Shown here in pieces: positions 1-64,000 of a stretch of DNA of 64,000 bases; positions within the stretch are counted from its first letter, which is position 1, and every line of letters starts with the position of its first letter. Source of the DNA: a bacterium (GTDB lineage: Bacteria; UBA8248); assembly GCA_965204535.1 (NCBI GenBank), contig OZ241996.1, positions 672,001-736,000 on the forward strand, in the 5' to 3' direction. The notes beneath the pieces are model-generated. The model searched no databases. It worked only from the letters and a program-made list of their open reading frames with translations, and was not told the DNA's origin. The position numbers and the translations under genes were made by a program.

Positions 1-2
1 AG

Positions 3-299
3 GTTCTGCCCCTGGCGGATGAGATGGACCTGGGCGTGATCGTCATGCGGCCATTCAGTCACCTGAAAAGCGGTTTGCTCGGGCCGGAAGGCTCCATCGC
101 CCGTATGCCGGAACTGAAAGCGCATCATGACGGGACGCCGGGGCAGGCGCTCCTGAAATACCTTCTTGCGGACGAGAGGGTCTCCAGCGTCATTCCCGCC
201 ACCGGCAGGGCGGGCCGCATGAGCGAGAACGCGGCGGCGTCGGGCGCAGGCGCGCTTTCCCCCGAAATCTGTTCGCGCTTAGAGGCGCTCGTAGGCTGA
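3..299 (+). CDS. Aldo/keto reductase, C-terminal part (5'-truncated by window edge)
   Basis: Open frame from position 3: VLPLADEMDLGVIVMRPF...TPGQALLKYLL...VSSVIPATGR...ENA, typical AKR C-terminal motifs. Confidence 0.75.
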   Translation, partial: VLPLADEMDLGVIVMRPFSHLKSGLLGPEGSIARMPELKAHHDGTPGQALLKYLLADERVSSVIPATGRAGRMSENAAASGAGALSPEICSRLEALVG

Positions 300-317
300 A
301 TCGATATTTATCGCGAG

Positions 318-771
318 TTGTTGAAAAAGTCCCCGTCGGGGGACATTGCCTTTAGAGGGGAGGTCGATTTCGCGCGAACCCCCTACCTCCCTCTTTGAAA
401 GCAACCCCCCCTACCCCCCCTTGTCAGGGGGCAAGAAAAAGCAAAGTCCCTCAACCCGGCGGGGGCGTATCGCCTTTTTATACCCCCCTCCGACAAGGGC
501 CTATTGAAAAACCCCTTTGAGGAGGGGGGGCGGAGGGAATCATGGTTTTGTAGGGGCCGCATACATGCGGCCCGTCGCAGGGCGGCGAAAAATCAGGGTC
601 GCATGTATGCGACCCCTACACACAAACAAATTTCCTCTCTCAGGGTTTTTCAACAGTCCCTCAAGAGGGGAGGGATTTTCCTCTCTGCTTGGTCGAGGGA
701 GACCACCGCCGGAATGACGAACAAAACCACACCCTCCCCAAGGGCCGGATTTCGGGTTATTCAACAACCCC
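318..771. repeat. Intergenic mosaic of palindromic repeats (GTAG-type REP pair, CCCCCCTACCCCCCTTGTCAGGGGG hairpins, TGTTGAAAAA/TTTTTCAACA-ended MITE at ~497-660)
   Basis: The same motifs recur at 20830-21670 and 25135-26960; overlapping ORFs are spurious. Confidence 0.85.
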
Positions 772-1383
772 CTATCGCCCGGATTTGCGAGTGAGACTCG
801 GGAGATATCGGTACGTCTGCTCGGCGTATTTCTCGTAAACGGCGCCGTGCAGGTTGCGAAGATGCGGCTCCTCGACGTGGCGCACCTGCAACTCGATGCC
901 CATCCAGGCCGTGGCGAGGTAAATCAGCATGTATATGTGCGGGAACAACACCAGCATGCCGATGCAGAACAGGAACACGCCGCTATAGATCGGGTTCCTG
1001 ACGAGGGAGTAGAGCCCATCCGTCACCAAATCGGTTTTCTCGACCTGGTCGACGCCGAACCTCCACGCGGTTCCCATCTGGTATTGCGCAATGACCATGA
1101 TCGTGATTCCGGCAAGCGAAATAGCTGCGCCGAGTGATCTTCCTGACTCGCCGGGATCGATTTGCGGATGAATCTCTCCGGTGGCGTCGAGCAAGGAGAG
1201 AACGAAAGTAGCTGAGAATGAGGCGAGCATAAGGATGCTCGTGTAGGTGGCGATTCTCGGAGCGGTTCGCTTCACCGTGCGTATGCCGAGATCTCCGGTG
1301 GCCAGGTAGTGAAGCGCGATTCTCCCGCCCACGGCGAACACCACGAAGACGAGATAGAGCGTCAGCGCATTGACGCCGATCAT
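772..1383 (-). CDS. Isoprenylcysteine carboxyl methyltransferase (ICMT/PEMT) family membrane protein
   Basis: Several TM helices; LVTDGLYSLVRNPIYSG and EE..L...G..Y..Y motifs. Confidence 0.85.
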   Translation of the reverse strand: MIGVNALTLYLVFVVFAVGGRIALHYLATGDLGIRTVKRTAPRIATYTSILMLASFSATFVLSLLDATGEIHPQIDPGESGRSLGAAISLAGITIMVIAQYQMGTAWRFGVDQVEKTDLVTDGLYSLVRNPIYSGVFLFCIGMLVLFPHIYMLIYLATAWMGIELQVRHVEEPHLRNLHGAVYEKYAEQTYRYLPSLTRKSGR

Positions 1384-1490
1384 ACAGGCTCCCGACTTTT
1401 TGCGGTCATTCCGTCAGGCGGAACACGAAGGACGGATGCTCCCACTCGTTTGGCTGACGCCTTCGAAGGGGAGCGCGAATCGCCGGGCGG

Positions 1491-1808
1491 TCAAGACGCC
1501 GTGGAGATGGCTCCGACCTCGTTATCCACGATGACGGGCGAGGTGAAGTATTCGATCTCAGGCTCTACGCCGAGGCGCTCGCGTATCCCGGCGCGCCAGG
1601 CGTCGTCGTAGAGCCGCTCGGCGTCTTCGCGCGACTCGAACAGATAGACCCCGCCGCCTGTGCGCACGTCGTCCGACACCAGATAGTATTTGCGTACCAG
1701 ACCCGGCACGTCACGGTAGAGAGGGGCCGAGTGCTCGAAGGCCGCGGCCATCTCCTCTTGGGTCTTTCCCTCGGGAAGCGTGAAGCGAACGATTGCGGTG
1801 ACTGCCAT
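1491..1808 (-). CDS. YdhR-like putative monooxygenase (dimeric alpha-beta barrel), paralog 2
   Basis: VPGLVRKYYL...TGGGVYLFESREDAE motif; AGGAGG RBS. Confidence 0.8.
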   Translation of the reverse strand: MAVTAIVRFTLPEGKTQEEMAAAFEHSAPLYRDVPGLVRKYYLVSDDVRTGGGVYLFESREDAERLYDDAWRAGIRERLGVEPEIEYFTSPVIVDNEVGAISTAS

Positions 1809-1820
1809 GAAGCGTCCTCC

Positions 1821-2135
1821 TTATGCCGTGGAAGCGGCCTTGGCTTCGTTGTCGACGATGACGGGCGAGTCGAAGTACTGGACGTCGGGCTCGACCCCCA
1901 TGCGCTCGCGCAGCCTGGCGCGCCAGACCTCGTCGTGGACCCGCTCGGCGTCTTCGCGCGACTCGAAGATATAGACCCCGCCGCCTGTCCGCCGGTCTTC
2001 GGACAGCAGATAGTATTTGCGCAAGAGGCCGGGTACGTCGCGGTAGAGAGCCGTCGAACTCTCGAAACCGGCAACCAGCTCCTCCTCGGTCTTTCCTTCG
2101 GGAAGCGCGAAATTGACAACTGCGGTAACGGCCAT
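1821..2135 (-). CDS. YdhR-like putative monooxygenase, paralog 1
   Basis: Near-duplicate of 1491-1808; AGGAGG RBS. Confidence 0.8.
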   Translation of the reverse strand: MAVTAVVNFALPEGKTEEELVAGFESSTALYRDVPGLLRKYYLLSEDRRTGGGVYIFESREDAERVHDEVWRARLRERMGVEPDVQYFDSPVIVDNEAKAASTA

Positions 2136-2284
2136 GAAAGGTCCTCCTTGTGTGGTGGATTCGCTTTGAATTATAGCATGAAACGGGAGATGGGATTTGC
2201 GTAGGTACCACGGGTTTTATCTGTCCGTCTTCGTTCTCTCTAGCTCAATTGGCACGCTCTGAGTTTTGTAGCGTTAAGAAGTGA

Positions 2285-2881
2285 TTAGTTCGACGTATTT
2301 GGATCTGTCGCAGCACGTCTGGAATCCAACTCAGAAATTCGGCTAAATTCAATTTCAAAGAACTCAACAATGTCCCATTTTCCGAAGGTAAGGTTTCTCT
2401 CCGGTAGTTTGTATTCCTTGCGAATACGCTGTGCGAGTTGGATTGCACGCACTCCCATTTTGACTGTATTTTCTGAGGCAGCATTGCGCACGCAATCAAT
2501 GTCAGCGATGACATCCCACCAAAATGCAGGCTCCCGGTCAGCCATTTGGCACCGTTGCGGAAAGTCAAGAATCGCTTCCAAGATTTCGGATTTCATGAGT
2601 GCATAGTCGAGACTGTCAGGAAATGACGGAGGTTGCGGTACATTGCTCATATATTTGCCAGCTTGACCGTCATGATCCATAGCCAGCTTGTGGTCACTTA
2701 GCTTCTCGCCACATTCAATCGCGTATCCTTCGAGGGAAAATACTATCCTAAGAGCCAAGTGGCGAATGCGATCTTTTCTGGAACGCCTGTGTCTCCAGTG
2801 TTCTAGTCCCAATGACACAAGAGCTACGCTAGCACCACTTGCCAGGATAGTAGGCAAATGAGTAGTAAGCGTATCCATCAT
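2285..2881 (-). CDS. Hypothetical protein with N-terminal TM helix (low-GC islet)
   Basis: 198-aa ORF in AT-richer DNA; hydrophobic N-terminus followed by a basic stretch. Confidence 0.65.
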   Translation of the reverse strand: MMDTLTTHLPTILASGASVALVSLGLEHWRHRRSRKDRIRHLALRIVFSLEGYAIECGEKLSDHKLAMDHDGQAGKYMSNVPQPPSFPDSLDYALMKSEILEAILDFPQRCQMADREPAFWWDVIADIDCVRNAASENTVKMGVRAIQLAQRIRKEYKLPERNLTFGKWDIVEFFEIEFSRISELDSRRAATDPNTSN

Positions 2882-3157
2882 GAGGTTTTATCTCCGTGCT
2901 AAAATTTCTGAAATTGTCGATGCCGGGATACATACCGCTCCATATCGCAAAGAATTCGGTCTGAATGATAGCATTAAACAGAGAAGAGAAAGCGTGGAAG
3001 AATGGTTAGTTATTTTCACGCCAATGAAAGCACTGCAGAAACTATAATTGAGAATTGTCCAGAAAGGTAATTACTGTCTCATGTAACATCATATTGCTGA
3101 GACCACAGTTAGCATTGCAATAGTATAGAAGAATCGGGCTTCAAGACAGGATTAAAT

Positions 3158-4303
3158 TTAGAATATGTTTGTCGAGTAGTCATCATCGTACACATCGTCA
3201 CTATAGTCGATATCTACAAAGTCGAAATCTACTGTGTCAATCGTTTCGGCCAATTCCAGGCCCGATAATGTAATTTCTATCGGAGCGGAGGAGAAATTTC
3301 CCTCGAATGAGAAAAGAACTGAAGCATCGAATTCCACCTCAGTTTCTGCATTTGTGCTACCGATTGGGAAGTAATCTTTGTCAATGGGATCCTTGGTCGA
3401 AAAGGTAAATTGGCACTCGGCTTTGGCTTGGATATTAACTCCAACTTGGGCAACGATTTTGCCATTCCCGATTTGCACTACTGTGAAATCGAACCCATCT
3501 TCAGATTTGATAAATTGAAAATCCTCAAGATATAGGAATACCCAGTCCGCTTCATAGCGGTATGCAGAACTTGCTTCAGGATAAACATTCATTTCGTTAA
3601 CTGCATCGCTCATGGCATTGGTAACTTGTTCGAGCAGAGCGGGTCGGTTGTCTTGACCCATATCCGATAACAACATAGCTATAATCTTCATAGCTTCTTC
3701 TGTGTGCTGTTGCAGTATCTGAAGAGCCTTTGCGAGATCTTCTTCAATATCGAGCCACTTTGAACTTTTCGCAAAATCGACCCATCCAGTATCCTTGGAA
3801 ATGGCCAATATCTTTTTTTGCTCTGATTCCGCGAACTTCTCCAAGGATAGAAGGGCGATGGCATCTGGAAATTCATTCTTTTTATTGCCTGATGTTTCGA
3901 AAGGGGCGGAAGGCTTAAAATAACGTAGAATAAGTTCCTTTACGTCAGCATTTTCTGCTGGTATCCATCTCATACCTGTCATGTCAGCAAATGTTTGAAG
4001 ACGTTGTTTCGCAGCATTATCAGCCGTGAGAGCCTTTTTGAATAAACCGTCTAACTGTTCTGAGATTTCTTGGGTGAACAAACCATTCTTGCGCGATTCC
4101 CGACTTGCTTTCTTGATCGCCTCTTGAGCTTTTTGGGCTTCAATCTTGAGGTATTTGTGAATTTCTCTGACAACAATTTCAGATAGTACGAATTCGACTG
4201 AGCCTTCCTTAAATTGTGTCAATTGCCCTAAAATACCCCCTTCAAGATTCCATCCCTTGTTCCGAAATATATTGGTGTCAAGGGTAATTGCGTCGTATTT
4301 CAT
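3158..4303 (-). CDS. PIN-domain protein (DUF4935/PIN_8-like)
   Basis: ITLDTNIF N-terminal motif, SEIVVREI, PF...KKNEFPDAIALLSL, ISKD.GW; AT-rich. Confidence 0.8.
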   Translation of the reverse strand: MKYDAITLDTNIFRNKGWNLEGGILGQLTQFKEGSVEFVLSEIVVREIHKYLKIEAQKAQEAIKKASRESRKNGLFTQEISEQLDGLFKKALTADNAAKQRLQTFADMTGMRWIPAENADVKELILRYFKPSAPFETSGNKKNEFPDAIALLSLEKFAESEQKKILAISKDTGWVDFAKSSKWLDIEEDLAKALQILQQHTEEAMKIIAMLLSDMGQDNRPALLEQVTNAMSDAVNEMNVYPEASSAYRYEADWVFLYLEDFQFIKSEDGFDFTVVQIGNGKIVAQVGVNIQAKAECQFTFSTKDPIDKDYFPIGSTNAETEVEFDASVLFSFEGNFSSAPIEITLSGLELAETIDTVDFDFVDIDYSDDVYDDDYSTNIF

Positions 4304-4396
4304 AATTTCGATTCTTCTTAATAATTACAATTCAAACTGCTATTAGTATCGAAAAATTCATTTAATATTTATTCTCAGTGTAACACCCTATTCAAC

Positions 4397-4798
4397 TCAC
4401 CCAACCGGATACATCCGCGTGACGCGCAGCCTCGCCACGAGGCGCTTCTCGTTCTTCATCGCTTGCAGGTATTCGTCGAGGTCGTCGGGGTCCTTTCCGG
4501 TGATGCGGCGGTAGAGATCGAGGTTTTTCGCGCCGTCTGGGTCCTCGACGAGTTCTGCCTCGCCCTCCGCGCAGAGATAGGGATAGAAGCTGTCCTGCGG
4601 CATCACGCAAAGCGTGGCCCTGGAGTCCCGCTTGAGATTCCTGGCCTTCACGCGGTTCCACGTCATGGATATCTCGGCGACGCCGTCTTGGTAATCGAAC
4701 ACGATGGGCGTGGGGTGCGATCTGCCGTCCGCGAGCAGGGTGCTCAGGACGCCGTAATGCTGCTCGTTCAGGAAGGCCAGCGCCTCGTCATGCGTCAT
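4397..4798 (-). CDS. PPOX-class (F420/FMN-binding split barrel) oxidoreductase
   Basis: GVLSTLLADGRSHPTPI...KARNLKRDSRATLCV, Rv1155-like. Confidence 0.85.
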   Translation of the reverse strand: MTHDEALAFLNEQHYGVLSTLLADGRSHPTPIVFDYQDGVAEISMTWNRVKARNLKRDSRATLCVMPQDSFYPYLCAEGEAELVEDPDGAKNLDLYRRITGKDPDDLDEYLQAMKNEKRLVARLRVTRMYPVG

Positions 4799-4809
4799 GG
4801 AGGTTCTCC

Positions 4810-5613
4810 TTATGAGTCCGAATCAATCACCGCCTCGACGAAATCATCGAACGCGGCGCAAAAGGCCCCGGGCGCATCCTGCATCGGGAAATGCCCGCAG
4901 GCGGGGATTATGGTTTTCACGCAATTCGCGATTCGCTCTTCGAACATCTCCCCATACGCCATCGCCCCGGCGTCTCCCTCGCCCACGCAGACCCAGGTGG
5001 GGACGTGGATTTCTTCCAGGCGCTCCCTCATGTCCGGCGTGTCGAGGATGGCGTCCACCGCCGCGGCGTAATCCTCAGGGGTGTTCTTGAGAAAGCGCTT
5101 CCTGAATTCTTCCGCGCTCGCTCCGTCGACGTAGTCCCGTGGCAGCGTCGCCCGCATTCCCTCGCTTGCCAGGGCCGCCTCGATTCCCTCATCGAGCGCG
5201 AGTTGCCGGAGAAGTTCGAAGCGTCCCCTCATTTCTCCTTCAGGCGCTGCGGCGGATGAGGCGACGAGCATCAGGCTGTCGACCCTCTCCGGGTGCTCGA
5301 GAGCGAACAACAGGGCGGTCCGTCCGCCCATGCTGTGTCCCATGAGGTGGACCCTGTCGAGTCCCCAGAAGTTGAGGAGCGCGAGCAGGTCCTCGGCCAG
5401 GGTTTCGATACCAAATGGGCCGAGGCGCTTGCTCGATCCCCCGTGGCCCCGATGGTCGTATGCAAAGGCCTGAAAGCGGCCTGCGAGCGCATCCATCACC
5501 GGCTCCCAGGTGTATATGGAATTGACGAATCCGTGCATCGCGACCAGGGGCGCGCCGCTTCCTTTCACGGTGTATGTGAGGTTCACGCCGTTCACCGTCG
5601 CCACCGGCATCAT
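4810..5613 (-). CDS. Alpha/beta hydrolase (enol-lactonase-like)
   Basis: HGF, DHRGHG.S, GHSMGG nucleophile elbow, C-terminal GHF. Confidence 0.9.
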   Translation of the reverse strand: MMPVATVNGVNLTYTVKGSGAPLVAMHGFVNSIYTWEPVMDALAGRFQAFAYDHRGHGGSSKRLGPFGIETLAEDLLALLNFWGLDRVHLMGHSMGGRTALLFALEHPERVDSLMLVASSAAAPEGEMRGRFELLRQLALDEGIEAALASEGMRATLPRDYVDGASAEEFRKRFLKNTPEDYAAAVDAILDTPDMRERLEEIHVPTWVCVGEGDAGAMAYGEMFEERIANCVKTIIPACGHFPMQDAPGAFCAAFDDFVEAVIDSDS

Positions 5614-5730
5614 CCGCTCCTCCGGTTGAGAGAAATACGCCTTTCGCCTTTGCCGAGTCGCTAGAATACCCTATTATGCGGTTTTTCGCAGAATGGCTCA
5701 TCCGCTCGGCTCATTGACGGGAATTCGCGC

Positions 5731-6420
5731 ATGGACGGGAAAAGTGTGGCGGTCGTCCTCCTGAGCGGCGGCATGGATTCCGCCGTCGTACTGGCCATCG
5801 CGAAAGGGGAGGGATTCGCCTGCGAGGCGCTCAGTTTCGATTATGGGCAAAGGCACCGCTGCGAACTGGAGGCTGCCCGAAAAGTGGCGAAACAAATCGG
5901 CGCGTCCGGCCACACCGTCTTGTCCATCGACATGCGTCCCATCGGCGGCAGCGCGCTCACGGACGACATCGAAGTGCCCAAAGAGCGCGATGACATCGGG
6001 GAGGGCATACCGGTAACGTACGTTCCTGCGCGAAACACCATCTTTCTGAGCTATGCGCTCGCCCTGGCCGAGGTGAAGGGCGCGAGCGACATCTTCATCG
6101 GGGTGAACGCGCTCGATTATTCGGGGTATCCCGACTGCCGTCCGGAATACATAAACGCCTATGCGCAAATGGCGCGCCTGGCGACGAAATCGGGCGTTGG
6201 GGGCGCGCCTCTCGATATTCATACGCCTTTGAGCGCGATGCGAAAGTCCGACATTGCGCGAAAGGGTCTGGAACTGGGGGTGGATTTTTCTCTCACCCAT
6301 ACCTGTTACGATCCACTGGATGACGGGCGGCCCTGCGGGTTGTGCGACGCCTGCATCCTGAGGCGCAAGGGGTTCGAGGAAATCGGGGAGCGCGACCCGC
6401 TCCCTTATCCCGCTGCTTGA
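5731..6420 (+). CDS. queC: 7-cyano-7-deazaguanine synthase
   Basis: [28 protein letters not shown]-terminal Zn-binding cysteines (TCY...CGLCDAC). Confidence 0.97.
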
Positions 6421-6434
6421 TGTACGGAGGAATC

Positions 6435-8102
6435 GTGGAAGAGATACGAACGGACGTGTTGGTCGTCGGCGGAGGGCTGGCCGGAACCTTGGCCGCTCTG
6501 GCCGCGCGAGAAGAGGGGGCGGACGTCTGCATCGCCATGAAGGGCGAGGCCGGCCTGACGGGCAATTCCGCGCGCGCGGGCGGCGTTTTCGCAACGGTAT
6601 TGGAGGGCTTCTCCCCGCCGGAAGATTCCGTGGAAACCATGGTGGCGGATAATTTCCGCAGCGGATGGTTCATGTCCGACCCCGCGCTGGTGCGGGCGGT
6701 CGCAGCCGAGTCGGGCGCGGCCATAGAGCGCCTGCGTGATTACGTGGTTCCCTTCCTGGAGAAAAACGGCCGGATGACGCCCACGAAACTCCCCGGCCAC
6801 ACCTATCCCCGGGGAGCGCGCGTGCCGGGCGGCGGCCCCCGGATGATGATGATTCTCGGTGCCCGGCTCGCGCAGAGTGGCGCGCGCGTTCTGGAGGGTC
6901 TCTCTTTCATTGGAATGCTGCGTGACGGCGGGGGCAGGGTCGTGGGAACTGATTTTCAGGGAGAGGGGGACTCAAGCCTGCTTCGGGTGCACGCTCGCGC
7001 CACGGTTCTCGCGATGGGCGGCTTGGGGGGGATGTACCCCATCACCACGAACGCGCCGGGCGTCGCCGGCGTCGGCTACGGGGCGGCGCTCGACGCCGGG
7101 GCGCGGCTCAGGGACATGGAGTTCGTGCAATTCACGCCGACGGCGATGGCCCATCCGCCGCAGCTCAGGGGCAGAAACTCGGGCGGCATGGCGCTTTCCT
7201 TCCCTGAAGTGCGGTTGCGGAACACCCTGAACGAGCGGTTCATGGCCCGCTATGCGCCCGATGACATGGAACACGCCAAGCGCGACGTTCTCTCCCGCGC
7301 GATGCACCGCGAAATCGTCGAGGGGCGCGGAACTGAAAACGGCGGCCTGTATCTCGATTTGACCAAGGCGCCCTATGACGGGCTGAGAGACGTGATGGGC
7401 GAGATCCTCGATGATTTCGAGGCGGCGGGTCTCGACGTGCGAAAAGAGCCGATAGAAATCGCTCCCGCCGCACACTCGTGCATGGGCGGCGTCATCATCG
7501 ACACGAACGGGAAGACGGACGTGGAAGGCCTCTTCGCCGCCGGTGAGAACGGCGGCGGCCTGCACGGGGCGAATCGTCTGGCGAGCGGGGGCCTCACCGT
7601 CTGCGCCGTCATGGGCGACCGGGCGGGTCGGGCCGCCGCTCATGTGGAAGGAGAGGGCGGGCCGCCCGAGAAGAATGAAAGGGATGCGCGAGGCGCAGAG
7701 CAAACGAGTGAAAATCAACTCGATGAAATTGAAGAAAATATCCGAGACGCCATGTTCTCCGCAGGAGGCATCGAGCGGACTTCGGAGGCGCTGCAGGATG
7801 GACTGGAGAGAATCGCCGCTCAACGAGAAAGCATAAAAGCGCTGACGCCCGCAGGTTCGCTCGTCTCGCGCCATGCGCAGACGAGGCTCATGTGCCTGAC
7901 GGCGGAGGCGATGCTGGGCGCGATGCTCATGCGCGCTGAAAGCCGGGGGGCGCATACGAGGTCTGATTTCCCCGAGCGGGACGATGAGAACTGGCTGGCG
8001 AATATCCACGTTTCGCTGGGGGCTGATGGAACGGCGGCGCACGAGAAGGCTCCCATAGCGGATGAGTTGCGCGAGGCGTCGGCGATACATGCGAGCCCCT
8101 GA
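6435..8102 (+). CDS. FAD-dependent oxidoreductase, succinate dehydrogenase/fumarate reductase/L-aspartate oxidase flavoprotein family
   Basis: GGGLAG, DMEFVQF.PT, AH..MGG, GLHGANRL, ESRGAH.R.DFPE; GTG start at 6435 after GGAGG. Confidence 0.9.
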   Translation: MEEIRTDVLVVGGGLAGTLAALAAREEGADVCIAMKGEAGLTGNSARAGGVFATVLEGFSPPEDSVETMVADNFRSGWFMSDPALVRAVAAESGAAIERLRDYVVPFLEKNGRMTPTKLPGHTYPRGARVPGGGPRMMMILGARLAQSGARVLEGLSFIGMLRDGGGRVVGTDFQGEGDSSLLRVHARATVLAMGGLGGMYPITTNAPGVAGVGYGAALDAGARLRDMEFVQFTPTAMAHPPQLRGRNSGGMALSFPEVRLRNTLNERFMARYAPDDMEHAKRDVLSRAMHREIVEGRGTENGGLYLDLTKAPYDGLRDVMGEILDDFEAAGLDVRKEPIEIAPAAHSCMGGVIIDTNGKTDVEGLFAAGENGGGLHGANRLASGGLTVCAVMGDRAGRAAAHVEGEGGPPEKNERDARGAEQTSENQLDEIEENIRDAMFSAGGIERTSEALQDGLERIAAQRESIKALTPAGSLVSRHAQTRLMCLTAEAMLGAMLMRAESRGAHTRSDFPERDDENWLANIHVSLGADGTAAHEKAPIADELREASAIHASP

Positions 8103-8215
8103 GAGATGCGAGAGCAGTTGCGGTTTGAAGTTGACACCATCATAGGCGCTGGAGGATAACCAAGGAATACACACTTACTTTCGACAAGAATTCTTCTCGA
8201 GAATCTGGAGGAGTT

Positions 8216-9400
8216 ATGCAATATCCTTTTACCGAAGAACAATTGGCGCTGGCCGACCTGACCCGGGATTTCATGGAGCGCGAAGTCGCGCCCGTCGCCG
8301 CGGAGATGGACCGACGGCCCGACCCCAAGGATTGCTATCCGGGCGAGCTTCTGAACAAGGCGTCGCATCTTGGCCTCCGCACCATGGCGGTCCCGGAGGA
8401 GCATGGCGGCATCGGGGCCGACACGACGACCAAGGCCCTTTGCCTCTGGACGGGCGCGCAAATCGAGATCGGCGTCATCAAGTGCCTGAGCCAGTGCTGG
8501 AAGGTGTCGAACGCGATCTTCAAATGCGGTTCGGAAGCGGTGCTTGAAAAGTGGGGCAAGATGTTCGTGGAAGACCACGATTGCGTCGGCTCGTTCGTGA
8601 TAACCGAGCCGGATTACGGCTCGGACAACATCTACCGGCAGAGCGACCCCGCGCTGGGCCTCAAGACTTCTGCGGTCCGGGACGGCGATTATTTCGTGCT
8701 CAACGGGGCGAAACGCTTCACGTCGCTGACGAGTTGGGCGAAGATTCTGCTGGTCTTCGCGAGAACGGACCCCGATGTTCCGCTTCATCAGGGAACCACC
8801 TGCTTCCTCGTGCACGGAGACCAGGAGGGCGTCACCTACGGCAACGTGCACGACAAGCTCGGCTACAGGCTGTATCCCAACGCCGAGAGCTACTACGACA
8901 ACGTGCGCGTCCACAAGGACGACATCCTGGGCGAGGTCGACAAGGGCTTCCAGACGTTCGCCACGGTGTTCCGGGGCAGCGCGGAGCTTCCGGCGTGCAA
9001 CACGGGCATCGCGCGCGGCATCTACAACTTCTGCCTCCAGCACGCGAAAGAGCGCATCCAGGGCGGCAAGCCCATCATCGAGCACCAGACGATTCAGCAC
9101 ATGCTCGCCGAGATGCTGATGAATATCGAGGTGGCCGAGCAGTTCATGTGGCGCATCTGCTGGGGCGTGGAGAACGACGAGAGCTACAACACGCGCTTCA
9201 CGCGGTACGGAAAGGTGTTCAGCGATCAGGTGGCGCTCAAGACGATAGCCTTCGCCACGGACATTCTCGGCGGCATCGGCATCATGAAGGAGACGCCGAC
9301 GGAGAAGATGATGCGCGACCTCCTCACCTTCCTGCACGGCGACGGGACGGACTCGATGACGCTGCTGCGCGCCGCCCAGACGCTGGACGAGCCTGCATAA
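8216..9400 (+). CDS. Acyl-CoA dehydrogenase family protein
   Basis: TEPD.GSD, LNGAKRF, KLG.R, R.Q.GKPI..HQ.IQ, LGG.G. Confidence 0.92.
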   Translation: MQYPFTEEQLALADLTRDFMEREVAPVAAEMDRRPDPKDCYPGELLNKASHLGLRTMAVPEEHGGIGADTTTKALCLWTGAQIEIGVIKCLSQCWKVSNAIFKCGSEAVLEKWGKMFVEDHDCVGSFVITEPDYGSDNIYRQSDPALGLKTSAVRDGDYFVLNGAKRFTSLTSWAKILLVFARTDPDVPLHQGTTCFLVHGDQEGVTYGNVHDKLGYRLYPNAESYYDNVRVHKDDILGEVDKGFQTFATVFRGSAELPACNTGIARGIYNFCLQHAKERIQGGKPIIEHQTIQHMLAEMLMNIEVAEQFMWRICWGVENDESYNTRFTRYGKVFSDQVALKTIAFATDILGGIGIMKETPTEKMMRDLLTFLHGDGTDSMTLLRAAQTLDEPA

Positions 9401-9444
9401 GGGCGTCGCGAGGCTCTCATTCTCCGAATTGGGGGAGGAAAACG

Positions 9445-10218
9445 ATGGATTTGATGCTCACCGGCAAGGTGGCGATGATCTCTGGCGGAAGCCGGGGGCT
9501 CGGCTTCCACATCGCGAAGGATCTGGTGGGAGAGGGCTGCCACGTGGCGATCAGCGCGCGGGGCGAGGAGCGTCTGAACCAGGCGGTCGATGAGCTGAAC
9601 GCGCTGGGCGGCGGGCGCGCGGCGGGTTTGGTTGGCGACGTGACCCAGGAGGGCGTGCCCGATGCTTTTCTGCGCAAGACGCTCGATGCGTTCGGCGGCG
9701 TCGACATCCTCGTCAACAACGTCGGCGGCAGCAATCCCAAGGCGTTTCTCGACATCACGGATGCGGAGTGGCGCGAAGGGTTCGGCTTCAACCTCTATCA
9801 TGCGGTGACGCTCTCGCGCCTCGCGATACCGGAGATGAAAAAAAGAGGCGGCGGCTCCATCCTGAACGTCGCCTCTATCTACGGACGCGAGTCGAAGGGC
9901 GCGATGACCTACAACGCCTCCAAGGCGGCGCTCATCAGCTTCTCCAAGGGGCTCGCCCAGCAGACGGCGCAAGACAACATTCGCGTGAACTCGATTGCGC
10001 CGGGCAGCATTCTCTTCCCGGGCGGGGTGTGGGAGCGGCGGATAGACGAGGCGCCCGATGGCCTGAAGGGCTTCATTGATGCGGAAATGCCGCTGGGCCG
10101 GTTCGGCCGCCCCGAGGAACTCTCCGCCGTGGCCGTCTTCATGGTCAGCCCGAGAGCGAGCCTCGTGCACGGGGCCTGCTGGAACGTGGACGGCTCGCAG
10201 AGCCGCTCGAATATCTAA
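9445..10218 (+). CDS. Short-chain dehydrogenase/reductase (SDR)
   Basis: ATG at 9445 after GGAGG; SGGSRGLG, NN.G, YNASK; the 5' extension in the ORF track is a shadow frame. Confidence 0.92.
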   Translation: MDLMLTGKVAMISGGSRGLGFHIAKDLVGEGCHVAISARGEERLNQAVDELNALGGGRAAGLVGDVTQEGVPDAFLRKTLDAFGGVDILVNNVGGSNPKAFLDITDAEWREGFGFNLYHAVTLSRLAIPEMKKRGGGSILNVASIYGRESKGAMTYNASKAALISFSKGLAQQTAQDNIRVNSIAPGSILFPGGVWERRIDEAPDGLKGFIDAEMPLGRFGRPEELSAVAVFMVSPRASLVHGACWNVDGSQSRSNI

Positions 10219-10231
10219 ATTCTGCCGAGAT

Positions 10232-11203
10232 TCACGAAACTTTCCGGAGGGGTTCGCGCACGCGCGTGAGCCACTGCTGTTTCAGCGTGCTCTTGACGAC
10301 GCGCGGAATGCTGAAGCCTATCGGTATCATCCTCGGCTCGACCAGGGGCCTGGACACCTTCGCCTCCTGAATGGGCAATCCCACTGTTTCGATCTTGTCC
10401 AGGTCTGGTTCGCCGAAGCCCGTGACGCGGGCGGCTTCCAGGGTTCTCAGCTTATCGGGCGAGAGTCCCGTGACCTCACAAGCGACGCGGTCGAGCGCCA
10501 CCGGGTCGGCGCTCGCGATGATGAGGCCCACCCGGCGGGGAGTTCCCTGTGCGGGCCCCTGGCCTTCCATCGCGCAGACGGCGTCCAGAACGGAGAGCCT
10601 CGTCTTGGGCAGCCGCGCCGTTTCGACGAGCATGAGCGGGAAATAATCCTCGAAAGTCCCGGCCTTGAAGTGCCACCACGCCTTCCTTTTCCCCGCCACG
10701 CAGCCGAAGAGGTTCTTGACCGCGCCCGTCATGTAAAGCTGGCAATGCGTCTTGAGCTTCGGCAGATTGATGATTCCGTCCGCATCCATGGCCTCTTTCG
10801 CCATGGTGAGGTGCGCATAAACGACTCCGTCGGGATTGGGAACCTTCACCCCTTTCCGGAAGGAGACGAGGGGAAGCCCGAGTTCCTCGCATACCCTCGA
10901 CAGACCGGCTTGCTCGGCGCAACTGGCGAGACTCCCCCAGGCGGGGCTGTCGCCCATGGATATTTTCCGGGGCGGCGCCGCCGAATTTTGGAGTTGCTGC
11001 GCCACCGCCCGGAGTATTTCGGGATGCGTCGTCAGCGCGCTCTCAGGCGGCGCACCTTTCAAGATGTTGGGTTTGAGCAGTATCTCGTCGGTTGTTGAGA
11101 CGAATTGCGCCGCGCCGCCCAACGCTTCGAGAGCCTCGGCGACGGCGTCGCTCACGCGCTCTTTGTCGTAGTCTTCGCAACGGACAATCGCTACCCGGCT
11201 CAT
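10232..11203 (-). CDS. DUF362 domain protein
   Basis: ILLKPN, TTHPE, INLPKLKTH, TGAVKNLFG, EG.GP, DPVALD. Confidence 0.9.
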   Translation of the reverse strand: MSRVAIVRCEDYDKERVSDAVAEALEALGGAAQFVSTTDEILLKPNILKGAPPESALTTHPEILRAVAQQLQNSAAPPRKISMGDSPAWGSLASCAEQAGLSRVCEELGLPLVSFRKGVKVPNPDGVVYAHLTMAKEAMDADGIINLPKLKTHCQLYMTGAVKNLFGCVAGKRKAWWHFKAGTFEDYFPLMLVETARLPKTRLSVLDAVCAMEGQGPAQGTPRRVGLIIASADPVALDRVACEVTGLSPDKLRTLEAARVTGFGEPDLDKIETVGLPIQEAKVSRPLVEPRMIPIGFSIPRVVKSTLKQQWLTRVREPLRKVS

Positions 11204-11209
11204 GGACGT

Positions 11210-11539
11210 TTAACTCTCATTTTTGATGGCTTCTATCTTCTCGTCGCGTTCTTCTTCAAGCGCCTCGCGCTCGCTTCTGAATTTCTGGCGGAACGCGTTC
11301 AGCGCATCTCTTGCCTCGGGTTCGAGTTGCGCTTCGATGGCTTCGATGGGAGCGCCGCCCGTCATTTTCATCAATTCCTGCTGATGGAGAACGTCTTTTT
11401 CGGCGATTTTCCCCTCGTAAACCTTTTTGATTTCCTCAATCTTGTCCCTTTGCTCGGGAGTGAGTTTTTCCAGCTCCTGGCGCGCTTGCTCGCCGATGGC
11501 GGAAGTTTTCTCCATCGCTATTTCCAGGGCGCTCTTCAT
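11210..11539 (-). CDS. Small coiled-coil hypothetical protein
   Basis: MKSALEIAMEKT N-terminus, helical and charged; GGAGG RBS before ATG 11539. Confidence 0.75.
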   Translation of the reverse strand: MKSALEIAMEKTSAIGEQARQELEKLTPEQRDKIEEIKKVYEGKIAEKDVLHQQELMKMTGGAPIEAIEAQLEPEARDALNAFRQKFRSEREALEEERDEKIEAIKNES

Positions 11540-11625
11540 GATCAACCTCCACGGCTGTGTGATGACTTGTATGGGAAGGGCATTCTAGGTTGCGTGAGGA
11601 AGGGGGTCAACATCCGAGCCTTTGC

Positions 11626-11825
11626 GGGTTGTTGAAAGAGCGATAGTTTCTGGATTTGTCGCAGGCAGCCAACAGAAGAGAAAGAAAAATCACTCCCCCT
11701 CAAGGGGGGAGTGAATCCACTTCCTGCTTCCTTGGCAATGCCCCTCAAGGGGGGAGTGATTTCTCCTCTCTCGTCGGTTGCCTCAATTCCAAAAATCGCT
11801 TCCCGGGGGCTTTTCAACAGCCCCA
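11626..11825. repeat. MITE-like unit (GGGTTGTTGAAAG ... CTTTTCAACAGCCCC) containing CCCCTCAAGGGGGGAGTGA hairpins
   Basis: Terminal inverted repeats of the same family as other intergenic units. Confidence 0.7.
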
Positions 11826-11941
11826 TAATGCACAGGTTTTCAGGCGGATAGCGAAAACCACAGGTTACTTATCTCACGGGGACTCTCGGAGACGGAAATT
11901 TTGATATAAGAAGTCTTGATACGCCCACCTGTGGAGGAACC

Positions 11942-12910
11942 ATGCGCGAGCCCACGTTTGACGATGTTCTGGAAGCGCAAAAACGGGTCGCCGCCTACTT
12001 GCAGCCCACGCCCTTTCACGAGGTGCCGGTGCTCTCCGGACGCATCGGGTGCCGGTATTTCATGAAATTCGAGTCCATGCAGCCCATCGGCGCGTTCAAG
12101 GTGCGCGGCGGCGTGAATCTCGTCTCCAGGCTCAGTCCGGAGGAGAAGCAGGCGGGCCTCATCACGGCCTCGACCGGCAATCACGGTCAATCCATCGCCT
12201 ACGCCGCGCGGATCTTCGGGGTCAATGCGTTGATCGCGGCCCCGAACGGGGCGAACGCGGATAAAATATCGGCCATCGAGAGGCTGGGGGCGGAAGTCGC
12301 GTTCGCGGGGGAGGATTTCGACGACGCCAGGGTGTGGTGCGAGGAGCAGTGCGAAGCGCGCAGCATGCGCTACGTTCACTCGGCCAACGAGCCGCACCTC
12401 ATCGCGGGCGTGGCGACCCAGACGCTCGAGATCATGGAAACCGAGCCGGATATCGAAGTCGTCATCGTACCCCTCGGCGGGGGAAGCGGGGTGTGCGGCG
12501 CAGGCCTCGTCGCCAAACACATCAACCCCAAGGCCCACGTGGTGGGGGTCCAGGCGGAAAACGCTCCGGCGTTCTTCAAGAGCTTTTACGAAGGAAAAAT
12601 GCTGGCTCAGCCCTCAGCGGACACCTTCGCGGACGGACTCGCCACCCGGGTGCCTTTCGAACTGACGTTTTCGATGATCAGGCGATACGTGGATGAAATC
12701 GTGACCGTGAGCGAGGAGGAGATGTGCGACGCCATCCGCCTGCTCGTCTCCGAAGTACACGTCATCGCCGAGGGTGCGGGCGCCGCCCCGACGGCGGCCG
12801 CCATGAAGATGGATTTGAAGGGCAAGCGGGTCGCCGGAATCCTGAGCGGGCGCAACCTCACCAGTGAACACCTCGATATTATTCTCAGCGGCGGGACGCC
12901 TCGTCCGTGA
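11942..12910 (+). CDS. PLP-dependent threonine/serine dehydratase family protein
   Basis: KFE..QP.GAFKVRG, ASTGNHG, PLGGGSG, EGAGA, LSG.N. Confidence 0.92.
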   Translation: MREPTFDDVLEAQKRVAAYLQPTPFHEVPVLSGRIGCRYFMKFESMQPIGAFKVRGGVNLVSRLSPEEKQAGLITASTGNHGQSIAYAARIFGVNALIAAPNGANADKISAIERLGAEVAFAGEDFDDARVWCEEQCEARSMRYVHSANEPHLIAGVATQTLEIMETEPDIEVVIVPLGGGSGVCGAGLVAKHINPKAHVVGVQAENAPAFFKSFYEGKMLAQPSADTFADGLATRVPFELTFSMIRRYVDEIVTVSEEEMCDAIRLLVSEVHVIAEGAGAAPTAAAMKMDLKGKRVAGILSGRNLTSEHLDIILSGGTPRP

Positions 12911-15480
12911 AATACACCATCAAAAAAGAGGCCGCGCGAGCGCATGAACCGGGAAGCCGGTATGTCGAGGTTGCGCTCAGCGTCCCGCAGCTAAAGCCGC
13001 TCACCTACCGGGCAAGTCGTGAACTCGCGGAGAGGCTGGCTCCCGGACTGCGCGTGCTGGTGCCGCTGGGCAGGCGGAAGGTGACGGGATACGTCGTCCA
13101 CCCGCCGGGCGAAAGCCCGCCCCCCGGGGTCGAGCCCGGGTCCATCAAATCCGTTCTGGAGATGCTTGACGATGAGCCGTTGCTCACGCCGGAACTTCTG
13201 GAACTCACCAGATGGGTGGCGGAGTACTATTGTTGCGGCTGGGGGGAGGCGCTCAAATTCGCGCTGCCGTCCCACAGGGAGAAGAAAACCGTAGAGCGTT
13301 ACCGCCTGAGTGAGACAGGGCGGGTGGAGGCGGCATTCGAAGAAGGCGGCCTGGGCCTGCCCGGCCTCAAGCCCTCGGAGGGTAAGGGGAGCCACAAGGC
13401 GCGCATTCTGGTGGCGCTTCGCAAGGGTCCGAGAACCATCGGTTCTCTTGCGGCGTCGTTCGGGCGCGGGACGCGCCCGGAGCTCATGCGTCTTCTCGAC
13501 GCGGGCTTCGTGGAGAAAGTCGTCGATTCTGTAGGCGGCTCTCCGCCCAAAACGGCGAAGTACGCGCGCCTTCTCGAGATGCCCCCGGAAGGTGAGCTGG
13601 AGTCTCTCGCAAAACGCGCGAAGCGGCAGGTGGAAATCCTGCGTCTTTTGAGTGAAGCGGAAAATGGACGGGTGCGGCTGGGGGAACTGGAAACCCTCTC
13701 GAAGGGTGCGCGCGCCGCTTGCGCGGCGCTGGAGAAAAAAGGGTGGGTCCAGGTGGAGGAGGGTCTCCTCCCGGATGAAGAGAATATGAGCGAGCTGAGT
13801 CCAGGGGGCGGTGCGCCCGCTATGGACCTCACCGATGAGCAGAAAGAATCGTTCGAACTGGTGAAAGCGGATATCGAGGAAAAGCATTTTTCGGTCACGC
13901 TTCTTCACGGCGTTACCGGAAGCGGGAAGACGGAAGTCTACATCCGCCTTGCGCAAGAAGCCCTCGCAAACGGATTGGGCGCATTGATTCTGGTGCCGGA
14001 AATCGGCCTGACTCCCCAGCTCCTGGGACGCTTTCAGGAGCGTTTTGGCGGTTTGGTGGCCTGTCTGCACAGCGCCTATTCGGAGAAAAAGCGCCTGTCG
14101 GAATGGCGGCGCATCAAGAACGGGGATGCGCCCATCGTCGTGGGCACGAGGTCCGCCGTCTTCGCCCCGGTCCCGAACCTGGGGATGGTTGCGGTGGATG
14201 AGGAGCACGACGGCTCCTACAAGCAGGAGGAGTCCCCTCGCTACCACGCGCGGGATACGGGCATCGTGCGCGCCAGGAATCTGGGGGTTCCGGTCGTGCT
14301 GGGTTCGGCGACGCCGTCGATTGAAAGCTATACGAGCGCCAGAAGCGGCCGCTACCGTCTGCGCTCGCTTTCGGGTCGGCCCACGGGGGGGAGGTTGCCT
14401 CAGGTGCGCCTGGTGGATTTGAGAAAAGAGGCCGGTTCCGACCCCAGGACGCCCGAGCTTCTCACGCGCGATTTGGCTTCCGCCGTCGGCGAGCGTCTGG
14501 AGCGAGGCGAGCAGACGCTGTTGTTCCTGAACCGGCGCGGGTTCTCTTCGGTGATCCTGTGCCGCGATTGCGGGGAGGCGCTCGAGTGTCCTCACTGCTC
14601 CATCCCGCTGACGTTTCACCGGGAAGGCGGGGGCAGGGTGCAGTGCCACTGGTGCGATTACAGCGCGCATCCGCCCAACAGGTGCTCCTCCTGCCGCAGT
14701 GATCAGGTGGGTTACTTCGGCGTGGGGACCGAGCGCGTCGAGCAGGCCGTGAAAGCGCGATTCCCGGAGGCGCGCGTCCAGCGTCTGGACCGCGATACGG
14801 CCCGCCGGGCAGGCGCATACGAGAGCATATTCGGCGCCATGCGAAGCGGGGAGATCGACATCCTCATCGGGACGCAAATGGTGGCGAAAGGCCACGATTT
14901 CCCGAAACTGACGCTCGTGGGGGTTGTGGTGGCCGACGTCGGGCTTCATCTGCCGGATTTCAGGGCGAGCGAGCGCACTTTTCAGCTATTGACCCAGGTG
15001 GCGGGCCGGGCGGGCCGCGCCGATTTGCCCGGTGAAGTCATCATCCAGACGTTCAGGCCGGACCATTTCGCGGTTCAGTGCGCGCGGACGCATGATTACG
15101 CCGGTTTCTACAAGAGAGAAGCCCTGGCGCGGGAGCAGTTGGGCTACCCGCCCTATCGGCGCCTGGCCAGGCTGCGTTTCGAGTCCAAGAACAAGCACCT
15201 CGCCGCGAAAGCCGGTGAATGGATGGCGTCATACTTGCGCAGGCATGGCGCTGCCGCCGCCGGGCGCGCCGCCGACCCTGTGGGGGTCGAATATCTGGGT
15301 CCCGCGCCGGCGCCATTCGTGAGGATCCGCGGCGTATGGCGGTATCACATGATCCTGAAGGCCAGGGGGGCGAAGCGCCTGGGCGAGGCGCTCAATTCGC
15401 TGAGGGCGGAATTTGACGGAGAAGCGGCTTTTTCCTCCGTTCGCCTGGCGGTGGACGTAGACCCGTTGAGTTTGATGTGA
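12907..15480 (+). CDS. priA: Primosomal protein N' (replication restart helicase)
   Basis: GVTGSGKTEVY, DEEHD.SYKQ, Cys-rich Zn region, GTQMVAKG.DFP, QVAGRAGR. Confidence 0.97.
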   Translation: MKYTIKKEAARAHEPGSRYVEVALSVPQLKPLTYRASRELAERLAPGLRVLVPLGRRKVTGYVVHPPGESPPPGVEPGSIKSVLEMLDDEPLLTPELLELTRWVAEYYCCGWGEALKFALPSHREKKTVERYRLSETGRVEAAFEEGGLGLPGLKPSEGKGSHKARILVALRKGPRTIGSLAASFGRGTRPELMRLLDAGFVEKVVDSVGGSPPKTAKYARLLEMPPEGELESLAKRAKRQVEILRLLSEAENGRVRLGELETLSKGARAACAALEKKGWVQVEEGLLPDEENMSELSPGGGAPAMDLTDEQKESFELVKADIEEKHFSVTLLHGVTGSGKTEVYIRLAQEALANGLGALILVPEIGLTPQLLGRFQERFGGLVACLHSAYSEKKRLSEWRRIKNGDAPIVVGTRSAVFAPVPNLGMVAVDEEHDGSYKQEESPRYHARDTGIVRARNLGVPVVLGSATPSIESYTSARSGRYRLRSLSGRPTGGRLPQVRLVDLRKEAGSDPRTPELLTRDLASAVGERLERGEQTLLFLNRRGFSSVILCRDCGEALECPHCSIPLTFHREGGGRVQCHWCDYSAHPPNRCSSCRSDQVGYFGVGTERVEQAVKARFPEARVQRLDRDTARRAGAYESIFGAMRSGEIDILIGTQMVAKGHDFPKLTLVGVVVADVGLHLPDFRASERTFQLLTQVAGRAGRADLPGEVIIQTFRPDHFAVQCARTHDYAGFYKREALAREQLGYPPYRRLARLRFESKNKHLAAKAGEWMASYLRRHGAAAAGRAADPVGVEYLGPAPAPFVRIRGVWRYHMILKARGAKRLGEALNSLRAEFDGEAAFSSVRLAVDVDPLSLM

Positions 15481-15544
15481 GGATACCCATCCTCAAAGGA
15501 GCCATATTTCGGAGAAACCAGATACTTCAGAACGGGGAGTTTAT

Positions 15545-16633
15545 ATGTCACAGGAAAATTTCACAGCGGCCCTCGTGGGCCTCGGGTGGTGGGCGACGCC
15601 GATAGGAGACGCCCTCCGCAGAAGCGGGAAGATAGACCTGGTCGCCTGCTACACGCGCAACGAAGAAAAGCGCGCCTCATTCGCGGAGGAGCATGGATGC
15701 GAGGCGGCGTCCAGCTATGAGGCGATACTGGAGAATCCAGACGTGGAGGGGATTCTCCTCACCACGCCGAACAAGGTGCATGCGGCCCAGATCATCGCCG
15801 CGCTCAAGGCGGGCAAGCACGTCTGGGTGGAAAAGCCGATAACGAACGTCCTGGCCGAAACGCCCGAAGTGCTGGGAGCCTGGCGGGCGTCCGGCAAGAC
15901 CCTGGCGGTGGGGCATTGCTACCGGCGCGCGGCGGGGCACCGGAAAATCCGCGCGCTGATAGAAGACGGCACCATCGGCAGGCCGCTTTGGGCGGAGGCC
16001 GTTTTTTCAAATCACATGGGGCAGTTTTTCACCCCCGACAGGTGGCGCTATTTCAGGGACGAGTGTCCGGGCGGCCCCCTCATGCAGATGGGGATTCACC
16101 ACTGCGACACGCTGAACTACCTGCTGGGCGACCCCGTTTGCGTGACGGGCGTTCACAAAAAGCTGGCCACCCCTGCGGAGATAGACGACGTGACGATGAC
16201 GATCACCGAACACGAAGGCGGCCCCGTCTCCACCCTGATGACGAGTTTCGTGACGCCCGGCGTATTCACGCTCAGGCTGCACGGCACACAGGCGGTGGTC
16301 TCCCTCGAGATGATTCGCGAAGATATCACCCTGGCCCACCGGACGAACGATGAGACCACGCTGGCGATTCAAAAGGCGGGCGAGGCCGGCTGGACGGACG
16401 TGCCCGTACCCGAGATGGCGGACATGATTCTCGACGAGGTGGAGGAGTTCGCCGATTGCGCCCGCACGGGCGCTGCGCCCGAAACCGGTCCCCGGGAGGC
16501 CGTCCATGCCCTGGCGCAGGTGGAGGGTTCGTGCCGCTCGGCGGAAGAGGCCAGAAAGATACAGATGACGGAACTTCTGGAAGGGATCGACGTCCAGGAG
16601 GCCGCGTTTTTCGTTGAGCGCCGAGCGAAATGA
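15545..16633 (+). CDS. Gfo/Idh/MocA family oxidoreductase
   Basis: VGLGWW, GKHVWVEKP, GG.L..MGIH..D. Confidence 0.9.
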   Translation: MSQENFTAALVGLGWWATPIGDALRRSGKIDLVACYTRNEEKRASFAEEHGCEAASSYEAILENPDVEGILLTTPNKVHAAQIIAALKAGKHVWVEKPITNVLAETPEVLGAWRASGKTLAVGHCYRRAAGHRKIRALIEDGTIGRPLWAEAVFSNHMGQFFTPDRWRYFRDECPGGPLMQMGIHHCDTLNYLLGDPVCVTGVHKKLATPAEIDDVTMTITEHEGGPVSTLMTSFVTPGVFTLRLHGTQAVVSLEMIREDITLAHRTNDETTLAIQKAGEAGWTDVPVPEMADMILDEVEEFADCARTGAAPETGPREAVHALAQVEGSCRSAEEARKIQMTELLEGIDVQEAAFFVERRAK

Positions 16634-16636
16634 AAA

Positions 16637-16711
16637 TGGTGGGCCGTACTGGATTTGAACCAGTGACTTCTGCCGTGTGAAGGCAGCGCTCTGCCACTGA
16701 GCTAACGGCCC
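16637..16711 (-). tRNA. tRNA-Val (anticodon CAC)
   Basis: GGGCCGTTAGCTCAGTGGCAGAGCGCTGCCTTCACACGGCAGAAGTCACTGGTTCAAATCCAGTACGGCCCACCA folds as a cloverleaf with encoded CCA. Confidence 0.97.
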
Positions 16712-16754
16712 AGGGTTTTGCGTTTATCATAGGCCCCAAACGGGGTCAAGAACG

Positions 16755-17185
16755 GGGTTGTTGAGAAAGGCTTCTCGCTCGGAATTCAGCTCATCTGCGC
16801 GGCTGCAGACATAGCCCTTGAACAACATTGCCAACCAACGAGAGAGAAGAATCACTCCCCCCTTGAGGGTCTGGCTTCCCGAGGGGAAAGCCAGACGGAG
16901 AGGCCGAGCGGTTTGTGCGAAGGCCGATGCGGTGGGGGGAATATGTAACCACCCGCGTTTTGTGACGTAGGGGCGGCCCCCCGTGGCCGCCCGTATCGAA
17001 GATGTCTGTCCCCGTGGTTGTCCTTCGTCAGGACAGGCACGGGGGCCTGTCCCTACAGCTCTTGCGATTTTGATCGTTATTCCGGCAATCCCTCCCTCCC
17101 CGGTCGGCATTGATTGCCGGAATGACGAACCAATACCCTCCCTCCCCGCCCGGGATCCGTCTTGACGGAACGCGCGGCGGCGCAT
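16755..17185. repeat. Repeat mosaic (GTAG REPs, CGTC-type ATTCCGGC...GGAATGACG hairpins, CCCCCCTTGAGGG units)
   Basis: Segments shared with 17846-17965, 25530-25700 and 26736-26870. Confidence 0.85.
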
Positions 17186-17229
17186 TAGAGTAACGCCTAT
17201 GAGGACCCACTAACGTGGGGGAAAACCGA

Positions 17230-17826
17230 ATGACGGAATACGAAGCCGCAAGCCTCGCCATCCAGGAATCCACACTCGCGCTGCAGGAAGCATCCCTCGC
17301 CATCCAGAAAGCGTCCCTCGCGGCGCAGCAGGCCTCGGTGTGGGTCGCCGCGCTCGTGGGGGCCGCGCAGTGCTCCCTGATCGCCTACGGCCTCTACTTC
17401 ATGCGCCAGGCCGCGCGCCACCGCGACGCCCAGCACCGCGAGACCATGAAGGCGCTCGACAGCCGCCACCGCGAACACATGGAGGCGATCGCCGCCGAGC
17501 GCGAGGCGCAAAAAGATCAGCACCGCGTAACCATGGAGGCGATGGAGCGCACGCACCGGGAGAACATGACGGCGCTCGACAGCCGGCACCGGGAAACCAT
17601 GGAAGCGTTCGCCGCCCAGCGAGAGGATCAAAAAGCTCAGCACGCCGCAACCATGAACGCACTCGCCACCCAGCGCGAAGAGCACAAAGATCAGCACCAT
17701 GAGAACATGGAGGCGCTCAAGGCGCTGCGCGGGGAGCAAAGCGAACAGCACCACGAGAACATGGAGGCGCTCAAGGAACTCATCCGCCGCACCGCTGCGC
17801 CGCCCGACACCCCTCACCCCGAGTAG
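17230..17826 (+). CDS. Membrane-anchored His/Met-rich repetitive coiled-coil protein
   Basis: One TM helix (VWVAALVGAAQCSLIAYGLYFM) then about eight H-R/H-E-x-M-x-A-L type repeats; GC3-rich codons. Confidence 0.75.
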   Translation: MTEYEAASLAIQESTLALQEASLAIQKASLAAQQASVWVAALVGAAQCSLIAYGLYFMRQAARHRDAQHRETMKALDSRHREHMEAIAAEREAQKDQHRVTMEAMERTHRENMTALDSRHRETMEAFAAQREDQKAQHAATMNALATQREEHKDQHHENMEALKALRGEQSEQHHENMEALKELIRRTAAPPDTPHPE

Positions 17827-18306
17827 TCCTGAGCTTGTCGAAGGACGTATCGAAGATGTCTGTCCCCGTGGTTGTCTTTCGTCAGGACAGGCACGGGGGC
17901 CTGTCCCTACATCTCTTGCGATTTTGTTCGTCATTCCGGCAATCAATGCCGACCGGGGAGGGAGGGATTGCCGGAATCCAGAGCCGATGAGGAAGGCAGC
18001 AGCGCCGGACAACCATAAAAACAACAAGACAAAAACGATAAAGCCAAAATCAAATTCCCTGGATTCCGGCGTGCGCCGGAATGACGGCGGGGGCAAACCC
18101 GCCGGAGAGGAAAAGCGGGTTCATCGGATGGCTCTGCGCAGGGCGCGATGGTTCCGTAGGGACAGGCCCCCGTGCCTGTCCGTGGCCCTCGCGCCTTTCC
18201 TGTATCGGGGTGAATACGACCGGCGGGCGGCCACAGGGTCAGACATATATGTCTGACCCCTGCGGCCTCCATTCGAGGGGCGCGCAGGACTTTTTCAACA
18301 ACCTCG
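17827..18306. repeat. Repeat mosaic
   Basis: CCTGAGCTTGTCGAAGG, GGACAGGCACGGGGGCCTGTCCCTAC, CGTCATTCCGGC...GGAATGACG, TTTTTCAACAACCTC. Confidence 0.85.
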
Positions 18307-18428
18307 AGAACGGATGCGTTTGAGGCCGCCTCCAAACTTTACGCGGGCTCAAGCCATCGGCTATGATAGTGGGAGTTGAAACCTTCATCGTCGAGTTTTC
18401 GCCAGTGAGCTTGAAAGGATAATCCCGG

Positions 18429-18650
18429 ATGAATCAACTGACGAACAATGGGGTGAAATACAACCTCGAAACCCGCGATCATGACCTGTACGGGTTCGGC
18501 GTGGACGTCTATATGCTCGATCAGGAGGGCGTCCAGCCCAAAGAACCCATCGCGTTCATTCCCGGAAAAGACGAGAACGCCGCGACCATTCTGACGCAGC
18601 AATGGCTCAAAATCGCTTTTCCGGCGGAGTTGCCGAAAGGCAAGAAATAA
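18429..18650 (+). CDS. Small hypothetical protein
   Basis: 73 aa, AAGGA RBS, host-like codon usage. Confidence 0.6.
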   Translation: MNQLTNNGVKYNLETRDHDLYGFGVDVYMLDQEGVQPKEPIAFIPGKDENAATILTQQWLKIAFPAELPKGKK

Positions 18651-18718
18651 TAGCGGCGCCGCGCGGCAGGGAATCCGCTCGGGCAGCCTTTTCCCTGCTG
18701 TCCAACCGGGGGGACGCC

Positions 18719-19120
18719 TTGGAGTCGCCTCAAACCATCCAGACAGACCAGGCGCCGTCGCCCACCGGGCCCTTCGTGCAGGCGCGCCGCGTGGGGAACC
18801 TGTTGTTCATCGCCGGCCAGCGCGGCATCGACCCCGATTCGGGGGAACTCGTCGAGCGAACCATCGAGGCGCGCGCCAGAAGAACTTTCGAGAACCTGAA
18901 AGCCATTGCGGAGGCGGGCGGCGGGTCGCTCGCCACGTTCGTTTCCACCGTCGTCTACGTGAGGGACATGGATGCCGACCGCCCGGTCATCAACCGGCTG
19001 TATGAGGAATACTTCGGGCCGAACCTGCCCACGCGCACCATCGTGGAGGTGAGCAGGCTGAACCAGGACGACATCGTGGAAATCGAGGCGGTGGTGATGA
19101 TCCCCGGCGCGGAGACCTAG
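18719..19120 (+). CDS. RidA/YjgF/UK114 family protein
   Basis: AP.P.GPF.QA...GNLLFIAGQ, N..Y.EYF...P.R, VEIEA; probable TTG start at 18719. Confidence 0.9.
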   Translation: MESPQTIQTDQAPSPTGPFVQARRVGNLLFIAGQRGIDPDSGELVERTIEARARRTFENLKAIAEAGGGSLATFVSTVVYVRDMDADRPVINRLYEEYFGPNLPTRTIVEVSRLNQDDIVEIEAVVMIPGAET

Positions 19121-20709
19121 CGCGCGGGCGCCGCGGGCGCAGGAAGCGGCTCCCACCATTTCTCGACGCCCAGATCCTCAGCGATCACGCCGGCGGCGTT
19201 GTAGCCGGGCGCCCCGTTCAGACCGCCCCCCTGGCAACTCGAACTGCACAGATAGAACCCCTCCAGAGGCGTCCGCATGCCGGAGAGCAGGGGATGGGGC
19301 CTGTTGACCCCCAGCTGTTCGGGAATGTAGGCCCCCATGCGCACGCCGCCGCGGATCATGTTCTTGTTCCCGCGCTCCACGTCGAGCGGGGTGTAGAGCT
19401 TCGCCGCGCGGACGTTGTCCGGCGTGAGGTTCGGAGCGTAGCCCCGCCACACGTCCACGAGGCGTTCGGTGTATTCCTCTTTGATTTCATCCCACTTCCG
19501 GGGGCCGCCGTCCTTGAGTTCATAGGGCGCGCCCGGCCACCAGAAGGCGACGTGGCCGCCTGGGGGCGCATAGGAGGGGTCGTGCTGGCTGTTGCATGAA
19601 CCGTTGCCCATGGGGCGCGACGGGATGAGGCCGTTTCTGCGCTCTTCGGTGTTTTCGGCCATCTCCTCGCCGGAATCCGCGCCGAAGATGATGTTGTAGG
19701 CCCGGCCCACGTCCGGGTCGAAGTTCTCTGCGGTATATCGCGGGGGTTCGGCCAGGGCGAGATGCAGCGTACTCAGGGAATGGAAGCCCCAGTCCCAGTT
19801 CCGCACCTTTTCGTTGACCTCATCGGGAAACGCGTCTTCTCCCGCCATTTTGATGGAAGCCGGCGCGTTGAGGCTTGAGGCGACGAATTGCGTCGCCGTC
19901 ATCTTCTCTCCGCCTTCGAGCATCACGCCCGTCGCGCGGCCGTTCTCCCGTATCACCTCGCGCACGTGGCTGCTTCTCAGGACGACGCCTCCGTTGTTGA
20001 TGACGATGCGCTCGAGCGCCAGGGGCAGTTGGATGGCGCCCCCCACCGGGAGGCCGAGCGTCGTGTGGGTGGAGAACAGGCTCGGCAGGAAGATACCCGT
20101 CCCCGGCGCGTTCTCCACCGTAATGGCGTGAGAGAACAAGAAGAACAAGGCCCGCATTTTGGGATGCTCGAAATGCGATTCGATGGCCTCGAAAATCGAC
20201 ATTTTCGCAAAACTCAGAATCTCGCGTCCCGCGTCGCCCTCCATCCGGGAGACGATTTCCTCCGGCGGGAGCGGCGGGTGAAAGAGGAAACTGCGCATGA
20301 GCGGGGCGAGTTCCACGGCGAATCGCCGGTGGAGGTAGACGTAAGATTCGGCGTCTTTTTGAGAGAATCGTGAGATGGACGCGGCGCTTTTTTCCGCGTC
20401 GCGGTGCAGCAGAACCGCCGTGCCGTCACGATACAGTGCGGCGTGCTGCACGTCGGGCGTGAGCCACTTGAACCCGTGTTTGTCGAGTTCCAGGTCCTTG
20501 ACGATTGGAAAATCGTCCAGACCGATGAAGAAATTCGCGTGCATGTTCGATTGGTAGCCGGGCAGCAGGAATTCCTGGGTGCTCGAGCCGCCGCCGATTT
20601 CGGGTTCGCTGTCCAGAACGGCGACTTTCAGCCCCGCCCGGGCGAGATACGCCGCGCACACCAGGCCGTTATGCCCCGCACCGATCACGATTCCGTCGAA
20701 TTGCGCCAT
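19117..20709 (-). CDS. Phytoene dehydrogenase-like NAD(P)/FAD-dependent oxidoreductase
   Basis: IGAGHNGLV.AAYLARAG, TPLD.E, TP.EG.YLC..S...GGG..GAPG.NAA. Confidence 0.9.
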   Translation of the reverse strand: MAQFDGIVIGAGHNGLVCAAYLARAGLKVAVLDSEPEIGGGSSTQEFLLPGYQSNMHANFFIGLDDFPIVKDLELDKHGFKWLTPDVQHAALYRDGTAVLLHRDAEKSAASISRFSQKDAESYVYLHRRFAVELAPLMRSFLFHPPLPPEEIVSRMEGDAGREILSFAKMSIFEAIESHFEHPKMRALFFLFSHAITVENAPGTGIFLPSLFSTHTTLGLPVGGAIQLPLALERIVINNGGVVLRSSHVREVIRENGRATGVMLEGGEKMTATQFVASSLNAPASIKMAGEDAFPDEVNEKVRNWDWGFHSLSTLHLALAEPPRYTAENFDPDVGRAYNIIFGADSGEEMAENTEERRNGLIPSRPMGNGSCNSQHDPSYAPPGGHVAFWWPGAPYELKDGGPRKWDEIKEEYTERLVDVWRGYAPNLTPDNVRAAKLYTPLDVERGNKNMIRGGVRMGAYIPEQLGVNRPHPLLSGMRTPLEGFYLCSSSCQGGGLNGAPGYNAAGVIAEDLGVEKWWEPLPAPAAPAR

Positions 20710-20829
20710 CGGATTCTCTCCTCAAGATAGTGGATGCAGAATCCCCAGCTTATCGAATCGGGGATGAAAGGGCAAAAAGGCGGACGAAGAACACCCCGCC
20801 GCAGGGGACCGCTGAAAGCGCCCTGATGA

Positions 20830-21670
20830 GGGGTTGTTGAAAAGTCCTCTTTGCCAGGGGATAAAGGACAGCCCCTCCTCGGGGCTGTCCTGCCCCCCCT
20901 ACCCCCCTTGTCAGACTTGTTTGCTATCCAGCAGAGAGGATTCACTCCCCCCCTTGGGGCTGTTGAAAAAGCCCTGATGAACGCGGGTTTTGCGCGACCG
21001 AGGAGGGGCGGTTTTGTAGGGGCCGCATACATGCGGCCCTTGTCTTGTAGTGGGCAAAAAAAAATCAGGGTCGCATATATGCGACCCCTACATACAAACA
21101 AATTTTCCTCTCGGGGGTTTTTCAACAACCTCCCCTTGAGGGGGCTGTTGAAAAAGTCCCTGCACACCCCTCGAATGGCGACTGTAGGGGCGGCCCCCCG
21201 TGGCCGCCCGTCGGTCGTATTCATCCAGATACAGCAAGGGCACGGGGGCCTCGGACAGGCACGGGGGCCTGTCCCTACGGTGAACAATTCGATGATCGGG
21301 ATTTCTTCCCCACCGGAGGGTTTTTCAACAGACCCCTCAAGGGGGGAGTGAATCCTCTCTGCTGAATTGCAAACAAGTTTGAAGGGGGGAGTGAATGTAA
21401 AATTCTCCTCGGTGGAGGGAGCAACCCCCCCTACCCCCCCTGACAAGGGGGGGTAGGGGGGGTTGGTTTTGGGGCGAGGTATCCGTAGGGACAGGTCGCG
21501 ACCTCGGACAGGCACAGGGGCCTGTCCCTACAGAAACCACGTAAATCGCAACGACCCGCAGGGGCGGCTTTCCATCGTCATTCCGGGGTTCGGCGGTACA
21601 TAGAAGGGTCGTCATCCGCATATATGTCGGACATATATGACCGCGCAGGAATGACGGCGGTGGTCGATTC
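20830..21670. repeat. Nested repeat cluster (two TGTTGAAAAA-MITEs inside a ~45-bp inverted repeat; several REP classes)
   Basis: Outer IR at 20911-20955 / 21339-21382; MITEs at 20956-21132 and 21141-21335. Confidence 0.85.
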
Positions 21671-21687
21671 CGACCGAAACGGCTTTT

Positions 21688-21900
21688 CTGGAGTCCGATA
21701 ATTGCTATTATCAGAAAATATAACATCTCTCACGGCCATGTCAAGCGCAATTCCGGGGTCCCCGAAGGGGTTTCGGAGGCCGTTTTGCGTCTTTTTTCGC
21801 TTATATTTCGCTTATTTGCGGCCCGAATGCGCCCCGAATCGGGTTTTTCGGCGGAAAACGGGGTTTCTGGGGGCCGTTAATAGCAATTAGCGGTCACCAG
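21688..21900. promoter_or_regulatory. Candidate invertible promoter switch 1 bounded by inverted dif-like recombination sites
   Basis: Left site GAGTCCGATAA-TTGCTA-TTATCAGAAAA (21691-21718); right site GGGGCCGTTAA-TAGCAA-TTAGCGGTCAC (21870-21897); spacers are reverse complements. Confidence 0.75.
21717..21744 (-). promoter_or_regulatory. Sigma70-type promoter inside switch 1, facing away from the lipoprotein gene
   Basis: Minus strand reads TTGACA-N16-TATATT with TGn extended -10. Confidence 0.7.
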
Positions 21901-22125
21901 GCCGGGAAAGGTGGACGCATACCGCAGGAATCCGCCTCTCGCGGAAAGACTCACCACCGGCCCGGAGCATGAAAGGGTTCAAGTCCGCCGCGTTTCAGGC
22001 GGCTCGAGATACGAATCAGTTTGTGAAGGCCCGAAATGAAAGCTGACGAAAGGAGGTTAATCGGAGAAAGCCGGAAATTCACTGAAGATCCCTTTTTCTA
22101 CTGTGTATTCAGGAGGACTCACTAA

Positions 22126-24831
22126 ATGATGTTCAAAGAGAAATCGATAAACAAGTTCTACGCTTTCGCGCTGGCGGCGCTGTTCGCGCTGACGCTGGCC
22201 GGCTGCGGCGGTGGCGGCGGCGGCAGTGCTGCTGCGCCGGACCCTGACCCGCCAGCGATGCCGACAGCTTATGAGGTGGCGGTTGATGCAATCGCGGCGG
22301 CCGAGACGGCGGAAGCCGCACAGGCGGCGGTCGCCACGGCGGTGGCCGCCGGCATCACAGGCGCGCAGCTCCAGGACCTGAACACGAAGGTCGCCGCGCG
22401 CGTGGCGGCCCTGGCCATGATGGCTCGGGTCGATGCGCAGAAAATGGCGATGATGGCCGCGGCCGGCAATGTCGACACGTCCGACCTGTCGGACGCGGAT
22501 GCCATCGCCGCCGCGAAAACCGCCATCGCCGCGCTCAAGGCGGCGATCGCCGCCGCGGCCGACGTCGACGACACGTCGATGTACGACGCGCAGGTGACAG
22601 CCGCCGAGACAGCCGTGGCGGCCGCGCAGAGCGCTCTCGACCATGCGGCCCAGACGATGGCGCTCACGAGTGCCGTCGAGGCCCTCCAGGCAATCGACCT
22701 GACCGACCTGTCGACGCAGGAGAAGATCGACGCCGCCCAGGGCGCCATCGACGCGCTTCAGACGGCGCTGGATGACGCGACGGAGCTGAGCGCCGCCGAG
22801 AAGACCGAGGCCATGACCGAACTGGGGACCGCCGATCGGACCGTGATGACCGCGCAGGGCAGGTACGACACCGCAGCCCAGAAGAAGGCGCTCGCCGATG
22901 CCGTTGCCGCCCTTGCCGCTCTCAACCTCGACAACCTGATGACGCAGGCGCAGATCGACGCGGCCGTGGCAGCCATCACCGGGGTTGATCTGGCTCTGGA
23001 GTCGGCGACCAATCTGACCGACGCCGAGAAGCTCGACGCCACCGTCGACGTGACGGTGGCCCAGCGGAAGGTGGACCGTGCGGAGACGGCTCTCGCCGAG
23101 AATGTCGGCCGGCAGCGCACGGCGCTGACGGAAGCCGGCACGGCCCTTGCCGACATCGACCTCGACGATCTGGACACGCAGGAAAAGATCGACGCGGCCG
23201 ATGCTGCCGTTGACGCGCTCAAGACGGCGCTGGCTGCGGCGACCCACCTGAGCGATTCCGAAAAGGCCACGTACCAGACCCAACTGGAGGCGGCCACGGA
23301 GACCGTGGGGGTGGCGCAGACCGGCATGGACCGCGACGGTCGCATGACGGCCCAGCGTACGGCGATCACGAGTGCCGTCACGATGGCCCGCACTGCGGTC
23401 GCGGGTGTGAGCGACGACTCGACCGATAGCGAGGTTGCTGCTGCGGACGCGGCGGTTGCCGCTCTCAAGAAGGCGATCGACGATGCGGTAGACCTTCCCG
23501 ACGGTGATACCGACGTTGCCAGCGCCAAGGGAACGCTCGCCACGCTCGAGCCGCAGCTGGCCGCTGCCAAGACGTCCCGCACGGCGGCGATGGCCGCTAA
23601 GCAAAAGGACGCGGACGCGGCCAATGCGAAACTCGGCAAGGATCTGCACGCGGCGCTGGGAGGGCCCGAAGCGGGTGGTAACGCGCTGGCCAACATTGAC
23701 GCTACCGCACTTGCCCTTTCGGCGGCAGGCCTCGTGATTGATGCCCCTGCAGGCGCGGGGAGTCTCGGAGCCACCGTTGACCCTGCTTCCGCAACACTCA
23801 AGGCCGGCGACCCCGCCGGAGCGTTGGGCGGCTGGTCGGGCATGGACTTTGCCCTTACCTCGGGTACTGGCACCTCGAGGGTCACCAACGAAGCCAGGGT
23901 CTACACGAACCAGGGTCCCGCAGACACGGAACCGTTCAGCGAGGCACATACTCTTATAGCGGCAGGCAGTCCAAATGCTGGTTCGTTGGAAGTAACCACC
24001 GCCAACATCGGTCTAGTCAGGGCAGATGCCTTCACGCACTCGGGAGAGCAAAATCACCCTGTACCCTCCAGGAGTACTGCAGTATTCGTCCGTGGAACGT
24101 ATGACGGTGCGCCAGGAGAATACAGTTGCCCATCCAGTTGCTCATCGACGAATGATGGTAGTGGCGCCCCGAGCGAGTTGGGCGGAACCTGGCATTTCAA
24201 GCCCGACGCGGGCGCGATGGTGTCCCGGCCCGATGCCCACTACCTGTACTTCGGCTGGTGGGTGAGCAAGGACAGTGACGGCAAGCCGACGGCGGCGAGT
24301 GCGTTCGCGAGTAGAGTTGGTACCGACCCCGGTAATAGCACTGATGGTCTCGACAATGCCGGAGACCTGACCGCAATAACCGGCTCGGCGACCTATGCCG
24401 GAAACGCCGTTGGAAAGTTCGCCATGGACAATCCGCTTGATGGCACGGGCAACGGCGGCCACTTCACGGCGGACGCCGAACTGACCGCCACGTTCAGTGG
24501 CACTAACCCCGGCGTGACCGGCACGATTGACAACTTCCGGCTGAACGACGGGTCCGAGGATCCGGGCTGGAGCGTGTCACTGGCCCGCGGTGCCTTGGGC
24601 ACTGCAGACGGATCAATCACGGCTCCTACGAATGACCCCACTGTCTGGTCGATCAACGGCAACAAGGCGCCGGCGTCCGGCACGTGGAGCGGCACCATGT
24701 ACGACGAAATGCCCGGAAACGCCCCGGACGGAGACGGCAGCAACATCCCGACCACGGTGACCGGAACCTTCTATTCCGAGTTCAGCACCATCGGCCGCAT
24801 GGTCGGTGCGTTCGGCGCGGAGAAGCAGTAG
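22126..24831 (+). CDS. Large surface lipoprotein: Ala-rich helical repeats plus C-terminal TbpB-like beta-barrel region
   Basis: AGGAGG RBS; lipobox LAGC followed by poly-Gly; C-terminus GSATYAG.AVGKFA...FTADAELTATF...VGAFGAEKQ. Confidence 0.85.
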   Translation: MMFKEKSINKFYAFALAALFALTLAGCGGGGGGSAAAPDPDPPAMPTAYEVAVDAIAAAETAEAAQAAVATAVAAGITGAQLQDLNTKVAARVAALAMMARVDAQKMAMMAAAGNVDTSDLSDADAIAAAKTAIAALKAAIAAAADVDDTSMYDAQVTAAETAVAAAQSALDHAAQTMALTSAVEALQAIDLTDLSTQEKIDAAQGAIDALQTALDDATELSAAEKTEAMTELGTADRTVMTAQGRYDTAAQKKALADAVAALAALNLDNLMTQAQIDAAVAAITGVDLALESATNLTDAEKLDATVDVTVAQRKVDRAETALAENVGRQRTALTEAGTALADIDLDDLDTQEKIDAADAAVDALKTALAAATHLSDSEKATYQTQLEAATETVGVAQTGMDRDGRMTAQRTAITSAVTMARTAVAGVSDDSTDSEVAAADAAVAALKKAIDDAVDLPDGDTDVASAKGTLATLEPQLAAAKTSRTAAMAAKQKDADAANAKLGKDLHAALGGPEAGGNALANIDATALALSAAGLVIDAPAGAGSLGATVDPASATLKAGDPAGALGGWSGMDFALTSGTGTSRVTNEARVYTNQGPADTEPFSEAHTLIAAGSPNAGSLEVTTANIGLVRADAFTHSGEQNHPVPSRSTAVFVRGTYDGAPGEYSCPSSCSSTNDGSGAPSELGGTWHFKPDAGAMVSRPDAHYLYFGWWVSKDSDGKPTAASAFASRVGTDPGNSTDGLDNAGDLTAITGSATYAGNAVGKFAMDNPLDGTGNGGHFTADAELTATFSGTNPGVTGTIDNFRLNDGSEDPGWSVSLARGALGTADGSITAPTNDPTVWSINGNKAPASGTWSGTMYDEMPGNAPDGDGSNIPTTVTGTFYSEFSTIGRMVGAFGAEKQ

Positions 24832-25134
24832 CAGCGAAGAGCAATGACGCCTTTCGCCTCGGGGCTTCACGGCCCCGGGGCCCAAGGCGATATGAGGAGA
24901 GCGAAAAGGGGGTTGCCCGTTGGTTGCTTCTCTCGTGAGAGCAAATTGTACCGCTCCCTGCTGTGAGTTTGAGTCCTCGAGCCGGGAACGGGAACAACGG
25001 GCGGCCCCTGTTTTCGCTTCATGCAGAAAGGCCGGCGCCCCGCTCGGCCGGGCCCCGGACCTCAGGGATTGTGTCGCGGCAACTCCCGCCTTCCGCCGGC
25101 CCTTCGCGGGGTGTCGGCCTTTTTTTCTTGAAAG

Positions 25135-26960
25135 GACAGCCCCTCCTCATCAGGGGATAAAAACAACCCCCCCTACCCCCCCTTGTCAGGGGGGTAAAAA
25201 CAAAAACCCCCCTGAAGCAGTGGGTGTACGATGGTTTTGTAGGTCGGACATATATGTCCGACATATATGCGACCCTGGTTTTTTCCCATTCCAACAATGG
25301 GCCGCATATATGCGGCCCCTACAACAACCGTCCCCTCCCTAATCGCGTGAGACCCTCTTTCATCGGAGCTTTTTCATACCCCCCTGTCAAGGGGGGGTAG
25401 GGGGGGTTATTCCCTCCACCAGGGAGAATCCTAAATTCACTCCCCCTTTCAGACTTGTTTGCTATTCAGCAGAGAGGATTCACTCCCCCCTTGAGGGGTT
25501 GTCCCCTCCTGCCGAAGTGAAAGAATCAACTCCCCCCTTGAGGGTCTGGCTTCCCGAGGGGAAAGCCAGACGAGGAAGCCGAACCGACAGGTGAAGGCTG
25601 ACTCGGTGGGGGGAGTTTTTGTCTGTGGCATGTCCCCCCACCACATCGGCCTTCGCATAAACCGCTCGGCCTCTGTCTGGCTTCCCGAGGGGAAAGCCCG
25701 ACCCCCTCAAGGGGGGAGTGAATATAAAATTCTTCTCGGTGGAATAAGACCCCCCCGACAAGGGGTTGTTGAAAAACCCTGCAATGACGGCAACGAGATT
25801 CCGGCCTGCCGAAGGGAGTGTAGGGGCCGCATATATGCGGCCCGGCGTTGGAAGGCAAAAAGGCCGGGTCGCATGTATGCGACCCCTACACACAAACAAA
25901 TTTTCCCTCGGCGAGGGGCTTTTTCAACAGACCCCGACAAGGGGGGTTACTGCCTTGCCGAAGGGAGTGTAGGTCGGACATATATATCCGACCTACACTC
26001 CGCCTCGTTCTTTCCGAGCAATCGGGCGGACACGTCGGTCCCGGACAACCACGGGGGGTTGTCCCTACGCCCCCGCGGACCCGTAGGGACAGGCCCCCGT
26101 GCCTGTCCGTGGCCCTCGCGCCTTTCCTGTATCGGGGTGAATACGACCGACGGGCGGCCACGGGGGGCCGCCCCTACAACTGCGGCGCGTAATCGCTGTA
26201 GGGACAGGTCGCGACCTGTCCCTACGGGGTGTCGCTTCCCCGGTCGGTTCGATTGCCCTCTCACTTGTTGAAAGGCAACCCCCCCTACCCCCCCTTGACA
26301 GGGGGGTAAGAAAGACCTCTCCCCCGACAAAAAAGGATCAACTCCCCCCTTGAGGGGGGAGTGAACATCAAAGGCGCGCGCTCAACCAAAATCGCTCCAC
26401 GGGGCTGTTGAAGAACCCCTATCCGCCTCATCCTGAGTAGCGGCCCCTCGACTTCGCTCGGGACAGGCTCCGCCGTTGCCCGACACCCCTCATCCTGAGT
26501 AGGCGCGTAAGCGCCGTATCAAAGGTCAAATGCGATTGATGAATGAGCGTTTGCTCTCGCCCAGCGCGAGGCGTTCGACTCCCCTCGCCCTTCGATACAA
26601 ACGCTCCTTTCTCAGTCGCGTCTGACCTTCGGCGGCTACTCAGGGTGAGGAATGAGGCGTTGGCGGTTTGCGGGGGTTACAGACGGGGCCTTTTCATACC
26701 CCCCTGTCAAGGGGGGGTAGGGGGGGTTGGTTTTCCCGTAGGGGCGGCCCCCCGTGGCCGCCCGCATCGAAGATATCCATTCCCGTGGTTGTCCTTCGTC
26801 AGGACAGGCACGGGGGCCTCGGACAGGCACGGGGGCCTCGGACAGGCACGGGGGCCTGTCCCTACTACGGATGCGATTCGGTTTTGTTCGTCATTCCGTC
26901 TTTCGCCGGAATGACGGGTGTTGTGATCTCTCCGGAAGGGTGTCGTAGGGGAGGCTTTCA
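25135..26960. repeat. ~1.8-kb non-coding mosaic of REP-like palindromes and MITEs
   Basis: At least five palindrome families; MITE 25762-25934 flanked by CGACAA direct repeats. Confidence 0.88.
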
Positions 26961-27397
26961 GGCCGGGAGCGCATTTGCCCGCATTTGGCGTTACCGGGCA
27001 TGCGTCCGCGCGGGGCAGGATGGGGCGCGCGAATCGGGAGGAGTTCCGTATGGATATGGGCCGGATGTATCTGGAAAGAGGAAAGCGAACGGGCCCGGCG
27101 TTTTCCGCGCGAGGGGCATTCCTGAAAAATGCGAGAAATATCGATAAATTAACGGGGTTTTCCCGTAAATTTCCGACTATGCAAATGGTTGTAATCAAAG
27201 GGGTTGTCATATGAATCTGAGCGTCCCGCACTCAGATATGGCGCAAAAAAAAAGTTTTCCGGCGCCCCCGCATTTGCCCGCAACTGCCCGCGTTTCCCCG
27301 CGCGGCGAACCCGTCCGCCCGGGCCGCCCGGCCCCGAATCGGGGCGGTTCGGCACCCCGCGGGAGCGGGCGTCCGGTTCATACGGGCGAGGCGAAGA

Positions 27398-28030
27398 CTA
27401 GCCCTCTTCTTTCTCCTTCTCGATTCGTTCCTGCTTCACGCGCGCCACCTCGGCCTTGACGTCGTCGATGACGTCTTTGCCCCAGAAGAGCTTCCCCTCC
27501 ACCACGAACGTGGGGATGCCGTAAATACCCAGTCCTTTTCCCTGGGCGCGCTGGCTGTGCAGCGCGCCGATGTAGCGGCCCTCGGCGATGACGGCCTTGA
27601 TTTCCTCTCCGTCGAGGCCGACATCCTCACCGAGCCCGGCGATGACGTCCATATCCTCCAGGTTCAGGTCGTCCTCCCAGCGGGCCTTGTAGCAGCGATC
27701 ACGGAATTCCCTGAACTTCCCCTTGTCGCGGGCGTAATAGGTGGCCATGTGGAGGTTGGTGGTGCGGTAGTCGCCTCCCGCCACCCGGATGGGCACGTTG
27801 TACTTCTCGGCGAGAGGTTTGTGGTTATTCTCGTAGCTTTCCTGTTTCTGCTCGGGCGAGTAGCCGGCGAACTCCTGGCCGGGCGGTCTCCCCTCCCAGC
27901 TGACCCACTCGACGACGACGTCGGGGTCTTCTTCAATCACGGGCGTGCCACCCACGGTGGCGACATAGCAAAAAGGTCATGTGTAATCCGAGTATTTCAC
28001 CACTACGATCGGCTCTTTCAACTCACTCAT
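27398..28030 (-). CDS. DsbA/FrnE-family thiol-disulfide oxidoreductase, probable selenoprotein (U18, UPFC)
   Basis: GGAGG RBS; MSELKEPIVVVKYSDYT-UGA-PFCYV is in frame with the downstream ORF; GIYGIPTF cis-Pro motif; hairpin after the UGA. Confidence 0.85.
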
Positions 28031-28104
28031 GGCGTTGCCTCCGTCTGGTTTTTGTCGAACTCTGCAATATCCGGTGAATATCAGAATGGCAGCAATTTTC
28101 TGGT

Positions 28105-29541
28105 TTATACCACTTCGGCGCGGTCGTGGTCGATGGTGTCATGCCCTCCGGGGTCGACCCACACCCCCATCTCCCGGAGTTCAGCGATCGCCTGTGCGAT
28201 TTCCTCCTCGTTTCCGTCGAATTCGCAAACCTGCCACCCTGATTGGGCGTCCAGCTCGCTCCTCATGATGTTGATGGCAAACGAGTATTTTCTGCCGATC
28301 TCCCACAAGATAGGTTTCTGCACGAGATGACCCGGCACAGAGAGAACCAGCCGCTTGCAGCCCCGGGGTATGGGGGTTGCGTTGATGCCGACCGGGCCGC
28401 CGTTTTCGAGCCTTTCGAGAAAGCCACCGACGATTTCGGTGAGCTTGTCGTATTGCACGAGAAAAGCATCGTGCCCGTAGGTGGACTCCACCGTGTGCAA
28501 TTCCACTTCACGCCTGAGTTTCTGGAGAATCTGGGCGATCTCCATGCTTCTCTCCGGCGGGAAGAGCCAGTCGGATATGAAGCATACGAGCAGGCATTTG
28601 GTTTTCAGCCGGGACAGCGACGCCTCGAGGCTCTCGAAGCCCAGGGAAGCGTCGTACAGGTCCATCATGCGGGAGATATACAGATACGAATTCGCGTCGA
28701 AACGATCGACGAATTTGTCTCCCTGGTGATCGAGATAGCTCTCCACCTCGAACCGCGAGGCGATGTCCTCCAGCATTTTGTCCTTATCCCTGATCTCGCG
28801 GCCGAATTTCTCCCACATGATTCCTCGGCTCAGATAGGTGATGTGGGCCAGCATGCGCGCCGCGCTCAGGCCCTTGCGTGGCCCCTGGCCGGCGGCGTAA
28901 TCGCCGTCTTTCCAGTCGCCGTCCGCCGTGATGGCCCTCCGGGCGATTTTGTCCCATGCGATGCCCATCGGGTCCAGGCGGGCGGCTCCCGCGACCGGGA
29001 TGACGGAGTCGCAAAAATCGCCGTAGCGCAGTCCCCATTCGAGGGTCTGCATCCCGGCGAGCGAGCCGCCGATGACCGTTTTGAGGCGTTTTACGCCCAG
29101 ATGGTCGAGAAGCAGCTTGTGGACGCGAACGGTGTCCTCCACCGTGGTGACGGGAAAGCCGGTGTTGTAAGCTCTGCCCGTAGCGGGATTGATCGAAGCG
29201 GGCCCCGTGGTGCCGGAGCATCCTCCCAGGTTGTTCGAGGAGACGACGAAGTATTTTCGGGTATCGATGGCCTTTCCGGGGCCGATCATCGGGTCCCACC
29301 AGCCCGGACGCGGGTCGTCCGGACTGTGGAAGCCGGCTGCGTGCGCGTCGCCCGTAAGCGCGTGGATGACCAAAACGGCGTTGTCGGCGCCGGGCGAGAG
29401 TTCGCCGTATGTTTCATAGGCAATCTGGACTTCGGGTAATGTTTCGCCGGAATCGGTCCGGAACGGATCGGGCAGGGTGATGGTGCGTGTTTTCGTCAGA
29501 CCGACTGAACCGGGATCCTGCGGGGAATTTTCTCGATTCAT
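28105..29541 (-). CDS. metX: Homoserine O-acetyltransferase with C-terminal NIL-like domain
   Basis: HALTGDAH, GWWDPMIGPGKAIDT, GGSLAGMQ, RFDANSY, GHDAFL; ~80-aa NIL-like tail. Confidence 0.9.
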   Translation of the reverse strand: MNRENSPQDPGSVGLTKTRTITLPDPFRTDSGETLPEVQIAYETYGELSPGADNAVLVIHALTGDAHAAGFHSPDDPRPGWWDPMIGPGKAIDTRKYFVVSSNNLGGCSGTTGPASINPATGRAYNTGFPVTTVEDTVRVHKLLLDHLGVKRLKTVIGGSLAGMQTLEWGLRYGDFCDSVIPVAGAARLDPMGIAWDKIARRAITADGDWKDGDYAAGQGPRKGLSAARMLAHITYLSRGIMWEKFGREIRDKDKMLEDIASRFEVESYLDHQGDKFVDRFDANSYLYISRMMDLYDASLGFESLEASLSRLKTKCLLVCFISDWLFPPERSMEIAQILQKLRREVELHTVESTYGHDAFLVQYDKLTEIVGGFLERLENGGPVGINATPIPRGCKRLVLSVPGHLVQKPILWEIGRKYSFAINIMRSELDAQSGWQVCEFDGNEEEIAQAIAELREMGVWVDPGGHDTIDHDRAEVV

Positions 29542-29770
29542 GATTTGGCGCGATTTCCTTATTTCCAGGACAAGAATATATACTGATTTGTAGCAAAATT
29601 ATGTGTTTTGGCGCGCTTGTTCAAGTGGTTGTTGCATTTGCTTGTTTTTTCTTGTTTGCCGCCATGGTGGTTGTTACATTTTCTACAGGCGAAATAAAAT
29701 ACTTCCGGGTCATGGAGTTGGAGATTCAACGGATTGAGAATGTATACTCCACCGTTTTTTGGTGTCTCAA

Positions 29771-30568
29771 ATGATAGTTTGTCCGCGGGATAGCCATGTT
29801 CGCCTCATCTGTCAGCATGACCATGCCCGGGCCGCAGGCGCGATTGCACGAAATTGGATAGGTATTGAATCGCTTCCCTCCCCGCCGGATGAACTCAGAG
29901 AGAAAGTTTTGTTCGCCATCGACAACCATGACGTTGGATGGTGCCGCCCGGATGCCACGCCGAGATGGGATGAAATGACGAAACTGCCTTACAGTTTTTT
30001 CGGCATAACGGCGGACAAGGCGGTGGAAATATGGTCGGAGGGCATTGATGCCTGCGCGTCTTTTCATCCGCTTTCGGGTTGTCTGGTCAGCATTCACTTC
30101 TCTGCGCTCGCCGAGGGAGGCAGAAGGGGGGCGCCCGGCGAAGTTTCCAAAGTGCTGAACGGGTTTATCCACGCTGAATCGAAACGGCAGAAGATGTTGG
30201 ACGCCCTGATTGAGCCGGGACACAAAGGAGCAATCGAAAATTCCGTGTCTTTGCTCAGGGTTTGCGATACGTTATCCCTATTGGCGTGCCGGGCGCCGGA
30301 AATCACCCCACCTGATGACGCTGTCCACCCCTTGAAGCAAAGCGGCTTGAAAGTGAAGACGGCTAACGTGGACGATCTGGAAATATCCCCTTGGCCGTTT
30401 CCAGGGGATTCGATCAAGCTGCGGATGCCGGGATTGGTTCTGCCGGGTGAGTATTTTGCGGATGAAAAAGAACTGGCCGAGGCGTTGCCCCTGGCGGAAC
30501 CCATCGTGTTTTCAAGTGTTCTCAGGCGCTTGCCGGAGTATGCGGCAACCAACCCTCCTCAGGATTGA
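29771..30568 (+). CDS. DUF3891 family protein
   Basis: MIV...LICQHDHA...W...AI.NHDVGW pattern. Confidence 0.7.
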   Translation: MIVCPRDSHVRLICQHDHARAAGAIARNWIGIESLPSPPDELREKVLFAIDNHDVGWCRPDATPRWDEMTKLPYSFFGITADKAVEIWSEGIDACASFHPLSGCLVSIHFSALAEGGRRGAPGEVSKVLNGFIHAESKRQKMLDALIEPGHKGAIENSVSLLRVCDTLSLLACRAPEITPPDDAVHPLKQSGLKVKTANVDDLEISPWPFPGDSIKLRMPGLVLPGEYFADEKELAEALPLAEPIVFSSVLRRLPEYAATNPPQD

Positions 30569-30583
30569 ACTCTTGGAGCTTGG

Positions 30584-32743
30584 ATGAAGAGCGAAACCGC
30601 CGCTTTGGAGTTGAACGTCGTCGCCGGGATTGTCCGGCATGAAGGGCGCATTCTCATTTGTCAGCGCCCTGAGGGTGGACACATGCCGGGTTTTTGGGAA
30701 TTTCCCGGCGGTAAAATAAAGGATGGCGAGAACCCCCGGGAAGCCTTGCAAAGGGAGATATGCGAGGAACTAGGGGTCGAAGTGCGCGTTGGCCCTCTTC
30801 ATTGGGAAACCCGTCACAGCTATCCCGACAGGGACGTCCATCTTCGCTTTTATGATTGCGAATGGAAAAGCGGAGTGGCTCAGAATTTGGGGGTGGCGGA
30901 GCACGAGTGGGTCCATCCTTCTTCGCTCGGGGATTTTGATTTCCTGCCTGCGGATGCGCGGTTGATAGAATCTCTCATGAATGGCGAGGAAATAGGGGAT
31001 TCGGGTGAAGAGGCAAAATCCGTCTCAAAGGCTGGTTTAAGCGCCGCTTATGATACGTGCATAAGAATCGTAGTCGGCCACTACGAAAATTTTCCCGTCG
31101 CCTCGAAGTTGTTGCCGGCGAAGATAAGGCCGCACGTCGCCGCGGTATACGCATTCGCGAGGGGCGCCGATGATATCGCGGATACGACAAGACCCGCACA
31201 AGAGCGGCTCGACCGTCTCGATGAATGGGAAGAAAAACTCGTGTCGGCCCAGAAGGGAGTCGCGGATTCGGACGTGTTCATAGCGCTTTCCCATACGCTT
31301 CAACAATTTGATTTGCCTTTACAGCCATTTCTGGATTTGCTCTCGGCATTCAAACAAGACGTCACAGTCCTCCGGTATCCGAACTATGAAGCCTTGCTCG
31401 ATTATTGCCGCCGCTCGGCGGATCCCGTCGGACGAATCGTTCTCATGCTGCACGGGATACGCGATGAAGAGGCATTTCGCGCCTCGGACGCCATATGCAC
31501 GGCCTTGCAGATTGCGAATCACTTACAAGACGTGAAAGAAGACGCCGAGCGCGGCATCGTCTACATGCCGCAGGATGAGATGAAACGATTCGCTGTCTCC
31601 GAGGATGATTTGCTTGCAGATGCGGCGACGCCTCAATTGCGCGCGTTCCTGGTTTTCCAGATAAAGAGAACAAAAAGACTCTTCAAGCAGGGTTTGCCCC
31701 TTTTGTACCGAACCCGCGGCGCATTGGGCCGTGAACTTCGCGCGATTTGGCGCGGCGGCGTTGCGGCGCTTGACGCAATTTCCCGTGCGGAATGGAACGT
31801 CTGCGCGGGTTCCCCGCTTTTGAATGGCCGGGATAAGGCCCAATCGTTGCTCGCTGCCTTTCGCCCGGTCTATCGACTCGAATCCAGTGTGGATCGGCAT
31901 GCCGAAGAAGAGTTGAACCGCGCATACTGCCGCTGGTTCATTCGTGCGAGCCGGTCGAATTTTTATCTGTCTTTTTTCAGCCTTCCTGCGGAGAAAAGGC
32001 GCGCCATCACGGCGGTTTATGCGTATTGCCGCATGGCCGACGACATCGCCGATGAGCCAGGCGAGCTATCTGGTAAAAAAATCTCGTTGCGCGAGTGGAA
32101 AGAGGCATTGGAGCAGTTGGGCGAGGAGAGTCCAGCCCACCCGATAATCGGGGAACTCGCATGGGCGTCGCGAAAATACGACTTGCCGCCGGAGCATTTC
32201 CAGGCGATTTGTGACGGTGTCGCAATGGATTTGGAAGAGAGCCGATTTGAAGATTTCACGGACCTTGAAAATTATTGTGACAAGGTGGCGTCCGCCGTAG
32301 GGCTGGCGTGTCTGGGCATCTTTGAGGCGAAATCAGTTTTTGCGAAAGACTACGCCGTTTGTTTGGGCAGAGCGCTACAGATGACGAACATTTTGAGAGA
32401 CGTATGGGAAGATGCGGAACAGGGACGCATTTATATTCCGCGAAGCGAAATGGAGAAGTATGGAGTAACGGTATCCGATTTGAGAGACAAAAACGATACT
32501 TCCGAGGTTTTAAGCCTTCTTCGGTTCCTGGCGCATCGGGCGCGTGAATACTATGAGGGGGCGAACGAAGCTTTGAGTTGCGAGAAGACAGGAAACCTTC
32601 TTCCCGCCAGAATCATGGGCCGAATTTATCGGAGACTTCTGAGCGAGATGGAGGAGAATCATTTTCGACATATGGATTATCGCCCCTCTTTGAAGTCCAG
32701 GGAAAAACTCCTGGAAGCGCTTCGCTGTTTTCTGGAAGCATAA
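30584..32743 (+). CDS. Fusion of MutT-like Nudix hydrolase, HpnC and HpnD (squalene synthesis)
   Basis: Nudix box EFPGGK...REICEELG; HpnC HYENFPVAS...YCRRSADPVGR; HpnD SNFY.SF...YAYCR.ADDIAD...LQMTNILRDV.ED. Confidence 0.88.
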   Translation: MKSETAALELNVVAGIVRHEGRILICQRPEGGHMPGFWEFPGGKIKDGENPREALQREICEELGVEVRVGPLHWETRHSYPDRDVHLRFYDCEWKSGVAQNLGVAEHEWVHPSSLGDFDFLPADARLIESLMNGEEIGDSGEEAKSVSKAGLSAAYDTCIRIVVGHYENFPVASKLLPAKIRPHVAAVYAFARGADDIADTTRPAQERLDRLDEWEEKLVSAQKGVADSDVFIALSHTLQQFDLPLQPFLDLLSAFKQDVTVLRYPNYEALLDYCRRSADPVGRIVLMLHGIRDEEAFRASDAICTALQIANHLQDVKEDAERGIVYMPQDEMKRFAVSEDDLLADAATPQLRAFLVFQIKRTKRLFKQGLPLLYRTRGALGRELRAIWRGGVAALDAISRAEWNVCAGSPLLNGRDKAQSLLAAFRPVYRLESSVDRHAEEELNRAYCRWFIRASRSNFYLSFFSLPAEKRRAITAVYAYCRMADDIADEPGELSGKKISLREWKEALEQLGEESPAHPIIGELAWASRKYDLPPEHFQAICDGVAMDLEESRFEDFTDLENYCDKVASAVGLACLGIFEAKSVFAKDYAVCLGRALQMTNILRDVWEDAEQGRIYIPRSEMEKYGVTVSDLRDKNDTSEVLSLLRFLAHRAREYYEGANEALSCEKTGNLLPARIMGRIYRRLLSEMEENHFRHMDYRPSLKSREKLLEALRCFLEA

Positions 32744-34099
32744 ATGCCTGAACCTGTCGGATTCGAGCGACCGGTTGTCATCGTCGGCGGCGGCGCCGCA
32801 GGGCTGTCCGCTGCCTTACGCCTTGCCGAGTCGGGCATCAAAGTAATCGTGCTCGAGGCGGGGAAGTTGCTCGGCGGCCGGGCGCGCAGTTTCATTCACT
32901 CATCCACGGGTTTGGAGCTGGACTGGGGCCCGCATTTGTTCATGGCGGCCAATCCGGCGTTGCGCTCATTGTTGGAAAGAGTTGGCGCCACTGATGATGT
33001 TTTGTTCTCACCCTCCCTGGAAGTGAGCTACCGGATTCGGGAAGCGGATTCGGCTAGACGCACGCAATTGTCATTTCCGGAAGGTGGAGGAGTTTTGGCG
33101 CAACTCCGGGGCTTGCTCAAATGGCGTGGCCCTCGTCTTGGGGAGAAAGTGAATCTTCTGAAAGGTCTTTCGAAGATAATTTCCGAATCGAATGATGAAA
33201 ACCCGAATGAATCCATGTATGAAATGCTGGGGCGGCTGGGCCAGAAGGATGAAACAGTGCGCTGGTTTTGGGAGCCGTTTGCGCGCGCGGTGTTGAACTT
33301 GCCTTTGGAGCAGGGGAGTGCGGAATTGTTCAAGGCGGTGATTCGGGAAGCCTTCGCCGATGGACCAAAGGGAGCTGCGCTGGGGGTGCCGATGAAGGCT
33401 TTGGGAACGCTTTGGGCGAATAGAGCAGCTCAACGCATCCGGCACCACGGCGGAGAGTTGAGGCTTCAGCAGCCCGCCGTCGGGTTCGACGTCAAGAATT
33501 CAATAATGAGGGGCGTGATTCTGAAAGAGAGCGAGACCTTGCATGCGGCTGCCGTTATTTCCGCCGTGCCGCCTGACGCCCTTGGCAGACTGCTGGGCGG
33601 GGAACTCAGTGAGCGGGCGCCCTTCTCGAATCTGGGAAAACTACGCCCGGGGCCTATTGCCAGCGCCTATTGCTGGCTTGAGGAACCGGATGAGGGGCCT
33701 CCTTTCGAAGCGATTGTAGATGAGGAATGGGACTGGCTGTTTCGCCCGGAATCCAGTGGAAAAGGCGCGAGGAATCTGGTGTGTCTGTTGGCAGGAGCGG
33801 AAGATTCCATCGCATCTGCTGAGCGATCGACTATCGAGTCTTCTGCGAGAGATTGTCTGAATCGAATGATTCCCGGTAACCATATTCGAGATATTTTGGT
33901 GGTGCGGGAGCGCGCCGCTACCTGGGCGAACGGGGTAGCGGAGCAAAGATACCGGGTAGATACGAAAACGCCGATAGAGGGTTTTTTTCTGGCTGGAGAC
34001 TGGACTCGCACGGGATTGCCGGCCACCGTAGAGGGTGCGGTGAGAAGCGGGGAAAATGCAGCACAGGCGGTTTTAGAGTATACCGAGGCCAGCGTGTAG
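32744..34099 (+). CDS. hpnE: Hydroxysqualene dehydroxylase (FAD-dependent)
   Basis: GGGAAGLSAA, GGRARSF, D.G.H, LAGDWT.TGLPAT.EGAVRSG; directly follows the hpnC/D fusion. Confidence 0.9.
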   Translation: MPEPVGFERPVVIVGGGAAGLSAALRLAESGIKVIVLEAGKLLGGRARSFIHSSTGLELDWGPHLFMAANPALRSLLERVGATDDVLFSPSLEVSYRIREADSARRTQLSFPEGGGVLAQLRGLLKWRGPRLGEKVNLLKGLSKIISESNDENPNESMYEMLGRLGQKDETVRWFWEPFARAVLNLPLEQGSAELFKAVIREAFADGPKGAALGVPMKALGTLWANRAAQRIRHHGGELRLQQPAVGFDVKNSIMRGVILKESETLHAAAVISAVPPDALGRLLGGELSERAPFSNLGKLRPGPIASAYCWLEEPDEGPPFEAIVDEEWDWLFRPESSGKGARNLVCLLAGAEDSIASAERSTIESSARDCLNRMIPGNHIRDILVVRERAATWANGVAEQRYRVDTKTPIEGFFLAGDWTRTGLPATVEGAVRSGENAAQAVLEYTEASV

Positions 34100-34135
34100 C
34101 TTTTACCCGATGAGATACGATGATAGGGAGGAAAG

Positions 34136-34342
34136 TTATTCTTCTTGTTTGGTTACATTCGCCGCCTGAAGTCCTTTGGGACCTTGGGTGATCTCGAATG
34201 TGACCTTTTCACCTTCTTTCAGTGATTTGAATCCATCCGCAACGATGGCGGAAAAGTGAACGAAGATGTCGTCGCCATCTTCCCGAGAAATGAAGCCATA
34301 CCCCTTTTTGTCGCTAAACCACTTCACTGTTCCTTCTGGCAC
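34136..34342 (-). CDS. cspA: Cold-shock protein
   Basis: GTVKWF..KKGYGFI...DIFVHFSAI; GTG start with GGAGG RBS. Confidence 0.95.
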
Positions 34343-34505
34343 TTACAATCCTCCCGCGCGAGACCCCTCATGAGGTCGAGGATATCATGCCCAGCCCCAG
34401 CCTGGACTCTGATTCACAAGGGAATGCGAACTCCCCCCATCAAAGCGAACGAGATACAGTATAACATGCGTTGTTGAGAAGATTGTGTCAAGCAAAAAAT
34501 TTCCA

Positions 34506-36131
34506 TTACTCTGCGCGAACGTCTTTTGAAGCCACATAGCCGTCAGGATTGATAACGGCGTCGATGACCCAGGGTATATCGGATGAAAATGCACGAGCGA
34601 GTGCATCTTTCAATTCTTTTTCAGTAGAAACTCTCTCGCCCTCACAACCCAGTCCTTTCGCCACCGACGAATAGTCGGAATCTCGGAACTCGGTGCCAAA
34701 ACGCGGGAAAGAGCGGTTGTCTTGTTTGATTTTGATCAGGTTCAGGTAGCGGTCGTTGAATACGACGGTGACGAAGGGGATATTTTCTCGAACGGCGACT
34801 TCCATGTCGCCAATCCGCATGAGAAAACCCCCATCCCCGGTGAGGCAGACAACCGGTGTGTCTGGTTCGATTAACTTGGCGGCCATAGCGGCGGGTGTGG
34901 CAACCGCCATCGAACCCAGCCCGCTGGAGGTCAGATAACCCAGAGGGCGCCTCGTCTCCCAAATGTCATTGGCGAGTACTTTATGGCTCCCTGCATCCGC
35001 GGTCATGATACCGTTGTCGGGGAGACATTCCCGCGCAATCCGAATGACGGCACCGGGCATCAAGCCCTCTCCGGTGGGGAACAATTCGGATTGCCTCATT
35101 TTTTTATAGGAATCCATCTCCTCGGTGTTCCAGGCATGGCTGGGGGAGACGGTAGCGCTCAACTCCCTGAGGATGTCGGCAAGGTGGCCAACGACTTCAA
35201 TTTCCGGCCGAATCAAATCATCGAGATGCGGAACTTCATCGAGATTGATCACTTTCTGGGGATAGTCCCAGTATCCGGGTGCAAACACTTCCACCGTGTC
35301 GAATCCCACCAACAGAAACAAGTCCGACTTGTCTATCAATTCCCGTTCTGAGGGAGCGCCTCGGAAGGTGCCCATGGCAAGGGGATGGTGTTCCGGCAAG
35401 GCGCCTTTCGCCGAAGGTGCGGCGAGAACGGGCGCACCGAGTTTTTCGGCGAATGATATGAATTCTTTTTCCGCTTCTCGTCCCGAGCGGTTTATCTGGA
35501 GTCCTGCTATCACTATCGGGTTTTTCGACTCCGAAATTGCGTTGAGAGTTGCGCCGATGCCAGGGTGTGCCGACCCGGTGCGGCCGATAAATTTTTCTGG
35601 GGTCTCCTTGGGGGGGAAATCGTCTTCTGAAGCGCTTGCCAGCATGACGTCGTAGGGGAGGTCCACATGCACGGGACCCGGCCTTCCCTCCACCGCCAAG
35701 GCCAGTGCCCGCCTGATGGCTACCGCGGCGTTGTCTTTCGCGAGCTTAATCGTACCTTTCGTAATTGGAAGAAATAAACGATCCTGATCGAGTTTTTGCC
35801 GTCCCTGACGTCGAAACTGCTCGTCGGAGAAGCGGTCGGTCAAAATGAGACAGGGAGCACGCTCAAGATAGTTGTTTGCCACGCCGTGGAGGACCGCAGC
35901 CGCCCCCGGGCCGACACCCGTACTCACGACTCCCGGTCGTCCAGTCATGATGCCGTACGTTCCCGCCTTCACGGCTGCGCTGCTCTCGTTGCTGCATAGG
36001 ATGTAGCGGATGTTCCGCTTTCTCGCAGCTTCGATGAGTTCGACGGAACTTAAACTTCCAGGAACCCCGAAAATGAATTCGATGCCCGCGTCTTGAAGGA
36101 CTTCCGCCACAACGTCGGCATACGTAGACAT
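34506..36131 (-). CDS. Thiamine pyrophosphate-dependent enzyme (acetolactate synthase-like)
   Basis: FGVPG, GRPGPVHVDLP, GDGGFLM...VVFND; probable start MSTYADVV with AGGA RBS. Confidence 0.9.
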   Translation of the reverse strand: MSTYADVVAEVLQDAGIEFIFGVPGSLSSVELIEAARKRNIRYILCSNESSAAVKAGTYGIMTGRPGVVSTGVGPGAAAVLHGVANNYLERAPCLILTDRFSDEQFRRQGRQKLDQDRLFLPITKGTIKLAKDNAAVAIRRALALAVEGRPGPVHVDLPYDVMLASASEDDFPPKETPEKFIGRTGSAHPGIGATLNAISESKNPIVIAGLQINRSGREAEKEFISFAEKLGAPVLAAPSAKGALPEHHPLAMGTFRGAPSERELIDKSDLFLLVGFDTVEVFAPGYWDYPQKVINLDEVPHLDDLIRPEIEVVGHLADILRELSATVSPSHAWNTEEMDSYKKMRQSELFPTGEGLMPGAVIRIARECLPDNGIMTADAGSHKVLANDIWETRRPLGYLTSSGLGSMAVATPAAMAAKLIEPDTPVVCLTGDGGFLMRIGDMEVAVRENIPFVTVVFNDRYLNLIKIKQDNRSFPRFGTEFRDSDYSSVAKGLGCEGERVSTEKELKDALARAFSSDIPWVIDAVINPDGYVASKDVRAE

Positions 36132-36235
36132 GCAATTCCTCTTGGCGAGCGCGAATTGTGGATAAGTTCGAATGATAATACCATATTTCAATGGCTGAGA
36201 TAGGGGAAGACGCTCACTAACCGGGGAGTGGCATT

Positions 36236-37078
36236 TTGTCGTTGAGTGACTCGCAATTAGAGGCGGTCTGTCATTTATTCAATGATGGCTCATCGCGTGT
36301 AAGGACGGCTTTGGACCGCCAGGTTGCCGAATTTTCGACTGAGGAGCAGAAAAGACTTCTGGATATGATGAAGAAGCATGAGACGAGCGAGGTGATACTG
36401 CCGCCATCGCTTCGGGAATTTCATTACAGTCAAATCGAGATTGCTTTTTCGGACTGGTCTCTTTCCTCGGTGGATGGTGTGGATCTGGAAGACGCTTGCT
36501 TCTTGTTGGCGTCTTTCGGCCATCCGCTCGAAAACATGGAAACGAAAAGAGACGAACTGCTGGGTATGGAAAATCATTTGCGGAGGCGATTGGAGGGTAT
36601 AGTCAAAGCCGATGCCATTGTCGACGAATTCGTGGAGTATCTACATGGGGAGCTTCGCTTCGATGGCGAGCGGGACAATTATTATGATGCGCAGAACAGT
36701 TTCATGAATCGCGTATTGGAGCGCAGGCGCGGCATCCCCATATCGCTTTCCGCTTTGTATTTGATTTTTGCCGGGCGGTTGGGACTTCCCTTTTACGGAG
36801 TCGGAATGCCGGGACATTTTATCGTGAAATACCAAGGTGATGAGCAACCCATATTTTTGGATCCCTTCGACAGGGGAAAACGCTTAAGCGTAGGGGATTG
36901 CGCGGCGATTGTGCGGAGCTTCGGGTATCATTTCGACATGCGGTTTTTACAGGAAACTCCCCCTCGCCGCATTGTGGAGAGAATGATCAACAATCTGCTT
37001 GGAGTTTATAAACGTGACGGAGAAGAAGAAAAGGCAACCTGCCTGCTTCGCTGTCGAGAACTGGTGCAACGAGTCTAA
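36236..37078 (+). CDS. SirB1/transglutaminase-like (Transglut_core2) protein
   Basis: F.G...NYYD..NS....VLERRRGIPISLS, PGHF, DPF..G. Confidence 0.88.
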   Translation: MSLSDSQLEAVCHLFNDGSSRVRTALDRQVAEFSTEEQKRLLDMMKKHETSEVILPPSLREFHYSQIEIAFSDWSLSSVDGVDLEDACFLLASFGHPLENMETKRDELLGMENHLRRRLEGIVKADAIVDEFVEYLHGELRFDGERDNYYDAQNSFMNRVLERRRGIPISLSALYLIFAGRLGLPFYGVGMPGHFIVKYQGDEQPIFLDPFDRGKRLSVGDCAAIVRSFGYHFDMRFLQETPPRRIVERMINNLLGVYKRDGEEEKATCLLRCRELVQRV

Positions 37079-37101
37079 AACTATCGTCGAGGAAAAGGGG
37101 T

Positions 37102-37566
37102 ATGGACTACTTTGAGTTGGCGGAAAATCTGGTGTTCGGGAGTCAGCCGGACCGGAAGGATATGGAATCTCTGGCGAATAAGGGGATTAAAACCCTGGTC
37201 AATTTGCGTTTCGCCGATGAGGAAGAACCGGAGTTGCCACCCGATGCAGAACGAGAGGCAGCGAGGGAACTGGGAATGGACTTTGTGAATATTCCCGTGA
37301 ACGCCGCCACCATAAACGATGCGTTATCCGGACAAATCCATGAAGCGCTCCATGAGGCCAGGAAAGACGGTCCGGTATACGTTCACTGAAAAGGCGTGGG
37401 GCGAGCCGGGATTTGCTCGCTTGTTCACTTGGCCGAAGAAGAAGGCCTAAGCGGAGACGAAGTGCTGCAAAAAGCCCGAGAGATTGGTTTTGACTGGGCG
37501 GCCTCGTCCATCGGAGGGTATTTCGAGGAATTCGCCAACCGCAAGAAGAATACCGGCGCATCGTAG
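37102..37566 (+). CDS. DUF442/PTP-like sulfurtransferase-phosphatase, probable selenoprotein (U96, H-U-K-G-V-G-R)
   Basis: SQP...GIKT.VNLR...IPV...PVYVH-UGA-KGVGRAG continues to TAG 37564-66; hairpin after the UGA. Confidence 0.82.
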
Positions 37567-37587
37567 AATGGCGTCGCAGCTATAAGT

Positions 37588-37620
37588 AAAGAGGGGAGTC
37601 GTTTTCTCCCCTCTTTTTTT
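37588..37620 (+). terminator. Intrinsic terminator, possibly bidirectional
   Basis: AAA-GAGGGGAG-tcgtttt-CTCCCCTC-TTTTTTT between convergent genes. Confidence 0.8.
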
Positions 37621-37631
37621 GTGTTCAACCT

Positions 37632-39323
37632 CTATTCGTCCGTCACGCAACCCTCCGATGCGGAAGATACGCACTTGGCGTACTTGTAGAGTGTGCCCTT
37701 GGTGAATTTAAGCGGGGGCGCACTCCAGTTCTGTCGCCGTCGCTCTATCTCCTCCTCGGGCACTTTGAGTTCCATGACGCGGTTTTGGGCGTCAATCAAA
37801 ACAATGTCGTCGTCTTCAACGAGAGCAAGCAGGCCGCCGGTTTGGGCTTCAGGCGTGACATGTCCGACGACGAAACCATGCGTGCCGCCCGAGAACCTCC
37901 CGTCCGTGATAAGGGCGAGGTCGTTTCCGAGGCCGGCTCCCATGATTGCGGACGTAACCGTCAGCATCTCCCGCATTCCGGGACCGCCCCTGGGGCCTTC
38001 GTAGCGGATGATGACGACGTCTCCTTTTTCAACCCTGTTTTCCTCCAGTCCTTTGAGGGCGTCTTCCTCGGAATCGAAACAACGCGCGGGACCCTCGAAG
38101 CGTTCTCCCTCTTTTCCTGTGATCTTGGCGACGGCGCCCTCACTCGCAAGGTTTCCGTAGAGAATCTGGAGGTGGCCTGTTTTCTTGATGGGAGAAGAAA
38201 GCGGCACGATGACTTTCTGTCCCGTATGAAGGTCAGGCAAGGCTTCGATGTTTTCTCCGAGTGTCTGGCCTGTGACGGTGAGGCAATCGCCGTGGAGAAG
38301 ACCTTTTTTCAAAAGAAGTTTTTGAACGGCCGGCACGCCGCCCACGTCGTGGAGGTCTTCCATGACGAATTTTCCGCTGGGCTTCAAATCTGCAACGTAA
38401 GGCGTTCTGTCGCTGATTTCCTGAAAGTCGTCAATCGTGAGTTCGATCCCGACGGCCTTGGCGATGGCGATGTAGTGTAAGACAGCGTTCGTCGAGCCGC
38501 CGAGCGCCATGATGATGGTGATCGCGTTCTCGAAAGCTTCTCTCGTCATGATGTCGCTGGGCTTGATGTCGTTTTCGAGCAGGTGATAGACGGCTTTCCC
38601 CACGTCGAGACACTCGTTTTTCTTGTCCTCACTCATGGCGGGATTCGATGAACTGTAGGGCAGGCTCATGCCCAGCGTTTCAATGGATGAGGACATCGTG
38701 TTCGCCGTATACATCCCCCCGCAGGCCCCACCGCTCGGGCAGGCATGCCGGATGACCGCCTGGAAGCGTTCTTCGTCGATTTTATCCGAGAAATATTCGC
38801 CATAGGCCTGGAAGGCGGAGACCACGTCCAGCTTGTCTCCATTCAGAAACCCCGGGCTGATGGTGCCGCCATAAACCATCAGGCTGGGCCGGTTGAGCCG
38901 CGCCATCGCCATGATGGAGCCGGGCATGTTCTTATCGCAGCCGGGGAGTGTGACGAGGGCGTCATACCATTGCGCTCCGACGACGGTCTCGATCGAATCG
39001 GCGATGAGGTCCCGGGATTGCAGGGAGTATTTCATGCCCTCCGTGCCCATGGAGATACCGTCGCTCACGCCGATCGTGTTGAAAATGAGACCGACCATTT
39101 TCTTCTCGGCGTTCACGCTTTGCTTGATGTATTCGGCGAGCCGGTTGAGGTGAAAATTGCAGGAATTTCCCTCCCACCACATGCTGGCGATGCCGACCTG
39201 GGGGTTTTTCATGTCGATTTCATCCAGCCCCGCGCCGTAGAGCATGGCCTGTGAGGCGGCCTGTGAGGGCGGCTGAGTGATGCGCCGGCTAAATCGATTC
39301 AGGGCTGTTTTCTGCTCCATCAT
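37632..39323 (-). CDS. ilvD: Dihydroxy-acid dehydratase
   Basis: [50 protein letters not shown]. Confidence 0.97.
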
Positions 39324-39469
39324 TATTTTCTCCTGTTCTCTTCTTTTCTTGCTGAGAAAAACGATTCAAATCGCGTCGCGTTGATTTTTGCGTTTGGGGC
39401 GGAAAAACCCTCACCAGATAGTCGCACAGTTTCTGGCATATCTATATACCAAGGACATCATGAGCGACT

Positions 39470-40750
39470 CTACCACAACCTCAAGAAAATCGCGGAGGGG
39501 AAGCTCTCAGGCGTAGAAGGAAACATTTTTTTCTTCGCTGGCTTCGGAGATACGGGTTTCGAAGGAACCGTGGTGGGGTCTTCCGTTTTTTCAGAATTAT
39601 CCATGAGAGAAGCCGTAACAGGTGCGCGGCTCGGTGATTTTTCGGGATTCGATTTTATTTTTACTCCCGCGGTATTCACTTTTTTCACGATCTGTTGATT
39701 CGTATCCTGCGGCTTCGCGGGGAGATGATTTCTTTTCTCATGGGTGATTTCTTTTTGAGGCTCTTTGGCTGCAGTAGTGACCACGCTTGCCTGGCGGCTT
39801 CGAATAGCCTGGGTTTTTGGCGCAGGATGCGAGCCGTTGCCGTTTAGCGCCGGTTTCGGTGTTTTCTTTTCGGAATTGGTTTTTTTGACGTTTCGGGTTT
39901 TTTCTTCCGGCGGCTTGGGAGAGGGCCTCGTTTTGGGCTTTCCGGCCTCGAGGCTTCTTTTTTCTTTCAGGATTGGTTTTGTTTTTGCGGGCGCCCGAGT
40001 ATGTTTTCGCGGCGTTTGAACTTGAACCGGCTTGGTATGAATCCTTTTCTGTCCACATCCGCGCAGACGGTCGAGATTCTGGGCGTCCAGGGGCTGAGAA
40101 CACACATCGCGCGCATTCGACTTATGGGCGACTTCTATGCCGTCTATGAACCCATCCCCATCACTGTCGGCGAGGAGCGGATTCAAGCCGCGCGAAATTT
40201 CATCCCCATCGTCGAGCAGGTCGCCGTCCGTATCCGCCTTGAGCGGATTGGTCCTGTACCGGCGGATTTCCAAAGAGTCGGATATTTTGTCCTCATCTGT
40301 ATCAGGATTGTCCGGTTTTGTTTTGTATTTTCGGAATTCCACTATATCGGTGAGGCCGTCGGCATCCGTATCGACGCATTGTTTTCTTTGCATCTTCTCT
40401 TCCGCGCGCTTGATGGCCGCCCGCGCCCTCCTGATGAAACGGGTTAGTTGCGCCATGGTGGCGGTTCTTTTCTCCTCCACCGCCTGATAAACGGCGAAAC
40501 GAGCCACTCCGAAGAGCAGCGGAGCGCAAAGTCCCAAGTCGCCTTTTTGGTCAAGTCGGTCGAATTCACGGGTCAGTTGGGTGAATTCTACTTCAATGGC
40601 GTTTTTCAGGATTTTGACGGAGCTTTCCTTGACTTTGGGAAGAAAGGGGTCGGCGCAGCCGGACAGACTTATTCCCAAAGCGAGCAGAATGAAGAGCGTT
40701 GAAGATCTGAAAAAGTGCTTTTTCGTGTCAGACAATTTCCATATCCTCAC
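39470..40750 (-). CDS. Lipoprotein with DTDxDGLxD (thrombospondin type-3-like Ca-binding) repeats and Lys/Pro-rich tail
   Basis: Lipobox LSGC; repeats DTDADGLTD, DTDEDKISD, DTDGDLLDD, DSDGDGFID; start uncertain. Confidence 0.75.
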   Translation of the reverse strand: MRIWKLSDTKKHFFRSSTLFILLALGISLSGCADPFLPKVKESSVKILKNAIEVEFTQLTREFDRLDQKGDLGLCAPLLFGVARFAVYQAVEEKRTATMAQLTRFIRRARAAIKRAEEKMQRKQCVDTDADGLTDIVEFRKYKTKPDNPDTDEDKISDSLEIRRYRTNPLKADTDGDLLDDGDEISRGLNPLLADSDGDGFIDGIEVAHKSNARDVCSQPLDAQNLDRLRGCGQKRIHTKPVQVQTPRKHTRAPAKTKPILKEKRSLEAGKPKTRPSPKPPEEKTRNVKKTNSEKKTPKPALNGNGSHPAPKTQAIRSRQASVVTTAAKEPQKEITHEKRNHLPAKPQDTNQQIVKKVNTAGVKIKSNPEKSPSRAPVTASLMDNSEKTEDPTTVPSKPVSPKPAKKKMFPSTPESFPSAIFLRLW

Positions 40751-40869
40751 GATTCATCACTTCTTGTTTGCATGCGCTCTATTCTTTCGTACCATACATC
40801 AATTGGCGGCTGAATTTCACATCTCATTGTTGTTATTGCCATTATTTATTTTTCACCCGGGGATGAAGA

Positions 40870-41643
40870 TTGAGTGATTCCCAGCAAAAACTCATCGAGC
40901 AAGCGGCGGCATGGGTTTTGGAATCTCGCTCCACCGTATGCCTTACTGGAGCCGGCATAAGCACTGAAAGCGGCATCCCCGATTTCAGGTCCAAAGGTGG
41001 AATCTGGGATCGGTTCGACCCAAAGGATTTCGAAATTCGTCGATGGCTTGCTTCAGAGGCAATACAAAGACGCTACTGGGAAGTCGCCCAGGACGGGTAC
41101 GATTTGGTCCAAAACGCCACTCCTTCGGGTGGGCATTTCGCCTTGGCGAAATTGTCCCGATACGGTCGTCTGAAATTGCTTGTGACGCAAAATACAGATG
41201 GGCTTCACCAGAAAGCGGGTCATGACCCGGACGAGGTCGTGGAATTGCACGGGACGAGTCATGTGTGCGTTTGTGTGGGTTGCGGGATGAAATTACCTCG
41301 TTCTGAAGTCCACGTACGGGTTCGGGGTGGTGAGGCAATTCCAAAGTGCAAGGACTGTGGGGCCTTGCTGAAACCGGATGCCGTTTTCTTTGGAGAGGGG
41401 TTATCCTCGGCAAAATTATCCCGCGCCGTTGAGGCATCAAGAAAGGCCGAGGTTTTTCTGGTGGCCGGGTCCTCATTGGCGGTCAGGCCGGCAGGAGGAT
41501 TGCCCGAGCGCGCCAGAAAAGCAGGGGCGCGCCTCATCATCGTGAACGAAGGCCCCACCCGTTTCGACGCCAAAGCGGACTTACGGATTCAAGGGAAAAC
41601 GGGCGAGGTGTTGCCTGCGCTCGTAGACGCGATTCTCGCTTGA
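40870..41643 (+). CDS. cobB: NAD-dependent protein deacylase (sirtuin)
   Basis: TGAGISTESGIPDFRS, TQN.DGLH..AG, ELHG, two CxxC, GSSL.V.PA. Confidence 0.93.
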   Translation: MSDSQQKLIEQAAAWVLESRSTVCLTGAGISTESGIPDFRSKGGIWDRFDPKDFEIRRWLASEAIQRRYWEVAQDGYDLVQNATPSGGHFALAKLSRYGRLKLLVTQNTDGLHQKAGHDPDEVVELHGTSHVCVCVGCGMKLPRSEVHVRVRGGEAIPKCKDCGALLKPDAVFFGEGLSSAKLSRAVEASRKAEVFLVAGSSLAVRPAGGLPERARKAGARLIIVNEGPTRFDAKADLRIQGKTGEVLPALVDAILA

Positions 41644-41810
41644 GCTTGTTTGAAGGGTAGATTTTTTGATCTTCAAGGCCCTGGATGATAGAGTCGACGG
41701 CGAATCCTGAACATATCACCGGATGATCATCGCCCGGGGATTCAACTGACGCCTGACGATATCCTTCCAGGATATTTTTGCAGCACAATGATGAAAGGGA
41801 GGGAGTGCTC

Positions 41811-42746
41811 GTGGCCACGCATGAACTGGATACCACCGTCGATACCTGCCATTGGGGCTTTTATGACTCAGCTCTTGCTCCCGTCATGACGATCGCTTCC
41901 GGCGATACGCTCGTCGTGAAAACCGAGTCTGGACGCAAAGATTTTCTGCAAAAACATCCCGAGAGAGTCTCGGATAATCTGAGGCGAATCCTGGAGACGA
42001 TGGAACAGGGACCCGGTGCGCACATCATGACGGGTCCGGTGGCGGTCGAAGGCGCCGAACCCGGCGATGTTCTGGAGATCAAGATTCGTGATATCAGACC
42101 CCGGTATGATTGGGGTTACAACGGTTTCAGGCCCCTGGTGGGTGGTCTGCCGGAGGATTTCCCTTATACGAGGGTTGTGATTGTCGAGGTGGACGAGGAG
42201 AGTGGAACGGGCGACTGGGGCGCGGGTGTCAAGGTGCCGCTCGGGCCTTTTTTCGGAAATTTCGGTGTGGCACCCGCTCCGGTGCTTGGGCGCGTGCCGT
42301 CGTCTCCCCCGGGAGAGTGGGGCGGCAATACGGATTGTAAGGAATTCACGGCCGGCTCGACGATTTATTTACCTGTTTTCACCGAAGGCGCCTTGTTCTC
42401 CGTGGGCGACGGGCATGGCTGCCAAGGGGATGGGGAGGCGAACATCAACGGAATCGAGATGGGCCTCATCGGCACTTTCGGGATGACCGTCCGCAAGGAC
42501 ATGGACATCAAGACCCCGCGCGCGGAGACGGAATCGCACTACATATTGATGGGTTTTGACCCGATTCTCGACAATGCGGCGAAGATGGCCTTACGCGAGA
42601 CGATTCAGTTTCTGGGTGAGCTTCGGGGCATGAGCCGGGATGATGCGTACAGGTTGTGCAGCCTGGCGGTCGACCTGCGCGTGACCCAAATCGTGAACGG
42701 CACCAAGGGCGTTCACGCCATGGTGCCCAAATCTTTATTCGAATAA
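41811..42746 (+). CDS. Acetamidase/formamidase family protein, paralog 1
   Basis: HWG.YD, H.MTGPV.VEGAEPGD.L, GGN.D, GDGH..QGDGE; GTG start. Confidence 0.9.
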   Translation: MATHELDTTVDTCHWGFYDSALAPVMTIASGDTLVVKTESGRKDFLQKHPERVSDNLRRILETMEQGPGAHIMTGPVAVEGAEPGDVLEIKIRDIRPRYDWGYNGFRPLVGGLPEDFPYTRVVIVEVDEESGTGDWGAGVKVPLGPFFGNFGVAPAPVLGRVPSSPPGEWGGNTDCKEFTAGSTIYLPVFTEGALFSVGDGHGCQGDGEANINGIEMGLIGTFGMTVRKDMDIKTPRAETESHYILMGFDPILDNAAKMALRETIQFLGELRGMSRDDAYRLCSLAVDLRVTQIVNGTKGVHAMVPKSLFE

Positions 42747-42762
42747 GTTTCATATTTATAAG

Positions 42763-43719
42763 GTGTCATCCTTGGCCGAACATGTGATTGCGCAAATCCC
42801 CGACAACATCCAGTGGGGTTATTATGACGCCGACCTTTCTCCGGTTCTCACCGTCGCTTCAGGCGATGTGCTCGAAATTCACACCGAGCCGGGGATCAGG
42901 ACTCTTGAATCTCCGATATGGGAAAGAGCTTCTGAAAATCTGCGAGAAATCGCCGAGCGCGGTAAGAGGGACCTGGGCGGTCATATCCTCACCGGACCCA
43001 TCGCTGTCGAAGGAGCTGTGGCGGGGGATGTCCTGGAAGTGAGATTTCTGGAAATCTGGCCGCGCTATGATTGGGGTTTTAACGTCATTCGGCCCCTGGC
43101 GGGCGGCTTGCCCGAGGATTTTCCGTATTCGAGAACGGTAATCGTGGAAATAGACAAAGAAGCGAATACGGGGGACTGGGGCGCAGGCGTGAAAGTGCCG
43201 CTCAGGCCTTATTTCGGCAACTTCGGCGTAGCACCACCGAGCGATTTCGGCCGTGTTCCATCCACTCCGCCGGGAATCTGGGGCGGAAACATGGACAACA
43301 AGGAATTTATTGCAGGTTCTCGCGTCTATCTTCCCGTATTTCACGATGGTGCTTTGTTCGCCATAGGTGACGGACACGGATGTCAGGGGGACGGGGAAAG
43401 CTGTCTCTCCGCCCTGGAATGCGGCATGTCCGCGAAAATTGAACTCATCGTCCGAAAGGATTTGAGTCTGAAAATGCCCCGCGCCGAGACACCGACTCAT
43501 CATATCCTCATGGGGTTCGATCCGATTCTCGATAATGCAGCCAAAATGGCGCTCAGGGAGACGATTCGGTTTTTAGGGGAATTGCGCGGCATGAGCAAAG
43601 ATGATGCGTATACACTGTGCAGTCTGGCGGTGGATTTGCGTATCACGCAGATTGTGAACGGGGTCAAAGGCGTTCACGCGATGTTGCCGAAGAGTATTCT
43701 TGATGAAGGAGTGTGTTGA
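42763..43719 (+). CDS. Acetamidase/formamidase family protein, paralog 2
   Basis: Same motifs as paralog 1. Confidence 0.9.
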   Translation: MSSLAEHVIAQIPDNIQWGYYDADLSPVLTVASGDVLEIHTEPGIRTLESPIWERASENLREIAERGKRDLGGHILTGPIAVEGAVAGDVLEVRFLEIWPRYDWGFNVIRPLAGGLPEDFPYSRTVIVEIDKEANTGDWGAGVKVPLRPYFGNFGVAPPSDFGRVPSTPPGIWGGNMDNKEFIAGSRVYLPVFHDGALFAIGDGHGCQGDGESCLSALECGMSAKIELIVRKDLSLKMPRAETPTHHILMGFDPILDNAAKMALRETIRFLGELRGMSKDDAYTLCSLAVDLRITQIVNGVKGVHAMLPKSILDEGVC

Positions 43720-44654
43720 TGGCGACTCATGAATTGATTGCAAACCCGGATACCGTCCATTGGGGCTATTATGACGCCTCCCTGGAGCCTGTGATGCGCA
43801 TTCGCTCGGGCGACACGCTGGAGGTTCATACGGAATCGGGACGCGAGGAATATCTGGCGGAACTCGGGGACCGGGCGTCCCAAAATTTGAGAAACATCAT
43901 CGCGCAGGTTTCCCAGGAGCTTGGCCCCCATATCATGACGGGTCCTGTGGCTGTAGAAAGCGCGCAGCCCGGAGACGTGCTGGAAGTCCGCATCCACGAG
44001 GTCAAGACGCGCTATGACTGGGGATATAATACCATCCGGCCGATGATGGGGGGATTGCCGGAGGATTTTCCGTATACGCGCACCGTCATCGTGGACCTCG
44101 ATCTGGAAGCGCAAACGGGGGACTGGGGCGCGGGCGTCAGGGTGCCATTGAGGCCTTATTTCGGCAACTTCGGCGTGGCGCCCCCGCCTGCCGTAGGCCG
44201 TGTGGGGAGCTATCCTCCAAGTGCGTGGGGCGGGAATTTGGACAACAAAGAACTCATCTCGGGTTCTGTCGTCTATTTCCCGATTTTTAACGAGGGTGCT
44301 CTGTTTTCCGTAGGCGATGGGCACGGCTGCCAGGGAGACGGGGAAGCCTGTTTGACGGCTATCGAAACGGGTCTCTCGGGGACGATGGAAATCATCGTCA
44401 GAAAGGATATGCAACTCGATAATCCCCGGGCGGAAACCGACACGCATTATATCCTGATGGGCTTTGACCCTATTCTCGATAACGCGGCCAAAATGGCGCT
44501 GCGTGAGACGATTAAATTTCTGGGAGAGTTGCGCGGCATGAGCAGAGATGATGCATATACACTTTGCAGTCTTGCCGTGGACTTGCGGGTCACGCAAATT
44601 GTAAACGGCGTGAAGGGAGTTCACGCCATGCTGCCGAAATCATTGTTTACATGA
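43719..44654 (+). CDS. Acetamidase/formamidase family protein, paralog 3
   Basis: Same motifs; TGATG overlap with paralog 2. Confidence 0.9.
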   Translation: MATHELIANPDTVHWGYYDASLEPVMRIRSGDTLEVHTESGREEYLAELGDRASQNLRNIIAQVSQELGPHIMTGPVAVESAQPGDVLEVRIHEVKTRYDWGYNTIRPMMGGLPEDFPYTRTVIVDLDLEAQTGDWGAGVRVPLRPYFGNFGVAPPPAVGRVGSYPPSAWGGNLDNKELISGSVVYFPIFNEGALFSVGDGHGCQGDGEACLTAIETGLSGTMEIIVRKDMQLDNPRAETDTHYILMGFDPILDNAAKMALRETIKFLGELRGMSRDDAYTLCSLAVDLRVTQIVNGVKGVHAMLPKSLFT

Positions 44655-44689
44655 TTCACGTGCTTGTTTTCTCATGGGAGGGTTAGAAG

Positions 44690-45052
44690 ATGAGCGAAAA
44701 TGCGACTGGAAGTAGGCCGCCATACATTCCCGGAACGCCTGAGGAGTTGGATGCCGTAATCGCGGCCCCTAACAACCATGAAATAATTTTTGAAAACGAA
44801 AGAGTCCGCGTTTTGCGGGTGACGATTCAGCCGGGCGAGCTTGAAAAAGAGCACACGCACAAATGGGAAAGCGTATTCACTATCATGAGTTTTCCGAAAC
44901 TCACCTATTACAATGAAAAGGGCGAGGCTTGCGCCATAAGCGAAGACCGCAAAGAAGGTGTTCCTTTCTGGCTGGGGAGGGAGGGTTTGCATGCCGTAGA
45001 GAACCATGGAGACAAACCCTTGGAAGCAATTCGCGTCGAGATCAAAGACTAG
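44690..45052 (+). CDS. Cupin domain protein
   Basis: FENERVRVL.V.I.PGE....HTH...H.VEN....RVEIK. Confidence 0.82.
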   Translation: MSENATGSRPPYIPGTPEELDAVIAAPNNHEIIFENERVRVLRVTIQPGELEKEHTHKWESVFTIMSFPKLTYYNEKGEACAISEDRKEGVPFWLGREGLHAVENHGDKPLEAIRVEIKD

Positions 45053-45162
45053 CTTTGAGCATTTGGCGATTTTAGGCGCCTGGAATGTTTTCCCGCTAAA
45101 AGGGGCAGTAAGCCTGAAACGCGTCTCTTGAGAATTTCATCGTATTTATTAGGGAGTAATGA

Positions 45163-46284
45163 ATGAACACCGAAAATGGAAAAAAAGCACCAATAGGTTT
45201 GGCCATCATAGGCTGTGGAACGATCGGTAGAATTCGTGCTGAATTCGCCCGTGATTATCCGGGCGTCGAATGGCTGGGCCTTTGTGACATCAACGAGAAA
45301 GTGGGAAAAAAACTCGCCGATGAAACGAATGCCGATTTTTTCACTACGGACTACAAAGAGCTGTTGGCCCGACCGGAGGTGACCGCTTCCATTATCGCCA
45401 CAGAGGAAAACGAGCACGTAGGTCCCATACTGGCCTCTGTGGATGGGGGCCACGATATGTTCATTGAAAAGCCGCTGGCGACGAACGCAGCCGATTCGGC
45501 CCGGGTTCTCAAAGCCATCGAAGACGCAGGTCTGGATGCGGTTATTGGCTATACCCAGCGTTTCAGGAGGCGGTTTCTGGTCGCCAAGGAAAAAATTCGC
45601 ACCGGTCAGCTCGGCGATGTCACCACGGTCGTCACGAGAGCCTTCATGAACCGGCTGGTGCCCATTGCCACGGTGGAGAAAACGGAATACCGCGGCATCC
45701 TCACGCCGATGGTCGTCTCGGGGACGCACAGCCTCGATATCTGCATGTGGCTGATGGACGGGAAAACGCCCGTAGAAATCTATGCGCGCTCGATGGATAA
45801 GGCGCTTGGCGCATCTTACGGCACCAAGGACGCGACCCTTGGAATCTTCACCTTTGATGACGGCACGATATGGAGCATGAATATCTCATGGGCCCTGCCG
45901 ACGGTCTGGCCAGGCTCCGTCTATAGTCTGGAAATCGGCATCGTGGGCACAGAGGGCGTTCTCACCATCGACGACACCCATAGAGACTTGGTTCTTGCCA
46001 GTGAAAATGCGCAACCGGCAGGCTATACGCCCGATGTGAAGCGAAACGTGGATTTTCTGACGAGTTATCCGCCTGGAGACGTTGTATTTGAACAACTCTG
46101 GGGCCCGATGCGCGAAGAAACCAACGCCTGGTTCGGGCGCATCTTCACAGGATTGGAAACGCCGCACGCCACTGTGCAGGATGGTCACAGAAACCTCCTG
46201 CTCACAATGGCAATGGACGTTTCCGCGCAACGAAAAGAGCCGGTCGCGTTGCCCATGTCTATCAGTGAGTACGAGGAATTATAG
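45163..46284 (+). CDS. Gfo/Idh/MocA family oxidoreductase
   Basis: IIGCGTIG, FIEKP, GYTQRF, GTH.LD. Confidence 0.9.
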   Translation: MNTENGKKAPIGLAIIGCGTIGRIRAEFARDYPGVEWLGLCDINEKVGKKLADETNADFFTTDYKELLARPEVTASIIATEENEHVGPILASVDGGHDMFIEKPLATNAADSARVLKAIEDAGLDAVIGYTQRFRRRFLVAKEKIRTGQLGDVTTVVTRAFMNRLVPIATVEKTEYRGILTPMVVSGTHSLDICMWLMDGKTPVEIYARSMDKALGASYGTKDATLGIFTFDDGTIWSMNISWALPTVWPGSVYSLEIGIVGTEGVLTIDDTHRDLVLASENAQPAGYTPDVKRNVDFLTSYPPGDVVFEQLWGPMREETNAWFGRIFTGLETPHATVQDGHRNLLLTMAMDVSAQRKEPVALPMSISEYEEL

Positions 46285-46312
46285 GTTTTACGACGAACGG
46301 AGAGGATTGCAC

Positions 46313-46711
46313 ATGCCTTTTTATGAAATTGATGGAATGAAGGAGAGCAACAGCAAGACGAATCCCAAAGTCAGGGCGAAAAGTGTTGTGGGTGAGTTCA
46401 TGAAGGTGGGCATTGTGACAAAGCCGGAAGGGGAGGGACCTCCGCTCCACATGCACCCGAACGAAGAGCAGTTCACGCTTATTCTGGATGGCAAGCTGCA
46501 CTATATACTCGGGGAGGAAGACAAGATCGTGGAGCGTGGAGACTTGATTCACATCCCCAGGTATACGAACCACAGAAGCCGAGCCGTTGATGGCGAAGCC
46601 ACTTTCTTCACCGTGAAATTTCCGGCCGGAACGGGGGAGTTGGATGAGGATTACAATTTGGCGCAAGGGGCCGAGGAAGCAGAAAAGAAATATCCCGGTG
46701 CCTCGGCATAA
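46313..46711 (+). CDS. Cupin domain protein
   Basis: ATG 46313 after GAGG; H.HPNEEQ...GD.I.IP....H. Confidence 0.85.
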   Translation: MPFYEIDGMKESNSKTNPKVRAKSVVGEFMKVGIVTKPEGEGPPLHMHPNEEQFTLILDGKLHYILGEEDKIVERGDLIHIPRYTNHRSRAVDGEATFFTVKFPAGTGELDEDYNLAQGAEEAEKKYPGASA

Positions 46712-46734
46712 CATGAGATTGGATAATTGTTTCT

Positions 46735-47193
46735 ATGAGAGAAAAACATTTTGAGGATTTCAAGACTGGCGAGAAGTTTCATACGAAAGAGAAAACGCTT
46801 TCCACGGAAGAAATCATAGAATTCGCCGAGTTGTACGACCCCCAGCCGTTCCATATTGATGAAAAAGCGGCGGCTGAGTCTCCATACGGTGGGATCATCG
46901 CCAGTGGCTTTCATACTATCGGGACCTCGTTTCGCTTGTTCATTGACACGGGCGTTATCGGGACCACGGGCATGGGTTCGCCCGGCATGGATTCCATCCG
47001 CTGGCTAAAGCCCGTTCGTCCCGGAGACACGTTGCGGGTCGAAGCGGAAGTCATTGAGACAAGAGCGTCCCGCTCGGAGGCTGGACGCGGGATTGTCCTC
47101 ATGGAATTCAGGACATACAACCAGGAAAACGACCTGGTGCTTTCGATGCGATCCGTGAATTTGGTGCGCAGAAGAAATAGCGCAAATATATAG
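46735..47193 (+). CDS. MaoC family dehydratase
   Basis: FEDF..G, DPQPFH.D...A..S..GG.IASG.HT, W..PVRPGD. Confidence 0.92.
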   Translation: MREKHFEDFKTGEKFHTKEKTLSTEEIIEFAELYDPQPFHIDEKAAAESPYGGIIASGFHTIGTSFRLFIDTGVIGTTGMGSPGMDSIRWLKPVRPGDTLRVEAEVIETRASRSEAGRGIVLMEFRTYNQENDLVLSMRSVNLVRRRNSANI

Positions 47194-47323
47194 GCAAAAG
47201 GCTGGTGCCATGTTCGCACATGACGCTAGTGGTAAAGCAAAAAAGAAGCCTTTTTCTCGTCGACTATCAATAAACGGAAGTTACTAGACCTTCGCTCCAG
47301 TAGTTGGTCAAAATTCCCGATGA

Positions 47324-47977
47324 TTAGTGATGGGCATGCGTCATCGCCGCCATGATCGCCTGTTCGATTTCCTGAATCGCTCCACTGACTTCACGTCCGA
47401 TGAGGTCCAGCTTACGGATCTGATCGATACGGGGACGTATCCGACTAATCTCCCTGTCGGAAAATACGTCACGCAGAATGTTGCATGCATCGGCAAGACA
47501 GATTAGAGCGACATCTTTGGGATCCGGAGTTTCATCCGAAAGTAACACGCCGGTGATGCGCAGCTTCACTTCGCGCTCGGCGCGACCATCGATCGTCGGG
47601 TATCTCCGCGCCCGGAAGACCCATAAGAACTTTTCTTCCTGGGATTCCAGAATACCGTTATCGACCAGACCGGACAGGGATTGCTCGCGGATTTCTGTGG
47701 CCTCTCGGGAAATCGTTTCAATCCAGGCCTTGGCATCCCTGGTTTCGTCGGAAGCCGCTATGTTTTCGAGAATCCGATCATGCGGCGAGTGGCCGATCGG
47801 GGTTTTGTCCAGAACCATCAACTGGCTGGGATCGGTGTCGATGCGGTTTGCAAACGCCAGATCCATGAGAACGGCGCCCGCTAGCACATATCCCATCGTG
47901 CTTTCGCGAATGGGAAGAAACGAACCTTTCTCGTCATCGAGCATCAGCAATAAGATTTCATCGACAAATGTCAGCAT
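47324..47977 (-). CDS. GPP34/GOLPH3 (Vps74) family protein
   Basis: LT..DE.LLL.LDD..G, LAGA.L.DL, LV..G.L.....FLW.F..R.YP. Confidence 0.82.
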   Translation of the reverse strand: MLTFVDEILLLMLDDEKGSFLPIRESTMGYVLAGAVLMDLAFANRIDTDPSQLMVLDKTPIGHSPHDRILENIAASDETRDAKAWIETISREATEIREQSLSGLVDNGILESQEEKFLWVFRARRYPTIDGRAEREVKLRITGVLLSDETPDPKDVALICLADACNILRDVFSDREISRIRPRIDQIRKLDLIGREVSGAIQEIEQAIMAAMTHAHH

Positions 47978-47988
47978 GGAGCGCTCCT

Positions 47989-48327
47989 TTATGAAGCCGC
48001 CGCAAGGGCTGCCTCACGAGTATCGTGGCAATCGATGACAGTATGAAAACCGCTGGTTTCTATCACTGACTTGCAATCGGGCTGTAGCGCGCAGATCATC
48101 AACTTGCCCCCGTTTTGCTGGCATTTTCTGGCGCTCGTGAGAAATATGCGCAGCCCGGCGCTGCTGACATATGTCATTCCTGCACAATCGAACAAGACAT
48201 GCGCATCACCACGGTTGACGATTTCCGAAATCCGGTTTTCCAACTCCGGGGCGGTGGTACCGTCTACACGCCCCTCAATCGCAACGATGACAACAGAATC
48301 CAGCTTTTCTTCCCCGATGTTCATCAT
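47989..48327 (-). CDS. STAS domain anti-sigma factor antagonist
   Basis: GR.D...APEL, Y.SSAGLR; GAGGAG RBS. Confidence 0.9.
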   Translation of the reverse strand: MMNIGEEKLDSVVIVAIEGRVDGTTAPELENRISEIVNRGDAHVLFDCAGMTYVSSAGLRIFLTSARKCQQNGGKLMICALQPDCKSVIETSGFHTVIDCHDTREAALAAAS

Positions 48328-48496
48328 GTCGTGGAATTCTCCTCGATGGAGTGAATATCCAGTATTTTTATACAACTTTAGCCCAAGGCCTGACCTTCCG
48401 CAACTTGTTTTTTCCTCCTGCCAGGCTCGTGCGTAATTTTTTGCATGGAAATGAAGGGTTGATTCCAGAGGTTTTTCGTGGAGCTGCCCAAATACC

Positions 48497-49393
48497 TTAT
48501 CCGTTGAAAATCAGGGTAACCGTGCCCGTAAAAATTGCGAGCGCGCCCGCCACGACGCGCCAGTTCATTCTCTCTTCTGATTGAAGAAAAGCCCATGAAA
48601 TAGCGATGGCGAACAAAGGCCTTGATTGCGCGATGGGGAATGCGTAGACGACGGGCGCATTCGCCAACGCGAGATATAAAAACGTAACACCGAGGCTAGC
48701 GGATAGGCCGGCCAGAACGAGGAACCCCCAGTTATTCGGAGTCCAGCTTTTGATTTCGCCAATTTTTCCTTTGCGGAAAAGGAAAGGCAAAAAAGCCGCT
48801 ACCGCGAAAATGTTGGAATAGAAGTTCGCCTCGTTGGCTGAGGTGAAGAACCCCACCGCGGGTCGCACAAGCACTGCGGCTGCTCCGAAGGCCAGCGCGC
48901 AGCCGAGCGCCAATCCCATTCCGATATACAGGTTTTTAGGGGATTCACCCCCCTGGTGATTGGGATGACTCCTGGCGATGAAGAGGTAGCCGACAAACAC
49001 GAGCAGGGCGCCCAGCCCGATAGTGACCGTGAGCGCCTCTCCCAGCAAGGCGACGCCGAAGAATACGGCGAATATCATATTCGTCGCGACGATGGTGCTC
49101 GTGCGCGCGGACCCGATGTGCTGCGTGGCGGCGAAGAGCATGGTGCGCGCAAAGCAGACCCTGAAAATTCCCGCGATGGCGATGAATAGAAGAGGCCAGC
49201 CCAAGCCCGGCCAGGGATCTGAAAAATCTCCCCTCAAAACAGAGACAATCCAGAGAACGGGCAGGCCGATGATGGCGGTAAAGGCCGTTCCGGTGATGGG
49301 GTCTATGCCACGAACTGCAAAGCGTCCGAAGATATCCCTTAGCGCAAGCAAAATTGCTGATATGAGGGCATATACGGCGGCTGTCTCAAACAC
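48497..49393 (-). CDS. DMT/EamA family transporter
   Basis: About ten TM helices in two EamA repeats. Confidence 0.88.
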   Translation of the reverse strand: MFETAAVYALISAILLALRDIFGRFAVRGIDPITGTAFTAIIGLPVLWIVSVLRGDFSDPWPGLGWPLLFIAIAGIFRVCFARTMLFAATQHIGSARTSTIVATNMIFAVFFGVALLGEALTVTIGLGALLVFVGYLFIARSHPNHQGGESPKNLYIGMGLALGCALAFGAAAVLVRPAVGFFTSANEANFYSNIFAVAAFLPFLFRKGKIGEIKSWTPNNWGFLVLAGLSASLGVTFLYLALANAPVVYAFPIAQSRPLFAIAISWAFLQSEERMNWRVVAGALAIFTGTVTLIFNG

Positions 49394-49445
49394 GCCCCCA
49401 TTATAGAAAAGTATGTAGGCCCATCAAAGCGCTTTGGCCTGAGCA

Positions 49446-50420
49446 CTAAATACTTAGAGCCGGAGCAGGGTGCTGCACGCGATCGAGAATGAAGTCGGCC
49501 ATCAGCGGCCAAGGGTCGAAACCGATGAGATTTTGCGCATCGTCCACGAAATTGGAGAGCGCATTGATGTCATAATAATATATTTCTCCATCCTTGTCGC
49601 TGACCAGATATTCTACGCCGCCGACCTCTATCCCGGCTGTTTGCATGATTTTCTCGACTGTATCGATTACCTCTCTCGGTGGTGTGACCTTCTCAATCAA
49701 AGCGTTTCTGCCGTTCACCCCGCATGCGACCTCCTCGTTGCGGCGGCAGTAACTGCCCGGGCAGAGATTAAAGGAATTCGGGTCCACCAACGCCAGTTGA
49801 ATCGCATAAAGGAACTTGCTGTTCAAAACTTCGACCCGGACGATTTGATCTCCACGCGGCGGGATGTATTCCTGAACGAGCGCCACATTGTCGATGCCGA
49901 AATCGATGCGCGCTTCATCCGCCGCTCGTTGGAGTTCTTCAGGCGTGTCGTATTTTTGTATGCCGGCTCCGCTTCCCCCGATATTCGCTTTCGTGATGAT
50001 GGGAAAACTGAACCCCTCGGCCGCCGCCGGAGCCTGGGAGGGGTGGTTGATCACCCGTGACCTCGGGTGGTTGGCGCCCAGACTGTTAAGCAGACGGGTT
50101 TGACGCACTTTTGAGAATTCATGGAGATAGGCCTTGTAGCCGTTGATCACATTGGCGCCAATCGCCTTGAGGTGCGCGCAATACTCGAGTGTGTAGGGAA
50201 TCGCATGGGTATGCCCGCGCGCCCATGCAGACGGACTCATCCTGTTTACAATCAGCGTATAAGGCGATTCGGTTTCGGTTGGATCGAAGCGATGGTTGTG
50301 GGCTTCTATTTTTTCATATGCCACATCCCTTCTGTCGAGTTCCTCGAAAAGCTTTTTGAACCACTCGGGATGTTCATAATAAATGGCGATGGGGCGGGCG
50401 GACCCGTTTCGGTCAGTCAT
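49446..50420 (-). CDS. RimK/glutathione-synthetase-like ATP-grasp protein
   Basis: NRMSPS, SK..Q, K.NIGGSGAGI, QEYIP, GGVEYL, YDINALSNF. Confidence 0.85.
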   Translation of the reverse strand: MTDRNGSARPIAIYYEHPEWFKKLFEELDRRDVAYEKIEAHNHRFDPTETESPYTLIVNRMSPSAWARGHTHAIPYTLEYCAHLKAIGANVINGYKAYLHEFSKVRQTRLLNSLGANHPRSRVINHPSQAPAAAEGFSFPIITKANIGGSGAGIQKYDTPEELQRAADEARIDFGIDNVALVQEYIPPRGDQIVRVEVLNSKFLYAIQLALVDPNSFNLCPGSYCRRNEEVACGVNGRNALIEKVTPPREVIDTVEKIMQTAGIEVGGVEYLVSDKDGEIYYYDINALSNFVDDAQNLIGFDPWPLMADFILDRVQHPAPALSI

Positions 50421-50869
50421 GGGAGCGCATTCTCCTCGAATTTTAGGGTATCGAGCACTTGCTGGATTCGTTCGTCGACGATCTCGATCATCTTGGGATG
50501 GAAGCCGAGATGCGGGCCCAAAATGATGTCGATATCCGGGTATTTCCTCCGGCCTTCATTGATGAAGGCGGGCAAATCTTCTTTTACGTGATTGCCCCTG
50601 AAAAGAAAGTAAGGGATGACGATGATTCTTTCAGCTCCTTTCGCTACGCACAAGTCGATTCCCTCTGGAATGGAGGGGTGGCTGATCTCCAGGAATGCGG
50701 CCTTCAATATGCGATGCGGCCATGCTTTTTGAAAATGGTCCACGACGCGGAAAAGCGCTTCGTTGGCGTTTTGTGCGCGGCTGCCGTGACCGACGAGCAA
50801 AACAGCGATTTTCACCTGATCTTCGGACGCCTCGTCCAAAAATTCCAATTGTTTTTCTAGGCCAGGCAT
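50417..50869 (-). CDS. Sirohydrochlorin chelatase (CbiX/SirB)
   Basis: LVGHGSR, AFLE...P, PYFL..G.H...D.P. Confidence 0.9.
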   Translation of the reverse strand: MPGLEKQLEFLDEASEDQVKIAVLLVGHGSRAQNANEALFRVVDHFQKAWPHRILKAAFLEISHPSIPEGIDLCVAKGAERIIVIPYFLFRGNHVKEDLPAFINEGRRKYPDIDIILGPHLGFHPKMIEIVDERIQQVLDTLKFEENALP

Positions 50870-52659
50870 TCGCCTTCTCCTCTCTCCAGAACGTATTGCC
50901 TGTCCTGACTCCAGTCGATGAACAAATCAGAATCGGGCTCGTCATTGAACTGACCGGCAAGGTGAAACTCGTGCAATAAGTCTTCAAAGGACGCATTGCC
51001 CACACGATCCAAAAACTCGTTGAATCGCTCGCCCTCGCTTCTGTTTTCCTGGTAGTGGGACAACATTTTCTTGAGCGCGGCGGGAACGCGTTTTGCGGGA
51101 ATCCGAACCTGAATGCGTTTGCCGATGCGGATTTCTCCATCGGTACTATCGTATTGGCCACCTAGGAAAATTTCATAAGCGGGCAGCATCACGCCGTTCG
51201 CTTTGAGCGTCCCCCCGTGAAAGCCGATGTTGGCGATGTGGTGTTGTCCGCAAGAATTCGGGCAACCGCTCATCTTGATGTGCATCTCCCGCGTGAGAGG
51301 ATCCCGATCAATCTCATGAAGTGTTTCGCGTATGGCGTTGGCCAAGCCCATGGACGAGGTGATGCCGAGTTTGCATGAATCCGTTCCCGGGCAGGAAACC
51401 ACGTCGGATATCTCCCGTGCGCCTTTTTCGGCGAGCCCGATTCTTTGAAGCTCTTTCCAGAGGGGATAAAGTTCGCCTTCGCGCACCCACCTGAGCACGA
51501 GGTTTTGCTCGAAACTCGTCCTTGCGCGTCCTCTCGCGAAACGTCGGGTGAGGTCGGCTAGGGCGAAGAACTGATCCGTATGGATGTTCCCCAATGGGAG
51601 TTTTACATCAACGGCGAAGTAGCCTTCTTGCCTCTGCGCGGTGACGTTCGTTTTTCTCCAGGCGTAATAATCCGCCGAGTCGCCATTCGGGCTTGCCCCC
51701 GCCCCGTTCAGGGTGTTCAAGACGGGGGGGGCGTCGGTTTCTTCGTCATCATTCCAAAGGTAGGGTTCAGGACTGACGGGTTCTTTCGCCCAATCTTTTT
51801 TGAGCTCTTCTTCGACGCGTTCTCGCAGCCCGTCTATCCCTATCCAGCTTACGAGGAACTTGATGCGCGCCTTGAAGCGGGATTTGCGAAGTTCAGTCGC
51901 CTGGTCGAAAACCCGGATGAGGGCTTCACTCACCCTCAGGAAATCGGATACCGGAACGAACTCGTAAAGCACCTCGGCGGTACGCGCGAAGGTAGCGAGG
52001 CCGCCACCGACGAGCATCTTGAAACCGTGTACGGGAGTTCCTTCCATCTCCTTGATAACGGGGATGAAACCGATGTCATGAATTCCGCCGCCGACGCAGT
52101 CCGAACCACAACTGGAGAACGCCACCTTGAATTTGCGCGGCAGGTCCTGGGTAAAATCCTTACGGACGAAGTAACGCGCGAATGCGCCTGCGTAGGGCGT
52201 GGCGTCGAAAACCTGGTCCTTGCAAACACCCGCATAGGGACAGCCAGTGACGTTTCTCACGCAATTTCCACATGCTTCCCGCGTGGTAAGTCCCACTTCG
52301 CCCAGAAGCCTCAGGACATCGGCGGACTGGTCGAGAGGGACGAAATGAAACTGCACGTTTTCCCGTGTCGTCACATGGCCTTTTCCCAACGGCACGTAAT
52401 CGCGCGATACGCGCCCCAGGGCTTCGAGTTGGGATGCGCTCAGACCGCCGAAAGGGATTTTCACGCGCACCATCTGTGCGTCCGCCTGACGCTGGCCATA
52501 TACGCCGCGCCTGAGGCGATAGGGGAGGAACTCGCCGTTATCGAGCTCCCCATTACGGAATCTGGTGGCTTGTGTTTCGAAATCATCGAATTCTTCGGGG
52601 ATCACAGGAATGACGCCTGTTTCCCGAGACAATGGTTTTCGTGATTCTTCATGCATCAC
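50857..52659 (-). CDS. Siroheme nitrite/sulfite reductase (hemoprotein)
   Basis: GVYGQRQ, TTRENVQ, LPRKFK, CPGTDSCKLG, SGCPNSCGQH; C-terminal GEGEC. Confidence 0.92.
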   Translation of the reverse strand: MMHEESRKPLSRETGVIPVIPEEFDDFETQATRFRNGELDNGEFLPYRLRRGVYGQRQADAQMVRVKIPFGGLSASQLEALGRVSRDYVPLGKGHVTTRENVQFHFVPLDQSADVLRLLGEVGLTTREACGNCVRNVTGCPYAGVCKDQVFDATPYAGAFARYFVRKDFTQDLPRKFKVAFSSCGSDCVGGGIHDIGFIPVIKEMEGTPVHGFKMLVGGGLATFARTAEVLYEFVPVSDFLRVSEALIRVFDQATELRKSRFKARIKFLVSWIGIDGLRERVEEELKKDWAKEPVSPEPYLWNDDEETDAPPVLNTLNGAGASPNGDSADYYAWRKTNVTAQRQEGYFAVDVKLPLGNIHTDQFFALADLTRRFARGRARTSFEQNLVLRWVREGELYPLWKELQRIGLAEKGAREISDVVSCPGTDSCKLGITSSMGLANAIRETLHEIDRDPLTREMHIKMSGCPNSCGQHHIANIGFHGGTLKANGVMLPAYEIFLGGQYDSTDGEIRIGKRIQVRIPAKRVPAALKKMLSHYQENRSEGERFNEFLDRVGNASFEDLLHEFHLAGQFNDEPDSDLFIDWSQDRQYVLERGEGECLA

Positions 52660-52727
52660 TTACTCCTTACATGAACAACTGTGCACATATTGGATAATGA
52701 ATTAAGTACCGGGCCAAAGCCCGGCAT

Positions 52728-53537
52728 TTACGAAATGACTTTGCTCAGGGATTCTTCCGTGGGACAGCGCCAGGAAATTTCTTGACTTTCATCGGCCTCG
52801 AACCAAACGAGGTCTTCAAGGCCGGCGACGGGTCCGACGAGAAAAACAGCGGGTGGGAATACTTCTTCGCGTTGTGCGAGGCTGGATGCTTCTCCCAAAG
52901 AGCAGCGGTAGGCCAACTGCCTGTTTGTGGTTCCATTTTCAATGATGGCGGCGGGCGTGTCTTTCGACATGCCGTTTTCCATCAAAGCGGCTGATATGCG
53001 TCCGATGGAGCGCGCGCCCATGAGGAAAACGAGTGTTCCTTTGTTTTCTGCCAGATGCGCGTAATCCACTTGCGTTTCTGGTTTTCCGGGGTCTTCATGG
53101 GCTGTTACGACCGTGAACGACGAGGCGAGGTTTCGGTGGGTGACGGGTATTCCGGCATAGGCGGGCACGGCCAGGGCGGAACTGATGCCTGGTATGATCT
53201 CATAATGAATACCGGCTTCTGTCAGTGCTTGCGCTTCCTCGCCGCCACGACCGAACACGAAAGGGTCCCCGCCTTTTAGACGCACCACTTGATAACCGCG
53301 ATGGGCGAAATGGATTAGAGTTTCGTTGATGTCATCTTGGCTCATGGTGTGTCGACCACTGGATTTTCCCGCATTGACGAGTTGGCAGTTTTCCGGGCAA
53401 AGCTCAAGAACCTCAGGGTTCACGAGACGGTCATAAACCACCAAGTCTGCGTTTGAAAGAGCTTTCGCTGCCTTGAGTGTCAGCAAGTCCGGGTCCCCCG
53501 GACCTGCTCCCACAATCTGTACTTTTCCTTGATACAT
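52728..53537 (-). CDS. cobA: Uroporphyrinogen-III C-methyltransferase
   Basis: VGAGPGDPDLLT, RLKGGDPFVFGRGGEE, GIPVTHR. Confidence 0.95.
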   Translation of the reverse strand: MYQGKVQIVGAGPGDPDLLTLKAAKALSNADLVVYDRLVNPEVLELCPENCQLVNAGKSSGRHTMSQDDINETLIHFAHRGYQVVRLKGGDPFVFGRGGEEAQALTEAGIHYEIIPGISSALAVPAYAGIPVTHRNLASSFTVVTAHEDPGKPETQVDYAHLAENKGTLVFLMGARSIGRISAALMENGMSKDTPAAIIENGTTNRQLAYRCSLGEASSLAQREEVFPPAVFLVGPVAGLEDLVWFEADESQEISWRCPTEESLSKVIS

Positions 53538-53576
53538 GAGAGATTCCCGTATAAAATTCAGTTTTTACTTTTTATT

Positions 53577-53595
53577 GTTAAGTAGAATACTTAAC
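53577..53595. promoter_or_regulatory. Candidate transcription-factor operator
   Basis: Perfect 8-3-8 palindrome GTTAAGTA-GAA-TACTTAAC in the AT-rich divergent region between cobA and DUF4202. Confidence 0.5.
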
Positions 53596-53713
53596 TTTTC
53601 GTGGAAAATATTTTACTTTCTCACTTTTGTCAACCCAAGCAGGCGTTTATTCTTGAGTAGTCTTGTCTGGAGTGATTCTGGTGATGCTTGTTGCAACTGA
53701 GAAGGTGTAAATC

Positions 53714-54313
53714 ATGAGTGAAGATCCCAAACGTTTTGAAGATGCCTTGCGTCTCATCGATGAGGCGAATTCCGAGGATCCGAACACCGAGAGTTTCGCG
53801 GGCGAAGATTATCCCAAAGAGCTTTTGTATTCGATGAGAATGACGAAATGGCTCGAAACTATAGAGCCGCAAGCCTCAGAGGCCCTTCGTCTGGCTGTGC
53901 GGAGCCAACACATACGCAGATGGGAGATTCCACGTTCGGAATATCCTCTGGGCAGGAGGGGGTATCACCAATGGCGGATCCGCCTTTATGACTATCATGG
54001 GGAGAAAGCGGCCGAGATTCTCAAAAAGGTGGGTTACGATGAGGAAACGATAGCCCAAGTGCGTATGCTTTTGAAAAAGCAGGGCTTGAAATCAAACCCG
54101 GAAACCCAGACGCTTGAGGATGTCGCCTGCCTGGTTTTTCTGGAGAGCTACTTCTGGGATTTCTCCCGGCTTCATGATGAGGAGAAAATCATCGGCATCT
54201 TGCGGAAAACTTGGGCAAAGATGTCCGCGCGCGGGCAGAAGGCCGCCAGGGAGCTTTCGTTGAATGCGGGTGCGCAGGGCTTGTTGAACAAGGCGCTCGC
54301 GCCGGAAAACTAG
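53714..54313 (+). CDS. DUF4202 domain protein
   Basis: ID.AN..DPN, Y..RM..WL, QH..RWE.PR..YP..R.GY..WR, Q.LEDVACLVFLE. Confidence 0.88.
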   Translation: MSEDPKRFEDALRLIDEANSEDPNTESFAGEDYPKELLYSMRMTKWLETIEPQASEALRLAVRSQHIRRWEIPRSEYPLGRRGYHQWRIRLYDYHGEKAAEILKKVGYDEETIAQVRMLLKKQGLKSNPETQTLEDVACLVFLESYFWDFSRLHDEEKIIGILRKTWAKMSARGQKAARELSLNAGAQGLLNKALAPEN

Positions 54314-54422
54314 CGAAAAACGTCTACTTTCAAAAGATTTTGCTCTGCTTTTTCATCTGCGAGTTTGTGGTGTATCATTAGCGCGCCATGCTCTTTCATA
54401 ACTCGTTTTTAAGGAGAAAATC

Positions 54423-55082
54423 ATGAACGTCACCATGTGGAACTGCTACGTCTGACCCTACGCCTACCGGGCCATGGAGTGGCTCGTTCGTCTTCAGGAG
54501 AAAAGAAGCGATCTGAAAGTGGATTACAAGGCCTTCGTGCTCGAGCAGGCGAATTTCGGCCCGGCGCGCGGCGAGGACTGGAAGGCCTGGGAAGACAAGA
54601 CCTTCCCGAGCAGGGACCTTCCCCCGCATCAGGCGGCCAAATGCGCGGCTTTGCAGGGCGAGACCCAGTTCGATAAATACCACGTGGCGCTCCACCGGGC
54701 GAGGCACCGCGACGGCAAGGACATCACCAGTGAACTGGTTTTGCGCGATATCGCCGTGGAAGTCGGCCTCGATGTCGATCGATGGGAGGAGGACATGAAA
54801 AGCGGCGCCACCATCCCCCTCATCGCGCAAGAGCATGAGGATGCGGCCGAGCAGGGCATTTTCGGCGTTCCCACGCTCGATTTCGGCGAGGGCAAACCCG
54901 TTTTCGTCAAGCTCGAAGAGGGCGATTGGGAGAGCGAGGGCGACGAGCAGGGTCTCCTGGACGCCGTTCGGGCCACTTCGGCCGAGCGGCCCTGGTTGCT
55001 GGAGCTCAAGACGCCCCAGTCCGCCAAGCTCAGTACCGCCTCATCGAAGAAGTACGAGAAATACGGGATGAAGGCGAGATAA
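54423..55082 (+). CDS. DsbA-family oxidoreductase, probable selenoprotein (U11, C-Y-V-U-P-Y-A)
   Basis: AAGGAG RBS; MNVTMWNCYV-UGA-PYAYRAMEW in frame; GIFGVPT motif; hairpin after the UGA. Confidence 0.83.
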
Positions 55083-55116
55083 TGCGCCGTAAACGCCATC
55101 ACGGGGCCGGCGTCTC

Positions 55117-55470
55117 ATGAGCGCGCCGGTCGACAAGGCCCATCCCGTCGATCTCACGGTGGACAAGCCCGCCCGCGAGTTTCGCGTCGAGTGGGCGAGC
55201 GGGGAGAAGAGCGCCTACGGCTTCGACTACCTCGCGGCCCTTTGTCCGTGCGCGAACTGCAAGGAGGAGCGCAAGGCGCGCGAGAAAAACCCCCTCGTTG
55301 TTCTCTCGGGGCCGAGTGGGCCGACTGAGCTCGAAAACGTCGAGATGGTGGGGCGCTACGCCCTCAACTTCATCTGGCGCGGCGGATGCGGGGCGGGCAT
55401 CTATTCTTTTGATTATCTTTACGATATCGCCCCCGAGCGCGCCGGGAGCTCGGGGGGAGAAGAGGGCTGA
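55117..55470 (+). CDS. DUF971 (gamma-butyrobetaine hydroxylase-like N-terminal) protein
   Basis: L...CPCA.C, VG.YAL...W..G...GIYS..YL. Confidence 0.88.
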   Translation: MSAPVDKAHPVDLTVDKPAREFRVEWASGEKSAYGFDYLAALCPCANCKEERKAREKNPLVVLSGPSGPTELENVEMVGRYALNFIWRGGCGAGIYSFDYLYDIAPERAGSSGGEEG

Positions 55471-55733
55471 GCTTTGGAGACCCGCACGCCGAAGCCGGTG
55501 GATGAAAAGCACGAAACGCCGCCGGAGCAACACGCCTGCCCCACCTGAGTCGGCGGGTTGTTCTCCGCCGTGGCGCGGGTTTTGGGGTGGATGAAGAGGA
55601 AGCTGCTGGGATAGCGGGCCGATGAATCACATGAGCTGAATCAGGCGAAACCTTTGATTTTGCGGCCTCTATCTGCAGGCAGGTGTGAGTCGATGAGGTG
55701 AGTGTATCATGAAACTCCCGCGCCGGGGGGGCT

Positions 55734-56096
55734 CTATCGGTTGATGAGCAGGTTCGCGCCCGCGGCGATCACCAGAACGCCCACGATTCTCTTGAGCGTG
55801 AGGGCCGAGAAGGTTTGCAGCAGATGGGCACCCACTACGCCGCCGATGATGGCCCCGATACTTAGATAAACCGCGTAATTCCAGACGATTAGCCCGCTCC
55901 GCACGTTCTCGAACGAGGCGACCAGCGAGTTGAACAGGTAGGCGAGAATCGAGACCGCCACCGCTTGTTGGGGCGTGAGCGAGGGGATGAGGAACAGCGT
56001 CGGCACCATGATGATGCCCCAGCCCACGCCGGTGGCTGCATTCAAGGTGCCCACGACCGCACCCAATACCAGAAGACCCGCCCCTATCCAGTCCAA
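55734..56096 (-). CDS. Half-size TauE/SafE (TSUP) sulfite-exporter-like membrane protein
   Basis: G.G.GII.VP.L...AVA.S; four TM helices; TTG start with GGAG RBS. Confidence 0.75.
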   Translation of the reverse strand: MDWIGAGLLVLGAVVGTLNAATGVGWGIIMVPTLFLIPSLTPQQAVAVSILAYLFNSLVASFENVRSGLIVWNYAVYLSIGAIIGGVVGAHLLQTFSALTLKRIVGVLVIAAGANLLINR

Positions 56097-56584
56097 AACA
56101 CTCCCCTTTTCAGATAGTTATGGTGATTATCGTATGTTTCGCTATAAATTCATCCACCCCCGCAACTCCCCGCATTTGCCGACATCGCGGAAGGCGCGGG
56201 CCATGGCAGAATGCCCCTGCGTCCGGATTTCGCGGCGTCAAAGCCTAAGAATTTAATTTTCGGCAATTTATCGAATAACCCCGTGAATTTATCTATATTT
56301 ATCGAATTTATCAGAAATTCCGAGTGGGATCTTCGCGACTGCGAGCTTCGCTCGGGGAGCCCTGTTCGAAGTCCTGAAATCATCGCCGCTTCGCCTCATC
56401 GTCCTTCCTCCTGCTCCCATCCCGATGCTCTCCCGAAAGCGCCTCCGCCCGCAAGCCGTCGAATCGAACCGGGCAGCGAGCCTTGCGCGCCAGGGTAGCG
56501 AATCCCGGCTGGTGGCCCCTAACCGTAATTGCGGGAAAATGCGCGAGGTGTGTGAAAGGGATTGCCGAGCAAACAAGATTTCTG

Positions 56585-56760
56585 ATTTCACTCTTTCCTC
56601 ATCCCGAGTAGGCGTGTTTGCGCGCCGTATCGAGGGTTTGACCCGACCGAGGAGGTAGGGTCAAACGGGGCGCATCGGAAGCGTCCTTCGATACGCCGCC
56701 ATCGGCGGCTACTCAGGGTGAGGCCGATACGGGTGGCATGCAAGGCGAGCGTTTGCCGAT
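56585..56760. repeat. CCTCATCC(C/T)GAGTAG...CCTTCGATACG...CTACTCAGGGTGAGG palindromic repeat
   Basis: Homologous to 26485-26655. Confidence 0.7.
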
Positions 56761-57287
56761 TGATGAAGGAGTGTTTGCGGGTTTCGCTTTTGCTCGTCTT
56801 AGAGACAAGAGCAGTTTCGGGCATTTTCGATTATCCTGTAAGGTGCTGTAATAAGATTAGTTAACAGGTTGCCATGAATCTTCCCTGGCAGGCCCGTAAT
56901 CAAAACGAAAGCGGGTTCATTACAACTCCAGAGCATCCCGGCGGGCGCTCGTCCGTGAGCGCTCGGGCCAATCATTCAGCCAAGCCGTAATAGCAAGTTC
57001 CCGAACAGCGGCAGTTCGAGATACCGTTCACCGCCAATCGCCAGTCATTCGCAGCGACGACTCGCGAAACAGGGCGCCGCGGTGTGAGCGACATTGTTCC
57101 TTTTTTTCCGTAGCGCCCCGCTGCACGTTCTCCGGCGACCTTCGTTTTCTGGAAAACGCCCGTGATTTCAGGCTGAACCGATGAGCGGTCCGCGCACGAA
57201 CGCAGGCGCGGACTCTTCCCGGGTGTACCTTCCGCGCTAGAAACAACGATTGAACGGGCGCTCGTCCTTTCCTTATGTTCGCGCGCC

Positions 57288-58007
57288 ATGACCGCGTTTA
57301 AAGACGATACCGGCGCCCCGCTGGACGAGCGGCTGCGCCGGAGCATTGCGCTCTGGCGCGCGCGCCGAGGGATGAGTGCGAGGCGCTTCGGGGTGGGCGC
57401 GCTGGGGGTTCCCGGCTTCGTGGGCCTGCAGGCCCGGGGGCGGCCCCTGCGGGTCGACACGGCGGACCGGGTGCTCGCGTTCATGGGGTATCCGCCGCTG
57501 GGACCGCTCCTGCGGGCCGAGGTGGAGGCGTTTCTCGTGGTGAGCGGGACCAAGGTCTCGATCCTGGGCGAGGAGACCGTGGGGAATCCCTCCTTCGTGG
57601 GGAGGCTGCGCCGGGGCGCCTCGCCGTATCTCAAGACCTTCGACCGGGTGCGCGCCTGGATGGCGGCCAACGCGACGGGAGAGGAGATCCGCGCCATACG
57701 CGAGAGGCTCGCGGACTTGCCCGACCCGTTCGACGGGACGTGGGACGCCGCCGGGGAACCCGGGGCCGCGGGAGACGCCGATGAGCGCGCGAAGGAGAAC
57801 CACCTGAACACGCGGGAGGCGGCCGCCTGGCTCGGCCTCTCGCCCAAGACGCTGGAGCGCTACCGCGTGAGCGGAGAGGGGCCGGATTTTCTTCGCATCG
57901 GATACCGGGTGCGCTACCTGCTCGAAGACCTCGAGAAGTGGGCCTCCGCCCGGAGGTGGACTTCCACGTCCGAGGAGAGAGCCGCCCGGAGAAAGAAGAG
58001 GCGGTAG
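57288..58007 (+). CDS. Multi-HTH DNA-binding protein (two Cro-like repeats plus C-terminal excisionase/AlpA-like HTH)
   Basis: C-terminal LNTREAAAWLGLSPKTLERYR..GEGP.F...G.RVRY..EDL..W; two internal repeats of G...FV..L..G.......DRV.A(F/W)M. Confidence 0.75.
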   Translation: MTAFKDDTGAPLDERLRRSIALWRARRGMSARRFGVGALGVPGFVGLQARGRPLRVDTADRVLAFMGYPPLGPLLRAEVEAFLVVSGTKVSILGEETVGNPSFVGRLRRGASPYLKTFDRVRAWMAANATGEEIRAIRERLADLPDPFDGTWDAAGEPGAAGDADERAKENHLNTREAAAWLGLSPKTLERYRVSGEGPDFLRIGYRVRYLLEDLEKWASARRWTSTSEERAARRKKRR

Positions 58008-58036
58008 AGAGATATTCGGGAGAAGACGGGCGGACT

Positions 58037-58273
58037 TCACAGGCCGTGGCGCAGCCTCGCCATCGCGGCCACGGCCGCCGAGTGCCCCCCCTCGCAGAGA
58101 TCCCCCAGGTACGCCGCTATCCCGGCGTCGGTCTCGGGGTTTCCCGAGCGCTCGAATCCCCTGAGCGCCGTCTCGTACGCCCGCCGCGTGTTCTCAGACA
58201 TCGAGGCCTTCGCCAGGTCGGCGGCCGCACGGGCCGGTCGGGCCGGCCTCCTCGTCAAAGCGATGTCCTGCAT
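58037..58273 (-). pseudogene. Truncated tyrosine recombinase (N-terminal core-binding domain only)
   Basis: ASMSENTRRAY..ALRGF...D..IAAYL..L...G.S resembles integrase/Cre N-terminal SAM-like domains; stops after 78 aa. Confidence 0.6.
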
Positions 58274-58449
58274 CGGGTCGGATGGTCTTGCCCCCGTCGT
58301 CATGCCGAGAAGCCAACCTTCCGGGTCGGCGGCCGTGTCCATTGCCGGGGCCGCTCGAGCGCCTCCTCGATTACCAAGTATGGACGACGGCGGGGAATTT
58401 CCACAAAAAAAGCCGTTTCGCAGGGGAATACCGGCGAAACGGCGGGTTT

Positions 58450-58661
58450 CTGGAGTCCGATAATTGTCGTTATCAGAAAATTTAACACCTCTCACGGCCA
58501 TGTCAAGCGCAATTCCGGGGTCCTCGGAGGGGTTTCGGGCGTCGTTTTGCGCCTTTTTTCGCTTATATTTCGCTCACTTGCGGCCCGAATGCCCTCCGAA
58601 ACGGGTTTTTGGGGGAAAACGGGGCTTCTGGTGTCCCATAACGACAATTAGCGGACTCCAG
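58450..58661. promoter_or_regulatory. Candidate invertible promoter switch 2 bounded by inverted dif-like recombination sites
   Basis: 24-bp IR with 1 mismatch (58450-58473 / 58638-58661); sites GAGTCCGATAA-TTGTCG-TTATCAGAAAA and GTGTCCCATAA-CGACAA-TTAGCGGACTC. Confidence 0.78.
58479..58506 (-). promoter_or_regulatory. Sigma70-type promoter inside switch 2, facing away from the lipoprotein gene
   Basis: Minus strand reads TTGACA-N16-TAAATT with TGn extended -10. Confidence 0.7.
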
Positions 58662-58920
58662 CCCGGGTTCGAGGTGGCGCATACCGCAGGGATTCTTGTC
58701 TCGCGGAACCACCGGCCCGGACTACGAGTCCGCAAGTCTACCGTATTTCGGGCTGCCCGGGATACGGCGAACCGGCAGTAGCGGTTTCCTCCAGGGGATC
58801 GCCCGGCACGTCCGCCGGGCGGTCCCTGGCGGGAGAAGTATGGCGAATATCAGGCGGATTCGTATTTTTTATTCCGCTCAGACAATTCCACCAGAGGTAC
58901 CAGAGGGAAGGACCCGGAAA

Positions 58921-60453
58921 ATGAAAATAAGACATCGCATGGAGAGGCTTGCAACCGGAGGCGGCATGGTCCGTCATCCGGAAGAGACCGGCAGAAGCCC
59001 TGGGCGGCCGGCAGGCCCGGGTTTATCGAAGGGCTCCTCCCGTCTTTTACAGGCTCAGGACAGGCCTGACGCGCCCAAGCGCTCACGCGACCGCTTCTCC
59101 TTCCTCATCCCCTGCTTCGCGCTGCTGCTTGTCACGCTCGCCGGTTGCGGCGGTGGCTCGTCTTCCCTCTCGGGCGCGCCGCCCATGGAACCCCCACCGC
59201 CGGTGCACGCGGTGGGCCTGCCCGACATGCACGACCTTTCCGGCTGGCTGACGGCCAACCCCGCCGGCACGGTCACCGTTCCCGCTGGCGAGCACCGCGA
59301 CGTGGGCGGGGTGCGCTTCTTCTGCCCTGCGGGCGGGGCGGACTGCGCGGTGACGGTGACCGCCGAGAACGGGACCGTCGCGGCGACCTCGACGGACGGC
59401 ATGGCCACCGCCATGTTGGCGCCGCCGCCGGTGCACGCGGTGGGCCTGCCCGACATGCACGACCTTTCCGGCTGGCTGACGGCCAACCCCGCCGGCACGG
59501 TCACCGTTCCCGCTGGCGAGCACCGCGACGTGGGCGGGGTGCGCTTCTCCTGCCCTGCGGGCGGGGCGGACTGCGCGGTGACGGTGACCGCCGAGGACGG
59601 GACCGTCACGGCGACCTCGACGGACGGCATGGCCTCCACGATGCCGGTGCCGCCGCATGACCGCTGGGAACATATTTATGACATAGCGGATACACTGCTC
59701 CAATCCAGCGACCACCTTCGTTATACCTTCAACTGGACCGGGCGGGGACAAAGCACAAGCGATCATGTGGTCAATAACTATTCGTGCACTGGATCGCGTT
59801 GCGTCAGCGATGAACGGGTGATTACCGTCGAGGACTTTCGGCATCCGGACAACAGGGTCCAGGTGGCCGTGCCGGCGGAGGACTTGGGATCGCAAGGCGG
59901 GTTTGACACTCTTACGGCCTCGGTCGACGTGGACCTTTCATTTCTCTTCGCGGAGACCACCCTCACGGAGTACCCTTCCTACGACACGTATGGCGTCTGG
60001 GGCCAATACGGTGCCTTACATTTGCAAGTTGTTGACGGACCAATGGCCGGCCAAGTCCAGGGCGTGCCGTTCACGGGCGACCTCAACTATGCAGTCGCGT
60101 TCGTCCTGGGCAATGCCACGGGTACCAACCCACAAGGCACGGGGAGTGCAACCTGGCGTGGCGTTGCCGAGGCCGTCTCGACCAGCACGTTCCAGCGGGG
60201 GCAAGGAACCGCGACACTCACCATCGCAGACCTGTCTCGACCGCGGGTTGGAGTTGACGTCGATATTCCCGGGTTTGCTATCGGCTCGCCCCGTTGGTCC
60301 GACATACCGCTGACGGACGGCCGGTTTGCGACCGGAACCGCCGGAACCGACCGTCTTGAAGGCGATTTCCACGGGCCCGCTCACTACGAAGCCTACGGCG
60401 TATTCGATACGGGCCCTTACGTGGGCGGGTTCGGAGCGAAACGGACCCAGTGA
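58921..60453 (+). CDS. Surface lipoprotein with a duplicated 76-aa domain and C-terminal TbpB-like beta-barrel region
   Basis: Lipobox LAGC followed by GGGSSS; GSATWRG...G.F.GP.H.EA.GVF...GGFGAKRTQ; start uncertain (58921 or 58966). Confidence 0.8.
   Translation: MKIRHRMERLATGGGMVRHPEETGRSPGRPAGPGLSKGSSRLLQAQDRPDAPKRSRDRFSFLIPCFALLLVTLAGCGGGSSSLSGAPPMEPPPPVHAVGLPDMHDLSGWLTANPAGTVTVPAGEHRDVGGVRFFCPAGGADCAVTVTAENGTVAATSTDGMATAMLAPPPVHAVGLPDMHDLSGWLTANPAGTVTVPAGEHRDVGGVRFSCPAGGADCAVTVTAEDGTVTATSTDGMASTMPVPPHDRWEHIYDIADTLLQSSDHLRYTFNWTGRGQSTSDHVVNNYSCTGSRCVSDERVITVEDFRHPDNRVQVAVPAEDLGSQGGFDTLTASVDVDLSFLFAETTLTEYPSYDTYGVWGQYGALHLQVVDGPMAGQVQGVPFTGDLNYAVAFVLGNATGTNPQGTGSATWRGVAEAVSTSTFQRGQGTATLTIADLSRPRVGVDVDIPGFAIGSPRWSDIPLTDGRFATGTAGTDRLEGDFHGPAHYEAYGVFDTGPYVGGFGAKRTQ
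59197..59652 (+). repeat. Intragenic tandem duplication, 228-nt period
   Basis: Near-identical copies start at 59197 and 59425. Confidence 0.92.
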
Positions 60454-60856
60454 GACGAGCCGATATTTCCCGCCAGTGCGTACCGTAAGGCGCTTCTGAC
60501 TTTCACGCGGTCAACTGGTCCGTACCGATCCTTTCGGTCGCGTATCGCCATGTGCCGCAGACCCCGGCGGCTTGCGTCGCCAGAGCCTCGTGCCGATGGG
60601 TGCATGGACATTCCGTCCATGAGTCGTCCGCCTGCGTCGTCCGCCTGCGCATTGCCGTTTGGCCTTGTGCTTCCTATACTGCCGCCCGGACGCCGCGCGG
60701 CGGTTCGGGGACTGTCTCCGCAAGTGCGCGGCGGGCGCTGCCGCTCAAGCGCCGCTCGGGCTAACTGCCGATTGCAAAACGGTTTTTATCGCCCGACGGT
60801 TTGAGCGGTCAGGAAGCGGGTTGACGACGCCCCGCGGCGTTTTGTTCTCAGACCCC

Positions 60857-61100
60857 ATGCATCGATTCATTTCAGCTGATCGATGCCTGCCCGCAATCCA
60901 CGACATGAAGCATCCCGCGAGAAACGATATGAGTTCCGTGACGATGTGACGACCGGACTTTGCCTGCGGATTTTCCAGGGCGGCGGGCACGCCTTAACCC
61001 GCAGCCGTATGGTTCGCCAGCGCAGACGCTGCGCCACCATCGACAACGCCGATACGCCGAGCGTGCCGGCGGCGAGGAGTGGGACTCACAGGCTTTTCCG
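60857..61100 (+). pseudogene. Degenerate integrase N-terminal arm-binding domain remnant
   Basis: REKRYEFRDDVTTGLCLRIFQGGG...RMVR.RRR..TI...SVPAAR resembles P4-type integrase arm domains; frameshifted, no catalytic domain. Confidence 0.5.
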
Positions 61101-61344
61101 CGTGTTTTCAGGGGGCGGGGCGTTTCCAGCGGTTGTAAAATCTCCTGATCCCGTTGATATCATTGAGAAGCATTCATTTCCCCCGGGTCTCGTTCGGAAT
61201 CCACCATTCGCAGCAAGTAATCAAAACGCTAACGAGGGGAATCAAATCCCTGCGCATCCCGGGGCGTGCCTGCCGGTAAGCGTTCGGGCGGGCCGTGATG
61301 GTAGTGCCTTGAAGCAGTAGTTCGGGCCGGAATGGGGGATGATT

Positions 61345-62217
61345 TTACCGGTTGAGGACTTGCTTCCAGTTTCTGCGCAACGGTCGTAGCCAGATGTCCT
61401 TTTTCGGTTGGTCTCGTTTCGTGTATCTGTCGTAGCGTCCACGCCCCTGGGTCATACCGACGTGAATCCACCCCGATGCCCTGTAGACGGCGCCGGTGTA
61501 GCGCGGCGTCTCGACGAAGGTCTCGACGAGGACGGGTGTCGTGCCATAGCGCTCGGTCCAGTCCTCGGGCAGGCGCCTGCGGATGATGGCGAGGAGGTGT
61601 GAGCCGAGGTTGAGGATCCTGATCCATGGCAGGATGAGGAACCTCGGGTTGTCGACCACGAGGGGGAGGTTCTTCTCGCGCAGCTGCGGCGTCCAGCCGA
61701 TGAAGCTGTCGCGCGGGGCGAGCTTCCACGCGGCGGTGGAGAAGCCGAGCATGGCGAGGGGCCTGCCGCCCCGGTCGTGGACGGCGTAGCGCATCTGCGC
61801 GCCGACGAGGGTCTTGTAGCCGAGGTAGTGGTAGCGGGCGACGAACTCGTTCCAGAGCCTGCCCTCGCGGGTTCCGCGCACGGCGACGCGCATATCGAGG
61901 GGGCGGACTTCGTCGAGGGTCTCAGGCGCCGGGATGAGGGGAGGTTCGGTGTCGGGTCCGAAGACGATCGGCCCGGGCCGGTTCTGGCGCCACTTCGGTG
62001 GGGGCAGCGTGATCAGGCCGTCCTTGTGCATGGCCAGCATAGTCACCCGGGCCATCATGTCCTTGAGTCCGCCGTCGGGCTTGTACCAGCCGATTCGGCG
62101 GCAGAACTCCTTCGATAGCGCATGGCGGTTGAGCGCAGGTGGACCTGCGATCAGTTCGCGCAGCAGCGCCATCTCTTCCGTCGTGAAGTCGCGTCCGTGG
62201 TAGCGGCACTCGGTCAC
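61345..62217 (-). CDS. DUF4338 (DruA-like) domain protein
   Basis: YHYLGY...G..MRY, RD.FIGW, N.RFLILPW....NL.S, L.ETFV, G..Y.A.GW...G.T.GRG. Confidence 0.88.
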   Translation of the reverse strand: MTECRYHGRDFTTEEMALLRELIAGPPALNRHALSKEFCRRIGWYKPDGGLKDMMARVTMLAMHKDGLITLPPPKWRQNRPGPIVFGPDTEPPLIPAPETLDEVRPLDMRVAVRGTREGRLWNEFVARYHYLGYKTLVGAQMRYAVHDRGGRPLAMLGFSTAAWKLAPRDSFIGWTPQLREKNLPLVVDNPRFLILPWIRILNLGSHLLAIIRRRLPEDWTERYGTTPVLVETFVETPRYTGAVYRASGWIHVGMTQGRGRYDRYTKRDQPKKDIWLRPLRRNWKQVLNR

Positions 62218-62221
62218 GGCG

Positions 62222-64000
62222 TCATCCCGGCGCCGTGAGGGCGCGCCTGCGCTCCGTGCTCATCGACCAGGGCAGCCACGCGGAGAGGTCCCCGGGCGCC
62301 CGGCCGCCGTTCTCCGCGCAGGCCGTGAGCCATGCCTCCAGCCAGCGGAGCGGGTCGACCCCGTTCGACGCGAGGGTTCCGAGGACCGAGTACATCATCG
62401 CCGTAAACCTGGCGCCGGCCTCGCTGTCGGAGCCGAACGAGAGCCGCCTGCCGATCACAGGGCCCCGAAGCGCACGTTCGCTGGCGTTGTTATCCATCGG
62501 CACCGAGGGGCGTTCGATGAAGACGCTCAGCCCCTCGCGGTGGTTCAGCAGCGAGCGAAGCGCCTTGCCCTCGCGCGCCTGCGCGGGCAGAGCGGCCATC
62601 TCCCGTCGGGCCTGCGCGAACAGGTCCTTGAGCGCCTTCTTCAATTCGTCGTGCGCCGCGTCGAACGCCGCATCCTGGCGTTCGACGCCCGGGTCGTAAC
62701 TGGCCAGGCGCGCCTCGTTCAGGCGGTAAAGCAAGGCAATCCGCTCGATCCATCTCTCGCACCACGGCGTCAGCCGCTCATCGCCGGCGGCGCAGTGGAT
62801 ATAATCGCGCCGGACGTGACTCCAGCACCATGCGAGAGTCACCAGACCCCCGGGAATGCGCGCCAGCTTCTTGTAGGCGCTGTAGCGGTCGCAGACGATG
62901 ACCGTATGGGAGCCGGCCGCGCCGAACAGCTTCATCGCGACCTCAGCACTCCGCGAGGGGTCGACGTGGAAGTAGACGGAGTCTGCGCTGACCGAGGTCC
63001 ACAGCCAGGCGCGGCTCGAGCGTCCTTGTTCGCGAAGCGACTGAACGCGCCACGTCGTCTCGTCCCCGTGACGCACCGCCGCTTCGTTCTGGCGGTCGAG
63101 GATCGCCGCAGCCAGCGGCTCGAAGAGCGGCGTGAAGCGGTGCGTGCTGTCGCCCAGTGTGCCTGCAGAGACCGGAAGCCCCTGGTCGGAGAGCCACGCG
63201 GCGACCCGGCGCAGCGGGCGGAAGCAGGCGTAGCGCTCGAACAGGAAGCGCGCCCACACGCTCGTCCCGTAAGGCGTGCCCGCGAACAGGCGCGGCGCGG
63301 CGGGCGCCGACACTTCCACCGGAGACGACGCGCACGCGCATCTCCTGCGCCATCTCGGACGGCGGATGACGCGCTTGTGGGCCGAGACTTCGATCTCGAA
63401 GATGGAGGAGACCTCGGCGCCATTGGCCACGTAGGGCTTCCCGCAACCGGCGCAGACGCGCGCACCGGCCGGCGGGTTGCGAACTTCGGTCCTCTCATCG
63501 AGCGCGGGCCGCGGGGTGCGGCCATGACCGGCGGCGCCGGGTTGCCGGCCGCGCCTGCGCTCCGAGCGCGGCCTCTCCTGCCGTTCGCTCTTGCGCCCGA
63601 ACAGTCTTCTCGCCAGCACCGCTCCGGTGGCGCGAAGCTTCGCGAGATCGGCCTCCAGCCGCGCCCGGATGGTCTCTGACTTGCGGAGCGCCCTGCGAAG
63701 ACGCCCGTTCTCCCTCGACAGCGACCTGAGCGCCGTCTTCTGGCGCCGCGACCTCCCCAGGGCCTTGCGCAGTTCCTCATCTGCACGAGACGGCGACTTC
63801 GAGCGCGCCGCCTCGAGAGCGCGCAGCAACCGCGCCTTCAGCCGTTCGGTCGCAATGCCTACGGCCCCCAGGGAGACTTCAAGACGGTAGACCTCCGCAG
63901 ACAGCGACTCGACCACCTCCGCCTGGTCGCGCAATCGCCTCAACTTCCTGTAGAGCCCGATGGCCTCCTCGTCCAGGCTCCGAATGGTCTCCTTGTCGGT
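62222..64000 (-). CDS. tnpC: IS66 family transposase (5'-truncated by window edge)
   Basis: LFGRKSE, GH.R, CxxC Zn finger, DET, CDRYSAY, CW.H.RR, DNN.SERALR; long coiled-coil N-terminus open to the window edge. Confidence 0.93.
   Translation of the reverse strand, partial: TDKETIRSLDEEAIGLYRKLRRLRDQAEVVESLSAEVYRLEVSLGAVGIATERLKARLLRALEAARSKSPSRADEELRKALGRSRRQKTALRSLSRENGRLRRALRKSETIRARLEADLAKLRATGAVLARRLFGRKSERQERPRSERRRGRQPGAAGHGRTPRPALDERTEVRNPPAGARVCAGCGKPYVANGAEVSSIFEIEVSAHKRVIRRPRWRRRCACASSPVEVSAPAAPRLFAGTPYGTSVWARFLFERYACFRPLRRVAAWLSDQGLPVSAGTLGDSTHRFTPLFEPLAAAILDRQNEAAVRHGDETTWRVQSLREQGRSSRAWLWTSVSADSVYFHVDPSRSAEVAMKLFGAAGSHTVIVCDRYSAYKKLARIPGGLVTLAWCWSHVRRDYIHCAAGDERLTPWCERWIERIALLYRLNEARLASYDPGVERQDAAFDAAHDELKKALKDLFAQARREMAALPAQAREGKALRSLLNHREGLSVFIERPSVPMDNNASERALRGPVIGRRLSFGSDSEAGARFTAMMYSVLGTLASNGVDPLRWLEAWLTACAENGGRAPGDLSAWLPWSMSTERRRALTAPG

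Follow-up and report, generated by a model that had tools for sequence, protein, structure and literature searches.

A predicted sigma-70-type promoter located upstream of a 901-aa lipoprotein gene lies between two inverted lox-like sites, and it is very probable that this segment is inverted by a Cre-like recombinase encoded elsewhere in the genome, which would switch the lipoprotein from OFF to ON. The locus was found in a 64,000-nt stretch of DNA (the window) that belongs to a 4.56-Mb genome of two contigs (G000; contigs C1 and C2), and it was compared with a set of 61 cassettes from this genome and its relatives. In the proposed mechanism, a recombinase tetramer would bind the four arms, whose consensus ends in CCGATAA, and exchange strands across the 6-bp spacer, so that only sites sharing a spacer would recombine well; each cassette would therefore mostly flip on itself. 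Enzyme produced from genes beside sister cassettes would act in trans on the window cassette.

Sites and predicted promoter of the window cassette

The features of the window are as follows (coordinates, strand, description).
20710..21674, no strand, repeat-rich intergenic region, where sister cassettes carry a recombinase gene
21675..21683, minus, 5' half of a terminator hairpin of the kind that most recombinase-linked cassettes have beyond the distal site
21689..21720, plus, gene-distal lox-like site read from the sequence: 13-bp arm, spacer TTGCTA (21702-21707), 13-bp arm
21702..21886, no strand, putative invertible segment, 185 bp from spacer to spacer, OFF orientation as assembled
21717..21744, minus, predicted sigma-70-type promoter, -35 TTGACA and extended -10 TG-n-TATATT
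21868..21899, plus, gene-proximal lox-like site, spacer TAGCAA (21881-21886), the reverse complement of the distal spacer
21887..22125, plus, conserved leader of ~240 nt, common to the lipoprotein cassettes
22111-22116, ribosome-binding site AGGAGG in the leader
22126..24831, plus, 901-aa lipoprotein: signal peptide, lipobox LAGC (Cys27), Gly linker, Ala-rich repeats, C-terminal beta-rich head
about 58079-58404, minus, 5' remnant of a recombinase gene at the second window cassette
58451..58660, plus, second window cassette, spacers TTGTCG / CGACAA, OFF
58696-60453, lipobox-bearing ORF at the second window cassette

The original prediction described two inverted sites with 6-bp spacers spanning 185 bp, a leftward promoter directed away from the lipoprotein, and a 901-aa ORF starting at 22126. 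All three elements were recovered at the same positions. Inspection of the sequence gave the left core site (21691-21718) as GAGTCCGATAA-TTGCTA-TTATCAGAAAA and the right core site (21870-21897) as GGGGCCGTTAA-TAGCAA-TTAGCGGTCAC, with spacers that are exact reverse complements. In a repeat search the two sites formed a 23-nt inverted repeat with 87% complementarity. The site motif occurred five times in the window, compared with a mean of 0.15 over 100 shuffles, and an arm profile derived from the family's sites gave the gene-distal site one of its highest scores. The window cassette, at C1:693699 of G000, has the arrangement of an inverton, namely a promoter between inverted recombination sites upstream of the target gene.

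The promoter scan placed TTGACA at 21744 on the minus strand, followed after 16 nt by TG-n-TATATT ending at 21717, with 11/12 matches; an 18-nt register (TATTTT) of the same promoter also scored, and the -10 element overlaps the inner recombinase arm of the distal site. This was the only promoter-like site within 20700-22200, a range in which no plus-strand promoter-like site was found, including the leader between cassette and gene. Inversion would leave the -10 ending 255 bp before the lipoprotein ATG. The TTGACA hexamer was found in 60/61 cassettes of G000 and its relatives. A riboswitch or ribozyme in the leader was not supported, as no Rfam match came near its gathering score.

Cassette family, orientation and spacers

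A search for similar site pairs in the genome had been suggested with the original prediction. Scanning G000 for TAA-N6-TTA (separation 30-1200 bp, with the first 1.2 kb of each contig appended to that contig) yielded 180 matches, from which 16 pairs with related spacers were obtained. All of these were inverted and 168-180 bp apart, and direct-repeat pairs were absent (0 of 16). A 17th cassette bridges the two ends of contig C1, and a promoter-anchored pattern with 25 matches included the same 17 cassettes. Fifteen are directed away from the downstream gene and two toward it. Thirteen of the 17 precede the common leader and a paralogous lipoprotein start (one frameshifted, one being the C1-junction copy). 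Judging from the translations, the other four stand ahead of, respectively, a further lipobox protein (window 58696), a secreted protein with repeats that is followed by a lipoprotein, a large protein resembling an autotransporter, and an enzyme, apparently cytoplasmic, accompanied by a transporter. At the first of these, a 239-aa HTH_17 protein is encoded at window 57288-58007, upstream of the recombinase remnant, and HTH_17-like genes also flank several recombinase-linked cassettes.

Among same-genus genomes, 15/22 matched the cassette or its leader. The 61-cassette set was gathered from G000 and its relatives regardless of spacer match, with 6/61 members found via the recombinase. Six loci with the leader end and no cassette (L066, L074, L076 and L078-L080) lie outside the set, as does L081, and L065/L070 are non-orthologous to C2:2619186. 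The L081 cassette (L081:3590-3790; genome G032 of another family of the class, also L102) has a matched 7-bp core, CTTCTAC / GTAGAAG, and lies ~480 bp from a family recombinase. A metagenome scan with a 22-nt core motif returned no matches.

The first and last bases of contig C1 both fall within the 6-bp spacer of one gene-proximal site, with a 4-nt overlap. The join of its ends is a true local one, because it is syntenic with the related genome G002; the contig may have broken exactly at the crossover site owing to reads with mixed orientations. The possibility that C1 arose as a circle by excision between a pair of cassettes with the same spacer was rejected, as both of its ends are adjacent in G002.

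Both orientations were present across the family. Of the 61 cassettes, 53 were OFF, seven ON and one without a call. Opposite orientations also occurred at the orthologous locus of a sister cassette: L059 in G002 is in the ON state and its ortholog in G000, C2:2207108, in the OFF state; their upstream flanks are 97% identical, and in the alignment the cassette alone is inverted, both loci being without a recombinase. Similarly, L055 (OFF) and C2:2391245 (ON) are alike in spacer, flanks and target, and the inversion is what distinguishes them. In both comparisons the outer arms remained with the flanks and the inner part alone was inverted. These observations, together with the matched spacers described below, support the earlier proposal of an ON/OFF promoter switch captured in its OFF state.

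An alternative is that the inverted sites delimit a small mobile element, or form the stem that closes an RNA, and that insertion rather than reversible flipping produced the orientation differences. The cassette-plus-gene units are indeed patchy between relatives and have dispersed repeats at their flanks. Nevertheless, this alternative is extremely unlikely: the outer arms stay with the flanks while the inner part inverts, left-right covariation lies within the 6-bp core and not along a stem, the moving unit comprises leader and gene as well as cassette, and G000 has just one clearly unpaired family site, a lone degenerate copy. That site, at C2:561251, is followed by the leader and an apparent autotransporter barrel remnant, and sits downstream of the lipoprotein pair of an ON cassette.

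The spacers were matched within cassettes although they varied between loci, with exact matches of the 6-bp spacers in 60/61 cassettes. The 17 cassettes of G000 carry 13 spacer types, and all 17 were matched within the pair, whereas 100,000 shuffles gave a permutation mean of 1.47 and never more than 9; in G002, 15/16 were matched against a permutation mean of 2.56. The sole mismatch among the 61, at one end position of L057 (G002 C1:3371413 region), possibly represents a spacer change caught ahead of homogenisation. Left-right identity at the six spacer positions was 0.98-1.0, compared with 0.38-0.87 expected, and arm positions showed little or no left-right excess, so covariation was restricted to the spacer (59 cassettes; L069 and L119, both within the 61, were omitted for overlapping motif matches). 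Efficient Cre recombination requires matching spacers, according to the accessible part of PMC11260471, and the core-only covariation therefore fits a strand-exchange region. Such concerted change confined to the core would be the trace expected of repeated inversion, or of selection that keeps inversion possible.

Spacers also changed on both sides at orthologous loci. Six ortholog sets showed this pattern (C2:856309 vs L047/L062/L067/L071; C2:2828332 vs L048; C2:2944376 vs L049/L073; C2:2207108 vs L059; L065 vs L070; L051 vs L072), and four of the six are without a local recombinase, indicating that cassettes lacking an adjacent enzyme gene keep being homogenised. The closest paralog of the window unit, C2:1054828, is 88% identical over 3.6 kb, and its spacer differs from that of the window cassette at two positions, at both sites. 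The window unit itself is missing at this locus in four relatives (G008, G011, G012 and G016), and G002 has a different island there, so that the cassette-plus-gene unit is a recent arrival.

Between loci, the spacer is more variable than nearly all other parts of its cassette, with a mean pairwise identity of 0.71 vs 0.91, and inner 6-nt windows as variable as the spacer numbered 1/168 in G000 and 4/168 in G002. Spacers are not unique, however: four types are used twice in G000, and the 16 cassettes of G002 carry eight types.

The linked Cre-like recombinase and comparison with known systems

Tyrosine recombinase matches in G000 numbered 42, eight of which are divergently oriented just beyond the distal site of a cassette. 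Accordingly, 8/17 cassettes stand beside an intact recombinase gene and two beside a 5' remnant, and across the whole set a full or remnant Cre-like gene adjoins 41/61 cassettes. The family recombinases are 311-354 aa long, with an N-terminal region. The best 17 PDB matches of the linked recombinase were all Cre or Tre (E 5e-13 to 1e-11), followed by archaeal XerA-type proteins (E 1e-5 and 8e-5). The catalytic R, K, H, R, W and Y of Cre-type enzymes, as listed in the accessible part of PMC10250229, are intact, with R195, K220, H294, R297, W320 and Y329 invariant in 8/8 aligned homologues. The cassette sites likewise have the Cre-type form, in which palindromic arms of ~13 bp enclose an asymmetric core close to the gene: the arms are imperfect, TAA/TTA is invariant, the 6-bp core is variable, and the sites lie about 50-250 bp from the recombinase reading frame. 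On this adjacency, the Cre-like enzyme is likely to pair with the cassette sites.

The original prediction had compared the sites with tyrosine recombinase core sites, citing XerCD/dif. The enzyme genes linked to the family do encode tyrosine recombinases, and a Cre-like enzyme is likelier than XerCD, given the PDB matches, model scores far below cut-off (41.7 vs 335 bits for XerC, 37.1 vs 330 bits for XerD) and the arms of the dif candidate. It could still be argued that housekeeping XerC/XerD inverts the cassettes through dif-like sites and that the Cre-like neighbours are passengers, since the two best Xer-like matches of G000 lie at C1:1352004 and C1:116980 and the left arm of the dif candidate C1:1394756 ends in CCGATAA, as do the cassette arms. 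We regard this as very unlikely. The distinct right arm of the candidate (TTATGTAAAG type) is absent from all cassette sites; the arms of the cassettes show pseudo-symmetry, and on their profile the candidate reaches a score of 1.8, compared with 23-38 for cassette sites; and the 41/61 linkage to Cre-like genes, 6/61 having been found via the recombinase, also argues against passengers. The dif candidate is near the GC-skew maximum of C1 (1,408,994). As the skew minimum is on C2, the two contigs appear to belong to a single chromosome, though C1 closes on itself.

The direction of transcription in the OFF state was considered as well. For the majority of recombinase-linked cassettes, transcription in the OFF state would stop at a terminator immediately past the distal site, and a separate promoter would serve the recombinase. 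A hairpin and T-run lie directly beyond the distal site in 9/17 G000 cassettes, and a separate promoter-like motif precedes 6/8 intact recombinase genes; the two recombinases of a second subtype had neither the hairpin/T-run nor such a motif by the criteria applied. A toggle in which the OFF state transcribes the recombinase was ruled out for the main subtype by these counts. OFF is thus likely a true dead end rather than a way of switching on the recombinase.

Beside the window cassette there is no recombinase gene, and the repeat-rich stretch 20710..21674 stands in its place. Here the 3' half and T-run of the terminator are replaced by a dispersed repeat, and one junction, with the repeat in place of the recombinase and half of the terminator, is common to the window copy and five other such orphans. 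A further terminator-like site lies to the left at 21088-21067. Dense mosaics of short palindromic dispersed repeats occur on both sides of the unit (window 20780-21674 and 24900-27000), and these repeats may mediate its spread between intergenic sites.

Because no recombinase adjoins it, the window cassette would have to be flipped in trans. One rival reading holds that the family is a real switch and the window copy a locked relic that stays OFF, with the lipoprotein silent or served by another promoter. Besides the missing recombinase and the truncated terminator, this reading draws on the finding that 19/20 scored recombinase-less cassettes are OFF. Contigs of six sequencing runs (X1-X5, X7) showed no opposite-strand joint of the window cassette among the matches listed, although contigs drop rare variants and so give no evidence either way; a contig of X3 crosses the right site without a single difference, in the orientation of the assembly. 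The sites and promoter of the window copy are nevertheless intact and its spacers matched, its spacer has changed at two positions on both sites relative to C2:1054828, and its leader is without a plus-strand promoter-like site. Furthermore, the orphan orthologs L059 and C2:2207108 differ in orientation, and orphan cassettes show two-sided spacer changes. The two-sided spacer changes are the main evidence that orphans such as the window cassette are still acted on in trans, and a locked relic appears unlikely. Inversion in trans by a Cre-like enzyme remains the preferred reading.

Homologues of the recombinase occur across many phyla. At recombinase loci without a TAA-type pair, a matched inverted pair was found within 1.2 kb upstream in 1/26 cases, compared with 1/121 control windows, and a wide cross-phylum spread of the switch was not confirmed. 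The single case, L135 in a Binatia-titled record, carries an inverted pair CCTT-N6-AAGG with other arms and a matched core, ~135-395 bp upstream of a homologous recombinase; no sigma-70 consensus was found inside this pair.

In gut bacteria and pathogens, the inversion of promoters is an established phenomenon. In E. coli fimS (FimB/FimE) and Proteus mrp, a short promoter segment is inverted by an adjacent tyrosine recombinase and a surface gene is switched. The G000 cassettes resemble fimS as short promoter-bearing segments that would switch a surface gene, but they form a multi-copy family rather than one locus, and the linked recombinase is far below the FimB/FimE model cut-off (22.9 vs 222 bits, NF007371). 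The Mpi enzyme of the Bacteroides capsule loci is a serine recombinase. With these loci and with the tyrosine-recombinase outer-surface loci of Bacteroides, G000 shares dispersed putatively invertible promoters for surface genes. It differs in its Cre-like enzyme, its lox-like sites with locus-specific cores, its Slam-type lipoprotein targets and its lineage, the closest named relatives being titled Nitrospinota. The accessible parts of PMC12632263, PMC11602134 and PMC11892184 describe many dispersed invertible promoters for surface structures in Bacteroides, flipped locally or in trans.

A further close likeness is with Cre/loxP, Vika/vox, Nigri/nox, Panto/pox and their relatives: Cre gives the best PDB matches, the R-K-H-R-W-Y set includes the Trp, 13-bp imperfect arms surround an asymmetric core, the sites lie next to the gene, and matched spacers are needed (PMC11260471, accessible part). 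Cre resolves genome dimers of phage P1, as stated in the accessible part of PMC8138268. In G000, by contrast, there are two inverted sites around a promoter, the arrangement occurs 17 times in the chromosome with spacers that vary, and it is accompanied by eight intact recombinase paralogs.

Predicted surface lipoprotein targets and host

The 901-aa target is predicted to be a surface lipoprotein with an HpuA/fHbp/TbpB-like head, of the type exported as Slam/T11SS cargo. No Pfam family matched it at E<=0.1, and among its atlas neighbours TbpB_B_D was annotated on 11-99% of members. The NCBIfam model invert_tail was rejected, as it scored 19.9 bits against a cut-off of 37 and matched the signal region only. 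A structural model of the head (residues 500-901, 20 homologues, pLDDT 71.5) gave HpuA, fHbp, hemophilin and TbpB as its top Foldseek matches (E 4e-6 to 1e-4, or to 1e-3 over the HpuA/fHbp/TbpB-type matches), with modest TM values by target length (0.2-0.5) and 10-15% identity to the solved HpuA/fHbp/TbpB-type proteins. The lipoprotein signal is thus combined with a predicted C-terminal eight-stranded barrel of the TbpB/fHbp type, and according to the accessible part of PMC12282271 T11SS cargo is defined by such barrels, some predicted cargo having long alpha-helical repeat regions ahead of the handle. One Slam is present in G000 (PF04575 at C2:795287, 104 bits), and its gene adjoins the lipoprotein paralog C2:793644-794372. 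The G000 proteins share with HpuA, fHbp, TbpB and hemophilin the lipobox, the Gly linker, the predicted handle and C-terminal beta-barrel, and a Slam in the genome. Unlike known cargo, they are only 10-15% identical, have no Pfam match, lie outside Proteobacteria and comprise about 20 paralogous heads in this one genome.

In the full mechanism, the population would vary which members of this Slam-exported lipoprotein repertoire, and of a few other genes, are displayed. The use of heterospecific lox sites with differing spacers is an insulation trick of genetic engineers. A broader and more tentative reading, to which we give somewhat less than even weight, is a natural switchboard of this kind, in which one pool of Cre-like enzyme serves up to 17 promoters, fast-diverging spacers act as addresses, and Slam-lipoproteins are displayed combinatorially in a sponge symbiont. 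Such addresses would keep each switch with its own partner and prevent scrambling of the chromosome. Selection for insulation is only suggested, because some addresses are shared between cassettes (13 types in 17 cassettes; 8 in 16). The organism is likely sponge-associated, since run X4, labelled a sponge metagenome, contains pieces similar to the window.

A literature search, with most subscription journals outside it, found no account of a Cre-type enzyme flipping promoters in this way nor, for this lineage or for sponge symbionts, any description of switches of this kind; the accessible main text of PMC11602134 mentions neither Nitrospin- nor sponge. If the switch is real, Cre-type recombinases would gain a natural role in phase variation, and one enzyme family would run many switches through spacer-based insulation. 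It would also supply new pairs of recombinase and site, together with 20-odd spacers as a naturally occurring library, and long reads that already exist would allow surface variation to be tested in a symbiont that is uncultured.

Individual members of the lipoprotein family showed disruptions that may be genuine decay or errors of assembly. Behind the C2:376855 cassette, the first lipoprotein carries a frameshift just past the Gly-linker codons, giving an 81-aa product, and the L048 lipoprotein, left out of the alignment for this reason, has an in-frame stop. In G020 and G013, loci L079 and L080 contain the leader's 3' part together with clusters of lipoprotein paralogs and no cassette, indicating that the gene family also exists in an unswitched form.

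Follow-up and report, generated by a model that had tools for sequence, protein, structure and literature searches.

Switch 2, an invertible segment upstream of a lipoprotein gene, is very probably one of 17 two-orientation promoter segments of its genome, likely flipped in trans by a Cre-like tyrosine recombinase and toggling a predicted surface lipoprotein. Positions without a contig prefix refer to the window, i.e., the whole analysed stretch of 64,000 nucleotides, which corresponds to C1:672001-736000 of the source genome (G000; 4.56 Mb in two contigs, C1 and C2). A preliminary description of the window had proposed a dispersed family of switches, each preceding a surface gene, with both window copies OFF (promoter facing away from the gene). 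The OFF state of both is confirmed in the assembly, and the family reading is supported by 17 genomic copies, 16 of which lie upstream of genes for surface or secreted proteins; that reading overlooked the Cre-like recombinase, the spacer code, the OFF-side terminator and the autotransporter-like cargo.

The features of the window are as follows.
58464-58647: invertible segment of switch 2, 184 bp from spacer to spacer; OFF in the assembly
58450-58473 / 58638-58661: inverted repeat of switch 2, 24 bp with one mismatch
58453-58480 (+): left lox-like site; outer arm GAGTCCGATAA, spacer TTGTCG (58464-58469), inner arm TTATCAGAAAA
58631-58658 (-): right lox-like site, inverted; outer arm GAGTCCGCTAA, spacer TTGTCG (58647-58642), inner arm TTATGGGACAC
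58479-58506 (-): predicted sigma-70 promoter; TTGACA (58506-58501), 16 bp, TAAATT (58484-58479), TG before the -10 box
58405-58443 (-): predicted intrinsic terminator; G+C hairpin, then seven U; fold z -4.55
58377-58382 (-): candidate -10 box, weak and picked out by eye, for a fixed promoter belonging to the recombinase gene itself; directly behind the terminator
58037-58342 (-): remnant of a Cre-like recombinase gene with an internal in-frame deletion
57288-58007 (+): HTH_17 (excisionase-like) gene, converging on the recombinase remnant; belongs to a repeated cassette
58659-58920 (+): leader from switch to gene; stable predicted fold, z -3.75
58921-60453 (+): lipoprotein gene, cargo of switch 2; LAG-C, poly-Gly, repeats, C-terminal TbpB/fHbp-like domain
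21702-21886: switch 1; OFF; spacer TTGCTA at both sites; without adjoining recombinase gene or remnant
22126-24831 (+): cargo of switch 1; 901-aa LAGC lipoprotein of the main (MMFKEK-type) family

Much of this anatomy had been noted beforehand. The 24-bp inverted repeat with its single mismatch was borne out; the reported likeness of the 184-bp segment to switch 1 amounts to 159 identical positions of 185 aligned, over a distance of 36,762 bp; and the TTGACA-N16-TAAATT motif said to point away from a LAGC gene is indeed a predicted promoter on the minus strand, the gene lying on the plus strand with its Cys at 59146 and its stop at 60453. At switch 1, the same 24-bp repeat carries four mismatches, and the conserved unit is the short arm-spacer-arm site rather than the long repeat.

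The switch 2 promoter is the sole consensus match in 58000-59100 (shuffled sequence, 0.3 ± 0.5). Its -35 box is invariant in all 17 copies of the genome, and the -10 boxes of some ON copies are further from the consensus. Since the left site's inner arm directly adjoins the -10 box, a bound recombinase would cover the start site too. The hairpin with seven U recurs in 21 of 33 gene-distal flanks and in 0 of 33 gene-proximal ones, the remaining 12 distal flanks having no terminator by the same test; a web terminator scan missed the hairpin of switch 2 because its loop is long. In the OFF orientation, the transcript would end about 70 nt on at this terminator, insulating the recombinase gene, and is likely a dead end rather than a driver of the recombinase. 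The notion that the OFF promoter drives the recombinase gene was set aside, the terminator lying between the two. As for the gene's own putative fixed promoter, a regex test recovered the -10 box in 1 of 33 flanks. In the ON orientation, the transcript would pass through the leader into the surface gene, and the cargo would be expressed.

Copies and orientations of the switch

BLAST, an invariant anchor and a pattern search each returned 17 copies in the source genome, 15 OFF and 2 ON. A lack of association with surface-protein genes and of opposite orientations had been named beforehand as a refutation of the family reading; both tests favour that reading, and the two ON copies (C2:2391281 and C2:567392) have the core reversed between the same two flanks. 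All 16 inverted TAA-N6-TTA pairs with equal spacers lying 150-230 bp apart genome-wide are these switches; each of five shuffled genomes yielded none. Across genomes, a DNA search detected the family in 13 of 41 (including 11 of the 22 of the genus and 1 of another family), and the pattern search in 11 of 51.

The sister genome G002 carries 16 copies, 13 OFF and 3 ON. Four of its loci are syntenic with switch loci of the source genome, three by both flanks and one by the upstream flank only, and the other 12 copies occupy places where the source genome has no switch. In one syntenic pair, the switch at C2:2207144 is OFF and its G002 counterpart (L076) ON; both flanks are 96-97% identical, and only a 206-bp segment is reversed. 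Hence, both orientations occur between the same flanks among paralogues and also at one syntenic locus in two genomes. Altogether, 56 resolved switches comprise 49 OFF and 7 ON copies, the latter spread over four genomes, with the reservation that the genomes compared are kin and their switch counts are not independent events. A first assignment gave 47 OFF, 7 ON and 2 unassigned, and those two are OFF by the anchor search and the G002 count.

The ON switch at C2:567392 lies upstream of two tandem genes for 901-aa lipoproteins (C2:561570-567110; L203:1575-7094), 99.9% identical over 2725 bp. Beyond them lie a lone lox-like site with a different spacer (C2:561247) and part of a barrel gene. REP-like palindromes form dense clusters at 16800-27300 and 400-760, around switch 1 and other recombinase-less switches.

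Lox-like sites and the spacer code

Each repeat consists of an arm, a 6-bp spacer and a second arm. The arms are of the CCGATAA, CTGATAA or CCGCTAA type, with the same motif in all four arm positions, and about 7 bp per arm are conserved around the variable 6-bp core; the spacer reaches 8 bp only with the invariant A and T on either side included. The sites compared were 58 left sites (17 from the source genome, 16 from G002 and 25 from 33 further loci), 56 of them with a readable right site and two cut by contig ends.

Spacers are identical at both ends in 55 of the 56 switches and represent 25 codes, as against 2.9 matches on average and 13 at most when partners are permuted; the mismatched switch is L062 of G002. 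In the source genome, all 16 resolved switches are matched. In the 17th, the right spacer is divided between the two ends of contig C1, and a match can be read by eye given a 4-base overlap; the assembly has its break, or its point of circularisation, precisely at a recombination site. In all seven ON copies, the inner arms travel with the promoter and the outer arms remain with the flanks, so the crossover occurs in the spacer or right beside it. A recombinase tetramer would bind the CCG(A/C)TAA-type arms and exchange strands across the 6-bp spacer. Since such exchange requires identical spacers (as established for Cre and proposed for RecV), the locus-specific spacer could serve as an address, and each switch would recombine mostly with its own partner only; we infer that the switches act independently. 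The accessible part of PMC10250229, which defines the sites of Cre-type Y-SSRs, likewise describes partner choice as set by spacer identity.

Genome-wide, one unpaired lox-like site was found (C2:561247, mentioned above; shuffles, 0-2). The idea that lox-like sites are the att ends of an element was rejected, a single lone site being within the range of the shuffles. A degenerate search for the core motif in metagenome contigs returned no matches.

The code is not perfect. The 17 loci of the source genome use 13 codes, four of them twice; 4 of the 136 locus pairs share a spacer, and 32 are one base apart. The two genomes have codes one base apart at all four syntenic loci, the change having affected both ends together. 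Most spacer changes are transitions. It is conceivable, if somewhat unlikely, that the matching reflects neutral drift with homogenisation within each locus during flipping, that there is no selected code, and that exchange between different switches can occur, with reshuffled cargo and chromosomal rearrangements as the outcome. The prevalence of transitions fits this explanation, as do the shared and nearly shared codes, the leaders joined to different cargo and a contig that starts and ends inside one spacer. Against it stand the 13 codes among 17 loci and the divergence of the spacers, which is about 3.4 times that of the interior (0.355 vs. 0.104 over the 32 switches of both genomes), although the interior, carrying a conserved promoter, is not a clean neutral reference; moreover, active inversion is required here too.

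The fuller proposal, advanced tentatively and at somewhat less than even confidence, is that of a natural heterospecific lox-like library: a pool of Cre-like recombinases serving 17 separately addressed switches and thereby giving a sponge symbiont up to 2^17 surface states, with the addresses driven apart by selection against cross-talk, and a mobile, plug-in module for phase variation that has taken up varied surface genes in several phyla.

The Cre-like recombinase and the fate of switch 2

On the side away from the cargo, a full tyrosine-recombinase gene adjoins 8 of the 17 copies and a remnant adjoins 2, including switch 2; the other 7 have none. The 8 full recombinases are 74-96% identical, retain complete R, K, H-x-x-R, W and Y motifs, and have Cre as their best solved relative (E 7e-13). 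The role of Cre is phage DNA circularisation, as opposed to the promoter inversion at many heterospecific sites considered here. The catalytic set R-K-H-R-W-Y is the same as that of Cre, in intact copies elsewhere in the genome and not at switch 2; at the same time, Cre/loxP differs in its sites, with 13-bp arms and an 8-bp spacer. On plasmids, the recombinase has only distant relatives (about 30%).

The association of site and enzyme extends beyond the genus. The scan covered 70 of 159 recombinase loci, leaving out repeats of counted switches, partial matches, loci with short upstream DNA and duplicates. A spacer-matched inverted pair lies upstream of the recombinase at 11 of 19 loci with at least 60% identity (several of the 11 probably being genus members counted before), at 3 of 21 with 40-59%, and at 0 of 30 below that, compared with 2 of 3500 shuffles. 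The more distant switch-bearing loci belong to records titled Latescibacterota, Binatia and Dehalococcoidia; in the Latescibacterota-titled record, the promoter is ON and the cargo is TonB-receptor-like by its N-terminus. Two relatives of the recombinase (L095 and L097; 59-64%) have a single near-perfect palindrome as their upstream site, with no partner site inside 1 kb, which may represent a resolvase-like ancestral state. The source genome also holds 42 tyrosine-recombinase matches. Many of them form neighbouring pairs separated by 1.2 kb, as numerous RIT elements would.

At switch 2, the recombinase gene has lost about 675 bp in frame at a short shared motif (junction near 58058-58070), and with it all catalytic residues. 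With such a remnant only, switch 2 would need an enzyme supplied in trans. Its right inner arm, TTATGGGACAC, is a rare variant seen once among 128 arms. Without a working recombinase of its own and with this arm, switch 2 may be slow or locked; still, we consider it probable that it flips.

Public contigs contain switch 2 with OFF junctions only. Contigs of two runs, X1 (58545-58729) and X2 (58545-58828), span the right site in the OFF form with no differences at a depth of about 17; both runs come from one study and may include the source sample. Among the contigs of all four metagenome runs, which drop rare variants, no inverted joint was found at switch 2. These OFF junctions, together with the remnant gene, the rare arm and the OFF form of most switches (49 of 56), would agree with an invertible-promoter family that is real but whose orphans, switch 2 among them, are relics frozen OFF after recombinase loss, with variation existing between strains and not within a population. 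We regard this as unlikely: four of the seven ON copies (C2_2391281, L074, L076 and L041) stand at loci with no recombinase or a truncated one, and the orphans retain matched locus-specific spacers and the invariant -35 box, which suggests their continued use in trans.

It is very improbable that housekeeping XerC/XerD, rather than the Cre-like enzyme, flips the switches. The six-base spacer between TAA and TTA does recall the core of dif, and two strong phage-integrase-family genes reside elsewhere in the genome. Yet XerC/XerD-dif combines two different arms with two enzymes (comparison with the accessible part of PMC3599477), whereas one motif occupies all four arms here, as expected of one enzyme; across taxa, the site pair accompanies the Cre-like gene and becomes rarer as that gene diverges, and this enzyme scores 46 and 33 bits against the XerC and XerD families, far under their cut-offs of 335 and 330. 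Finally, a small transposon-like repeat inserted either way round, or inverted copies arising as assembly errors, would suit a genome rich in palindromic repeats and IS and the assembly of both genomes from mixed samples, but this is scarcely credible and largely refuted because, in contrast to what a MITE or other inserted repeat would show, every copy has the same pair of flanks, the crossover lies inside the sites with the outer arms staying with the flanks, a single site exists outside pairs, and ON copies occur in four genomes.

Cargo, carrier element and related systems

The cargo of the 17 switches in the source genome includes 13 intact lipobox genes, 1 frameshifted, 1 gene for a secreted protein that shares their C-terminal motif, 1 for an autotransporter-like protein (Calx-beta, cadherin-like) and 1 non-surface gene; 14 switches thus precede lipobox genes, and a switch is missing immediately upstream of at least 12 other lipobox genes. 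In G002, the cargo comprises 7 lipoproteins and 9 large autotransporter-like proteins, as judged by their termini (one checked by Pfam). The frameshift, in the lipoprotein at C2:376525, lies in the G-rich linker right after the lipobox and represents either a sequencing error or a second, slippage-type switch. The switch at C2:1591686, the sole one without the usual leader, is upstream of a short ORF and a 393-aa non-surface gene, and may be read as a cassette captured by a metabolic gene. Two related switches in other genomes (L084 and L085) precede a twin-arginine-type protein of an enzyme-like family, not an adhesin.

The lipoprotein of switch 2 is predicted to be a Slam-type surface lipoprotein, having a lipobox and a modelled TbpB-like barrel. 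Its start at 58921 was deduced from a conserved ATG and implies a predicted signal peptide of 75 aa, a length of 60-75 aa being atypical. The protein contains two 76-aa Cys-containing repeats (59183-59638), of which homologues have 1 to 5 copies. The model of the C-terminal domain (pLDDT 93.8) matches TbpB, LbpB and fHbp (best E 2e-6, TM about 0.4), and the Atlas suggestion agrees. A lipobox, a Gly/Ser linker, a predicted C-terminal handle-and-barrel fold and the presence of a Slam gene (C2:795287) liken it to the Slam-dependent lipoproteins TbpB, fHbp, LbpB and HpuA; identity of 10-16%, the absence of a Pfam match and the unusually long signal peptide set it apart from them. Sequence searches of Pfam, NCBIfam and the PDB gave no family name for the lipoproteins. 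The C-terminal likeness between the lipoproteins of switches 1 and 2, asserted in the preliminary description, holds at the level of motifs, but the sequence match is weak (best BLASTP E 0.03; 25% in a forced alignment).

Over the leader and first codons (to about 58980), switch 2 shares 91% identity with a cassette of G002 whose cargo is autotransporter-like, and hence its lipoprotein gene looks swapped in. An Rfam search over 55500-62300 gave only two below-threshold M23 matches inside coding repeats, taken as chance. The cassette would have spread within a mobile element, losing the recombinase at 9 of 17 sites and exchanging its cargo between Slam-type lipoproteins and autotransporter-like adhesins. 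The HTH_17 gene upstream of switch 2 and the SSB, YAcAr, DUF4326 and NikA-like genes downstream point to a mobile integrative element as the carrier. No clean empty site of the cassette was identified, synteny with G002 ending at 56320, and no tRNA or tmRNA lies beside switch 2 as an insertion target. A 12-bp direct repeat (56896-56907 and 61217-61228) occurs in two conserved non-coding segments flanking many cassettes in both genomes; it is neither lox-like nor a clean element end. The putative carrier is interrupted at 61276-64000 by a multi-copy IS66-family element (100% identical at many sites), whose repeated part includes a DruA-like gene (61345-62217). Elsewhere, the window contains three tandem acetamidase/formamidase paralogues (41778-44654) and a NUDIX-squalene/phytoene synthase fusion next to an amine-oxidase-family gene (30584-34099).

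For the housekeeping proteins of the window (four of five found), the named members of the 90% clusters are all labelled Nitrospinota/Nitrospinae. Several of the metagenome runs matching the window are sponge metagenomes, those covering most of it bear coded names, and the bacterium is likely a sponge symbiont.

The switching logic is already known from the mpl promoters of M. penetrans and from RecV of C. difficile; novelty, as far as searched, lies in the Cre-like type of enzyme, the scale, the mobility of the cassette and a host labelled Nitrospinota. Mpi of Bacteroides is a serine recombinase. Invertible promoters under global recombinases are reported for Bacteroides in the accessible part of PMC2268961; dispersed promoter inversions, combinatorial surfaces and a host-associated bacterium are common to both systems, the sites and cargo being different. 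M. penetrans, according to the accessible parts of PMC2268961 and PMC8593674, has 38 mpl lipoprotein genes with adjacent invertible promoters, independent switching and a tyrosine recombinase. The likeness to mpl (P35) lies in architecture only, i.e., dispersed lipoprotein genes each with an adjacent invertible promoter, and was drawn from description, not from sites or enzymes; M. penetrans is a wall-less pathogen, in contrast to the diderm, probably symbiotic marine bacterium with Slam-type and autotransporter-like cargo considered here.

A close parallel in design is that of RecV, for which the accessible text of PMC12282940 proposes a "spacer code" at six C. difficile switches, based on an in silico model in one strain. 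As portrayed there, several dispersed switches depend on one tyrosine recombinase, and their ends consist of arm, 6-bp spacer and arm, with spacers the same within and different between switches. Here, by contrast, there are 17 switches instead of six, every one a homologous promoter; 8 near-equivalent recombinase copies are carried in cassettes; and the enzyme, unlike RecV as described in that text, appears to have an N-terminal domain, its best solved match being Cre. Literature searches, with subscription papers and supplements outside their scope, retrieved no description of the family under Cre-like phase variation, DNA inversion in Nitrospin-type bacteria of sponges, or sponge invertible promoters; for heterospecific lox sites, they retrieved engineering work and no natural system. 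The main text of PMC11602134, which predicts invertons in marine metagenomes, is without sponges or Nitrospinota in the part accessible, and its supplements could list these segments.

Overall, the spacer-code idea, an in silico model for RecV, gains strong comparative support from covariation over 56 switches: 55 matched pairs and 25 codes, with both ends changing in step. The code becomes testable with one enzyme and short sites, and a Cre-like recombinase with short arms and naturally sampled spacers represents a resource for genetic logic tools. For the organism itself, the findings suggest that an uncultured, probably symbiotic marine bacterium varies its surface proteins by phase variation on a large scale, possibly as a way to dodge phages or host cells.

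Follow-up and report, generated by a model that had tools for sequence, protein, structure and literature searches.

The two switches in the window, the 64,000-nucleotide stretch analyzed here, probably belong to a set of 17 paralogous promoter switches, in which lox-like sites sharing one spacer bound each switch, a Cre-like recombinase flips the promoters of surface genes, the match between the two spacers of a switch arises through inversion, and insulation between switches is a leaky by-product. The Cre-like, multi-copy family of promoter switches is real, and its spacers evolve in concert and change fast. The concept of a spacer code is itself not new, and the uniqueness of such a code fails here.

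Structure and distribution of the cassettes

Each of the two cassettes in the window consists of two inverted 28-bp sites with an 11-6-11 layout (Table 1). The cassettes are 88% identical, and their A sites stand in direct orientation relative to each other, 36,762 bp apart. Re-reading confirmed to the base that the arms of site A are the same at both loci, as claimed in the preliminary description, and that the spacer pairs are TTGCTA/TAGCAA at switch 1 and TTGTCG/CGACAA at switch 2. These spacers differ at three of six positions (C/T, T/C, and A/G, all transitions), and the three differing bases are mirrored at site B. Among the 236 arms of the family only about eight positions per arm are conserved, gene-side arms being more degenerate, and G occupies arm position 7 in 235 of them. 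Outside the 12-bp core TAA-N6-TTA and one invariant arm position per side, the arms of A and B are mostly non-complementary. GATA flanks the spacer in the cassette sites, and the cassette arms lack 13-bp palindromic half-sites of the lox type.

Table 1. Features of the two switches and of the adjoining genes (window coordinates)
Feature	Position	Strand	Remarks
Switch 1 site A	21691-21718	+	28 bp; spacer TTGCTA at 21702-21707
Switch 1 predicted sigma-70 promoter	21717-21744	-	points away from the switch 1 gene
Switch 1 site B (inverted)	21870-21897	-	same spacer, read TAGCAA at 21881-21886
Predicted lipoprotein at switch 1, 901 aa	22126-24831	+	Ala-rich stalk; C-terminal part resembles TbpB-type barrels (Atlas lead only)
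HTH_17 protein, 239 aa	57288-58007	+	converges on the recombinase gene; accompanies many module copies
Cre-like recombinase remnant at switch 2	58037-58342	-	internal deletion; 0/5 catalytic motifs left
Switch 2 site A, recombinase side	58453-58480	+	11-bp arm / 6-bp spacer TTGTCG (58464-58469) / 11-bp arm
Switch 2 invertible segment	58470-58641	.	172 bp between spacers; flipped family members exist
Switch 2 predicted sigma-70 promoter	58479-58506	-	TTGACA, 16 bp, extended -10 (consensus prediction); points at site A
Switch 2 site B, gene side (inverted)	58631-58658	-	same spacer TTGTCG, read CGACAA at 58642-58647
Predicted surface lipoprotein downstream of switch 2	58921-60453	+	lipobox LAGC, poly-Gly; start codon uncertain

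The -35 box of the predicted promoter is invariant in all 59 cassettes compared, and at switch 2 the predicted start falls in the inner arm of site A. Since the promoter faces site A, away from the gene, the orientation present in the window is predicted to be OFF for the lipoprotein gene. In the common orientation, found in 15/17 cassettes of G000 (the genome holding the window, 4.56 Mb in two contigs, C1 and C2) and in 13/16 cassettes of its sister genome G002, the promoter would face the recombinase side and leave the surface gene OFF; after flipping it is predicted, on sequence grounds, to read into the surface gene and turn it ON. Most genes downstream of the cassettes encode long lipoproteins that have a lipobox and a stalk rich in Ala. 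For the switch 2 lipoprotein no match was found in Pfam or PDB, and the relation of the lipoprotein C-termini to PF01298 (0.90-0.92 in Atlas, with no Pfam match) serves as a lead only. One Slam (SlipAM) gene is present in G000.

Several other features of the window were recorded. Just past the switch 2 lipoprotein (window 60883-63943) lie a DruA-like gene (61345-62217, minus strand) and a gene for an IS66-family transposase (62222-63943, minus strand). A 426-aa protein with bacterial TSP3 repeats is encoded at 39470-40750 (minus strand) and matches a model of a calcium-binding domain weakly and below the cut-off. Dense intergenic clusters of short palindromic REP-like repeats occupy positions 398-640, 16800-18300, 20900-21550, and 25100-26900.

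The G000 genome contains 17 paralogous cassettes of about 200 bp, and in all 17 the same spacer word is found at both ends; when the B spacers were permuted among these loci (20,000 permutations), the mean number of matches was 1.48 and the maximum 8. In G002, 15 of the 16 cassettes are matched, and ten other genomes contribute 26 cassettes, all matched, which gives 58/59 cassettes with 23 words in 12 genomes. This count leaves out a cassette with a 7-bp spacer (L043), one unfetched match in G003, two partial matches, a lone site, and the paired sites in more distant recombinase-homolog loci. The 7-bp spacer of L043 is also matched at both ends, and so is that of L091, a cassette in a same-class genome located approximately 460-650 bases upstream of the recombinase gene. 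The sole mismatched cassette of the 59 (L063) is a mosaic of two copies and hence not a clean example of a fresh single-mutation intermediate. In total, the cassette is present in 13 of the 41 genomes searched, G000 included, and in 11 of 22 same-genus relatives.

Gain and loss of cassettes and exchange between them are evident from comparison of the two sister genomes. Neither window cassette was found at the colinear place in G002, and only four of the 16 G002 cassettes have a counterpart in G000 (three with both flanks colinear, one with one flank). The cassettes are mosaics, in which the flanks, inner segment, leader, and gene each have a different nearest relative; thus the loci exchange DNA, whether by homologous or site-specific recombination. 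Inner segments at orthologous loci are closer to paralogs than to each other, implying that matched words are also carried from locus to locus by whole-cassette gene conversion.

Two further loci on C2 were noted. The cassette at C2:1583260 looks hybrid, its recombinase-side flank being 96% similar to that of C2:567348 and its inner segment 98% similar to that of C2:376847; the two parts are joined at or close to site A. The lone site at C2:561243, composed of a gene-side arm, the spacer TCGTTA, and a site-A inner arm, is 6.1 kb away from C2:567348, a flipped cassette with the word TCACTA, and forms a direct repeat with it; between them is a tandemly duplicated gene for a 901-aa lipoprotein, and an IS110-like transposase gene is located just beyond.

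Inversion and the recombinase

The preliminary description had interpreted the sites as tyrosine-recombinase crossover sites of invertible segments, and comparison within the family bears this out. The inner segment is reversed relative to the flanks in 7/59 cassettes, with joins at the spacers. Moreover, one locus is found in both orientations: G000 C2:2207100 and G002 L075 have both flanks in common and opposite orientations, which implies that inversion at the spacers has occurred. Neither of these two cassettes adjoins a recombinase gene. As in other invertons, inverted sites enclose a predicted promoter and both orientations occur with joins at the sites, the evidence for the latter coming from the family and not from the two window loci. 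Contigs from two sequencing runs span site B of switch 2 in the window orientation, and among the read-set contigs examined no flipped form was assignable to switch 2, contigs being apt to drop rare variants; an opposite-strand joint in contigs of X1 and X2, not assignable to switch 2, is probably derived from a flipped paralog.

Contig C1 starts and ends (C1:1 and C1:1593653) inside the spacer of one cassette. The join of its ends is colinear in three relatives (G002, G011, and G008), and at this join the 5-kb module with its cassette is missing from the colinear G002 site. These ends would fit an assembly break caused by mixed orientations. Excision of C1 as a circle between two TTGCTG cassettes is ruled out, since its ends are neighbors in the same three relatives. 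On the other contig, the GC skew of a 0.94-Mb block (C2:567500-1503000) has the wrong sign for the position of dnaA (C2:1869878), which suggests either a large inversion or a mis-join. The C2 skew minimum coincides with the C2:567348 cassette, and a cross-locus inversion was considered; it is unsupported, as the curve is flat around its other turn, where no cassette is located.

The flipping enzyme is likely a Cre-like recombinase and not XerC/D, judging from gene content and site layout. A full tyrosine recombinase gene lies beside site A at 8 of the 17 G000 cassettes, where it is read away from site A, one intact copy being that at C2:462231-461254; two cassettes have remnants and seven have none. 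The best PDB matches of this recombinase are to Cre (E 2e-13), and all eight full copies contain all five tested catalytic motifs and the Cre set R, K, H, R, W, Y. Its scores are 35-47 bits with XerC/D models (cut-offs near 330) and 18-23 bits with models of tyrosine-type DNA invertases (cut-offs near 221). A target site is found within 1 kb of the recombinase gene, as in Cre-type systems. Among 41 genomes, 12 have both cassette and recombinase, one the cassette only, three the recombinase only, and 25 neither, although related genomes in this sample are not independent.

Homologs in other lineages show a similar arrangement. A single site of this type is located just upstream of the homolog gene, in the cre-lox layout, at four loci (L099, L100, L102, and L119) on records titled Binatia, Terriglobia, and Longimicrobiales. 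In three Latescibacteria loci (L106, L107, and L108), an inverted matched site pair, with its own word in each, precedes a gene for a large secreted or surface protein. Close recombinase homologs were also found on records titled Nitrospinota. A 23-kb record that bears the label chromosome 2, and that may be a plasmid concatemer, contains three equal-scoring homologs (L101, L103, and L104).

The proposal that a recombinase acts in trans on both window switches is likely to be correct, since neither has an intact local enzyme (no recombinase gene adjoins switch 1, and only a remnant adjoins switch 2) and orphan cassettes are seen flipped. The switch 2 remnant retains the N-terminus and the last nine residues; similar internal deletions of the recombinase were observed at C2:2391237, at C2:905719, and in G002. 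The HTH_17 protein, which has 13 matches genome-wide, is a candidate regulator or directionality factor.

Origin and specificity of the spacer words

In the preliminary description the spacers were regarded as locus-specific addresses, expected to match within a locus and to differ between loci. Tabulation over all copies upheld the first part of this expectation (58/59) and not the second, because words are reused: 13 words serve the 17 G000 cassettes, four of them twice, and eight words serve the 16 G002 cassettes, one of them at four loci. A unique address per locus is thereby ruled out. Nonetheless, most cassette pairs differ in the spacer (132/136 in G000 and 105/120 in G002), many of them by just one transition; in G000, 32/136 pairs are a single base apart. 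Shared words are not significantly rarer than chance, with 4/136 pairs against 6.7 expected in G000 (P 0.145, permutation), 12/120 against 15.0 in G002 (P 0.195), and 71/1711 against 73.2 for all 59 cassettes. No pair within 200 kb shares a word (0/21), and avoidance of shared words by distance is non-significant at all five distance cut-offs (P 0.15). The deficits lie in the direction expected under avoidance, with P of 0.15-0.2. The cores thus likely keep most copies from recombining with one another, yet they are not unique per copy. As for the two window switches, the earlier suggestion that spacer mismatch blocks recombination between them is sound on the evidence that 3/6 bases differ, which should block it if the enzyme is Cre-like in behavior. 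Overall, the insulation between loci is real but appears as a leaky by-product.

The spacers diverge faster than their surroundings (0.37 versus 0.11 for inner segments; 0.38 versus 0.16 for 4-fold sites of linked recombinase genes, and 0.38 versus 0.10 in close pairs). This exceeds the prediction of plain drift, though the 4-fold sites compared are GC-constrained. Compared with the inner columns, spacer positions 3-6 fall in the top 7%. Transversions constitute 20% of spacer changes versus 36% of inner-segment steps (P 0.01). In all four orthologous pairs, the spacers differ by one base, at both ends, although four changes in 24 spacer bases are not significant against the inner-segment divergence at these loci (8-12%).

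We propose that a homotetramer of the recombinase occupies all four degenerate arms, that the enzyme would act in this way on orphan cassettes in trans, including both in the window, and that strand exchange would require matching spacers. In tyrosine-recombinase chemistry, staggered cuts leave each product spacer as a heteroduplex. The available part of a recent study of Clostridioides difficile likewise describes heteroduplex product spacers (PMC12282940). If an inversion is, on rare occasions, completed across a one-base mismatch, the Watson strand would end up with the same allele at the two ends and the Crick strand with the alternative allele, so that a single round of replication, or same-strand repair, would then yield two identical spacers. 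In this way a new word would spread from one end of a locus to the other, while different loci would diverge. Such copying by inversion would explain why new words occur at both ends and why the 7-bp variant is matched, and also the lean towards transitions, which is expected if tolerated mismatches are the route. Whole-cassette gene conversion could move words between loci but should be unable to create new matched ones, and we infer that the best account of the matching is inversion itself, which would transfer a new spacer letter from one end to the other. The covariation, previously considered the strongest evidence of function, thus retains its value as a sign that the sites recombine, since it points to past inversion; selection for an address is not needed to account for it.

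The preliminary description had named XerC/D as a possible enzyme, and flipping by the host XerC/D, as at dif-like sites, with the Cre-like gene a mere passenger, would suit the 11-6-11 sites, the presence in the host of a XerD gene (above cut-off) and a XerC-like gene (just below cut-off), and the 7/17 cassettes with no adjoining recombinase. In addition, the XerC half of a dif candidate at C1:1394748 in G000, near the GC-skew maximum of C1 and conserved in G002, resembles the cassette arms. However, the arms are XerC-like only, with no XerD-type half-site among all 236 and a nearly invariant G at position 7, the Cre-like family adjoins the sites, co-occurs with them across genomes and has them directly upstream, lox-like, in other phyla, and the recombinase itself scores far below the XerC/D cut-offs; we consider this explanation very unlikely. 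In two Latescibacterota genomes, the frequency of dif candidates did not exceed that of a control pattern. It is extremely unlikely that the sites serve mainly for movement of the module (integration, excision, or resolution) with incidental flips, as the paired sites are inverted rather than direct, lie within the module, and enclose an invariant promoter directed toward or away from the surface gene; such movement would account for the absence of the window cassettes from G002, the few shared loci (4/16), the single-site loci in other phyla, and the hybrid-looking C2:1583260, joined at site A. Pairing of the spacers in a structured RNA with no DNA inversion has a practically negligible probability: the fold of the switch 2 cassette RNA has a z of -4.2, as an inverted repeat would give, whereas flipped copies have joins at the spacers, most arm positions outside the 12-bp core are non-complementary between A and B, no Rfam match was found over the cassettes, and the transcript would carry one spacer only, because the predicted promoter starts inside site A.

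A selected address code operating with the Cre-like enzyme, in which selection removes same-word cassettes, especially nearby ones, and spacers diversify actively, is another reading that we judge unlikely. It is consistent with the differences between most pairs in both genomes, the lack of shared words within 200 kb, spacers outpacing linked 4-fold sites, the high rank of positions 3-6, and the one-base change at both ends of all four orthologous pairs. Genes of ilvD-like, terpenoid-synthase, and sulfite/nitrite reductase type lie in the 37 kb between the window switches, and hence deletion of this interval is likely costly. On the other hand, neither the deficits of shared words nor the effect of proximity is significant, and the same holds for the orthologous spacer changes; one word recurs at four G002 loci, nearly a quarter of the G000 pairs are one base apart, and the lone site C2:561243 has the same word as a cassette 99 kb from it. 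A broader conjecture, combining selection with copying by inversion, would see the family as a self-writing natural library of orthogonal lox sites: inversion copies the letters, every duplicated switch gains its own address without a second mutation, selection purges same-word neighbors, and one Cre-like family runs 16-17 surface-antigen switches independently, the whole having originated in inverted duplication of a cre-lox site. We offer it tentatively and think it rather doubtful.

Comparison with known systems and implications

Invertible promoters of surface molecules are known from several bacteria. The fimS element of E. coli is inverted by FimB and FimE, which belong to another recombinase family, and the mpl sites of Mycoplasma penetrans have a similar core with a variable centre. 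As described in the available text of PMC2268961, the dispersed surface lipoprotein genes of M. penetrans are each thought to be independently switched by an invertible promoter of their own, as in the family described here; the recombinase candidates there are Xer1-like, whereas here the family is Cre-like. Local and distant flipping of surface-molecule promoters by one recombinase is likewise a property of Mpi, Tsr0667, and Tsr19 of Bacteroides fragilis; these belong to other recombinase families, and a spacer code is not mentioned in the part of PMC4747536 available to us.

The closest parallel is C. difficile, where a "spacer code" against cross-recombination was proposed in 2025 for six RecV switches (PMC12282940, available part). 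Both systems combine several switches, one tyrosine recombinase activity, degenerate arms, and a 6-bp spacer that is matched within a switch and differs between switches. According to the same source, however, the six RecV switches are non-paralogous and have a unique spacer each, and RecV has no N-terminal DNA-binding domain; in the present family, words recur among 16-17 paralogous promoter cassettes, the enzyme is a full Cre-like protein encoded by many gene copies, and sister genomes differ in their spacers through turnover. With Cre/loxP the family shares the catalytic residues R, K, H, R, W, Y, the proximity of target and gene, and GATA adjoining the spacer, a reported feature of active Cre-type sites (PMC10250229 and PMC11260471, in the parts available). 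In place of the 13-bp palindromes of loxP, the family has short, degenerate arms, and a promoter is enclosed by two inverted copies of the site, which makes the arrangement a phase switch and not a resolution site. We found no paper on a Cre-like switch family or on inversion-driven spacer copying in a literature search that covered mostly open texts.

How one recombinase can serve many switches and leave the chromosome unscrambled has yet to be settled, the spacer code of C. difficile RecV being a proposal at this stage. With its 59 natural site pairs and 23 words, its orthologous loci at which the word has changed at both ends, and an enzyme close to Cre, the present family makes both the code and the copying route directly testable. 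For genome engineering it may also supply a new recombinase together with existing heterospecific sites. For the organism itself, an uncultured lineage whose association with sponges is a lead only, the findings suggest large-scale phase variation of surface proteins.
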